A stretch of 62,544 nucleotides of DNA, the filler included, from Nemertoderma westbladi (lineage: Eukaryota > Animalia > Xenacoelomorpha), in the NCBI GenBank assembly GCA_032718475.1. It is 3 parts of 3 records of this genome, joined end to end, with 100 filler letters (N's around TTAATTAATTAA, not from the genome) between each part and the next. Parts side by side here need not be neighbours in the genome. Positions count along the whole stretch, not along the records: positions 1 to 25,644 come from JAUCBJ010008865.1; 2 more parts are not named here. One strand, 5' to 3'. The notes beneath the pieces were generated by a model. That model had not been told where the DNA came from, did not search any database, and was given only the letters and a program-made list of their open reading frames with translations. Below are positions 1-62,544 of the stretch, in pieces; position 1 is the stretch's first letter, and each line of letters opens with the position of its first letter. The translations under genes and the position numbers were made by a program.

Positions 1-1915
1 TACCGGTATACAGATTACAGTTTGTAGGATATATAATTCTGAAATAGAATTAATTACAAGTACCGGTATAATTTCAGCCGAAATTTATAGAAATAAAGAT
101 AATAGGCCTATCGTAAATACCGGTATATCAATTATTTCAAATAATTGAATTTCTGATACTTTAGGGTTACTTGGTTACTTTACTTACTTTATTACCGTTA
201 TTTGAGCAGTAATCCAACTGATATTGAGACCTAATGGTTGTATGGTAGGCCTACGATTTATAAATCGTTAGATTTGATTTATAATATATATATACCCGTT
301 TTAATGGGTTTTGTCAATGTTTGAAATAAATGTTATTATTTCTGGGGAGTAATCACTACACAAAGCGGTGCGCTTTCAGTGAAGTGTTACGTACAGGACA
401 CTAAAACAAATAATACTAATTTACCTAAGTTACTTAATACTACAAATTACGTACAATTCGGGTGAGATTACAATCTCTAAATAAACACAAAATTTACAAA
501 ACACAAAATACGAATTTTTTAGGGTAATTTTACAAGAAGTCTACAAACCAGCCTAACAAAGGGTTAGAAAACTGATTATTACAGCGGACAGGGTACTACG
601 GTATTTGAAATAATAAGTAGTAGCAAATACACTGCGTTGTCTAGATAGGAAAATACCACCGCCTGACGACCTATAGCCGTATCGCTATAGGTTCTACGTT
701 ATGTATCACGGAGTGTTCCTACCTAGAAGTTAATAGAGCTAATCGAATGTGCCTATCAACCACTTTACAACTCAAATATAATGGCTACAATAATTACTTC
801 GGGAAAGCACTGTACACTAAACCCTAAATTAGGTACGAGTACTTGTACAACAAATAATCAGTAGTTAAATATACTTGAACAGCTAAAAGAACCACGGCAT
901 CTGCTGGAGTGACCGATGCACAAAATCACCAGTCTTTACCTACGCCAAGCAGCCCGTATAGTACCGGGGTTAATTTAACTATAACGGTATGTATAACAAA
1001 CACAATTACTGTAGGAACAAACTTAGGGAATGAATGTTGCGAATAATCGCATAAACTCTGAATAATAAATATTACGCTACGCGTACAAACTACTCAAACA
1101 AAATACAGACAGAACACTGACAGGCTACTATCAAGCCTAAACAAACTACGGTATATGCAGACTCCGAAATGATTAGGGAGTATGCGCTCTAACCCAGTAG
1201 TGCGACTTATTCTTTAGCTGGGGGATTACCTTACAGCGTTCGCTGCCCCTACTGCCTAATCGTACTTAATCGGACAGATGATCTACACACGCGGCAATCC
1301 GCTCAGACTTAATAACAGCCAGACAACTATCCAGCCTACAAATTATTTAAATAAAATTATACGCTACCCGTACAGACTTACACAAACAAAGTACAGACTA
1401 AACGATGGCAGACTACTCTCAAGCCTAAATAAAATACAGGACATGCAGACTCCGAAATGATTAGGGAGTATGCGCTCTAACCCAGTAGTGCGACTTATTC
1501 TTTAGTTGGGGGATTTACCTTACAGCGTTCGCTGCCCCTACTGCCTAATCGTACTTAATCGGACAAGTGCTCTACACACACTGCAATTCGTTCGGACTTA
1601 ACAGCAATCAGACAACAGCTCAGCCTACAAATCGTCTGTACAATCTGATCAGGCTTACACGCCTTCTGTTCAATACTGGCCTACAAATAAATAAAACTTG
1701 ACAGAAATAAGTAAAATCTCAATAAAAAATCAGGGCGGCCGTTCCCTGATTAAGTACTAAGACCTACCGGTATACAACTATCAAAATCGAATAATACTGC
1801 TGTACCTGTACTGCTGTAGGTACCGGTCCGGGTGGTTAGGTAGTCAGGCCTACTGACCTACAGATGTACCGGTTGACCGGTACTTTCAACTTTATTGCTT
1901 ACTGCAATAAGAAGC

Positions 1916-1927
1916 TATATCCTTTAA
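1916..1927 (-). promoter_or_regulatory. Non-tRNA primer-binding site of copy A (putative self-priming site)
   Basis: TATATCCTTTAA abuts the LTR; its exact reverse complement TTAAAGGATATA is at 2704-2715 in the same LTR; no TGG. Confidence 0.75.
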
Positions 1928-3157
1928 TGTTCGCGCTTTCAGACCTTTGGCAGTTTAACCCACCAAATTAAGATGTCTTCTAGATATTAAATCAGTTTTT
2001 AGTCTATGACAAGTATTTGATTCACTACACTAGTCGAAACCAATCCGTGCGCGACCATTCACCCGCTGGAAATTCCCGGGAGATTGGGTTCGACGGTTTA
2101 ATTTTATTGCTATGTAAGCCTGATGTATTATTCGACTGACAGTATTATATAATCTCTGACAATATTATTCACCTTCGGGAATATTAACAGTTCCTTTAGG
2201 ACGTGGCGCTTTATCTATATAAACAGACTATATGACTTAAACCACTCACAACGGTATGGCTTAATTATAATTCACATATATGGCGCATTCTTTAGGAATG
2301 CTTCTTTAACAGACTCACTCATACACAATGCTGCACAATACTGCACACTAATCTGCCGATCTTCACTGATTTTAGTCACATATAAAAGGAACACAGACTG
2401 GCTCATGTAGGGTCTATCAAATAACATTAGATTCACTTCAAACCACTTTAACATAAGTCACAATCGTTTATCTGTAACCCTTCTCTCTTACCTTCGGTAT
2501 ATCAAGAAGATTGGGTTTCGGGGTTGTTTATCGTTATTCCAAATATAATTATTCATCAACCATATTATGAAGAACTGACGGTAAATAGCAGTATAACAAT
2601 ATAAAGGTATGCACAATGTTACACAGTATGCAGTGTATGCAGTACTGCAGTATGCAGACATCAGTCATCAGTATGCAGTGATTCCATGAGTCAGGTAGGT
2701 GCGTTAAAGGATATATGCCCTTTATAATTAAACCTACTAGTGTAAGACTAAAAACTAAAACACGGAGGTGCCAAAGCCGGTTCTTAGGCTCTGGACAAAA
2801 ACAATAACACTGAACTACTGAGTTTCTGTATATACCTCCAACACAGAGATAACAAACGCTCTGATTGGTCAACCTGAACAACGAGAGAACAGAGAAACAA
2901 AGAAACGTCGACGTGGCAATATCAGCTGCTAGCCGTCGTCATGGTAGCGACACTGTTTTCAAGAGTATCGTGCTTTTACGTCACGGAATTACGGATTATG
3001 TCCTCTAAAGTACAAATACAGAAGAAATAGCTCTTATGTCCGCTAAAACACCAGTACAGCAAGGACACGGCCTTTTTATGCCTGGTAAACCAACTACAGA
3101 GTACTTTACGGGAAAAATAAGGAAAAATAACCGGACAATTCAGTAAAAGCTTTTACA
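1928..3157 (-). repeat. 5' LTR of copy A (1230 bp)
   Basis: TG...CA termini shared with B and C; left ~600 bp aligns with the B LTR, right part strongly diverged; CCAAT-like box (plus-strand ATTGG) near 2865. Confidence 0.9.
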
Positions 3158-4885
3158 TCGAGTGTGGCTCCCGTTTTATAACAGATACGGAGTCGCGCTA
3201 CGCGATGGTGGAGCTCGAGTTGCTCGCCATCGCCTGGGCCACCCACAAATGCTGCCAATATACCTTGGGGGCCTCCCTCACTTCAAACTTGTGGTGGACC
3301 ACCAGCCGCTGTTGTCGATCCTGGACCCCAGACTATCGACACCACAGACAACACGAGGATCCAGCGGTTGAAATTCAAACTGTCGTCATATGTATTTACA
3401 ACCGTATGGAGGAAGGGGAAGGAACACCGCATCCTCAACACGTTGTCCCGATCCCCAGTGGACGACCCGACCTCCGATGATCTCGTCGATGACGGGGACA
3501 TGGGCCACTATCTACACGCTGTGACGTCACAGGCGGCCGACATCATACTGGAGAACTCCGACTCGGCGGAAGACAACCCCAACCTCCTCCTCCGCACATT
3601 GGAAACGACGGCACAGAGTGACCCCGACTACATCACCCTCCTCGACGCCATTCAGGCTGGGTTCCCGCCACGAGTCCAACCCTACTGGTCCATCTGGGAC
3701 GAACTCTCAGCCGACCACGACCTGGTGCTGTATGGACAGCGAATCGTGTTCCCGCGGGCTGCACAATGGGAAACACTGGCTCGCCTCCACGCCGCCCACC
3801 AGGGAGTCGAAAAGACTCGGCGGCATGCCCGCCAGACAGTCTACTGGCCCAGGCTAACTAACGACATCCGGACTATTGTCGCCTCATGCGAGCCGTGCAT
3901 AACATGCCGGGCCAGCCTCGCCAAGGAGCCACTCCTACATGACTGCGAGGCCAACACGGCCGTTCTAGGAGATCGCAGGTGATCTTTTCGAACTCAATTG
4001 CAAACACTACCTCGCCACCGCAGACCGCTACTCGGGGTGGCCCGAGGTATATGGGTACAGTAGCTACCCCACGGCCGCCTCCACAGCCGCACACATCTGG
4101 GACATCTTCACCCGGTTCGGTGTCCCCACGCATTTCACTTCTGACGGTGGACCACAGTTCTCAGGAAAGTACTTTACGGATTCCCTAAGCATCTGGGGAG
4201 TCAAGCCTATCACATCCTCCCCAGTTTACCCACAGAATAACGGCCTTGCGGAGTCCACTGTCAAGGCGACTAAGGCATTACTAACTAAGACAGGGGGGAA
4301 ACTGGACTCATCGTCATTCCAGGAGGGACTCCTGGAACTTCGCAACTTCCCCCGCGCCCGCGGAAAGTCGCCGGCTGAGATCCTGTTCGGTCACCCGGTA
4401 CGCACTCGGGTGCCTACACATAGCCGAGTTTTCCTTGCCGACCACCAGATGACCCGCACGGAGCTCGACCAGGCAGTGCCCTCGCTCCTAAAATCCCAGA
4501 CAGCCAGATACAATCGTGGCGCGCGACCCCTACCCCGCTTAGCGGTAAGGGCACCTGTGCGACGTTCAGAACCCCACATCGAAACGTTGGGACCGCACCG
4601 GGGTCATTGTGGAATCAAATCCCAACCGGAAGTACAGCGTTCGGACGCCTTCCGGTCAGTGCCTCACCCGCAACCGCCGCCACCTCATCCAGGACGCGGC
4701 CACTGGCATCCACCTCGGCTACAGCGCCGCCACGCCCCGTCCAATGCTACAGAAGGGCGTTCACTGGGCTGACGAACAAGCCAGTGCGTCTCCCGATCGG
4801 CCACGCCGTTCCTACCCATGCCTCCGATGGCAACCACGCAATAGACTATGATAGTTTGTGGATTGTGGGTGCACCAACAAACTAG
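3158..4885 (+). pseudogene. pol: Ty3/Gypsy (Mag-like) pol 3' fragment: RNase H and integrase, frameshifted
   Basis: ECGSRFITDTESRYAMVELELLAIAWA (RNase H); LHAAHQGVEKT...YWP...CEPC (integrase HHCC); SDGGPQFS and YPQNNGLAES (DDE core), spread over several frames. Confidence 0.9.
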
Positions 4886-5084
4886 AAAGGGGATGTAGGG
4901 ATACCATCCAGCCCGGACTCATTACTACGTGGCTCGCCCCAATATGGGAGTCCTTGTGTATACAGCAATATACTTTCAGTATCACGGGGCAGACAACAGT
5001 CAGACAGTGTGGGACACTGTAGGTTGTACGTTGTGTGCTGTACCGCAGTACAGTGCCGCCTAGCTAATATCAGCACCGCTTACC
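4884..5084 (+). repeat. Polypurine tract (4884-4893) and 3'-truncated 3' LTR of the Gypsy element
   Basis: AGAAAGGGGA directly precedes TGTAGGGATACC...; 4894-5084 closely matches the LTR starting at 24042. Confidence 0.85.
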
Positions 5085-5948
5085 GGGTTTGGGTAACTTT
5101 ATATCTCTTTCCAAAATCTTTTGTTCAGAGTTGGCTAAACAAAGAGAAATCAATGTTTACCAAAATTAATATATTCAAACATTTGCGTACATTGCCTATT
5201 TGGTCAGTTCTAAAACTGTATGCTTCGGTAAGGTTCAATGACCTCGTGTGCTCTAACTCCGTACAAGGTGTGCTTAATAATTACAATAATAGAATAATAC
5301 AAACCAACCGCTACCAAATAAATTGGCGAAATAAATTACAAACAGCATCTACTACCCTAAATCCAACTTCTATGTGATACTAATTCAGCACTGATTGATA
5401 TACTGTAAAATACATACATAAATAATTAATACCTATTAATACATAATTACTGAATTCAATATATTAATTATTACAGGACAACTACAGTATAGAGATAGAT
5501 ATATATGTAGTATGTATCCATCTGCCATAAATCATCAGTTTTTCACACAGTTTTGCATAATTATAAACGTTCTTCAGGAATAATTTAGAATAAAATATTT
5601 GCAACAAAACAGGACGAGCGCAACGATGCTTGTAATGTAGACGAGTGATGCTTGTCTATAGTCCTAAACCACACGTCACGCACAATTTCGAGACTTCGTA
5701 TAGTTATAAACTAATTTAGAATAAAATATTTTCAGAGAAAGCAGGACGAGCGCAACGAGGCTTGAAAATTAAGACGAGTAGGCCTACTGAGTTAACTATA
5801 CTGAACAGGTGGGTTTCTACATAGTACAGTCTAATATAATTTAAATTAAAAAGTTATTGTAATAAATTTTACTATTAAGAAAACTAGGACGTTTGGGAAA
5901 ATTATAAAATTGTAGAGAATTGGTGTCCACTGAATATAATTGTGTGTT

Positions 5949-6035
5949 TATTTATTATAAACACAATTATTTATTATAAACACAATTATTTATTATAAAC
6001 ACAATTATTTATTATAAACACAATAATTTATTATA
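5949..6035. repeat. Short AT-rich tandem repeat (~19-bp unit TTATTTATTATAAACACAA, about 4 copies)
   Basis: Directly visible tandem copies. Confidence 0.85.
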
Positions 6036-6881
6036 TTTACCAATATAATTAAATTATATCCTGCAAGCTGCAACCTTATTTTAACTAATAACCCTGCAAC
6101 CATAGAGTTCGCTAAATAAACTTTACCATCTTCAGCAGGGTGGAAATATCTGTAATTGAATGTTTACAGCTGTTAATTGTTAAGGAACACATTGCATTGG
6201 CAAGTCTACGAGGGGTATCAATTTTGTTTCGCTCAGTATTAGTGATTAGGTCATGGCTCAATTTGCGGTCTGCATTCTGGAGTCTGTATATACATAGAAG
6301 GACATGAAGTACGAGCCTATTGCTTTTAATTCTAATTTGTTGGACTGAAACAGAAATAGGCCTACAGTAGTATACTACTACTGTAATATTATATCACTGC
6401 TGCACTGTAGTATTATAGTGTGGTATACCATACTGATAGGCCTACATGTGACGGGATTTGAGTTGGCGAAGATCCCGACCGGTGTGTGTGTTTAAGTCTT
6501 GGGAAATACGCGTCGCCGCGTCCGCTTGGCTACTGAAAGGCTGTTGCAGTTCTAAAAGGACGGAGGCCGAATTAGTAACTGAGTTTTATAGTTGCAGTTG
6601 TTCGTAAATGTCAGATTATTAATATAGCACAATCTGATTACAATAATATCACGCGGTCAACGACGATGGTTAAAAACCGTGTGACTTCTACACTTCTACA
6701 TAGCCAACTAAAAGGCACAATTAATATGAGTAAACGGTTATATCATAATTACACACAGTAAACTCCTTGCTACTTTGGCCTAGCCAATGAATGCGCGCTT
6801 AATTGATGGTAATTCGCCCCACCATTGGCTGATCTATCTTTCCTGGGCCAATATGCTAGCTTCTGCCCTGAGATGAGCTGG

Positions 6882-8051
6882 TGTTCGCGCTTTTAAGACC
6901 TTTGGCAGTTTAACCCGCCAAATCTATATGTCTTTTAGGTTATAAATCGACTTTAGCCTATGATAAGTATTTGACACAAATAAATCCAACATTAGCCGAA
7001 GCCAGTCTATGCGCGACCATTCACCCGCTGGATATACCCGGGAGACTGGATTCGGATGCTTTAATTTGATTGCGGTGCAGGCCTACCGTACTATTCGATT
7101 GATCGTTAATATATAATCTCTGACAAATATTATTCACTTTCGGGAAATATTAGCAGTTCCTTTAGGACGTGGCGCTCTATCTATATAAACAGAGCTATGG
7201 CTTACACTAAACACAACGGAATGGATTATAAGTTACACATAAGGCGCATTCTTTAGGAGATGCTTTGTTAAGCGGACAAGCACATACAGACTATTGCACA
7301 CCGCTGCACACTGAATTGCCGATAGTCACTGATTTTAATCATATATAAAGAGAACAGCAACCGACATTTGTAGGGCCTATAAAATAGCATTCAATTCACT
7401 ACAAACCACGATAATATAAGTCGCAATTGCTATATGTAGCCAGTCTCTCTAACCTTAGTGTATCAAGAAGATCGGGGTTTCTGATCGTTTATCGTTATTC
7501 TCCAAATAACAATATGTAAATGAATGATACATTTAATAACAAACAGCAAATAGCAGTAAATAATGTGCAATACGTACCGTACCGTTATGTGTTCTTAGTG
7601 TCTCGTACCGCTGTACCGGTAACAGTTATGTGTTCTTATAATTAAAGCCGTTCTAATGTTGGAATAATTCAGAATAATTCCATAGCCGTTGTTCATGGCA
7701 TCAGGAAAACCAACACACTGAACCCTGTGAGCTGTTGCAGGTAGCTTTCAACACAAAGAGGAAAAGCTCTCATTGGCAGAGTTCCAGTTTCTATAAGTTC
7801 CATGAATGTCTAAATGCCAAACCTCCCTAGCCTTTGCAGCCCATAGCCAACACAAGGCTAAATCGCTCTGATTGGTCGATCATTGTTCTGATTGGTTAAT
7901 CGAACAGAACAAAGAGACCATGCGTACAGCAAATCAGCCAACCAGCGGGCGGATTGTGCCACTAGAAGCAACAGTTTAGAGGATTTGAGCGAATGGGGGA
8001 AAACTGGATTACAAATGGAAAAGACCAGTTATATCCCCAAAAGCTTTTACA
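6882..8051 (-). repeat. 3' LTR of copy B
   Basis: Direct repeat of 16986-18155 with about 8 substitutions counted by eye. Confidence 0.97.
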
Positions 8052-8059
8052 CCGCTCCC
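8052..8059 (-). promoter_or_regulatory. Short polypurine tract of copy B
   Basis: Minus strand reads GGGAGCGG immediately before the TGTAAAAG start of the 3' LTR. Confidence 0.6.
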
Positions 8060-8129
8060 AGAAAATGGGATTTAATTATATAAAATATAAAAAATCACAG
8101 TTTCTAAAATATAAAAATACTCTAAACAG

Positions 8130-9650
8130 TTAGTCTTTCTTGCGCGGACGGCGTTTACGCAGTTTCTTGAGGCTAGCAAGAGTCCTTTTCTCTTTAGGGC
8201 GAGCCACTTTACTAGGAGGGCTATAACTCCTGGGTGAAGGGTGCAATACAATTGCATCAGAAGGTTTAAGGTTACGGTCGGTGTCTCGTCCATTTCGATA
8301 TGCTTCTCCTCGAGCTGATTTTCCTCCGCTTGTCGTTGGATACGTTCGTCCAAAACTCTCGCAGAGAATAGGGTTGTCTAAGTTCGATATCTTCTTAGAG
8401 ATTCTGGATTTCCCAATCGAACTGAGATAAAGCCAATTCGTTTATCGCTTGGACTTGCTGTTACAACTTACGTTTATCTGAACAAACGCAGGTTTCCTTT
8501 CTGATCTTTGTAGAATAGCGTTTAACTCGTTTCGTACAACGCTCTCCTCCACCTTGATGAAGGGTTGTATCGCGTTAAACTGGGACGACTATACGGTTGA
8601 ATGGCGATATTAGGTGTCCGCGTCCCAATACGGCTAAGTAAGATGGGCTAATATCTAGGAAGCCCACAACCGGGGTGCCACCGACTAATTGTTCAGGTAA
8701 CACTAGATCTTTGAACAGTGAGTACAGCTCGGGAGGATCCGTCATACTAATAGGATCAAGAGTCTGAGGTCTCACTAGGGAATGAGGAGGTCTGATCGAG
8801 TATTCCGGAACTCTGATCATTGGTTTATTTAAGGATCGTCTGAGTCGAACGAGCGTAGGTGATACGTCAAACAAATTTCGCTCGAAACTCCCGTAAGTAT
8901 AGCGAGTAAAACCGTGTTTAATACAACGTCTCCACGGATGTTTAGGTCTTTCCGTTTGTTGGTTGGGTCTAGGGCATCCATCGCAACAACACCAAAGACG
9001 CACGTCTTGTAGGGGAAACTCGAGTGATCTTTCTCCAGTTCACAATACTCCTCCATCCGTTCGAAGCTATCCGGTGCAACAGGCAGCGGTCGATCAGCGG
9101 TAAGATACATCATAGTGGAATAGAGCCGTTTGAGTTCTACCATGCGGTCATGATGTATACCTTGAGGATATCGAGTTTCTAGATTCTGTTGACTGGTAAT
9201 ATCGAGATAGGTTTCTCTCAAGAATTCCAGGTATTTGGTGAAGTCGCTGCGTTTATCCGGCTCTTCAACATCTGCACTTTCGAGTCGGTTTCGAATAGAA
9301 TTTTCGTGTTCGAGTCTCAGTTTATCGTTCCGCTTCCGCTGGGTATGATATTTAAATAAAACCATTTCCCTTTTGGGGTCTATATCGTTCGTATCGTGTA
9401 GGTCGATAGGATGACCAGTAGTTAAGAAGTCCATATACGTACCATTACGATGCGTATAGCGAGCGGTGAATTTTCTACAGTCCAACCCACGCGCAAGTTG
9501 CTTCCGGGACATTGGCGGTTAGATATAACGACCATCGTCCTCCGTAGTAGTTGGACCAGCGTCGCCGCGTATCAAGCTATCAACAAACACTTGTAAAGGT
9601 AGAGTATATCGCTCCCTGATACCAAGATCATCTTCTATCAACTCAATCAT
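8130..9650 (-). pseudogene. Orphan second ORF of copy B in the env position, broken into in-frame and overlapping pieces
   Basis: ATG at 9650 opens 43 codons, then in-frame TAA (9519-9521), then the 227-aa ORF 9512-8829, overlapping ORF 9003-8575 and a basic tail (...KKLRKRRPRKKD*); conserved in copy C; no recognisable domain, signal peptide or TM segment. Confidence 0.55.
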
Positions 9651-11288
9651 ATCTGCTATATAAGTTTATCCATATTATAATGAGTTTATATTTAGGCGAG
9701 CGGGCGTCGCTGCCTACCCCTCTCTGCCCCCGGACAGTGTAAGATCCTCAGCGCCGATATACCGTCGTCGCTGTGCTTTTGCCAACGATGTAGCTACACA
9801 ATGACAACGATAACCGGCACAAGTCACTCCACTGTCCGTCCCAAAGGCTTAGATGTACTTCAGGTTCTTACTGGAGAGTTAGGGCTACTTTCACAATTGC
9901 GACTCGCTACTGTAAACACACCTTAGTAGTAACATTCACCTACAAACGCACAAATTCCACGTAACTGTCACAAATGGTACACATTCTATCACACATTCGG
10001 GTCATTTGTCCGTTAGTCAAGTGCCTTCCAGAATGTCACGTTGTTCTTATGTATCCTTGGATACTAGCGGTGTGCTATTTATTCCGTATGCTATTCAATG
10101 AGCAAGCTTTTTATTGTTCTGTTAACTCGCTTCTAATTCTAGCGTGGTTGTTGCTATGGTGACATTATGGAAAGCTAGCGGTAGAATTAGGGTAATTCCC
10201 ATGCATACAGATCTGGGATGCTATTTAATAGTAAGTCTTTGATGGTCAATATCATCTTTATATATGATTTTATGAATTTTATCGGCTATTGACTCTATAT
10301 TGGAGATTCTCGCACACTAATACACTTAAGAGGTGAATCTCCGCTCCCATGATCTATTAATTAATGGAATTTTGGGAATATTATAAATTGTATAAAATAA
10401 CAATTTATCAAATTCATTAAAAGATGAATTTAAATTTATTCCCGTAATTTTATTATTTAATATTAAATAGACACAATTTTATTCCAGAACAAGTCTGTGG
10501 ACTGGGATCCTTGATTCTAGGAATTGAACTTTTTAAGAATATCGGTAAGTGCTACGATATCTTATTAGACTAGAATTTTAAAGGATCTAAAATTTGACAG
10601 ATTTTATAAATATTAATAATTAATATTTAGGATGGGCACCAGTTTATTCCAGAACAAGTCTGGGGACATTAACCACTGATTCTAGAATTTTGTCTTTCAA
10701 GTATATCGGTGGGTGCCGCGATATCTTAATCGACTAGAATTGCAGATGGTCAAAGGGTTTAACAGATTTATTTTGCGTTTTACGCTACTGTTAAAGGGAC
10801 ATCACGCTACTATATGTATTATTTAATATACGGTATGAGAGCAATATCGCACGAAGCAATGTCAGTGTGAAGAGGCAAGTCGTTTCCAAGGTCTACCCAG
10901 AGCTTGGTTTAGCCGAGACACGAGGATCTGAACTTTGCATTCCTAATACTCTGCCTACCAATAATACTTAAATATAGTAGGAGCTTTATTGTACTTTAAT
11001 AAGTACGGATATTTCATCTTACTGTAGTCACGTATTTATAATATGATACGGACAGTAAGGAAAGAGAAAAAGAATTATTGCTCGCCGTCGCACTAAATAT
11101 AATATATAAGTAATTAAGTAATAAACACTAATATATTGCACTAATCTACTAAATAATCGCTAAATAACATTCTACTAAATAAAATTAAAGAAAACGATTA
11201 TAATAAAATTACATAATAATACATACATAATATAAAATAATAAAAATAAATATAAAATAATATAGTCACACACCCACTCCGTATGTTG

Positions 11289-14200
11289 TTACGTTATGGA
11301 GTCCCTAGATATTTGTTGGATTAGGGAGGTGGTCGTGGGAAGAGTATCTTGCCTTCCATAGTTTCCGGACAGTTTTCGGTCTCTTTCCAGTAAACATAAA
11401 CGACCAGCTGGGCGATTGAGTGGTTGTGTTACTTTCTCCGCTCCCTTGGCCTGTCTAATCTTCGCCGGGTTAAGATGGGGAGGCCATTCATCTTCTTTAC
11501 TTAGGAAGTCGGGTTCACCTAACCAGTCTGGAGTATCTGTCAGTTCTTGAGGAGTTGCTCCTCTGGAGGCGATGTCGGCTAGATTGATCGTCTCGGGGCA
11601 ATGTCTCCATTGATCTACATTGGAGTTGATGTCGTCATTATCTGAGGAGTATGGTGTTCCCTCAGTTGGGTCGTCAACTTCACTGCTCTCCACTTCCCGT
11701 TCACTTAATTGATATACCTGTTCTTTTGGTAATCTTTCCATGAGAGTTCTACGGGAAGGGCCAGTAAAGTACCAACCCACTCTAGTTCTTCCCGCATAGA
11801 CTTGTAGTGGTTGCGGTTGAGCAGGCCGTTTCTCCAATGTCTCGAGCGCTTCATGCGCATTTTGACCGATGAGTATTTGGACTCCAGGGTAATCGGTGTT
11901 GAATCTAGGTATTTCAAGCTGCTGGGTGAAATCGTCCTCATCCCAGTTATAAGGTTCCACTTGGCTGGTCGCGAAGTTCTTTATCGCTACCATTTTTACT
12001 GACCTTATGCTGTGTTCTCCTAGTTCATCCTGGGGGGTGGACAACGCGCCTACATAATAATCCGCTATTACGGTAGATTTCCAAACCTGCATAATTCCTG
12101 ACATGTTTAGCTTAGTTCGGAACTTGGGTTGTCCAGCAAAGATGTCTTCGGCTAGTTCTTTGTCGATGAATGTTCCTGTGCTACCGGAGTCAAGGAGGGC
12201 ATTCACTATATAACTCCTTGTAGGTCCGTGGACCCTTAACTGTACTACAGGAAATTCTCGGATTCCTACATTGGAAGTTGGTGCTTTCCAAGATGGTTGT
12301 CTGTCAGAAGTAGTTAGGGGGAGCTCGCTGTCGGTGTCCTTTTCATATGTAAGTGCTCGATACACTGCGGTATTTGTCAGGTAACAGGATTCGTTTTTGT
12401 CGGAGAATTCGTCCGTATAGAATCCTTCCATCTCAGAATATTGGTCAGTGTCGTTCACATCACTGAATTGGACATGTAGTTCGGACTCACTTACCTGACT
12501 CGGGCTGTTTCGTTCGAATTCCGTGCGCAACAAGATATGATGTTTTGCGCCGCACTTTGCACACCTTGCGTCGGAGTAACAGGTTCGCCGTTGGTGTCCT
12601 CGTCTGAGGCAATTATAACACAACCGCTTATCCCACATGACTTCCCGTCTCTCCGTTAATGATTTCTTCAGGAATTCATCACACATATTCAAACGGTGGG
12701 GCCCGTCGCACAGCACACATTTTGGTTTGATGTTACTTACCTTACTTTGAGTAACGTTGTGCACACTCGTTCTTTCTTCGGGCTTTCTTACTTGAATTCT
12801 CTTAGGAGACGTAGGAGGAGTTTTTCTTACCTTTTCTCTCCTGTCATTGGTTCGAGACTTGAATTTACTTACGTCCTTAGTCACTTTGTTGTCATAGTAA
12901 GATCTTTCAGTGTCTTTCCCGCTGTCTTCCTCTTGAGAAGCCTGGCTTTCGCCGTCGTCTGTATAACCCACTGGTATTACCCTTCTCCTAGAAACAGGTT
13001 TCTCACTTACATTACTTTCCGATGTCTTCTCTCTGGACTGCTTTATGAGCTGTAATCTCACTTCGCCATCCAAGAATGACATGAGATCAGCCATGGTAGG
13101 GTCTCGTTGTTGTTGTTCCATCATATATAACACTTTCTTGTCCCAGCGTGTACCTACTCCACCCTTCGGTAAAGTAGAAGCCACTGCTCTAATAACCATA
13201 GCACTCTGATACTCATGAGACTTACCTAGCCAATCTAATTGTCTGCAGATCTCCTGAATCTCATCAGAAAACTCTATAATCCCGCTGCTAATAAACTTTC
13301 GGGGCGCTACCAACTTTGCATACAAATACCCAGCTATGTTATTCCTATTACCATACCTGATGTTTAGTGTATCCCAAACTTGTCTTAATCCGTCTGGATG
13401 TCCAATAAACTTTAACGCCATTAACTTGGGAGATCCTTCCAAGCACTCGATGAGGAATCTAAGTTTCTCTCCATTAGATAGTACAGAGTTCTGTATGTTA
13501 TCTATATAATATTCATTAAAAGGTAACCATTTCATCTCATCTCCATTGAACTTGACGATCTCTCCCACCTTTACCGCTTGACGGGCTTCGGTTCTAGCCA
13601 TTTGACGCGTAAAACTTTCTTGGGCCATTGTGTTATTTAATATCGAGTTAACGGTATATAAATTTCTCAGATTATTATCAAGTCTATATGGGATATCATT
13701 GTCAACAGGTTTATAATTACCCTTAATAGGGTTTACTATAGGAGTTTCTACTTCGCTAGCAGTATAGATGCGTGTAGGCTCCACACCTTGCGCATGAGAT
13801 ACTTCAGACCTAACGGGTTGACATATTGTCACAGAGAGTGGTGATATACCCTTTTGTAAATTTACTAATTTATCGTGTTCTAGTGCGATACTTCTCTAAC
13901 TCTAACCTACTTTCCTTTACAGTTCCCTTTAACTGTTGAACAGTCCCTTCTAACTCTCGGACCTGTTGGGAGGAGCGCACTCGATTCTCCTCCATCTTTC
14001 CGAGGAGAATATCCATCCCCCGCCGTCTCTCGTCTACCCAATCAACCGCCGAAGCGGGATCCGCCAACGTCGTAGCGGGCAGACGAGGGACTACGGGTGA
14101 TATATCCTTTATATTTCGCTCGGAGTCCAGGACCGACACTGTTTCAGGGGCTGTTCCTCTAGGCACAGATAATTTGGTGCTGTGTAAAGGGAATTTAAAG

Positions 14201-14796
14201 GTAGGTTCTGGGAGTACAGGTGTCTCTATCACCGAAGGGGTGATTTCAAGAACAGGCCTAATTATTTCAGGCTCATCTACTATAGTAGGGAGTCTTTCTA
14301 TTTTAATTATTTGGTCTGTGGGTTCTGTACTACCTATGTCTACACTATCCAGTTGCATTCTCGCTTCAGGAGGTAACGTCTGCTTGAGCATCCGTCTACG
14401 TCCGCTTGAACGAGATTTATTACTTCTACCCTCGGGATTTCTCATATCACCTTCATCGGAGGAGGCAAATCCCTGTCTTCTGGAGGTGTATCGACTCAGT
14501 AACCGCATCTGAGCTGCATCCATAGCTGTCCTTTGCTTCTCCAAGCACTCCCGCCTCGCCCGAAGTTTCTCCAGCTCTAGTTGGGTGGTCTCTTCAGATG
14601 CTCTTAGTTCTGCTTCTGCCACTGCTATCCTTCTTTCCGCTTCTGCCGCTGCCTCTTTCCTATCCGCTTCTGCCGCTGCTACTTTTCTTTCCGCTTCTTT
14701 TCTGTCTTCTATCCTTTCAAGACACTGTCCAAGTCGAAGACTCATTCTAACACCTTTCAAAAGACTATCTGACAGTGCCCGTTTTGTGTCAGACAT
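11289..14796 (-). CDS. gag-pro: BEL/Pao Gag-protease polyprotein with RNase H C-terminal stub; one frameshift near 13890
   Basis: Coiled-coil N-terminus; DUF1759-like KFNGDEMKWLPF...EKLRFLIECLEG...LNIRYGN; three zinc knuckles CVLCDGPHRLNMC, CYNCLRRGHQRRTC, CAKCGAKHHILL(H/R); protease LLDSGS...ILIG; QWRHCP..NLADIASRG...WP; 10-bp deletion relative to copy C. Confidence 0.92.
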
Positions 14797-16133
14797 ATTT
14801 GATTGTACAGTTGAATGCCTACTGCTATATTACAGTTAAAGCAAGTCTAGTAATTCAGTATCAACTGTTAGCCTAGTAATTAAATTACCGATACTGTTAC
14901 TCAGTTTAACGTGATATATATACAATGTATCAGAATACCGGTATACACTTATAGTATATATATAAGTACAAGGACAGGTTAGGTTTGGTTACAGAATACC
15001 GGTATAATTTCAGCACAAATATATATAAATATATAATAGGCCTATCGTGAATACCGGTATACAGCTTACACTTATAGTATATATAAGTATAATTATGAAC
15101 TAGAATTAATTACAGAATACCGGTATAATTTCAGCCTAAATTTATATATATATAATAGGCCTATTGTAAATACCGGTATGTCAATTATTTTAGAATAATT
15201 GAATTTCTGAATTTTAAGGGTTACTTGGTTACTTTAACTTACTTTATTACCGTTATTTAAGCAGTAGTCCAACTGATATTGAGACCTAATTGTTGTATGG
15301 CAGGCCTACTATTTATAAATCGTTTGAGTTGATTTATAATATATATATACCCGTTTAATGGGTTTTTGTCAATATTTGAAATAAATGTTATTATTTCTGG
15401 GGGGAGTCACTACACAGAAGCTGTGCGCTCTCAGTGAAGTGCTACTTGTTGGACACTAAAACAAATAATTCTAATTTACCTAAGTTACTTAATACTACAA
15501 ATTACGTACAATTCGGGTTGAGATTACAATCTCTAAATAAACACAAAAATTTACAAGTATGAATTTTAAGGGTAATTTTACAAGAAGTCTACTAACCAGC
15601 CTAACAAAGGGTTAGAATATCTGGTTATTACAACAGACAGGATACTACGGTATTTGAAAATAATAAGTAGTAGTAAATATACTGCGTTGTCCAGATAGGA
15701 AAATACCACCGTCTGACGACTTATAGCCGTATCGCTATAAGTACTACGTTATGTATCACGGAGTGTTCCTACCCAGAAGTTAATTACCGCGGTCTACCAG
15801 AACCAACGTGCCTATTAACCACTTTACAACACAAATATACTGCCTACACGCTAATTACCTTCGGAAAGCACTGTACACTAAACCCTAAATTAGGTACAAG
15901 TACTTGTACGACAAATAATTAGTAGTTAAAAATACTTGAACAGCTAAAAGAACCACGGTATCTGCCGGAGTGACCAAAGCATAAAATCTCCAGTCTTTAC
16001 CTACGCCAAGCAGCCCTGATGTAGTACCGGGGTTAGTTTAACTATAACGGTATGTATAACAAGCACAATTACTGTAGGAATAAACTTGGGGATATGAATG
16101 TTGCGAATAATCGCATAAACTCTGAATAATAAA

Positions 16134-16710
16134 TATTACGCTACGCGTACAGACTACTCAAACAAAATGCAGACCAAATACTGACAGACTACTATCAAGC
16201 CTAAACAAACTACGGTATATGCAGACTCCGAAATGGTTAGTTAGTATGCGTTCTAACCTAGTAGTACGACTTATTCTTTCAGAGGGGGTTTACCTCACAG
16301 CACTGGAAGCCCCTACATTCCCAACTGGCACTTTATCGGACATACACTCTACACACACCGAAATTTCCTCAGGCCTAACAACAGCCAGACAACTATCCAG
16401 CCTACAAATTATCTAAATAAGAATTATACGCTACCTGTACAGACTACACAAACAAAGTACAGACCAAACGATGGCAGACTACTATCAAGCCTAAATAAAC
16501 TACAGTATATGCAGACTCCGAAATGATTAGTTAGTATGCGTTCTAACCTAGTAGTACGACTTATTCTTTCAAAGGGGGTTTACCTCACAGCACTTGAAGC
16601 CCATACGTTCCTAACTAGCACTTTATCGGACAGATGCTCTACACACACTGCAATCCGTTCAGACTTCACAACAGTCAGACAACTATCCAGCCTACAAATT
16701 ATCTGTACAA
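16134..16710 (-). repeat. Tandem ~290-bp duplication in the 5' leader (also ~1070-1645 and ~33068-33645)
   Basis: Two units, each starting ATTACGCTAC/TTATACGCTAC and containing GCAGACTCCGAAATG...GACTTATTCTTT...ATCGGACA...CAGCCTACAAAT. Confidence 0.9.
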
Positions 16711-16974
16711 TCTGAGCAGGCTTACACGTCTTCTGCTCAATCTTAACCTACAAATAAATAAAATCGACAGAAATAAGTAAACTATACAAAGGAATGAGGG
16801 GTGATCAATCCCTAATCCCCTAGCAGCCTACAATATACAATATCTCAATCGAAATAGTACTGCTGTACCCGTACTGTAAGTAAGTACCGGTCCGGATGAT
16901 CAGGCAGTCAGGCCTACTGGTTACCGGTCGACCGGTACTAACAACTTGATTGCTTACGCCGCAATCAAGAAGCT

Positions 16975-16985
16975 ATAACTGTTAC
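16975..16985 (-). promoter_or_regulatory. Non-tRNA primer-binding site of copy B (putative self-priming site)
   Basis: ATAACTGTTAC abuts the 5' LTR; exact complement GTAACAGTTAT at 17723-17733 (and 7619-7629). Confidence 0.75.
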
Positions 16986-18155
16986 TGTTCGCGCTTTTAA
17001 GACCTTTGGCAGTTTAACCCGCCAAATCTATATGTCTTTTAGGTTATAAATCGACTTTAGCCTATGACAAGTATTTGACACAAATAAATCCAACATTAGC
17101 CGAAGCCAGTCTATGCGCGACCATTCACCCGCTGGATATACCCGGGAGACTGGATTCGGATGCTTTAATTTGATTGCGGTGCAGGCCTACCGTACTATTC
17201 GATTGATCGTTAATATATAATCTCTGACAAATATTATTCACTTTCGGGAAATATTAGCAGTTCCTTTAGGACGTGGCGCTCTATCTATATAAACAGAGCT
17301 ATGGCTTACACTAAACACAACGGAATGGATTATAAGTTACACATAAGGCGCATTCTTTAGGAGATGCTTTGTTACGCGGACAAGCACATACAGACTATTG
17401 CACACCGCTGCACACTGAATTGCCGATAGTCACTGATTTTAATCATATATAAAGAGAATAGCAACCGACATTTGTAGGGCCTATAAAATAGCATTCAATT
17501 CACTACAAACCACGATAATATAAGTCGCAATTGCTATATGTAGCCGGTCTCTCTAACCTTAGTGTATCAAGAAGATCGGGGTTTCTGATCGTTTATCGTT
17601 ATTCTCCAAATAACAATATGTAAACGAATGATACATTTAATAACAAACAGCAAATAGCAGTAAATAATGTGCAATACGTACCGTACCGTTATGTGTTCTT
17701 AGTGTCTCGTACCGCTGTACCGGTAACAGTTATGTGTTCTTATAATTAAAGCCGTTCTAATGTTGGAATAATTCAGAATAATTCCATAGCCGATGTTCAT
17801 GGCATCAGGAAAACCAACACACTGAACCCTGTGAGCTGTTGCAGGTAGCTTTCAACACAAAGAGGAAAAGCTCTCATTGGCAGAGTTCCAGTTTCTATAA
17901 GTTCCATGAATGTCTAAATGCCAAACCTCCCTAGCCTTTGCAGCCCATAGCCAACACAAGGCTAAATCGCTCTGATTGGTCGATCATTGTTCTGATTGGT
18001 TAATCGAACAGAACAAAGAGGCCATGCGTACAGCAAATCAGCCAACCAGCGGGCGGATTGTGCCACTAGAAGCAACAGTTTAGAGGATTTGAGCGAATGG
18101 GGGAAAACTGGATTACAAATGGAAAAGGCCAGTTATATCCCCAAAAGCTTTTACA
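16986..18155 (-). repeat. 5' LTR of copy B
   Basis: Direct repeat of 6882-8051; several CCAAT boxes (plus-strand ATTGG) in the right-hand, U3-like part. Confidence 0.97.
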
Positions 18156-20045
18156 GCTGGCATCTCTCCCTCGGGCTGGCAATTGCCAGGTGTGTCCGTA
18201 TGTGATATTGCTAATATCACATAGCCGAACATAATTGGTAAATCGCCACTTTCGACATTTTCCTCTGGGCGGTGCAGCGAATTGGATCTGCTAACAATCC
18301 CCCCATGCTATCTTCCCGGTGAGAAGATAGCATCAACCTTTAGTGCGTTCCAATTCCGCTGGAATCCAATCTAATATTGGATGTGGGGTGGAATTCTTTT
18401 CTCGGGACCAGCTTTCCAGACTGGCTTGTCTGGGTCTGTTTTCACTACCCACCCTTGGTACATTTGCGAGCTAAGCAGTACCGGTACCAAGGCATCTGGC
18501 GTCTCTGTTTAGACGATTGCCCTTTCTCCTCACTCAATTTTTATCCCGGACTCTATCGTACATTATCCCCTCGTTCAATAGTCCCATAGGACTCATCCTC
18601 CACACTGCTCGCCCTCACACTTGGATCTCGCACTCTTTTCTTTCCCCCAAACTTTCATACCTCCCCTCCCATGCTCCTCTAATACTCAACCCCTTTTGCT
18701 CTCACTCTCCATACTCCTGTTGGGTTCCCACGGTCTTCTACACGTATACGTTGTATATATTAAGTGAGTCCCTTGTCTCATCCTCTTGTTCCAGTCAATT
18801 AATCCCCAGTCCCAGTAGCTAATTGGAAAAAGGTTGTATCTGACAATAGTACGTATATTATAGATCTATGTATAGCAGTGAATGATTACGTACGTCCATA
18901 TTAATTGCACTTATATGAGTTATTGCACTTATATGATTTATTGCACTTATATGAGTTATTTGTACATTTAAGTCCTAGCATGGCCTTCCAGGCACATTAA
19001 CACACGCCCGTATCCAGTTCTAGAGTGCTCCTCCCGTACCCTCCGGAAACAATCTCATCTCCTTGCCCCTATCATCGTCCTGTCTCGGGCGTTTTCTTAT
19101 ATCTGCCTCTCTACCTGCTGCCTGCTACCTACTTCCTCTAGTCAGTCAGTGGTGGTCCATGGTCAAAATTTTTTGTTGGGCCAGACCGAAAACTTTATGA
19201 ATACAGTGGACTCAGTAATGATTCAGTCAGATTGGTGTTAAGGGGGGGGGGGGGGGGGGGGGTTATTGTCGAAGAAAGAAAAATAGTTTTATCTAAATTA
19301 TAACATTAAGTATAAGTTATAATTCATATGGTATTTTCGTATTGCAAAAATAAGATTGTAAGTATTTTCATGAAGTAACCTATGTTATTGATATATTGTT
19401 TATTTGTTTGGTTAAAAAGCCCAAAGCCCGCCACTTTAACCTGCTCCGTTAATTAAGTAATCTAGTTTAGTTTACTGTTTTGGTTAGAAAACACCGCCAC
19501 TGTAACCTGCTCCTTTTGCCACAGGTACGCATACTGTATGAATGATAACTGAACATTATTATCTAAATTGAAATTCAGAACACTTGTTGCTTTAAATATA
19601 GTTATTATCTAAATTGAAATTCAGAACACTTGTTGCTTTAAATATAGTAAGTTTTGTTTTATGTGTAAGTTCTAAGTTGGCCTTTAATCCTACAGTCCTA
19701 CTGTACGGTACGTAGAACGTAGACATGAACAGATGAAATTGCATAACTCATTTTGTTTGAAGTTGATGTCATTTGTTCTTTACCTGTATATAGGCCTACG
19801 TCTTAATAAATTTCTAGGCCCTCAATTGTCAGGACGTACCAGTCGGCTGCACAGCCTTTCTTTTAGTACAGTAGTACGCCTTGCCTATTACCTAGCACTG
19901 TAGCACCCACAGTCCTACACTGTACACCTACTGACCTAGCTTATTTCATTAGGCCTATATTAAATCTTCATTCAGTTAATACTGTAATATCCATTGCTTC
20001 TCGAACCGGGAGGACCTGAACTCTTTAAGCGACAACAATCAGATA

Positions 20046-22598
20046 ATGGAACGGTTTACTTGTGAGTCGGGCGACGCACTGCTAATTACCAAATCTATGT
20101 TTACGAACATCTGTTCGGAAAATGGTCCGTTTGTGCAGACGTTTCTCGAAGAATACCTGGACGCGAACTCGAGTTTTCTGGACTATTATGTCGTTAATAA
20201 ATGTACGGCAGGTCATATTACCGAGTGGCTGCTGCGTTCACTCACCTCTGGGTCTAACAACGCCGCCACCACCTCGGATTTGTCTCACAACACGACCCAA
20301 TCACAATCACCGGCCACTGTCCCGACTGCCGGGTACCACGAGACCAGTATGCCACAGTGTCCATTGACGGCATCGGCGTCGCCACCTACGTACCACCACA
20401 ATTACAATCCTGCAACAGGAAAGCATCCGCAATCTCGATACTCGAATCAACCCACGCCGCCTACCGAACCCTCCTCTATGCAGCCTGTGGTCAGGTTACA
20501 ACGTCTCAACCAGACAGACCTCCCGGGAGAACAAATACAAATGGATCCCAAACTGTGTCCGATAGACACCAAACCAAACCTCATTGAATATGAATCGAGT
20601 AATAATACAGGCAGTTCAACTTTATTATCTTATAACAACATATCCTCCTATACCCCCGCAGTAACCACAACCAACTCAAACCATTATTCTACCCAACCTC
20701 TATCAGCAGACCAGTCAGATGTTCCGGTAATCCCACGCATTAAGACGGAAGACGAACTGGAATATAAACCCGACCTAAACGAGGTTGGTGATGGCTTGGG
20801 CGATTTATTCTCGCCTATAGATGTAGCATATGGATACAGTACAGACACTAATGCTTCGACCACCCACTCAACTCAGCAGAATCTCCTCCCGGACTCTAAC
20901 TCCCTGTCTCACAACACCGCTCATGGTCCCTTAACAGACACTAACTCTTCACCAACCCTCACTACTCAGTCTCTAGACGACTTCAACTTAAACCTTCCCA
21001 ACACCTACAACCTCCTGTTGGCCTCTAAATCGACAGTTTCCAGTATCGGTGAGTTACTATCAGACTATGATTTGTATTGTAAACATCGTTTAGTCCGTAT
21101 TGCCCCCAAACTGGTCAGAGTAATTGTTTATGTTTATTTATAGTGACAGTTATGATATTTATTTAATTATTTATATATTTAATTAAATTCAATCTAGAGA
21201 CTGAAGCCTTTCTCACCAAATAACAAATATATTATACGAAGCCTATTTCCCAAACTCAACTCGCTGAATTGCAAACAATACTCCAGAATAGAGACATCCC
21301 ATGTTTAGCTTTGTCAGAGAAATGGCTGGACTCTATTATCCAGAGGAAGAAATATAAATACAAGGGATTCCATTCTGTGTCAGAGAAATGGCTGGCCTCT
21401 ATTATCCAGATGAAGAAATACAAATACAAGGGAATTCATTCTGCGTCGCACAAATTATTGCGATTACTCTGGAAAGAAAACAAAATCGTGTGCCGAGTAT
21501 ACCACCGGTCAGCCGGTAGCCGTTGATACTACTGTACCTGTACGCCTATACTGTGTGTTAAGTAAGTAGGCCTAAATTTTCCACCCACGACGTTCATTCC
21601 AGCCACCCCGACTATTGGCGTAATGAAATTTTTCCACCCACCCCGACTATTCGGGACTCCAGAGTACATATCTGAATCGCTGTCTTATAAATAGGTCCTA
21701 ACTATTGCGTCTATTACTTAAAATATTCCGTTTTTCCGTAATCAGTGCTGCAATATTTTCTAAGACCCCTTTAAAGGTTATAATATTTCAGTCAGTGTCA
21801 GTAATTAAGGTGCTTATTTTATATGTTATGTTTTTTTAGTAATTAAAGTATCAAACCTCACACGTATTAATTTACAATGTCTAATCGAAAATCGTATTTA
21901 TTTACATATAAGAATTTAAAACTACAGTAATTAGCTATTGACTAATTATTGCATTAATTACTTCAATTATTCTCGTTTCCAATATTCTCCATTTTTAATC
22001 CACTCCATTACTTTCTCTAGGCGACCAATCACAACCATCCCCTGATGATTCAGACATGCTCACTTCCGACGATGACGTAACACCCGGAAGTATGAATAGT
22101 CCCTTCGACCAACCTGGTCCCTCTGGTATTCAACCGCAGGACATTATGAAAGGAAGCCGCTCCAATGAGAAGCCCTTCAGCTGTGATACTTGTGATAAAG
22201 CGTTCGCAAAGAACAGCGACCTAATTAGACACCAACGGATCCACACCGGCGAGCGTCCTTACCAATGCGGCATCTGTTACAAACGATTCTCTCAACTAGG
22301 CACCCTAACCTCGCACAAGCGAACTCATAGTGGGGAGAAACCGTATAACTGCAACCTGTGTGGGAAACGTTTCTCTCAACTAATTTCCCTAACTACGCAC
22401 ATGCGAACTCATTACGGAGAGTGTCCTTACGTGTGCGACACGTGTGGGAAGGGATTTACAGCGAGCGGTACTCTAACACGCCACAAGAGATTACATACAG
22501 GGGAACGACCGTTTAGCTGCGATACTTGCGGGAAATGTTTCTCCCACCGACATCATGTAAAGCGCCACAAATGTATCCGCAGTGGGGAGACTCGGTAA
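20046..22598 (+). CDS. C2H2 zinc-finger protein gene, two exons (20046-21048, 22021-22598), about 526 aa
   Basis: G|GTGAGT donor at 21049 and pyrimidine-rich CTTTCTCTAG acceptor at 22020 join in phase; S/T/P-rich middle; four C2H2 fingers with TGERPY/SGEKPY linkers plus a final C2HC finger; AATAAA at 22755. Confidence 0.85.
21225..21530 (+). pseudogene. Decayed CR1/L2-like APE endonuclease fragment in the intron, with a ~60-bp tandem duplication
   Basis: RSLFPKL...[25 protein letters not shown] resembles the NIRSL...K...EL...DI.ALSETWL start of LINE ORF2. Confidence 0.45.
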
Positions 22599-22834
22599 CT
22601 GTAATGTTTGTAAGAAACGTTTCTCAACTTTCATGTATATTGGTAGACCCAATTGCTCCCTGGTTGCAGTTTAAACTAGTAAACTATATATGACGTTAGT
22701 TTTAGATTGAACTGCTATATGTCACTCAGTACTACAACTCTTGTTATAATGATTAATAAAGGTTGTCTAGGGACTGGCCTAGCGGCCCGATAAGGAACCG
22801 ATATTGTATTTCATAAAAACTGTCAATTGGTTGC

Positions 22835-23280
22835 GGTTACCAAGTTACAAATCTGAGTTTCTTGTTATATATCTGTGTTTCTGGTTACAAATCTGAGATT
22901 CCTGTAACAATTTAGTGTTCTCGGTTACAAATCGAAGCACCTTGGTACGAATCTGTTCTCACAATGAAATGAAATTAAATTGGAGTACCTTGTTACAAAT
23001 CTTAGTTTATGGTTGTGAATCTGACTTTCTGGTTTCGAATCTGAGTTATCATTTATTAATCTGAGAACCTGGTTACGAATTGGAGTTCCCAGTTACGAAT
23101 CTCGGTACCTGGTTACAAATCTGTGTTCCCACGTAAAATCAGTGTTTGGTTACAAAGATGAGCACCCAGTTACGAATTTATGTCTCTGGTTATGATTTGT
23201 AGTTACTGGTTACAAATCCGAGCACCCAGTTTTAAATCTGAGTTCCAGGTAATAAATTCAACTGCCCAGTTACAAATCTT
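22835..23280. repeat. Degenerate ~21-bp minisatellite (core GTTACAAATCTGAG), about 20 units
   Basis: Recurrent GGTTAC(A/G)AAT(C/T)TG at ~21-bp spacing. Confidence 0.85.
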
Positions 23281-24041
23281 CTAAGTGTCAGTTACCTTTT
23301 TATCAGCCAGCACTACCCATACTAATACTGTAATTTGCACATGTTGAGCATTTATACAAAAAATTTGCAACATGATAGTAAACAAAGTTAACAAACAATG
23401 AAAATCTGTTCCTAATAATTATTTAATTCGTTAGGCCAACATATATCCTGTCTAAATCAAAATAATAATACCGAAATAAACCGTGATGCATTTTACTCCA
23501 CCGTCAATTAATTTAAACAATGAAAAGGAACAAGACAATCTTTTTTAATCTTCTTCTATAATATTTAACGTCCACATCCGCTGTACAACGAATAGGTCAT
23601 TAAATTACTTTATTAGAATAAACCAAATTAAATATAAAGTTTAAAATTGAAAAAAAATCACTCTACGGCATAAAATTAATGTTTCAACCAAAATCACGAT
23701 TGTATAACATCCCGCATAGCAGCATAACATATTCTATTCAATCATAACATAATCAATAACTATGGGGCGAGCCACGAAGTGAATGAACCTTACAGTTTAT
23801 GGGAGCAGAGAGAGGGACAAATTGACATTGTCCCTCTCTCTGCCTGGATCAAATTTCGATCGTCAATATCTCATTAACAGCTCGTGGAAATTTGTTGAAA
23901 TGCATTATGTTTGTAGTGTGTAGTTAGTGTAACGGGATCAGGCATTTCGGGATTTCCACTCCCGGGATCCCGAATTTGGGAATCGGGATAATTTCGAATT
24001 AAATTTTAATTAATTAGATAAATGAAACGGGTTTTGGGTAA

Positions 24042-24307
24042 TGTAGGGATACCATCCAGCCCGGACTCATAACTACGTGGCTCGCCCCAATATGGGAGTC
24101 CTTGTGTATACACCAATATACTTTCAGTATCACGGGCAGACAACAGTCAGACAGTTTGGGACACTGTAGGTTGTACGTTGTGTACTGTACCGCAGTACAG
24201 TGACGCCTAGCTAACAGCAGCACCGCTTACCAGTTATAATAACAATTTACAAATACAATATGATTGCAGCCCGTTAGTTGTATTTTCCGACTCATCATAT
24301 TACCTCA
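24042..24307 (+). repeat. Complete 5' LTR (266 bp) of the Mag-like Gypsy element
   Basis: TGTAGGG...TACCTCA; matches 4894-5084; followed directly by a PBS. Confidence 0.9.
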
Positions 24308-24325
24308 TGGCGCAGTGTGTAGGAT
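24308..24325 (+). promoter_or_regulatory. Canonical tRNA primer-binding site (tRNA-Ser-like)
   Basis: TGGCGCAGTGTGTAGGAT is complementary to ...AUCCUACACACUGC-G-CCA, a tRNA 3' end with G discriminator. Confidence 0.75.
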
Positions 24326-24448
24326 ACTGCTACTGAGTTCAGCAGTTGAACCGCGGGAAGTTTCCCCATCCACCGGTACCACGCGACGTAGCTGCTATGC
24401 TGCTACTACGAGTAAGCCTACTGCCTACTGCTACTACCGCACAGCACG

Positions 24449-25644
24449 ATGTCCACACTTGGTCAAACACATCGCCTAGACGATACTGGTACACTTTCCG
24501 ACAACGAGAAATCGGGAAGCACAGAACCCGCTATCCAGAGCGACCTGGAACAAGTCCGCCTCCAGATGAAGCAGCAGCGTGCGGAAGCTGCTCAACGCGA
24601 GGCTGCTGCTGATGCCAGGGTATCGCAACTAACTCAGCTCCTTCTTTAATCAGCAGGACGCCGCATTGCAAAAACGGGCTGCTGCGGATGTGCAGATTAC
24701 GCAGCTACTCGCTGCACTCCTCCAGTGCACAGCACAGCTCCAGTGCCCCACGCCGAGGGACCGGTTTCCGTTCCGCAATCACATTGCCGCGTTATCGACC
24801 TTCAAGGACTGGAGAAGATAGACGGCAACATCGAGTTTACCTCGTTCCATCGGTGGCGCCAGGCCTTGCGGGTGCACGCGCACCGCCAGCAGGCCTCAAC
24901 CTTCCCACGCGACGAGCAGGTATACGCGCTCGTTTCTGCACTCGGGCGGGACGTACAGCAGACTCTCACAGTCACTCTTGCTGTCGACATCGACCACACC
25001 GACACCACGACCGAGTTCATCCTCGACGCCTTATAGATGCACCTCTGGTCTAAGCGCCGCATTGCCATCGACGGAATTAAATTTCGTGACCGGAGGCAGG
25101 GCCCGAACGAATCGTTCGATTCGTTCTGGATTGCCCTCGAGGAACTCGCCAACGACGCTGAACTCTGCAGTTAACTGCCTGAACTGGCAGATCGTGACCC
25201 AGATCCTCATTGGAATCCGGTCTTCCGAGACACAAACTGAGCTGCTGAAGGTCCTTCCCCAACCAACTCTCGAAGACTGCGTTCACATCTGCCAGTCTCT
25301 CGAGGCGACTGAGCGCAATGACACGATCATCGGCCGCAGTAAGCTGATCGCCAAGGTGACATCTGCCTACAAACTCAGACGGGGCCCTATCCAGCAGCCG
25401 TCCATATCGCGATCATCCAGTGCCGCGGGTGCACCTGCTGTAGAAGGAAGCACCCTACGGGGAGAGCGAACTGTCCAGCTAAGGACGCACAGTGCAAACA
25501 ATGCGGCAGGGTCGGCCACTTCAAGGGGAGCTGCCGATCTGGTCCCGACCCCGGAGGTAAACCCAAGACTAAGGAGCCATCAGGGGTCAACACGATTACA
25601 GGAGGCGGAGCGACAATAAACTCAATCAGCTTCGCGTGCGTTCT
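24449..25644 (+). pseudogene. gag: Gypsy (Mag-like) gag, with stops and frameshifts, cut by the contig end
   Basis: FRDRRQGPNESFDSFWIALEELA; QILIGIRSSETQTELLK...LEDCVHIC; knuckles C..C...H......CPA and CKQCGRVGHFKGSC. Confidence 0.85.
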
Positions 25645-25744
25645 NNNNNNNNNNNNNNNNNNNNNNNNNNNNNNNNNNNNNNNNNNNNTTAATTAATTAA
25701 NNNNNNNNNNNNNNNNNNNNNNNNNNNNNNNNNNNNNNNNNNNN
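25645..25744. other. Artificial contig spacer
   Basis: 44 N + TTAATTAATTAA (stops in all six frames) + 44 N. Confidence 0.97.
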
Positions 25745-26619
25745 AGGGAATGAGGAGGTCTGATCGAGTATTCCGGAACTCTGATCATTGGTTTATTTAA
25801 GGATCGTCTGAGTCGAACGAGCGTAGGTGATACGTCAAACAAATTTCGCTCGAAACTCCCGTAAGTATAGCGAGTAAAACCGTGTTTAATACAACGTCTC
25901 CACGGATGTTTAGGTCTTTCCGTTTGTTGGTTGGGTCTAGGGCATCCATCGCAACAACACCAAAGACGCACGTCTTGTAGGGGAAACTCGAGTGATCTTT
26001 CTCCAGTTCACAATACTCCTCCATCCGTTCGAAGCTATCCGGTGCAACAGGCAGCGGTCGATCAGCGGTAAGATACATCACAGTGGAATAGAGCCGTTTG
26101 AGTTCTACCATGCGGTCATGATGTATACTTGGAGGATATCGAGTTTCTAGATTCTGTTGACTGGTAATATTGAGATATGTTTCTCTCAAGAATTCCAGAT
26201 ATTTTGGTGAAGTCGCTGCGTTTATCCGGCTCTTCAACATCTTCACTTTCGAGTCGGTTTCGAATAGAATTTTCGTGTTCGAGTCTCAGTTTATCGTTCC
26301 GCTTCCGCTGGGTATGATATTTAAATAAAACCATTTCCCTTTTGGTGTCTATATCGTTCGTATCGTGTAGGTCGATAGGATGACCAGTAGTTAAGAAGTC
26401 CATATACATACCATTACGATGCGTATAGCGAGCGGTAAATTTTCTACAGTCCAACCCACGCGCAAGTTGCTCCCGGGAGATTGGCGGTTAGATATAACGA
26501 CCATCGTCCTCCGTAGTAGTTGGACCAGCGTCGCCGCGTATCAAGCTATCAACAAACGCTTGTAAAGGTAGAGTATATCGCTCCCTGATACCAAGATCAT
26601 CATCTATCAACTCAATCAT
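25745..26619 (-). pseudogene. Orphan second ORF of copy C (partial, with an extra frameshift near 26205)
   Basis: Near-identical to 8777-9650, including the in-frame TAA (26488-26490). Confidence 0.55.
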
Positions 26620-28270
26620 ATCTGCTATATAAGTTTATCCATATTATAATGAGTTTATATTTAGGCGAGCGGGCGTCGCTGCCTACCCCTCTCTGCCCCC
26701 GGACAGTGCGAGATCCTCAGCGCTGGTGTACTTTCGCCGATGTGCCTATCGCCAACGTCGTAGCTGCACAACGACTACAACAACCAGCACGAGCCACTCC
26801 ACCGTCCGTCCCAAAGGCTTAGATATACTTCAGGTTCTTACTGGAGAGTTAGGGTTACTTTCACAATTGCGACTCGCTACTGTAAACACACCTTAGTAGT
26901 AACATTCACCTACAAACGCACAAATTCCACGTAACTGTCACAAATGGTACACATTCTATCACACATTCGGGTCATTTGTCCGTTAGTCAAGTGCCTTCCA
27001 GAATGTCACGTTGTTATTATGTATCCTTGGATTCTAGCGGTGTGCTATTTATTCCGTATGCTATTCAATGAGCAAGCTTTTTATTGTTCTGTTAACTCGC
27101 TTCTAATTCTAGCGTGGTTGTTGCCATGGTGACATTATGGAAAGCTAGCGGTAGAATTAGGGTAATTCTCATGCATACAGATCTGGGATGCTATTTAATA
27201 GTAATTCTTTAATGGTCCAATATCTCGTTTATATATGATTTTATAAATTTTATCGGCTATTGACTCATACATGGGAGATTCTCACACTCTAACACACTTA
27301 ATAGGATGAATCTCCGCTCCCGTGATCTATTAATTAATGGGATTTTGGGAATGTTATAAATTGCACAGAATGACAATTTATTAAGTTCATTAAAATATGA
27401 ATTTAAATTTATTCCCTGAAATTTTATTATTTGATAGTACAATTGACACAATTTGATTCCAGAGCAGGTCTGGGGACATAGGATCCTTAATTCTATGAAA
27501 ATTGTCTTTTAAGAGTATCGGTAAGTGCTACGATATCTTAATCGACTAGAATTGTTAAAGGATTTTACAGATTTTGATTTATAGATTTGTAAATATTAAA
27601 TAATTAATATTTGAGATGGGCACCAATTTATTCCAGAACTTGTCTGGGGACGTTAACCACTGATTCTAGAATTTTGTCTTTCAAGTATATCGGTGGGTGC
27701 CGCGATATCTTAATCGACTAGAATTGCAGATGGTCAAAGGGTTTAACAGATTTATTTTGCGTTTTACGCTACTGTTAAAGGGACATCACGCTACTATATG
27801 TATTATTTAATATACGGTATGAGAGCAATATCGCACGAAGCAATGTCAGTGTGAAGAGGCAAGTCGTTTCCAAGGTCTACCCAGAGCTTGGTTTAGCCGA
27901 GACACGAGGATCTGAACTTTGCATTCCTAATACTCTGCTTACCAATAATACTTAAATATAGTAGGAGCTTTATTGTACTTTAATAAGTACGGATATTTCA
28001 TCTTACTGTAGTCACATATTTATAATATGATACGGACAGTAAGGAAAGAGAAAATAATTATTTCTCGCCGTCGCACTAAATATAATATACATAATTAACT
28101 AATAAACGCGAATATATTGCACTAATCTACTAAATAATCGCTAAAATAACATTCTACTAAATAAAATTAAAGAAAACGATTATAATAAAATTACATAATA
28201 ATACATACATAATATAAAATAATAAAAAACAAATATAAATAATATAGTCACACACCCGCTCCATATGTTG

Positions 28271-31200
28271 TTACGTTATGGAGTCCCTAGATATTTGTCG
28301 GATTAGGGAAGTGGTCGTGGGAAGAGTATCTTGCCTTCCATAGTTTCCGGACAGTTTTCGGTCTCTTTCCGGTAAACATAAACGACCAGCTGGGCGATTG
28401 AGTGGTTGTGTTACTTTCTCCGCTCCCTTGGCCTGTCTAATCTTCACCGGGGTAAGATGAGGAGGCCATTCATCTTCTTTACTTAGGAAGTCGGGTCCAC
28501 CTAACCGGTCTGGAGTATCTGTAAGTTCTTGAGGAGTTGCTCCTCTGGAAGTGATGTCGGCTAGATTGATCGTCTCGGGGCAATGTCTCCATTGATCTAC
28601 ATTGGAGTTGATGTCGTCATTATCTGAGGAGTATGGTGTTCCCTCTGTTGGGTCGTCAACTTCACTGCTCTCCACTTCCCGTTCACTTAATTGATATACC
28701 TGTTCTTTTGGTAATCTTTCCATAAGAGTTCTACGGGAAGGGCCAGTAAAGTACCAACCCACTCTAGTTCTTCCCACATAAGCTTGTAGTGGTTGCGGTT
28801 GAGCGGGCCGTTTCTCCAATGTCTCGAGCGCTTCTTGCGCGTTTTGACCGATGAGTATTTGCACTCCAGGGTAATCGTTGTTGAATCTAGGTATTTCCAG
28901 CTGCTGGGTGAAATCGTCCTCATCCCAGTTATAAGGTTCCACTTGGGTGGTAGCGAAGTTCTTTATCGCCACCATTTTTACTGACCTTATACTATGTTCT
29001 CCTAGTTCATCCTGGGGGGTGGACAATGCACCTACATAATAATCCGCGATTACTGTAGATTTCCAAACCTGCATAATTCCTGACATGTTTAGCTTAGTTC
29101 GGAACTTGGGTTGTCCAGCAAAGATGTCTTCGGCTAGTTCTTTGTCGATGAATGTTCCTGTACTACCGGAGTCAAGGAGGGCGTTCACTACATAACTCCT
29201 TTTAGGTCCGTGGACCCTTACCTGTACTACAGGAAATTCTCGGATTCCTACATTGGAAGATGGCGCTTTCCAAGATGGTTGTCGATCAGAAGTAGTTAGA
29301 GTGAGGTCGCTGTCTGTATCCTTTTCATACGTGAGTGCTCGATACACTGCGGTATTTATTAAGCAACAGGATTCGTTTTCGTCTGAGAATTCGTCCGTAT
29401 AGAATCCTTCCATTTCAGAAATTTGGTCGGAGAATTCGTCCGTATAGAATCCTTCCATCTCAGAACTTTGGTCAGTGTCGTTCACATCACTGAATTGGAC
29501 ATGTAGTTTGGACTCACTTACCTGACTCGGGCTGTTTCTTTCGAATTCGGTGTGCAACAAAATATGATGTTTCGCGCCGCACTTCGCACACCTTGCGTCG
29601 GAGTAACAGGTTCGCCGTTGGTGTCCTCGTCTGAGACAATTATAACACAACCGCTTATCCCACATGACTTCACGTCTATCCTTTAATGATTTCTTTAGGA
29701 ATTTATCACACATATTCAAACGGTGGGGCCCGTCGCACAACACACATTTGGGCTTGATGTTACTTACTTTAACATGTGCTGTGTGGTGCACGCTCATTCT
29801 TTCCTCAGGCTTTCTCACCTGAATTCTCTTGGGAGACGTAGGAGGAGTTTTTCTTACCTGTTCTCTCCTGTCATTGGTTCGAGACTTGAATTTACTTACC
29901 TGGTCTTTAGGCGTTTTATTGACATAATAAGATCTTTCAGTGTCTTTCCCGCTATCCTCTCCTTGAGAAGTCTGGCTTTCGCCGTCGTCTGTATAACACA
30001 CTGGTGTTACCCTTCTCCTAGAGACGGGTTTCTCACTTACCTTGTTTTCCGGTGTCTTCTCTCTGGACTGCCTTAGGAGCTGTAATTTCACTTCTCCATC
30101 TAAGAATGACATGAGATCAGCCATGGTAGGGTCTCGTTGTTGTTGTTCCATCATATATAACACTTTCTTGTCCCAGCGTGTACCTACTCCACCCTTGGGC
30201 AAAGTAGATGCTAAGGCTCCTACAACCATAGAATTCTGGTATTCATGAGACTTACCTAACCAATCTAGTTGTCTACAGATCTCCTGAATCTCGTCGGAAA
30301 ACTCTATATTCCCGCTGCTAAGAAACTTTCGGGGCGCCGTTAATTTTGCATACAAATACCTAGCTATGTTATTCCTATTACCATACCTGATGTTTAGTGT
30401 ATCCCAAACTTGTCTTAATCCGTCTGGATGTCCAATAAACTTTAACGCCATCAACTTGGGAGATCCTTCCAAGCACTCGATGAGGAATCTAAGTTTCTCT
30501 CCGTTAGATAGCACAGAATTCTGTATGTTATCTTTGTAATATTCATTAAAAGGTAACCATTTCATCTCATCTCCATTAAACTTGACGATCTCTCCAACCT
30601 TTACCGCTTGACGGGCTTCGGTTCTAGCCATTTGACGCGTAAAACTTTCTTGAGCCATCGTATTATTGAATATAGAATTATCGGTATATAAATTTCTCGG
30701 ATTATGATCAGGTCTATATGGAATATTATTATCAACAGGTTTATAATTACCCTGAATAGGGTTTACTATAGGAGTTTCTACTTCACTAGCAGTATAGATG
30801 CGTGTAGGCTCCACACCTTGCGCATGAAATACTTCAGACCTAACAGGTTGACACATTGTTACAGAGGGTGGTGGTATACCCTTTTGTAAATTTACTAACT
30901 TATCGCGTTCTGACGCGATACTCTGCTGCACTTCTTGCAACGCTAACCTACCCTCTCTTACTGCTCCCTTTAACTGCTGAACAGTCCCTTCCAACTCCCG
31001 GACCTGCTGGGCGGAACATTTACAATGTTCCCTCAGCTGCCCGAGCAGGAGACCCATCTCCCGTCGTCCCTCAGCTACCCACTCAACCGCCGAAGCGGGA
31101 GTCGCCAACGTAGTAGCGGGCAAGCGAGAGACGACGGGCGATAAATTCCTGATATCTCGCTCGGCGTCCAGGATGGGTTCGGACTCGGGAACAGTCTTAC

Positions 31201-31696
31201 TGGGCACAGGTAGTTTCGTGCTGTGCAAAGGGAATTTAGAGGTAGGTTCTGGGAGTACAGGTGTCTCTATCACCGAAGGGGTGGCTTCGAGAACAGGCCT
31301 AATTATTTCAGGCTCATATACTATAGTAGGGAGTCTTTCTACTGTAATAATTTGGTCTGTGGGTTCTGTACTACCTAAGTCTGTGCTAGCTAGTCTCACC
31401 GCAGGAGGCAAATTAGGTAACTTCGGACAGTGTGGCATTCTTCTACGCCTGCTTGAACGAGATTTATTACCTCTACTTTCGGGATCTCTTATATCACCTT
31501 CATCGGAGGAGGCAAATAACTGTCTTCTGGTTTGTCTCCTCAAGTCTGCTTCTGCCACTGCCTCTGCCGCTTTTCTTTCCGCTTCTGCCGCTGCTACTTT
31601 TCTTTCCGCTTCTGCAGCTGCCGCTGCTGCTGCTTTTCTGTCTTCTATCCTTTCAAGACACTGTCCAAGTCGAAGACTCATTCTAACACCTTTCAA
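28271..31696 (-). CDS. gag-pro: Uninterrupted BEL/Pao Gag-protease-RNase H stub polyprotein (~1140 aa)
   Basis: Same motifs as copy B in one open frame; the ATG used in B (MSDTKR) is ATA here, so the true start is uncertain; internal duplication of SEMEGFYTDEFSD. Confidence 0.92.
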   Translation of the reverse strand: MKGVRMSLRLGQCLERIEDRKAAAAAAAEAERKVAAAEAERKAAEAVAEADLRRQTRRQLFASSDEGDIRDPESRGNKSRSSRRRRMPHCPKLPNLPPAVRLASTDLGSTEPTDQIITVERLPTIVYEPEIIRPVLEATPSVIETPVLPEPTSKFPLHSTKLPVPSKTVPESEPILDAERDIRNLSPVVSRLPATTLATPASAVEWVAEGRREMGLLLGQLREHCKCSAQQVRELEGTVQQLKGAVREGRLALQEVQQSIASERDKLVNLQKGIPPPSVTMCQPVRSEVFHAQGVEPTRIYTASEVETPIVNPIQGNYKPVDNNIPYRPDHNPRNLYTDNSIFNNTMAQESFTRQMARTEARQAVKVGEIVKFNGDEMKWLPFNEYYKDNIQNSVLSNGEKLRFLIECLEGSPKLMALKFIGHPDGLRQVWDTLNIRYGNRNNIARYLYAKLTAPRKFLSSGNIEFSDEIQEICRQLDWLGKSHEYQNSMVVGALASTLPKGGVGTRWDKKVLYMMEQQQRDPTMADLMSFLDGEVKLQLLRQSREKTPENKVSEKPVSRRRVTPVCYTDDGESQTSQGEDSGKDTERSYYVNKTPKDQVSKFKSRTNDRREQVRKTPPTSPKRIQVRKPEERMSVHHTAHVKVSNIKPKCVLCDGPHRLNMCDKFLKKSLKDRREVMWDKRLCYNCLRRGHQRRTCYSDARCAKCGAKHHILLHTEFERNSPSQVSESKLHVQFSDVNDTDQSSEMEGFYTDEFSDQISEMEGFYTDEFSDENESCCLINTAVYRALTYEKDTDSDLTLTTSDRQPSWKAPSSNVGIREFPVVQVRVHGPKRSYVVNALLDSGSTGTFIDKELAEDIFAGQPKFRTKLNMSGIMQVWKSTVIADYYVGALSTPQDELGEHSIRSVKMVAIKNFATTQVEPYNWDEDDFTQQLEIPRFNNDYPGVQILIGQNAQEALETLEKRPAQPQPLQAYVGRTRVGWYFTGPSRRTLMERLPKEQVYQLSEREVESSEVDDPTEGTPYSSDNDDINSNVDQWRHCPETINLADITSRGATPQELTDTPDRLGGPDFLSKEDEWPPHLTPVKIRQAKGAEKVTQPLNRPAGRLCLPERDRKLSGNYGRQDTLPTTTSLIRQISRDSIT

Positions 31697-33906
31697 AAGA
31701 CTATCTGACAGTGCCCGTTTTGTGTCAGATATATTTGTTTGTACAGTTGAATGCCTACTGCTATATTACAGTTTAAGCAAGTCTCGTAATTCAGTATCAC
31801 TGTTAGCCTAGTAATTAATTACCGATACTGCTACTCAGTGTAGCGTGATATATATATAATATATCAGAATACTGGTATGCTTATAATATATATAAGTATT
31901 ATTACAGACTAGGTTTGTCACAGAATAACGGTATATAATTTTAGCACAAATATATATAAATATATAATAGGCCTATCGTGAATACCGGCATACAGCTTAC
32001 ACCTATAGTATATATAAGTATAATTATGGACTAGAATCAATTACAGAATACCGGTATAATTACCGCCTAAATTTATAGAAATAAATATAATAAGCCTATT
32101 GTAAATACCGGTATATCAATTATTTTAGAATAATTGAATTTCTGAAATTTTAGGGGTTACTTGGTTACTTTAACTTACTTTATTACCGTTATTTAAGCAG
32201 TAGTCCAACTGATATTGAGACCTAATTGTTGTATGGCAGGCCTACTATTTATAAATCGTTTGAGTTGATTTATAATATATATACCCGTTAAAATGGGTTT
32301 TTGTCAATATTTGAAATAAATGTTATTATTTCTGGGGGAGTCACTACACAGAAGCTGTGCGCTCTCAGTGGAGTGCTACTTGTTGGACACTAAAACAAAT
32401 AATTCTAATTTACCTAAGTTACTTAATACTACAAATTACGTACAATTCGGGTTGAGATTACAATCTCTAAATAAACACAAAAATTTACAAGTACGAATTT
32501 TTAGGGTGATTTTACAAGAATTCTACAAACCAGCCTAACAAAGGGTTAGAATACCTGGTTATTACAACGGACAGGGTACTACGGTATTTGAAAATAATAA
32601 GTAGTAGTAAATATACTGCGTTGTCCAGATAGGAAAATACCACCGTCTGACGACCTATAGCCGTATCGCTATAGGTACTACGTTATGTATCACGGAGTGT
32701 TCCTACCCAGAAGTTAATTACCGTGGTCTACCAGAACCAACGTGCCTATTAACCACTTTACAACACAAATATACTGCCTACACACTAATTACCTTCGGAA
32801 AGCACTGTACACTAAACCCTAAATTAGGTACAAGTACTTGTACAACAAATAATCAGTAGTTAAAAATACTTGAACAGCTAAAAGAACCACGGTATCTGCC
32901 GGAGTGACCAAAGCATAAAATCTCCAGTCTTTACCTACGCCAAGCAGCCCTGATGTAGTACCGGGGTTAGTTTAACTATAACGGTATGTATAACAAGCAC
33001 AATTACTGTAGGGATAAACTTGGGGATATGAATGTTGCGAATAATCGCATAAACTCTGAATAATAAATATTACGCTACGCGTACCGACTACTCAAACAAA
33101 ATGCAGACCAAATACTGACAGACTACTATCAAGCCTAAACAAACTATGGTATATGCAGACTCCGAAATGGTTAGTTAGTATGCATTCTAATCGAGTAGTA
33201 CGACTTATTCTTTCAAAAAGGGGGTTTACCTCACAGCACTGGAAGCCCCTACATTCCCAACTGGCACTTTATCGGACATATACTCTACACACGCCGAAAT
33301 CTCCTCAGACCTAATAACAGCTAGGCAAAATCCAGCCTACAAATTATCTAAGTAAGAAATATTACGCTACCCATACAAACTACACAAACAAAATACAGAC
33401 CAAACGCTGGCAGACTACTATTAAGCCTAAATAAACTACAGGACATCTCCGAAATGGTTAGTTAGTATGCGTTCTAACCTAGTAGTACGACTTATTCTTT
33501 CGGTGGGGGATTTACCTTACAGCTCTGGCTGCCCCTACTTTTCTAACCGGCACTTTATCGGACATACACTCTACATGCACTGCAATCCGTTCAGACTTAA
33601 CAACAGTTAGACAACAGTCTAGCCTACAAATTATCTGTACAATCTGAGCAGGCTTACACGCCTTCTGCTCAATATTAGCCTATTAGTAAATAAAACCGAC
33701 AGAAATAAGTAAACTATACAAAGGAATGAGGGGTGATCAATCCCTAATCCCCTAGCAGCCCACAATATACAATATCACAATCGAAATAGTACTGCTGTAC
33801 CCGTACTGTAAGTAAGTACCGGTCCGGATGATCAGGCAGTCAGGCCTACTGGTTACCGGTCGACCGGTACTATCAACTTGATTGCTTACGCCACAATCAA
33901 GAAGCA

Positions 33907-33917
33907 ATAACTGTTAC
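33907..33917 (-). promoter_or_regulatory. Non-tRNA primer-binding site of copy C
   Basis: ATAACTGTTAC abuts the LTR; complement GTAACAGTTAT at 34676-34686. Confidence 0.75.
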
Positions 33918-35133
33918 TGTTCGCGCTTTTAAGACCTTTGGCAGTTTAACCCGCCAAATCTATATGTCTTTTAGGTTATAAATCGACTTTAGCCTATGAC
34001 AAGTATTTGACACAAATAAATCCAACATTAGCCGAAGCCAGTCTATGCGCGACCATTCACCCGCTGGATATACCCGGGAGACTGGATTCGGATGCTTTAA
34101 TTTGATTGCGGTGCAGGCCTACCGTACTATTCGATTGATCGTTAATATATAATCTCTGACAAATATTATTCACTTTCGGGAAATATTAGCAGTTCCTTTA
34201 GGACGTGGCGCTCTATCTATATAAACAGAGCTATGGCTTACACTAAACACAACGAATGGATTATAAGTTACACATAAGGCGCATTCTTTAGGACATGCTT
34301 TGTTACGCGGACAAGCACATACAGACTATTGCACACCGCTGCACACTGAATTGCCGATAGTCACTGATTTTAATCATATATAAAGAGAATAGCAACCGGC
34401 ATTTGTAGGGCCTATAAAATAGCATTCAATTCACTACACACTACAAACCACGATAATATAAGCCGCAATTGCTATATGTAGCCGGTCTCTCTAACCTTAG
34501 TGTATCAAGAAGATCGGGGTTTCTGATCGTTTATAGTTATTCTCCAAATAACAATATGCAAACGAATGATACATTTAATAACAAACAGCAAATAGCAGTA
34601 AATAATGTGCAATACAGCAGTAGGTACCGTACGTACTGCTGTACCGTTAAATAATACCAGTACCGTGCCACTGCGGTAACAGTTATGTGTTCTTATAATT
34701 AAAGTCGTTCTAATGTTGGAATAATTCAGAATAATTCCATGGCCGATGTTCATGGCATCAGGAAAACCAACACACTGAACCCTGTGAGTTGCTGCAGGTA
34801 GATTTCAACACAGAAAGGAAAAGCTCTCATTGGCAGAGCATCAGATTCCGCAGGTTCCACGAATGTCTAAATGCCTAACTATCAGGGTTTTTGCAGCCCT
34901 TGGCCAGCACACAAAATGAGTCACTCCGCTCGGTTGCTCTGGTTGCATACTCTGTTGTTATAGCTCTGGTTGGCCGATCGAACGTAACAAAGAGGCCGTC
35001 GCTAGGCAAATCAGCCAATCAGCCGGTAGCTTTCATCCTTTGAGTTAGGGAGCTTTTTAGAGTATTCCAGCGCCTTGGGGGGGAACTGGATTGCGGAGCA
35101 AAGGGCCAGTTATATCCCACAAAAGCTTTTACA
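33918..35133 (-). repeat. 5' LTR of copy C (1216 bp)
   Basis: Mostly near-identical to the B LTR up to ~34800, diverged in the right-hand (U3-like) part. Confidence 0.95.
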
Positions 35134-36562
35134 TGTGGACAAGCTCACAACCAAGGGATCTGTGGACGTACTTCTTCATTAAATATCTAGAGAACTATCC
35201 AATGAAAATCCTTCAAATTTTCAAATTAGCTTCCTAATAAGTAATGGGAAATGTTTGCTTTTCAAAATTTAAAATTTTTCCAATATTTCAAAAATCATTA
35301 TTTTACATTCACTGTGCGGACATTGCTTTTGGTGACGTCATAATTATGTGTGTTGTGCCTCAGGGTGTTAGTGATGTCCACAAACCCCAACTGGGGACAA
35401 GACACCTACGAAAATTAATGTCCACATTCCACAACTAGTGTAACACACAGTATATGGGAAAGGAAACTGAAATGCTTTGTTTTTATGCAACTTCATGGGT
35501 ATGATTAAAGTAATTCGATTACTTGGTCAGGTCAGTCCATAGAGATAATGTTCTTTTATTGTTTTTATACACTCGTGAATAATTATTGTAAAAGTTAATA
35601 TTTCCCTATTAGTTACCTAAGGACTACTTGTGGTACAAGTTCCCTTAGTTTACTCAGTTACTACTGTATAACAATGGGTTATCATTTAGTCGATAGAGAT
35701 AGCCCTGAGCAATCCCGCCTGTAAGCAATGCATACAAGTTAGCATTAGCAATTTGTTTTGAAAATACTTGGAGTCTCAAGAAATATACCGTAATACTGCC
35801 ATCACTGCTAAAAAAAAATTTTTTTCTGCGGGAAGACTAATTAATTTTAGGTTGTATATAAATACAAATAGAGTGGCGCACAACAATTAATGATATAACT
35901 CTTATCATTCAATTATATTAATTATGAATTTTATGCTTTAAAATCATTTGGACCCTTCTACAGTACGTATTGTAAGAGCAATAGACGCTAAGAATATATA
36001 GTAAATTAACGAGAACACACCGTTCTAAATACTGTCCATTGCGCACATCTGGGGACATTAGTTTTTGTATTGTTTTTCTGCAGGCCACACGGTATGTAGT
36101 TGCAATGGACATTAAGAAGATTTTTTATATATTGACGAAAACACACCGTTCTAAATACTGCCCCTTGCGCATATCTGGGGACATTAGTTTTATTAGGGCT
36201 GGGAGTATTATATTAGGTCCTACGTATAGTTGCAATGAATGTTAAGAATATTCAATATATTAGCAAAAACATACCTTTGAAAATACTGTCCTTTATGCAC
36301 ATCTGGGGACATTAGTTTTTGTATAGGTAAGATAGGCTCTATACGTGCACCATGTCCTGGAATATAGTGTCGTCATTCAGGCACCTGACCCCCCCCCCCC
36401 CCCCCCCACCCCTCCCCACCAGGGTTTTTTATAAATATGTTAGGGAAATTTATAAATGAAAATAGCAATTTCTAAATTTTTATACTTGTTTAGAAATTGG
36501 TCACATAGTCTAACCAATTCGCGCGGGAAGGTTTTAAACTTTACATGCATTTAACTCAGAAT

Positions 36563-36910
36563 ATTATTTCTCATTTTTTCCTTCACTCAAAACATATCTA
36601 CACCGTCATTTTTTAATGAATTCGTTTGAAATTTTCAGTGAATGGTCTTGACATATTCATATATTGGCCATTGATCAGAAGACTAATGTTAACTAAAAAA
36701 ATGAAAAAAATATTAACTAAATTGTGTTTTATTTTTGGCCGATATTTTTTCAGATTATCGGCTCAAAACATAACTTACACTCGAAATGTCAAAATTCTGT
36801 CTACAAGAATTATTGGTTAATGTCAAGACCATTCACTGAAAATTTCAAACGAATTGATTAAGAAATGACGGAGTAGATCGATTTTTAATGAAGGAAAAAA
36901 TGAGAAATAA
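36563..36910. mobile_element. Palindromic MITE-like element
   Basis: TTATTTCTCATTTTTTCCTTCA...AATTCGTTTGAAATTTTCAGTGAATGGTCTTGACAT mirrored by ATGTCAAGACCATTCACTGAAAATTTCAAACGAATT...TGAAGGAAAAAATGAGAAATAA. Confidence 0.8.
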
Positions 36911-36913
36911 TAT

Positions 36914-37699
36914 CATCGCCCTGCTCTCTAATACGCTAGCAGATGCACAGCTTCTACTAAATAAAGTGGAGAGGGCTGCTAAGGAGGTTGGATTGCATAT
37001 AAATGCTACCAAGACCGAATTCATGACCTTTAATGTTGATGGAAACTTGACAACCATTGGTAATAATCAACCAAGGAAGGTTGACGACTTCCAGTACCTC
37101 GGGTCATGGATAGAGAGTAGCAAAAAGGACATAGAAGTTAGGAAAGCAAAGGCTTGGGTAGCTCTATCAAAAATGGATACCATCTGGAAATCAGATCTCT
37201 CCAGGCACCTGAAGACTATCTGGAAATCAGATCTCTCCAGGCACCTGAAGACTAAGTTCTTTCGAGCCACAGTGGAAAGTGTATTTTTATATGGGGGTGA
37301 GACCTGGACACTGACTAAATCACTTGAACAACGAATTGATGGTTGCTACACAAGACTACTAAGGGCAGCCCTAAACATCAGCTGGAGACAACACATGACA
37401 AACGCCGAGCTTTATGGTACAATACTACATGTATCAACCACCCTCCGTGAACGCAGATTAAGATTCAGTGGGCACTGCTGGCGAAGTAAAGACGAGGTCA
37501 GACCAGATCTACTTTTCTGGCAACCAACTCATGGGAAGCGTAGTCGTGGACGACCGGCCATAACATATATAGATCAACTTGAAAGGGATACTGAACTTGG
37601 GAGAAACGAAATTGCGACAACTGTGGAGAATCGGGAAGCCTGGAAGGATCTCATTTCCACTGTCCGAGTTCGCTCGACCTAGTAGTAGTAGTAGTAGTA
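36914..37699 (+). mobile_element. 5'-truncated RTE-clade LINE with (TAG)n tail
   Basis: IALLSNT...GLHINATKTEFM...FQYLGS...LYGGETW...RRLRFSGHCWR...GRPAITYIDQL...W; near-identical to 58738-59480; 36-bp tandem duplication (TIWKSDLSRHLK x2). Confidence 0.9.
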
Positions 37700-39599
37700 A
37701 CATTCATTGCAACTATACGTAGGACCTAATATAATTCTCCCAGCACTAAAAAAACTAATGTCCCCAGATGTGCGCAAGGGACAGTATTGTAGGAATGGTG
37801 TGTTTTCGTAAATATATAAAAAATTGTCTTAATGTCCATTGCAACTACATACCGTATGGTCTGCAGAAAAACAATACAAAAACTAATGTCCCCAGATGTG
37901 CGCAAGGGACAGTATTTGGAACGGTGTGTTTTCGTTAATTTATTATATATTCTTAACGTCCATTGCAATTACCTACATAAGTAGAACGTAGGGCATAATA
38001 TAATACTCTCAGCACTAAAAAACTAATGTCCCCAGATGTGCGCAAGGTACAGTACACTATTTAGAATGGGTGTGTTTTCGTTAATTTATTATAATGTCTA
38101 TTTCCACTACAGTACGTAGAAGGGTCTAAAAAATTAAAGCTATAAAATTCGTGATATATTCAATATAATTGAATGAGGTGAATGTAATTTGAATGATAAG
38201 AGTTATATCATATATCGTTGTGCTCCACCTTATTTGTATTTATTTTAAACATGAATTTAATTAGTGCCCCCGCAGAAAAAAAAGTAGCAGTGGCCGTATT
38301 ACGATATTTGTCCACATATTTTTAAAAAAAATTGCTACATGCTTGTATGCATAGTGCATGCGGGATTGTTTAGCACTATCGACTAAGTGAAAATCCATTG
38401 TTATAGTAACTGAGGAAAGTTGCACCATAAGGGGTGCTTAGGTAACTCATAAGGAAATATTAACTTTTACAATTATTCACGAGTGTATAAAAACAATAAA
38501 AAAACGTTATCTAGGGATTGCCTGAGCTGCATTGTCTCAAAGACACACCTGACTAACTAATCCATAAATAATTGAACATAACACATAACAAACTTAATTT
38601 CAACCACATACCGGGGTCGTTAAAAATTAAGCTCACTGGGGACATTGTGACGTCACAAAATGACGTAGATAATGTGATACTTATCACTGTTATAGTGGGG
38701 ACATCAATATTTACACCCCATACACACCGAACACATACTAGTGCGGCTTTACACAAACAAAGTGGGGACAAAAAGGTGAAATTTCATATTTAGACTAATT
38801 TGGCAATGAAGATTTCGAATTTCCAGTCAGAACGTTCTGGGGACGTCCCCAGTTCGCGAAAGGTCCCCAGAACGTGGGTATTGTATGGCACTTACGTCCA
38901 CAGTATGTAGCGTTAACCAGTGCACACGCCCTAAAACATATATACCCCCCCTTTGAGATTCACTAGTTACTAGCTTACTTTAGATTGCTTTTCAGTAGGA
39001 TTCTATTCTGCAGTTCTACCATTCGTAGTTTGTAAATTTAGTAGATATTGATATTTAGTTTTACGGCAAGGGAGCATTTACTTATTTGACTGTTTTTATC
39101 TGCAAACAGTATTGTTACTTTAGGCACTACCCCTTTTGACTGATTGGTACTGTCAGTATTGTTACGCTAGTCTGTTAATCCACTAGCTCGTATATAAACC
39201 ATATAAATCACACCGCGGCAAGTTTACGGTATTTAGGTCCGTTAGCGATAGTTAGGATTCGCTGCGCGGGGATTGTTTTCCCGTGAGTTTGGTCTGTAAC
39301 CGTAGACTGTACATCTGCCTCACCGGTTAGAGGCCGGGTATCCTGTTTTGTCTAGTTCGCCCGGGCATTTGACTCGCCAACGTATTAGAATAGACACCAG
39401 GCTCCGTTCCTCGCCAGTAGTAGTTTGTGTATTTAGTATCTATTTATTTAGACACCCTAGACTGGGATTTATTGTCAGATACTGTACGAGCTCGTATACA
39501 CTACTAGATCTTACAGTATGATACATCGTTACTAGGATCCAGTAGGCGGTATACTACTGGAATTTTCAGGTTTCACGATTGACGGTATTGTATGGTGTA

Positions 39600-39965
39600 T
39601 TTTTTTTATTTTTTGACAGACAGACCGAAAGAAACATAGACAGACGGACAGAGGGGATAATAATCCGTAAATCACAGAAACTGATAACAAAAATGAAATC
39701 ACCGACCAGGAAAACCTCATAGCGAAGCGTTTAGTTAGGTCTGGTGTATTTTATATATTTTGAGAGACAATGAAAGACAGACAGACCGACAGACGGATAG
39801 ATGGACGCAGACAGGACGATAATCCGTAAATCGTAGAAACTGATATCAGAAATGAGATCACAGATCAGGAAAACCCCAAAACGAAAGCTTTAATTAGGTG
39901 TGGTGAGATTTTTATACTGAATTTTCACAAATAGACCAAGAGACAGACAGACGTCAGTCTGTCTA
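39600..39965. repeat. Two ~180-bp tandem units with (GACA/GACG) microsatellite
   Basis: GACAGACAGACCGA...ATAATCCGTAAATC...GAAACTGATA...CAGGAAAACC...TTAGGT occurs twice. Confidence 0.7.
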
Positions 39966-40153
39966 ACTAGTCAAAGTCTTAACTAGTCACCCAAAAAATG
40001 GTTGAACATCACTGGATAATTTGTATTACAACAAATAGGCAATGGTGCAACTGCAGTATGACTGTCACCAAATATCTTTAATAAACAAAAAATTATGCAT
40101 CTATAGGCATAATGTACCTTCACCACCATATAGTAGTTGATTTCCAGCGCATT

Positions 40154-40819
40154 TTAGCGGCTAAAAACTCCAAGAAATAGGATTCCTACTAGAAGAAAGG
40201 TCGGGTAGACATTCTCGGATCCGCTTTCTGTTGTGGTTTCCAAAGCAACCCCGCTGGTGGTTTTAACTAAGACGTCATCCTCCCACGTCACAGATGGGCA
40301 TACACTGCCGGTACCATTGCAGCATTGCAATTGACAGGACCTGCCTGTCTCTACTGCAAAAGAGCCTTCCACCCACGAAGTAACCTTTAAGAGAAGCTCC
40401 AAATTGAGTTCCACACTACTGTGATCTACGCCTGGTTGAGAAGCCATCTCGAATTGGAGAGTGCAAACTTCTTCGTTTAGCTCTAAACACTTGTCCCAAC
40501 AGAATATCGACGACTTATAGAATTTAACCTCTCTCTTATCTTGGAATGAATCACTCGGAATTCCCGAGAATCTGAAATGCAGGAGAGCGCAGTAACTGCA
40601 GTTTACATCTATACGGTGTGTTTCGTTGAACAATTTATCGTTCTGTACAACTACGAGGTTATACAAGGCATCTGTAAAAAAGTTTTTTAGTTCCTCGCTC
40701 TCTGACTTTATGAAAACTGATTCCCGAAGTTCACATGTGAAGCCAAAACAAATAGTTACATAAAATGATGATAAAACAATGGCTACCGGTATTATAATTG
40801 CCATTTTTGAATATTCCAT
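40154..40819 (-). CDS. Single-exon Cys-rich secreted, probably GPI-anchored surface protein (221 aa)
   Basis: Hydrophobic N-terminus (IIIPVAIVLSSFYVTICFG), about 10 Cys in the mature part including CCN, N-glycosylation sequons, Thr-rich stalk, ESGS followed by a hydrophobic C-terminus with no cytoplasmic tail. Confidence 0.7.
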   Translation of the reverse strand: MEYSKMAIIIPVAIVLSSFYVTICFGFTCELRESVFIKSESEELKNFFTDALYNLVVVQNDKLFNETHRIDVNCSYCALLHFRFSGIPSDSFQDKREVKFYKSSIFCWDKCLELNEEVCTLQFEMASQPGVDHSSVELNLELLLKVTSWVEGSFAVETGRSCQLQCCNGTGSVCPSVTWEDDVLVKTTSGVALETTTESGSENVYPTFLLVGILFLGVFSR

Positions 40820-42021
40820 TTGTTTAAGAACCGAATCTCAAATGTTTTGACTCTTTGGCCCCATCACCTCGACCATTTACTTATTAATATTGTGATTCCC
40901 CTTTCATGTATTGCTAGGTTATATATTATTTCTTGTCTTCATAAATATAAATTACTAAATTTCAACGGCAACCCCGAACAATCTAAGTTGCAATGAGTGG
41001 ATTGTTTCTCCTTCACCTTATTGAAAATTAAGAATGAATTATGGTATAGATAAATTAAATAGAAATATAGATTAATAATAATATATATAAATTTATTAAG
41101 ATATATACTACTTCTACTACTGCTATTAGCATGCTGCATTGCAGCTGTATTATATATATTACATGTATATTAAGAATGATGTGCCGGCTTTCGACAAAAG
41201 TGCACCGCCACAATGCCTATACTCATGACATTTAGAGGCCAGAGTGCTTTACTTTAAATGGCGTCTCAAAAAAGACATAATTATAATTTATTTAGTCAAA
41301 CAATAAATTGTAACAAATTAGTTACGGGATGGAGTTTTAAGCAATAAACAAAGCGGCCAACGGAAGGGAAGCCAACCCAGATTGGCAACCCAAAACAACA
41401 ATGGTAGATTTAGTCAACACTAAATCTATTACACCGGTAAGGGGAACAATCTCACTTTTAATCCACACGGGGAGCTCAGGTGCAGTATAGTCCATGTAAC
41501 TACAGAGAAAGTCAGGTTTGGTAGCTGGACATTAATCAGATGAAACAAATGCTGGGCCAATCAGAGCCTCAGGTTTGGAAAGGCCCGTAGTATGAATATT
41601 AGTTATGAGTATATAATATGCTGTATCCTCATTATTAAGCAGTTGTGTGAGCAATTAGATAGAAAGTAGCGAACTAATTTGAACAGGTCAGTTAGCAGCA
41701 ATTAAGAATCAATTCGTACTGTTATTTTATCCAACATCAGTTTAATATTCAGGTATGTTTACTACTTTATTATTATCAACGATCAATATACATATTATAG
41801 TCTACAGAAACATCAAACTCGTTATTCAACAGCATGAACCATCCATACCTGGCTGGCCGCGTAGTCATACAAGTTCACGCTTACGGTATGGTGCGCATTC
41901 ACACAACTCTGCTACACCGTAACAGTACAAATTAGTTATAATCTACTGACAGTACGGAAAACGAGAGCGGGCGAGTAAAGATGGAAATCCAAAGATCGGT
42001 AGATACTACTGCCAGTGTAGG

Positions 42022-45000
42022 TCAGTATAGTATCATTATTTGGGGAAGTACATATAATTCCGTTTTAAATCCTTTGCGTATTAACATAAATAAACTTATA
42101 AGACTTATTACTCATAGTCACTACCTCACATCCTCACTCCCATTATATAGAAACCTTAATATACTTCCGGTAGATTCATTATATAAACTTGAAATTAATA
42201 AATTTATGTATGACATTCATAATTATTATATTTATTCCCCTGAAATCTACCACCTTTTTAAGAGAACATCAGATGTCCATCCATACATCCGTACATCCAT
42301 ACATCCGTACATCCATACATCCGTACATCCGTACATCCGTACATCCATACATCCATACATCCGTACATCCATACATCCATACATCCGTACATCCATACAT
42401 CCATACATCCATACATCCGTACATCCGTACATCCATACATCCGTACATCCATACATCCATACATCCATATATCCGTACATCCATACATCCATACATCCAT
42501 ACATCCGTACATCCATACATCCGTACATCCATACATCCGTACATCCATACATCCGTACATCCATACATCCGTACATCCATACATCCGTACATCCATACAT
42601 CCATACATCCGTACATCCATACATCCATACATCCATACATCCGTACATCCGTACATCCATACATCCATACATCCGTACATCCATACATCCATACATCCGT
42701 ACATCCGTACATCCATACATCCATACATCCGTACATCCATACATCCATACATCCGTACATCCATACATCCATACATCTGTACATCCATACATCCATACAT
42801 CCGTACATCCGTACATCCATACATCCGTACATCCATACATCCATACATCCATATATCCGTACATCCATACATCCATACATCCATACATCCATACATCCGT
42901 ACATCCATACATCCGTACATCCATACATCCGTACATCCATACATCCGTACATCCATACATCCGTACATCCATACATCCGTACATCCATACATCCATACAT
43001 CCGTACATCCATACATCCATACATCCATACATCCGTACATCCGTACATCCATACATCCGTACATCCATACATCCATACATCCATATATCCGTACATCCAT
43101 ACATCCATACATCCATACATCCATACATCCGTACATCCATACATCCGTACATCCATACATCCGTACATCCATACATCCATACATCCGTACATCCATACAT
43201 CCGTACATCCATACATCCGTACATCCATACATCCGTACATCCATACATCCGTACATCCATACATCCGTACATCCATACATCCGTACATCCATACATCCAT
43301 ACATCCATACATCCGTACATCCATACATCCGTACATCCATACATCCGTACATCCATACATCCATACATCCATATATCCGTACATCCATACATCCGTACAT
43401 CCATACATCCATACATCCATACATCCGTACATCCATACATCCATACATCCGTACATCCATACATCCATACATCCGTACATCCATACATCCGTACATCCAT
43501 ACATCCATACATCCGTACATCCATACATCCGTACATCCATACATCCATACATCCGTACATCCATACATCCGTACATCCATACATCCGTACATCCATACAT
43601 CCATACATCCATATATCCGTACATCCATACATCCATACATCCATACATCCATACATCCGTACATCCATACATCCATACATCCGTACATCCATACATCCGT
43701 ACATCCATACATCCGTACATCCATACATCCGTACATCCATACATCCGTACATCCATACATCCATACATCCGTACATCCGTACATCCATACATCCGTACAT
43801 CCATACATCCGTACATCCATATATCCGTACATCCATACATCCATACATCCGTACATCCATACATCCGTACATCCATACATCCGTACATCCATACATCCAT
43901 ACATCCGTACATCCGTACATCCATACATCCGTACATCCATACATCCGTACATCCATACATCCGTACATCCATACATCCATATATCCGTACATCCATACAT
44001 CCATACATCCATACATCCATACATCCATACATCCGTACATCCATACATCCATATATCCGTACATCCATACATCCATACATCCATATATCCGTACATCCAT
44101 ACATCCATACATCCATACATCCATACATCCATACATCCGTACATCCATACATCCATACATCCGTACATCCATACATCCGTACATCCATACATCCGTACAT
44201 CCATACATCCGTACATCCATACATCCGTACATCCATACATCCATACATCCATACATCCGTACATCCATACATCCATATATCCGTACATCCATACATCCAT
44301 ACATCCATACATCCATACATCCGTACATCCATACATCCATATATCCGTACATCCATACATCCATATATCCATACATCCATATATCCGTACATCCATACAT
44401 CCATACATCCATACATCCATACATCCGTACATCCATACATCCATACATCCATACATCCGTACATCCATACATCCGTACATCCATACATCCGTACATCCAT
44501 ACATCCATACATCCGTACATCCGTACATCCATACATCCGTACATCCATACATCCGTACATCCATACATCCGTACATCCATACATCCATACATCCGTACAT
44601 CCGTACATCCATACATCCGTACATCCGTACATCCGTACATCCATACATCCGTACATCCATACATCCGTACATCCATACATCCGTACATCCATACATCCAT
44701 ACATCCATACATCCGTACATCCGTACATCCGTACATCCATACATCCGTACATCCATACATCCGTACATCCATACATCCGTACATCCATACATCCATACAT
44801 CCATACATCCGTACATCCATACATCCATACATCCGTACATCCATACATCCGTACATCCATACATCCGTACATCCATACATCCGTACATCCATACATCCGT
44901 ACATCCATACATCCGTACATCCATACATCCGTACATCCATACATCCATACATCCGTACATCCGTACATCCGTACATCCATACATCCGTACATCCATACAT

Positions 45001-45975
45001 CCGTACATCCATACATCCGTACATCCATACATCCATACATCCATACATCCGTACATCCGTACATCCGTACATCCGTACATCCATACATCCGTACATCCAT
45101 ACATCCGTACATCCATACATCCGTACATCCATACATCCATACATCCGTACATCCATACATCCATACATCCGTACATCCATACATCCGTACATCCATACAT
45201 CCGTACATCCATACATCCGTACATCCATACATCCGTACATCCATACATCCATACATCCATACATCCGTACATCCATACACCCATATATCCGTACATCCAT
45301 ACATCCATACATCCATACATCCATACATCCGTACATCCATACATCCATATATCCGTACATCCATACATCCATATATCCATACATCCATACATCCGTACAT
45401 CCATACATCCATATATCCGTACATCCATACATCCATACATCCGTACATCCATACATCCATACATCCATATATCCGTACATCCATACATCCATACATCCGT
45501 ACATCCATACATCCATACATCCATACATCCGTACATCCGTACATCCATACATCCGTACATCCATACATCCATACATCCGTACATCCATACATCCATACAT
45601 CCGTACATCCATACATCCATACATCCATACATCCATACATCCGTACATCCATACATCCATACATCCATACATCCGTACATCCATACATCCGTACATCCAT
45701 ACATCCGTACATCCATACATCCATACATCCATACATCCATACATCCGTACATCCATACATCCGTACATCCATACATCCGTACATCCATACTTAACACGTT
45801 CTGCCTCAAACAATTATTTATTTATCCCAAGTGTTAGACTAATAATGGTTCCTAAGCAATCTATCAGATAACGGGGCCCATTTAATTGGAACAATTTAGG
45901 TGTAAAATTTCAAGGTTGTTAAAGTAAGAAAAAATTCGCATCAAAAATTAAAAAATACTTATTCTCAGAGACTGA
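42022..45975 (+). mobile_element. CR1/L2-type LINE 3' fragment split by a satellite expansion
   Basis: QYSIIIWGST...KLIRLIT.SHY...PLYRNLNILPV...KFMY...DVHPY | LTRSASNN; homologous to the C-terminus of the LINE at 53100-54281. Confidence 0.85.
42278..45790. repeat. 3.5-kb 8-mer satellite (CATCCATA / CATCCGTA), about 440 units
   Basis: Perfectly phased 8-bp period with A/G variants and occasional ATATCC units. Confidence 0.99.
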
Positions 45976-46059
45976 GAACGCTTAGTAGCACTAGTCTGAT
46001 TGCTGATTGGCTTACAATAAACTCGGTTTCTGGGCCACTCACGATCCTCACTGTTTTTA

Positions 46060-48130
46060 GAACTGTGGGGCGAGCGACGAAAGTAAGCGAGCTTAGCATA
46101 CAGGTACCGCTAACTCAATCGGTGTGTCTGTTGATCTGTTGTGGGGCGAGCCACGAAGTGAGTGAGCCTTAGTGTAGGGGTACCATTAATCAACCTGTCG
46201 TTCTGTCGCTTTTTTTGCAGTGTTCAATTTTAAACGTTAATAACTCGGCCAATCTTCGATGAAATCTATCCAAACTTGGTACACATGTTGTTTGGCAAAA
46301 GTTTATAGAAATTTTCCAAGTTGAATTTCCGTGTGGGGCAAAAGTTTAGAAATTTTCCAAGTTGAATTTCCGTGTGGCCTTCGAGAAGCTAAGATAATAG
46401 CAGTTAATTAGTTAATTACGATGATTACGGTGAAAACACCATTTTCAACCTGCCTTTTAAAGGAAATTAATTATTTTACAGTATAAGATTTAAATAATTA
46501 TACTTAAAAACTATACAGATGTAATCCACATACCCCATTCTATTATAGTTTTTAATTAGTTCAAGTGATTTGCTTTAATAAATGTGTCTTTAATTGATCT
46601 AAACGTAATTAAACGGCACAATTATTGAGTACAAATTTAATCCTGCCCATTATTGGTCAAGTCTCTGCTGGTGTGGAGCTACCTGGCTGGGAGTTGTTGC
46701 TGTAGACTAACCAGAGAGGAATTGTAATAGGCAACCAGTATTGCTATTCCAGCCCAGACAGTATTCTTTAAATCCCACATCCCACCATCCTTCATGTATT
46801 CCAATTCCTATTGACTCTACTATAAATGTTGTATTGCTATCTCAGGTAAATGACAGATATAATAACATAAATACAATCCATGGCATGGCTGTTGTGTAGG
46901 CTTATATCTGAAATAGTTTACTCCACAATGTATATGTCTGGTTATTTTTTAATTGAATTTTTGCAAAGTAGTAAAATTAATGTTCTTAAAAATAATATTA
47001 TTATTTTATATGTAACCTAGGAAATTAGCTACAATTTTTCGCTTTAAGCTTTAAGAGTGTACATTGATTTAATATTATTGCAATACCTATGTATTTCTAC
47101 ATCGGCATACAATGCGTTGGCGTATCACACATCTCCGCATAGATGCATCAGCAGTTACTCGCACAGTTTCGAAACTTCGCATAGTTATAACTGTATAAAG
47201 GTCGTCAGTCTGCGTTTAGGAAAAATATTTTATGACAAAACAGGACGAGCGACGAGCGCAACGAGGCATATAATGAAGACGAGTACTGCGTAGACTATAT
47301 TCCTATAAACCATACCTGGCTTCGCCTATTGAAGGCATCGGTAGTTATAAAGATCGTCCCGTCAGTCTGCGTTTAGGAAATATGTTTAAATACAAAACAC
47401 GGACGAGCACAACGACGTTTATAATAATGAAGACGAGTACTGCCTACTGCGTTGATTATATTCCTATAAACCATACCTTGCTTCGCCTATTGAAGGCATC
47501 GGTAGTTATAAAGTACTGGTGGGTGGGAAGGGTGGGGGGGGGGGGGGGTGCAGATTAAAAGGGGTGAACACCTACTGTTCCCCTTTCTTTGATTGATTGG
47601 TGGTGTGGGTAAATTTCTCAAAACCTGATTTTATGATTCTGTCGCTCAATTTTAATCTGTATCTGATAACTGAGCCTCGTCCTGCGCGATGGCCCCACGA
47701 ACGTGTTCTGTGGGGCGAGCGACGAAAGTATGCGAGCTTAGCATACAGGTACCTCCAACTCAATCGGTGTGTCTGTCGTTCTGTTGTGTTCAATCTTAAA
47801 CGTTAATCAAATGTTAATGAAATTTAACCAAACTTGGTACACATGTAGTCTGGCAAAAGTTTAGAAATTTTCCAAGTTGAATTTCCGTGTGGCCTTCGAG
47901 AAGCTAAGATAATAGCAGTTAATTAGTTAATTAAGTTGATTAGGGTAAAAACAGTATTTTCAACCTGCCTCTTAAAGGATATTTATTAATATCTAGTATA
48001 AGATATAAATAATTATACTTAAAAATTATATAACCTGTATTCCCCATACCCCATCCCATTATAGGTTTTAATTAGTTCAAGAGATTTGCTTTAAGAAATG
48101 TGTTTTTAATTGATCTAAACGTAATTAACT
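46060..48130 (+). repeat. Two dispersed copies (~46060-46612 and ~47707-48130) of a non-coding interspersed repeat, possibly Helitron/Helentron-derived
   Basis: Shared TGTGGGGCGAGCGACGAAAGTA.GCGAGCTTAGCATACAGGTACC...CCAAACTTGGTACACATG...GATCTAAACGTAATTAA; related head at ~23763. Confidence 0.7.
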
Positions 48131-48755
48131 TATCAAAATGCCACCGTATCTTTATACAGCTTCCTCATTCATTGGCATGCTTGATATTACCTAGCCTATC
48201 TGCTGGCGCTGGGAACCAGTCCAACCACATCAGCACTACTTGGCAACGGGTAATTACATCAATAGGACATAGCCACTACAGTAGTGAAGTCAGCTTGTTT
48301 TATCTGCCTTTCATTAATCCTCTGTGCTCCTTTGGGTTGGGGTGGTGCAGATTAAGAGGGCGGTTGAAGCGGGGGGGGGGGGGGGTCTTTCTTCTCTTTA
48401 TTCTTATTGGTTTTGGTTAACTTTTCTTAATTATTTATTTAAATTTCTTAAGTACCGATTTTGGGATAGAAGTGCACAATTTTAATCTGTATCTAATAAC
48501 TGAGCCTCGTCCTGCGCGATGCCCCCACGAACGTGTACTGTAGGCATATGTGTGAGCTGTAAACAAAAGCTAGAATGATCTCTCACTATGATTTTACAAG
48601 TTAATTTAATATATTTCGATGAAACTTGCTGACAGAAGTGAGTTGGGTCGTATAGATGCAAAGGGAGAACGGAATTAAAAACAGACAGAAAATTATCTGT
48701 AAACAATTTAAATTAAATTAAAGTTAGAAATAAATACGATCTAAAACTAATGTCT

Positions 48756-49108
48756 TTAAATTTACATTGCACTATAATAATAATAATAATAACATATTTA
48801 ATTTGGCTGTAGCCGTAGCCCATTGTATATATCATATACTGTACGTACACTATTGTACTGTACAGTACAGTGTCAGTATACAGTAGGCGTATTGATTACT
48901 ACCCTGCTGAGCACTCCGTTTTCGCCATAAAGATAATGTTTGCTAAAAAAAACGTAATGTGTGCTCAGCAGGGTAGTCATCAATACTCCTACTGTATACT
49001 AACACTGTACAGTACAATAGTGTACGTACAGTATATGATATATACAATGGGCTACGGCTACAGCCAAATTAAATAACTTATTATTATTATTATGCAATGT
49101 AAATTTAA
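48756..49108. mobile_element. ~350-bp palindromic MITE-like element with TTAA ends
   Basis: ~150-bp near-perfect inverted arms around a 46-bp spacer. Confidence 0.85.
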
Positions 49109-51849
49109 CCCTATTAAACCAGGGGGGGGGGGGTCAGTATGAACCCCCCCCCCCCCCCTCCTCTGAAACTTACGCAGTTCGGAAGCTTAAATTTGATAAC
49201 TTTTCCTAAAAATCTATTTTATTCTTAAATTGTTAATTTTTCGCTCGAATATAACCCAAAATCGAGAGAAAAATAAGTACTTTTTATCCCTAGGGAAAAT
49301 TTATACATTTTAAATGCATTGATTTTACTTTTTTTTTCCGGCGATAAAAGTAAAATAAAATATTTTTGGTGGAATTTTTTAAATTTTATTACATGTGTTG
49401 AAAGTGCATCGAAGTAGAAAAGTTTTGCACGTAATTTGAACAAAACCCATTAACACACTCAAAAGTTATTGCAACTTTAGTGTCAGCTAGGCGAACTCCA
49501 AAACGGAAGTCAATATCCAATATTGGTTTATGTTGTTAAGCGGCTCTCTAGTTAGTAGTTACGAAATAAATATTCGAGAACACTAAATTATTTAACACTG
49601 AGTAAGGCAACATCGAGAGTTGAAGTGAAGAGTACAATATTATGAATCGCTGTAACTATCGAAGCAATATAGTAAAATACTACAGTTCAATTTATTTCGT
49701 AACAAAAAAAGTACCAATTTAAGAATAAAATTACGTATTACATGGGAATAATACGTAGAACATTTTCTTTTTAATATTCTCTCGACCCTTTATTAGCTCG
49801 GCTGCTCGGTAAATAAAATGCTTCGAGAATAGTGAAAAAAAAGTTATACTTTTTATTTTTCCCATGTAATAAATAATTATTCTTCCTAATAGTGAAAACG
49901 GTTTTTAAAAATATTTTGAAGTTTTCGAGTTATAGCAACCATTTTTTGACCCTACCTTTGGCACTTTTTTGAGACCTTTTTGAAAATTACACTTCATGAA
50001 ATGTGATTTGTATCATATCTATTTTGGATTTAGACCGGTATATTGGTGTTCGCAATTAGAAGGAATTTGTCACGGCTGTAGCAAGCCCATCAAAACCCTA
50101 TAGGGGCTGTTGCGCTGTCAGTCAGAGAGGTAACGGCCCATGGGGTAAAGATTTACCCATGGGGCGTGGACTATCAGATAGTCTGATACCAACTGTATAT
50201 CACGTCTTTTTTAACTATCAGATAGATGATCGCCCAGTTACAAGTTGCCCGATAGTTGTATTTTTTAAACCCCGAGTGTTGTTGACGGAGTCTGTTACTT
50301 CCGAAATCGTTGGTCGTGGTGTCGGTGCCGGAATTCTGGCTTTGATTAAAAACACTGAACTGCTGAACGATGGCGGAATCTACGAAACCCGGCCGGATTC
50401 CTAATCCGATGAGGCGATGCAGTCAATTAAACGTAAACAATGAAACGATCGCGATGGACTGATGGAGTCTATTCAATGTATCCAGAACGGTACGATGGCG
50501 ACGGAGTCTATTACAGTATTAAACACGCAACCAAAGCGATCAGACGATGGCGATGTAATCTACAAAACCGAGAACAACAGGAAGGCGATGGAGTTTATTA
50601 AACCCAGTAAGATGGTGCATAGCGAAGCGATCGAGACGGATAATGGAGTCTATTACAGTATTAAATCTGGAACGAAGACGGTGGAATCTATAGGCCTAAA
50701 CCTGGAAGAATGCGAACAAGGCTACTCTAAAGTTAGACTAGACTGGTTTGTGAGATTAACTTGCCAATACTAACTCAATACAATTTGCTTTCTTCGAATT
50801 CCTAATAATATATTTTAATCTTAATAATAATTATTCAACATCAATTATTTTATAAGTCTTGTCAATGCATAAGATTGCTAAAGACTAAAGAGCTAACTTT
50901 AGGAAGATCTGCCTTATATTTTTAGAATTATTATAATTAATTTTGTTATGTTTATAATGGATTGTATCTTTTGACAGACTACTTGATGTGCGACCGTGAT
51001 AATAAAATTAAATGGTGCCGAAATATTTTCACTTAACTGCCGGTAGGGGGGGGGGGGGGGGGGGGGCAATCAATATTCTTCCCTCTCCAGGTGAAAATCG
51101 ACGCAAATAACAGCTTGTTTACTACTAAAATAAAACTGCATCCTGTTCTATAGGAAAAAACATTATAGGCTATAGGGGAAATTTTAGCAAGTTGTGTTTA
51201 TTTTAGCCGATAGACAAGATTACATGTTTACCAAGTTTGGTATAATTTAGTCAAAGATTGAATGTGTTACGATTTTAAATTATCAGTGGAGGGTGAAGGC
51301 GGCGGGCCAGGATTCAGTTATACTTGAATAAAGAATAGTGATTAAACCAAGGGATACGCGATATATGACTGCTGTATAGATTCATTGAATGACTGTTGAT
51401 TTCGAAACATTTAATTCAAAACTATATAAATGTTAACATAATGTTGGATTTTTTTTTTTAAAAATTAACAGAAGAATTACATTTCATTAATTCATTTTTT
51501 TATCTAATCACATTATTAAATAACGAAGCACAGCAATAATACTAAGATTGAATATTGAATTGAAGGTACAGTACCGAATTGAATATTTGAATGGGAGAAT
51601 CGTTTAGGCTCGTTAAGCCAAGGAATGTCTGTTCACCACCATGGGTGATCTTCCACAGTAAACCCTTCCACTCTTTTTTCCAAGTTACCTTGGTTCCCAA
51701 TCGACCACTGAAGGATGAAAGCCGGGGGGATTGGGCTAGGCTGCAGCACTGTGCCCAAACAGTACTGCCCCATCTAGGGATCGAACATTGAATATTTGAG
51801 ATTGCATAAGATAGAGTATTGAATATCTTAAGCCGTCATCCCGTTGGTG

Positions 51850-52225
51850 ACTCCATTGGCAACCATTTCGACAGTTTCGATTGGTTTCGGCTCTTCAGTC
51901 CCCGACTAGACCGATGTCGGCGTGGTTGCTGTCCCCATGACTGAGGCGGCATTACCAACCAAAATTGCCATCTCCAGGCGCTGGAGCAGAAACTGGTGTG
52001 ACCGCTGTTTGTGGGTGGCACTGTGGAGACGAGCCCCGATCTCCCGGAGGAAGGTGGATGTCTCTGGACCAGGGCGGTCAAAGGTCTCAAAGGCCACGGG
52101 GTGAAAGAAATGGCCCCGGTCCATTAGGTTGCGATACTTAGAGTTTTTAATGCGCTCCGCCCCCTCAGCTGAGTGCCCCCCGGCAATGATGGTTTGTTGA
52201 AGGTGGCTGGGGGCCAGTGGATCTA
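51850..52225 (-). mobile_element. 3' fragment of a CRE/R2-type non-LTR element (restriction-like endonuclease C-terminus)
   Basis: AE..K.SKY...FHPVAFETF..PGP....FLREIG...FLLQRLEMAILVGNAASVMGT; GC-rich island. Confidence 0.75.
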
Positions 52226-53099
52226 GTAATAATTAACGCAAAGATATGATTAGGTAGGCCTACGTGATATTAGTTTCTCAAACCCAAACTATCCATCCAT
52301 TGACGTCCAAATATATCCAATTTCTCAATCTAGCAATCCATACTAATCCGTATATAATAATGCATAATGTACACTGTAATGCAATACCGGTAATTGGTAA
52401 TGTCAATGTCCAACCAAACAATGCGTTGAGTGTTAACGGACCAGCCTCGCACCTCGCTCTGTCGCATCAGTTTTTGTAGTGGTCTAGTTCCAGGCTACCA
52501 GAATCCAGGAATCCGTTAGGCCTAGTGCATGATATAGAATCAGCACATCCTGACATCTGTGCAACTCCTGAACTCACGCGAGCATTTTACAGATGGTGGT
52601 CTAATTTATATGGTCTTGTTCAATATTTTTTATTTACCCAGAAGTCAAAGTATAACTAATAAAAGTAAAAAACAAAGCAATGTACACAGAGATAAGTAAA
52701 TTTATATATAATAAGTGTATTCAATTAGAGTAATGTATAATAAAGCAAACCAAAGTAGAAATGATATGGGAAGGACATCCAGCTTATAGCGTAGCTAGTT
52801 TGAGCGCTGGATACCTTAGAAAACAAACATATAATGGCAGAGTCCTGTCCAGGGCGTGGTAGAAGAGAGGGGGGGGGGGGGGGGGGGGGGGGGGTGGAGA
52901 TAGCTGTAAAGCTGTAACATAATAGTTGAAATATATAATATAGCCTATATATAAAAACCATTCATGACAATGTGGGCATCAATGAGGGCTACTAAATTTT
53001 GCATATTAACATATTAATTTTAGATACATGCTAAAGGTAAGATAATTTGAGAATATTGTGTTTTAAACTAATGCTATGCACTGGATAACTTGATTAGAA

Positions 53100-54281
53100 A
53101 ATACTTTTTGAGGTTATATGAAAACGTATGGAAATTTTTGGAATTGCGTAAATTTGATTGTAGCTTGTTCCAGAATCGAGGACCTTGGAATTTGAGAGAC
53201 TGATGAGCAACTTGTAACCTTACATTTGGTAAGTAAAAATTTCCCGAACTAGCTGATCGAGTGTTGTAATTATGTACATCCGTAATTTTCTTGAAAAGAC
53301 TGCGTAACGGACATGACGGGTCTTTAATTACTGTACATTGTACATTATTTTCAATGTTTCCAGTTCATATAAACTTTGTAAAGGTAATTAATACGTTTAA
53401 TAGCTTGTACAGAGGCGCAACCGGAGCACGGTAATGACTAAACGTCATAACACGTATAGTTTTATTCAATTTTATATTTAAAGGTTTCAATATAGTAGAA
53501 AAAGTTGTACCCCAGACTGCAATACTGTATCGAATGTAAGGATATATAAGGGTGATGAAAAGTACACGTAAAATATATAACGTCAGTATGTGTCGTAACT
53601 TGTAAAAAAGGCCCGTTAATTTCGATATCTTATTTAGTACATACATTATATGTGATTTAAAATTTAACTTAGTATCTATTAAGACACCTAAGTACTTGGC
53701 CGATTGCGTTTCAGTAATACCAGTCTGTTTTATTTTAACTTTTGGGAGAGAACTACGGTCTACAGTACTGTTGCTAAAGATAGTATATTCAGTTTTTGCA
53801 ACATTTATTGTTAAGCGGTTTTCTATTAGCCAATCAGATACATTAGATAGATTTTGATTAGTAGATTCTATTAGGGTATTAAGATTCCTAGCAGTATGTA
53901 ATAGATTTGTGTCATCAGCAAACAAAGTAGTAATTGCTGAGGATGCGACAGGTAGGTCATTTATATAAATTAAGAACAACAGGGGGCCTAAAATACTACC
54001 TTGAGGAACACCTAAGTTTATTGGAAGTAAATCAGAATTATATTTTTCTAAACTAACAAGTTGCTGGCGGTTTTCTAAGTAGCTACGGAGAAGAGGAAGA
54101 GCGTGAGGTATGCCTCGTAGACCATAACATTCAAGTTTAGCTAACAGGATTCCATGATCAATTGTATCAAAGGCCTTCTTGAGGTCAATAAAGACGGCCG
54201 CAGATGAATAGCCATCCATTGACTCACGAATAGTTTCTACTATATTGAAAATTGCGTCTGTGGTTTTAAATTTCTTACGAA
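53100..54281 (-). mobile_element. CR1/L2-type LINE ORF2 (RT domain to C-terminus), cut by the contig end
   Basis: IDLKKAFDTIDH, GVPQGSILGPLLFLIYINDL, LFADDT, KYLGVLID; DVHNYNTRSA after a frameshift. Confidence 0.93.
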
Positions 54282-54381
54282 NNNNNNNNNNNNNNNNNNN
54301 NNNNNNNNNNNNNNNNNNNNNNNNNTTAATTAATTAANNNNNNNNNNNNNNNNNNNNNNNNNNNNNNNNNNNNNNNNNNNN
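54282..54381. other. Artificial contig spacer
   Basis: 44 N + TTAATTAATTAA + 44 N. Confidence 0.97.
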
Positions 54382-54545
54382 GCTCGCGAATAATCTAAAT
54401 TATTATTTAGTAATGTCCTAGAATAACTGTTAACTATAGTAACCGAATATTTACTGTTGAATTAATAAGTCAAGTCAAATAAGCGTCAGTGTCAAGCCCC
54501 CCTTTGCTCCCATTAAGACTAGTCTTTCATCTCATGCCTATAACA

Positions 54546-54546
<1 letters not shown>

Positions 54547-54578
<32 letters not shown>

Positions 54579-54587
54579 TACTACTAT
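54547..54587. repeat. (TAC)n microsatellite
   Basis: About 13 TAC units. Confidence 0.9.
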
Positions 54588-56059
54588 AATCGGCCTGCTA
54601 CATTTAAACTGCACATTGAGATGCCATGCCAGCTTAACAAACACATTTTATTACCACCATGCAATCCACAATTGGCAAGCTCAATGCAACATGCTTTAAG
54701 AATGCTATGCCAGCTTGTCAACAAAGTTGCACCGCCACAACTCCCTATCCCCCACCCCATGACTTTCGCGAGATTATCCGCATCTTCAAGGCCAGTGTCC
54801 TTTAGGAGGCGTCTCACGAAAGTCATTGGCTATCCACCATGTTGATTTTCTCCATGGGGCTGCCAAAGCGCTAATATCGTGTTTGGGGGCCTCACAAGTG
54901 AATTTTTTATTAGTTTTTTTTTTAGATAAAACCCGTGTCTGTTTCGAAAGACTAAAAATATCATAAAAAACATTATTAAAACCAGTCTCTGAAAAATCTT
55001 AGAAAAAATTGTCACAAGTTAGATTATAAACATGTAATTTATTATTATGTGTATTAAGAAAGTGTATTGAACACTTGTGTATTGTATGATATACGAATAG
55101 AATACGGACTAAAATATAATAGTTTGATAGAATTGTTTAAAGAAACGTACAGTGCACTGGTACTACTATGTAAATTTATTGTAGCAGTATTAAAAGTTAA
55201 TTCGAATAATTAATTAATAAATTAGAAATAATAATATTAGTAAAGCGTTATTTATTTTTATATTTACATAGTTTGTGCAAAAATTATACTGATTATATTA
55301 ATATTGCTGTTTGTTGCGATAGTAATACATTATTATTAGGCTATAGTGTGCAAAATATGATTTGGCGAAAATTAAAGGCTGAACGGGCCAGTAAACCGTT
55401 CACTACTACTACTATTGATTACAATATAATGATTAAAATGATTACAAAAATTGGCAAGCTACTGACTGCAGCTGAATAGGAGGTATAAATCCTTATTAGA
55501 AAATTACAATATACAATTCAATAATATAATATAATATATCGTCGATGACGATACAGTAGAAATAGTGCGAAATTTGAGTTTGGAGGCACAAACTAAATGG
55601 CAATCATTGCCACCACAATCGTAGTTTGACATGTCGACATAGCCTTAATACTGTAATAAAATACGAAATAAATATGAGTACCGGTACTGAAACTACTGAC
55701 TTCTGACTAGAAAGAACATCGACTTACAATCATACAAACTTCAGAAATTGAGCATAGGACTATCAGACTATACATGTACCGACTGGTAGTTAGAATAGCA
55801 ATACAACAGTATAAAATGTGTGAGGCCCTGAAACACGATAAAAGCGCAAAAGCACAAAGCACAGGCTGGTCCTTACGTTGAAAACAATGGCCTACAAGTG
55901 GCTGTTCTAGTGTTCCTACTTGGGAGAACCAATGAGAACTCTCAAATGTTATATAGTGTCTGGTTGGAATTGTGTGCATTGTACTTGATACAGTGAACCC
56001 GACCTATAGCATTTTTGTGAATGTGCCATCCAGAGATTTGGTGTCCTCGCAGTTAGAGC

Positions 56060-56780
56060 CCAGCATGGACTCCCTTAGAAGAGTACTGGAACTACTACTG
56101 CTCTAAATAATCGGACCTTAAGTTTCCGATGAATTCTGTGAAATCCTGGAAAGCCCATTACATGTTCTTTCCCTTACGTATTCGAATGTCCACACCTGAC
56201 TTCCGGATCCATGATCCCAGGTAACAGAAGTCGTTCGTCCACATGTTCAGGCACACCATCCTTTGAGCTTATGCTCATCCAATCAGAGATTTGCTGAGGA
56301 CTTTCAAAGTAAACTTTCAAAATTTTTATCTTTTCGGAGTTAACAAAAAGGCCAATGCTAGAAGCAGCCTGTTCTAATGAGCTGAGGAGCCATTGTGCTC
56401 CATCTAGTGACTCGGGGAGTACTCCTAACTCATCAGCAAAGTCTAGATCAATTAGGTACTTGGCAGGATTTCCTCGCCTTCTGGAGCCAGTAGGTTAGAT
56501 TACCATCACCCCATCATCATTATGATGATCTAAGGACATGCGTAGAACATCGTCAACCATAATTATGAATAAGAATGGTGCAAGTGTGTCTCCCTGGAGG
56601 ACTCCCCATAACACTTTGGATGGTTAGGTGACACCATCAACAGTAGACACTAATGTCGTCGAACCATCGTATACTTATCTGATTGCTGCAATAATTTCAT
56701 CAGGAATCCCATATAATGAAAGTATGCTGAACATACGTGAGCGAGAGACTGAATTAAAGGGCTTGAGGAAGTCAACAACA
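56060..56780 (-). pseudogene. Decayed RTE-like reverse transcriptase fragment (different subfamily)
   Basis: Minus strand gives YGIPDEIIAAIR, GVLQGDTLAPFLFIIMVDDVLR, DLDFADE, LEQAASSIGL. Confidence 0.8.
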
Positions 56781-57085
56781 CTGCTCAGTGACAGCACACT
56801 TGGCATTTTGAATTCACTTTGTCAGCACTGCCACTGCGTTTTCACAGCACTGTAACCAAACCTAAACGATGTTATTAACCGGCATTGCGATTCCAGGGCA
56901 CTGTCACCATACTCATACTCATACATACTCTTACTGCACAATCACAGCGCGAAGTGTGAACCAGGCTTAAGGCCCCTGACATCAATACCATCTTCTTCTT
57001 AAAAACCGATCGAAATGGTACTTGTCGAAATATCACATTTCTTTGCATGAACCTTAGGAGCTCTTACTTCTTCAAAACTATTAGT

Positions 57086-57362
57086 TCTAGCTTGGTTTAG
57101 TGGTTGCATTAATTCACATCTCCCGTAGGTCGTGGGTTCAATCCTCACATGGACCAGGTCAGTTTTCGTTTCGGCACGAATGCTTTAAAGGGACCAGCCA
57201 GGGCGCATCTCTGCCTTGCATCCTTAAGTGGTAGCTAAATGAGTACTAGAGTTTCCTCTGGGGAGTAAAGTTCTGGGGGGACCGCACTGGAAATAAGTCG
57301 TCAGACTTTGTGCGTAATCCCTGGCCTAGTGGCCAAAGAAAATTTACTTTTACTTACTTTAT
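57086..57362 (+). mobile_element. tRNA-derived SINE with Nin/Deu-like core
   Basis: A box TGGTTTAGTGG, B box GGTTCAATCC, core CTC.GCCTT.CATCC...AAATGAGTAC, TTAC-type tail; second fragment at ~61775-61808. Confidence 0.65.
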
Positions 57363-57959
57363 TAGAAAAATAGGGATAATTCTTTATGACTGGATGGGGT
57401 TTCACCAATAGATTTATGGTAATGGATAGGTCGGCTATCGATTTATGAGGTCTCAGCATAATTTTAAGTACCAATCGCAATTATATCGTATATTATGCTA
57501 TCTTGCAGCGCTGTATCTGGATGACAGAACAAACAAGAACCATCTCTCATTTCGAAAAAGGGTTGTCCACATGCACAAATAAATGAAACAACAATAAACA
57601 CTGCAAAGCATCGTCAATTTTTACATTACCCCCATCATAACCATTAAGGTCATCGCCCATTCCTGATGCAACTTTCACCCATTACACTTTCAGAACTAGA
57701 AATTGCTACAGGTAACACCACCACCATCTGAACTAATAACTTCAATATCATCATCCTTGATGAAATCTTAGACCCTTACATAATACGAATTTTGTACAAT
57801 GTGTATATCAATTGTGCAGGTTTGTAATCATATATTGGTAAAGTGGGTAAACGCTACGCTTACACACACATACGCCTATGCATATGCATGGTTAAAGAAG
57901 CAGGTTACAGGGCCGGGTTGAAAGGAACCAAAACAATAAACGAGAGTTAGGAATATTGT

Positions 57960-59479
57960 GATAATAACAGCCCACAAGGAATCAGCTAAGAGGCATATCC
58001 CCCAGAAACCCAAACGAAAACAATATGTGCCATGGCAAAACTCTGAGGTTACTTGTAAGAGAGAAGATCTTAAGATAGCCTACAAAGTTAAAACCGAACA
58101 ACCAACAACCGAAAACATTAACAAGGTTGAGAAAGCTAAGGACGATCTTAAATTGGCCTACAACATCAGCCAGGAAAAGTACATACAGGATAAAACTGAA
58201 GCAATTACAACTGCTCACATACAGCAACAATCAAGACTTACCTGGCAAACTGTAAATGAGGTATCTGGTCGGAAAAGTTGTGCAAAGGGGAGCCTCAAAG
58301 CCGATAGTCCTGAAGAACGTGTTGGGAAGTGGAAAAATAATTTCAGCAACTTGCTTGGGCAGCCACCAAACATCGAGGTCAGCCCTATAAGGAAAATATA
58401 TGACAAGACACTACCTATAGAAACAGGGGACTTCACACCTGCCGAACTCCAAAGAAGCATTAAAAGCATGTCCAATAATAAAGCGAGTGGATTAGATGAA
58501 ATCCCAGCGGAGGTATGGAAAACCGGAGTGCTAAACAGACCATTATTGAATGTTTGCAACCGGATGTTAAAAGGGGAAAAGCCACCACCAATTTGGACTA
58601 AAGGTCAACTAAAGCCTCTCCCCAAGAAAGGAGACCTCGGCATACCAACAAACTATCGTGGGATCTGTCTGCTTGTGGTAGCTGCCAAAATATACAATAA
58701 AATGATTCTATATCACAGACACCGACTTTGCGGATGACATTGCCCTGCTCTCTAATACCCTAGCAGATGCACAGCTTCTACTAAATAAAGTGGAGAGGAC
58801 TGCTAAGGAGGTTGGATTGCATATAAATGCTACAAAGACCGAATTCATGACCTTTAATGTTGATGGAAACTTGACAACCATTGATAATACTCAACTAAGG
58901 AAGGTCGATGACTTCCAGTACCTTGGATCATGGATAGAGAGTAGCAAAAAGGACATAGAAGTTAGGAAAGCAAAGGCTTGGGTAGCTCTATCAAAAATGG
59001 ATACCATCTGGAAATCAGATCTCTCCAGGCACCTGAAGACTAAGTTCTTTCGAGCCACAGTGGAAAGTGTATTTTTATATGGGGGTGAGACCTGGACACT
59101 GACTAAATCACTTGAACAACGAATTGATGGTTGCTACACAAGACTACTAAGGGCAGCCCTAAACATCAGCTGGAGACAACACATGACAAACGCCGAGCTT
59201 TATGGTACAATACCACCTGTATCAACCACCCTCCGTGAACGCAGATTAAGATTCAGTGGGCACTGCTGGCGAAGTAAAGACGAGGTCATACCAGATCTAC
59301 TTTTCTGGCAACCAACTCATGGAAAGCGTAGTCGTGGACGACCGGCCATAACATATATAGATCAACTTGAAAGGGATACTGAACTTAGGAGAAACGAAAT
59401 TGCGACAACTATGGAGAATCGGGAAGCCTGGAAGGATCTCATTTCCACTGTCCGAGTTCGCTCGACCTAGAAGTAGTAG
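57960..59479 (+). mobile_element. RTE-clade LINE, 5'-truncated, with an internal deletion of the RT core
   Basis: KASGLDEIPAEVWK, PLPKKGDL..PTNYRGI, KIYNKMIL joined to ITDTDFADDIALL; TAG tail; 12-bp TSD TAGGAATATTGT (57948-57959 and 59480-59491). Confidence 0.92.
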
Positions 59480-59829
59480 TAGGAATATTGTAGAAAACCC
59501 AATTTAATTTAACTGCTTGATAATCATTGATGATCATTAGTCAGATGTTAGGCCTACAGGCCCTGTGGTGTATGTATGTGTAGGCGTAGCGTTTAGCCCC
59601 GGTAAGTGTATCAGTTATGTAACATACTTATAATATATCGTATTCATTAATAATATTTATATTTATCTGAAGTTTAAATTAAAATTCCCAAATTTATGGA
59701 ACTTAGCCAAAATTTCAGAACTAGTCATATTTTTTTACATGTATCTTCTCACTTAATAAATAAATATCCACTGTTAACTTATATTTCTTTAGTTTTTTGT
59801 TTTGGGACATAGTTAATGAACTTTTGGTA

Positions 59830-60723
59830 ACTAGAAAGCCAGCAAGCTGGCTTTAAACGAACCTGCCCCTCAAACCAGTACCATGAGTGAGCGAAAATGA
59901 AAACACGATAATTGCCATCAACTCAACGATAGAACGCCAGCTGCTGGTACTCATGGGGGCCTAGTAAGCTACTACTATTTATTGAATGGATAGCCCAAAC
60001 TGCAGAGAAGTATATTACTTGCCAAATTTATTACTATCTCACTCTAACCCAGACAGTAATCAAACATCAACTGTAAGTTTGTATAATGTATTACCCCACC
60101 AGATGAATAGCTCTTCCCAGTGAATCCTATGACAATAATCTATAAGGTTACTCACTGCTATGTTAGGTGGGAGGGAGTTGATGATAATGAAATGAGGAGG
60201 GACCCAACTAACACTACGTTTGTCTATGGAGGGTCTCCTTACAGCCAGATGGCTGTCTTTTCTAGTTGAATCATATTATTCCGCAACTAAATAATTTACT
60301 CTTTTAGACGAATTTGTGCGTTTTTTTGCCGGATTAAAAAATTTTGGCGACGTTCTGTGCGAGATTGGCGATATTTGAAAAGATTCTGAGGCTCAAATAT
60401 GTTGCTCAGGTGACTGAATATCTCAAATAAAAAAGTTGGTGCATACTCGACGAGTTGAAATCGGTGAAATTCGACTTTAAATTTTCAAAACGGCTATTTT
60501 TCAGTGACCCCGTGATCGAAACGCCACAAAAAATATAGTCTTGTGAGCAACCAAAATTTATGGAGAGTTTGTTATTAAAATTTTTGCGTACCTGCTTGAG
60601 TTTTTGAGATATTGGATGGTTATACATATATATATACACACACACACAACCACATCGTATTTTTGAACGGCTCAACTCTTGACAAGAACTACCCTGGCCT
60701 ATTAATAGGCAGGTTCGTTATTA
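59830..60723 (-). mobile_element. Helentron-associated (DINE-1/HINE-like) non-autonomous element
   Basis: 12-bp sub-terminal inverted repeats AACGAACCTGCC (59856-59867) and GGCAGGTTCGTT (60708-60719); hairpin AAAGCCAGC-AA-GCTGGCTTT next to CTAG; short palindrome and microsatellite at the other end. Confidence 0.6.
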
Positions 60724-61029
60724 TTGTTTTGGGACATAGTTAATGAACTTTTGGTATTTACAATACATTTACAGGGAAATCCTTGTGTGATGATCGAACG
60801 TGCTGTACTAGGCTAGGCATGCCGGACCTTTTATATTAAAGCAGACAATTGCAACGCCACATGAGTTCATCCCAACCGAATTCATACAATTGTGTTCAGA
60901 AATTTCAGTTCTGCAGTTGTAAAATTATACTACAGACTATAAACAGTATGCATTATGCAGTAGAGACGTGCTTAGCTTATTTTTGTTATTCGCAGTGAGA
61001 AACTGTTTAAAATGCAACATTTTAAAAAG

Positions 61030-61580
61030 CAAGTTCACCATTGCAATACCTATTTTTTTTTCCATTAATTGTATATTTTCATAAAGTAAACACCAATATA
61101 ATTTTTCATAAAATAAAGTTTACACCAATATATATTTTTCTGACCAAAATAGTTTTTTATTCATAAGTTCACCAATATATATTTTTTCTGACCAATATAT
61201 TTTTCATAACGATCACCAATATATTTTTCATAAAGATCAATGTATTTTTCATAAAGAACACCAATATATTTTTATCGCTAATATATTTTTTATGAAGTTC
61301 GCCAATATATATTTTCAGACCAAAATGTTTTTTCAGAAATATCACCAATTTATATTTTTCTCAGCAATATATATTTTAAGAAAGTTAACCAATATATATT
61401 TTTCTCACCAATATGTATTTCTATCTTCAATATAAATTTTTTTTCTCACCAATATATATTTTTACTCACCAATATATATTTTTACTCACCAATATATTTT
61501 TTCTCACCAATATTAAATTTTCACAAATATATGTGTTCTTTCAAATATTTATTTTTTTCTCGCCAATATTTATTTATTCT
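61030..61580. repeat. Degenerate AT-rich minisatellite (core CACCAATATATATTTTT)
   Basis: About 20 irregular units. Confidence 0.85.
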
Positions 61581-61808
61581 CACTATTGTTTCTGACATTG
61601 TTTCTGACCTTTTTGCAGTAGTATTCTTCACATGAGCGCCATGATGAGTGAATGTAAAGTAACATGGCTGACCGCGAACTATAATGGTGTTGTTTTGCAT
61701 AGGCAGCTATCATACGGTTCAGCCCGGCATGGGGGACAGGGGAGTTGTTGTTTGAAATTAATTATTTGCATGGACTAGCCAAGGCGCATCTGAGCCTTTC
61801 ATCCTTAA

Positions 61809-62544
61809 GGGGGGGGGGGGGGGGGGGGTAGCCACCTAAAAAAAATTGTTTTTGCAAAAAAGTTTTTTTTTCTTCATTTTGTGCAGAATTTAATGGGGAA
61901 TTCGAATCTGCAATCCGTTTCTTCGTATCTTTTCCCAAAGTCGAGTTATTGGTGAATAACTGCGAGGAAGTTCGGTAAAGATATTGAAATAACGAAAAAT
62001 TATTTCCAAATGCTGTATAACGTATGAAGAATGTCACCATTACGTGCCCTATACTTGCACGTGAACCAAAAACGGAAATCCTAGCAGGGGGGTGGGAGGG
62101 AAATTCAAATGCATTTTTTATGCTATAATAGTGTAATAAGCTAAACCTGTAAACCATTTGAAGTTATACCGGTACCAGAAGTTGTAATGGGGAGAAAGAA
62201 CAGACAGAAAGCTGCTGCGCTCCAACGGTCGAGAGGCAGAGGAGGATTCATTCGATCGATCTGCGAGGAAGAGGAACTGGCAGAAATTCTTACTAGTACA
62301 GCGTCGAGAGCGGAAAATTGGAGCAATGGCGGACTACTTGAAGGAGGAATATTCGCAGTTATCCGGGTATCGTATCCAGAGTGCGAGTAACATATCCAAG
62401 CTTATTAATTTAGCTTCGGTACATGGCAGGGCATTGCACGGGCGTTCTTTCGGGCTGACAAAATAACGCTGGGGGTTGATTCCATAATGGAGTTCTTGTG
62501 CTCGGATTGTTCCTGGGACCGAATGTTTGCAAGCTGCTGAAGCG
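61809..62544 (+). mobile_element. Left end of a Kolobok-like DNA transposon with a frameshifted transposase N-terminus
   Basis: TTAA followed by G-run...TAGCCAC; GYRI...ISKLI...H..HC...GVDSIMEFLCSDCSW resembles the zinc-binding N-terminus of Kolobok-type transposases; inserted in the TTAA of a SINE core. Confidence 0.5.

Follow-up and report, generated by a model that had tools for sequence, protein, structure and literature searches.

A putative self-primer site and a second covarying complement in the LTRs of a BEL/Pao-derived element from Nemertoderma westbladi

Self-priming of reverse transcription has been reported for Tf1/sushi elements, Tj1 and Tcn1 and predicted for the Copia lineage TAR, according to excerpts of the respective papers (PMC6317226, PMC7175516, PMC4600332, PMC6934838). 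Tf1 and Tf2 of Schizosaccharomyces pombe, Tj1 of S. japonicus, other Tf1/sushi elements and Tcn1 carry no tRNA-type primer-binding site (PBS); what the excerpts describe is a PBS that pairs with the element's own LTR. The Tf1 primer is given there as 11 nt long (PMC7175516). In Tf1-type self-priming, the complement of the PBS is the first 11 nt of the mRNA. In the plant Ty1/copia TAR lineage (Houba, Osr-1), the excerpted text predicts self-priming from PBS-LTR complementarity and mentions no masking partner or splice-built primer (PMC6317226).

The Belpaoviridae are described by the ICTV as tRNA-primed with an 18-nt PBS for tRNA-Arg or tRNA-Gly, and BEL/Pao replication is called poorly understood (PMC8742986). 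A first-pass annotation of the sequence studied here had supposed that BEL/Pao self-priming was undescribed. We likewise found no report of it in the literature searched, as far as the accessible text goes, and Repbase, GyDB and the papers on Suzu and the C. elegans Cer elements could hold earlier remarks. Word searches in the accessible text of PMC3118150, PMC554778, PMC6238403 and PMC2774666 returned no PBS or priming passage, and the accessible parts of PMC3601003, PMC3286476 and PMC13524379 added nothing on BEL/Pao self-priming.

The element family described here likely works like Tf1 while being a BEL/Pao derivative with an added, predicted masking helix. It resembles the Tf1 group, as excerpted, in the 11-nt length, and a cut following base 11 as well as a stem-loop next to the PBS may be further points in common (PMC7175516, PMC4600332). 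For the Tf1-type U5-IR-like stem-loop, the predicted helices here are conserved but mostly invariant. Unlike the Tf1 group of Ty3/gypsy, it belongs to another superfamily, has a loop of 750-790 nt, lacks an RT of its own and carries a second covarying LTR complement, predicted to mask the 3′ copy of the site and not found in the Tf1 excerpts. Its 5′ end is a predicted one. With TAR it shares the prediction from PBS-LTR complementarity, although TAR is a Copia lineage of plants. It agrees with the ICTV Belpaoviridae in the DUF1759 gag, the triple Cys-His boxes, the LLDSG...LIG protease, the TG...CA LTRs of up to 1.2 kb and the 5-bp duplication, but departs from them in its 11-nt self-complementary PBS and in the absence of RT, most of RNase H and integrase.

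A gag-protease element of BEL/Pao type

The window, the whole 62,544-nt stretch analysed from assembly GCA_032718475.1, contains three minus-strand copies (A, B and C) of one LTR family (Table 1). Copies A and B lie on one contig and copy C on another. The N-linkers between the parts are at 25645-25744 and 54282-54381, each with a 12-nt stop spacer. Copy B shows the structural features of BEL/Pao elements, that is, TG...CA LTRs, a target-site duplication and a polypurine tract. Its two LTRs are 99.3% identical with 8 differences, and it is a recent insertion.

Table 1. Positions of the element copies and their features along the window
Feature	Positions	Strand	Remarks
Copy A, truncated at window edge	1-3157	minus	
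A PBS	1917-1927	minus	
A 5′ LTR	1928-3157	minus	
A decoy	2258-2310	minus	
A site	2704-2714	minus	
Copy B, complete element	6882-18155	minus	5-bp target-site duplication at 6877-6881 and 18156-18160
B 3′ LTR	6882-8051	minus	Second copy of site at 7619-7629
B polypurine tract	8052-8059	minus	Short, before 3′ LTR
B extra 3′ reading frame	8832-9518	minus	229 codons; in C as well (25800-26487)
B gag-protease region	11289-14796	minus	DUF1759, three Cys-His boxes, LLDSG protease, short late-pol remnant; broken near 13870-13895
B PBS	16975-16985	minus	11 nt, abuts 5′ LTR, non-TGG
B 5′ LTR	16986-18155	minus	1170 bp, TG...CA ends
B predicted structured U5 domain	16989-17120	minus	Adjoins PBS; RNA folding
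B candidate polyadenylation signal ATTAAA	17164-17169	minus	Matching position in A and C too
B internal second complement (decoy)	17320-17375	minus	Folding and covariation
B decoy part	17320-17323	minus	Pairs with -22 to -19
B decoy part	17329-17336	minus	Pairs with -13 to -6
B decoy part	17339-17346	minus	Pairs with -4 to +4
B decoy part	17370-17375	minus	Pairs with +6 to +11
B candidate splice donor	17552-17560	minus	First intron base 17557; A 2491, C 34495
B predicted self-primer site, +1 to +11	17723-17733	minus	Followed by CG in all three copies
B conserved AT-rich, TATA-like block, -17 to -7	17740-17750	minus	Predicted to pair with the decoy
B CCAAT box at -147	17876-17880	minus	Matching position in A and C
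Copy C, truncated at N-linker	25745-35133	minus	
C gag-protease frame, open	28271-31765	minus	
C PBS	33907-33917	minus	
C 5′ LTR	33918-35133	minus	
C decoy	34249-34306	minus	
C site	34676-34686	minus	

The coding region bears out the BEL/Pao type proposed in the first-pass annotation. Its gag matches DUF1759 (PF03564; E 8e-11 and 1e-10), three Cys-His boxes lie at residues 674-738 of the copy C frame, and the translated protease has both the LLDxG and LIG motifs and aligns to a BEL polyprotein. DUF1759, the triple Cys-His boxes and the protease are BEL/Pao hallmarks in the excerpt of PMC554778, whose box pattern fits that of C. Protein searches with the element returned distant BEL/Pao relatives only; the top match was discounted, its score being owed to three tandem repeats. 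The gag and protease are thus BEL/Pao-type, and the Ty3/gypsy chromovirus gag-pol of Tf1/sushi members was not found.

When B and C were searched in six frames with a profile of 36 BEL polyproteins, matches were confined to profile positions 107-694 and 1240-1297 out of 1810. Hence RT and integrase are absent in B and C. The BEL/Pao order of RT, RNase H and integrase is not present, most of RNase H missing too, so priming would need a helper element. Judged by its sequence, the family is a non-autonomous BEL/Pao-derived LTR element with gag and protease but without RT or integrase.

Between B and C, the gag-protease frame (11289-13895 and 28271-31765) has 40, 37 and 101 differences at codon positions 1, 2 and 3; over 869 codons, 87 of the single changes are synonymous and 56 non-synonymous. 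By this substitution pattern, the frame is under purifying selection despite belonging to a family without RT. B and C have nearly the same extra 3′ frame (DNA identity about 98%), for which Pfam, the protein search and Atlas gave no homologue.

The leader ahead of gag is 2.9 kb long with 15 ATGs and holds a tandem duplication of about 292 nt (16121-16704) in A, B and C. R-U5 is 97.4% identical and U3 only 80.5% identical between B and C (16986-18155 and 33918-35133), as would be expected from U3 exchange between subfamilies with a common primer. A plus-strand region with a Gypsy-type integrase (3182-4772) either adjoins or encloses copy A. Elsewhere in the window are a likely host C2H2 zinc-finger gene of two exons (19980-21143 and 21999-22598), a long short-tandem-repeat array open in all six frames (42275-45790), and reverse-transcriptase fragments of other families (36858-37682, 53365-54333 and 57940-59470).

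The primer-binding site and two complements in the LTR

In every copy the PBS begins directly at the LTR end (offset 0), and in none does it start with TGG, as the first-pass annotation had observed; lacking that start, it does not fit an 18-nt PBS for a tRNA 3′ end. It is the exact 11-nt complement of a homologous LTR site, which lies upstream by 748 nt in B, 769 nt in C and 787 nt in A. An 11-nt PBS that adjoins the 5′ LTR and is complementary to the element's own LTR is the Tf1-type arrangement. All six stretches listed by that annotation are present as described, those of B and C being the PBS and site positions of Table 1. For A it gave a 12-nt pair (1916-1927 with 2704-2715), of which the 11-nt homologous core stands and the 12th pair is not shared with B and C.

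When the LTRs were dinucleotide-shuffled 20,000 times each, such an exact complement arose 14 times for A, 5 times for B and 13 times for C. Of 1,490 leader 11-mers tested, the one at offset 0 alone finds a complement within the LTR in copies B and C; in A there are five (offsets 0, 1, 130, 268 and 269).

The two partners changed together, as had been claimed. RNAalifold returned the PBS helix unprompted from the three copies, with 11 of 11 pairs kept and four of them altered on both sides between A and B/C. Three of these four are transversion pairs, impassable via a G-U step. B and C have the same core, so the copies provide two independent sequence states, not three. The own pairs have energies of -10.3 and -11.7 kcal/mol, whereas pairing A with B yields +0.9 and -0.5 kcal/mol.

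Copies A and B agree at 95% over the final 40 nt of the LTR, but at only 7 of 11 positions in the PBS. A primer copied into the PBS would make the PBS track the LTR site while the flank stays fixed; we infer this from standard reverse transcription as outlined in an excerpt of PMC7175516.

The exact complement ends abruptly at 11 nt. In all copies, +1 is an A after a pyrimidine and +12 of the following CG is unpaired. Additional pairing between the sequence upstream of the site and the leader is not above chance (206-798 of 2,000 shuffles). Folded from +1 with the PBS alone, the helix forms at 0.65-1.0 per pair in all three copies. Unconstrained folds from +1 vary with the length of leader included: with 60-120 nt, its mean probability is 0.96-0.98 for A, 0.17-0.88 for B and 0-0.03 for C.

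R-U5 is predicted to be strongly structured, with further covarying helices besides the PBS helix. The U5 domain of B has a predicted invariant 6-bp closing helix (17115-17120 with 16989-16994) and a predicted 8-bp hairpin at 17005-17026. A U5-leader helix of B and C was set aside for its poor alignment in A.

The PBS/site pair noted in the first-pass annotation is real, yet its inventory of complements missed a second covarying one inside the LTR. This decoy amounts to the PBS in two pieces, with a small hairpin between them and an extension that pairs with U3. When upstream sequence is included, -22 to +11 folds onto one homologous R stretch in all three copies, with most pairs at 0.67-1.0. 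In RNAalifold of the four LTRs, the decoy has four both-side changes, and a fifth, at +11, that hinges on the placement of one gap. Both halves in order were reached for A and B by 0 of 20,000 column-block shuffles and the halves singly by 19 and 75, with the halves and boundaries chosen after the folds were seen. The decoy duplex energy alone is not significant (17, 66 and 50 of 500 shuffles), and one of the 8 LTR differences of B breaks a decoy pair in its 3′ LTR.

Constrained folding compared the two partners for different RNA starts. For A, B and C in turn, the PBS-bound minus decoy-bound energy is -13.1, -15.3 and -17.1 kcal/mol for a start at +1, -8.7, -1.8 and -4.1 at -13, +1.2, +2.0 and -3.1 at -22, and +1.7, +7.1 and +2.9 at -40. 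The folding favours the decoy over the PBS once 22-40 nt of upstream sequence is included. By these energies, a transcript starting at the site would free its 5′ copy and mask the U3-carrying 3′ copy. They lend indirect support to the first-pass prediction of an RNA start at the site or slightly above it. Masking of the 3′ copy by the second complement is likely in this folding model.

As for the promoter, the first-pass annotation had placed CCAAT boxes upstream and seen no TATA near -30. Both are borne out, the CCAAT box standing at -147 in B and C and at -154 in A, and TATA near -30 missing from all three copies. That reading had missed the conserved TATA-like block, which is a good TATAAA at about -12 in A and a similar block in B and C. 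If functional, the block would set the start at about +18-20 and the site would be lost from the 5′ end. Its conservation may also come from its being one strand of the decoy helix, beside which it may have a promoter role. Inspection by eye showed no conserved downstream promoter element.

All copies have a candidate splice donor at corresponding positions, and by textbook donor frequencies it scores highest of the donors in the LTR of A. Contigs whose kind was guessed gave 614 pieces on 6700-18400, uninformative on the start site; contigs of this same guessed kind left 17648-18038 and 7482-7872 without cover and gave no joint inside the LTR. Exact LTR patterns had no match in metagenome or viral contigs, and protein scans of viral contigs gave 0 and 1 loci.

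Self-complementary sites in BEL/Pao relatives

Relatives were collected by a metagenome scan with a BEL alignment, taking the best 80 of 572 loci. The set came to 81 loci, of which 39 without a polyprotein start were left out and 42 examined. A 10-15-nt complement to the bases 0-3 nt past an LTR-end motif was found in 16 of the 42 loci (14 families), being reached by 0-6 of 100 shuffles at each. Six loci have a TGG-type PBS, and the other 20, mostly truncated, stayed unclassed. The view that the window lineage evolved self-priming independently may be too narrow, since these 16 other BEL/Pao loci have the same signature. The PBS differs among the 14 families, and each matches its own LTR.

Fourteen of the 16 loci have the complement only when the LTR is joined across a GT-AG junction, and two have it contiguous; donors were scored by textbook frequencies. 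A looser second pass on the 20 unclassed loci added L016 and L058 to the junction type (0 of 60 shuffles; the region of L058 was set by hand) and gave a contiguous complement in L002 (4 of 60). The complement of L018 in that pass was not significant (18 of 60). The non-TGG PBS of the relatives is 10-16 nt long and often starts with GT, and CG follows the site in 8 of the 14 families and in all three window copies. No splice-junction PBS complement in BEL/Pao was found in the literature searched.

A clear TATA is present in two of 16 usable rows (L012 and L042), with the site 124-133 nt below it. The primer there would thus be internal, about 100 nt inside the transcript, and by these sequences the site of the relatives probably lies within the transcript, not at the 5′ end.

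The window site is contiguous in all four LTRs, unlike the junction-only complement of the splice group. Contiguous complements are also present in L022, L002 and the 3′ LTR of L042, and the second exon of L057 begins with the same 8 nt as the B/C site end plus the next two bases. A decoy in these contiguous-type relatives (L022, L002 and L042) was not significant in most of six LTR regions (8-187 of 300 shuffles).

L042 has an intron acceptor in the LTR at one contig end and an intron-free LTR at the other (1-326 and 6694-7103). Read from its sequence, it is a natural case of an intron lost where the primer junction is predicted, the intron-free LTR carrying a contiguous PBS complement. In L068 (6650-6680 and 55-75) and L018 (195-225 and 447-470), the sequence upstream of the site can pair with the leader past the PBS. 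GT-AG intron-like segments occur also in LTRs near or within the TGG-type group (L056 5343-5735, L078 6609-6960 and L061 6716-7392).

In a midpoint-rooted FastTree Pol tree of 41 loci, one side with support 1.0 consists of the six TGG loci plus L061 and L073, both of which have a TGG PBS by eye. Every self-complementary locus lies on the opposite side. The window protein forms a long branch in gag-protease trees, with at most 24% identity. One such tree puts it outside the TGG group (96/92). A second, from which 8 further rows were dropped, has it outside the self-complementary group (SH-aLRT 99). An AU test did not reject its placement with the TGG group (p 0.34). Common origin of the window element and its self-complementary relatives is possible, and so is convergence.

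A proposed priming route and its alternatives

With a PBS that is non-tRNA and covarying, priming by the element's own RNA is probable, and the first-pass annotation had chosen it rightly as the likeliest mechanism. For the route, the best explanation, held with moderate confidence, is own-RNA priming from a start at or just above the site with the decoy masking the 3′ copy.

The transcript would start at, or at most about 13 nt upstream of, 17733 (A 2714, C 34686). Its 5′ end would fold back over 750-790 nt onto the PBS, and the RNase H of the helper element would cut between +11 and +12, ahead of the conserved CG. The RT of the helper would carry synthesis from the new 3′ end into U5, as happens in Tf1, and plus-strand synthesis would copy the primer into the PBS. 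At the 3′ LTR, the RNA would also have U3, and the decoy helix would grow from about 10 to about 26-30 bp. This lengthened helix would sequester the second site copy and spare R from cutting.

A start well upstream of the site, again with self-priming, is the alternative that survives best, and we consider it unlikely. Both site copies would then begin in the decoy helix, and the 5′ copy would be freed later by refolding with the Gag nucleocapsid or by splicing from the 17557 donor, which would remove the decoy. The position of this donor in all copies and its rank in A fit such a route, as do the internal, mostly splice-built primers of the relatives (14 of 16, with the two TATA-bearing loci) and the small energy gap with upstream sequence (-3 to +8 kcal/mol). 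A CCAAT box at about -150 would also suit a start near -60 to -90, given the usual spacing. Against it, the complement ends abruptly at 11 nt with no upstream pairing above chance, and priming by spliced RNA should lose the segment from daughter LTRs, whereas all four LTRs retain it.

Less probable still, the AT-rich block would be a true TATA with the start near +18-20, leaving the site only in the U3 of the 3′ LTR. There it would pair with the PBS and join the RNA ends, as pairing does in Ty1 and Ty3, the primer being cut from there or being something else. The block with its TATAAA in A is indeed kept in a U3 only 48% identical overall, but the decoy helix explains this conservation as well. 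With U3 present, moreover, the site is predicted in the decoy helix, not on the PBS, and a cut in U3 would detach R and leave that RNA no homology for strand transfer.

A purely structural role of the pairing in packaging, dimerisation or translation, with priming elsewhere or by another route, is very improbable. The highly structured R-U5 with its other covarying helices and the long, ATG-rich leader are compatible with such a role. Yet in all copies the helix stops right at the LTR border, its 3′ end facing U5; it keeps within 0-3 nt of an LTR-end motif in 16 relatives, and comes with no TGG-type PBS.

Priming by a host tRNA fragment or other small RNA, with an incidental LTR match, has a precedent in the half-tRNA primers of Copia lineages (excerpt of PMC6317226) and is the least credible of all, given a PBS in which sister subfamilies differ at 4 of 11 positions, with matching changes in the LTR, and which varies among 14 families that each match their own LTR, no tRNA gene in the window by ARAGORN, and no tRNA match in 15000-18300, where Rfam gave one sub-threshold match.

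Taking the window family and its relatives together, we tentatively suggest that a large part of BEL/Pao has abandoned tRNA priming and is self-primed, a reading that we hold at somewhat under an even chance. The difficulty of having two copies of the primer site would have been met in two ways: most families would build the primer only by splicing out an LTR intron, and the intron-free window family would hide the 3′ copy by a U3-dependent RNA switch.

The masking helix would be a concrete answer to how a self-priming RNA avoids cutting the primer copy in its 3′ R. If the suggestion is true, a mismatch between primer and PBS would isolate subfamilies from one another, and the splice-built primers of the relatives would link host splicing directly with the onset of reverse transcription. 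Self-priming would then extend to a third LTR superfamily, beyond Ty3/gypsy and one predicted Copia lineage, and would cover many animal elements left unexplained by PBS-based annotation.
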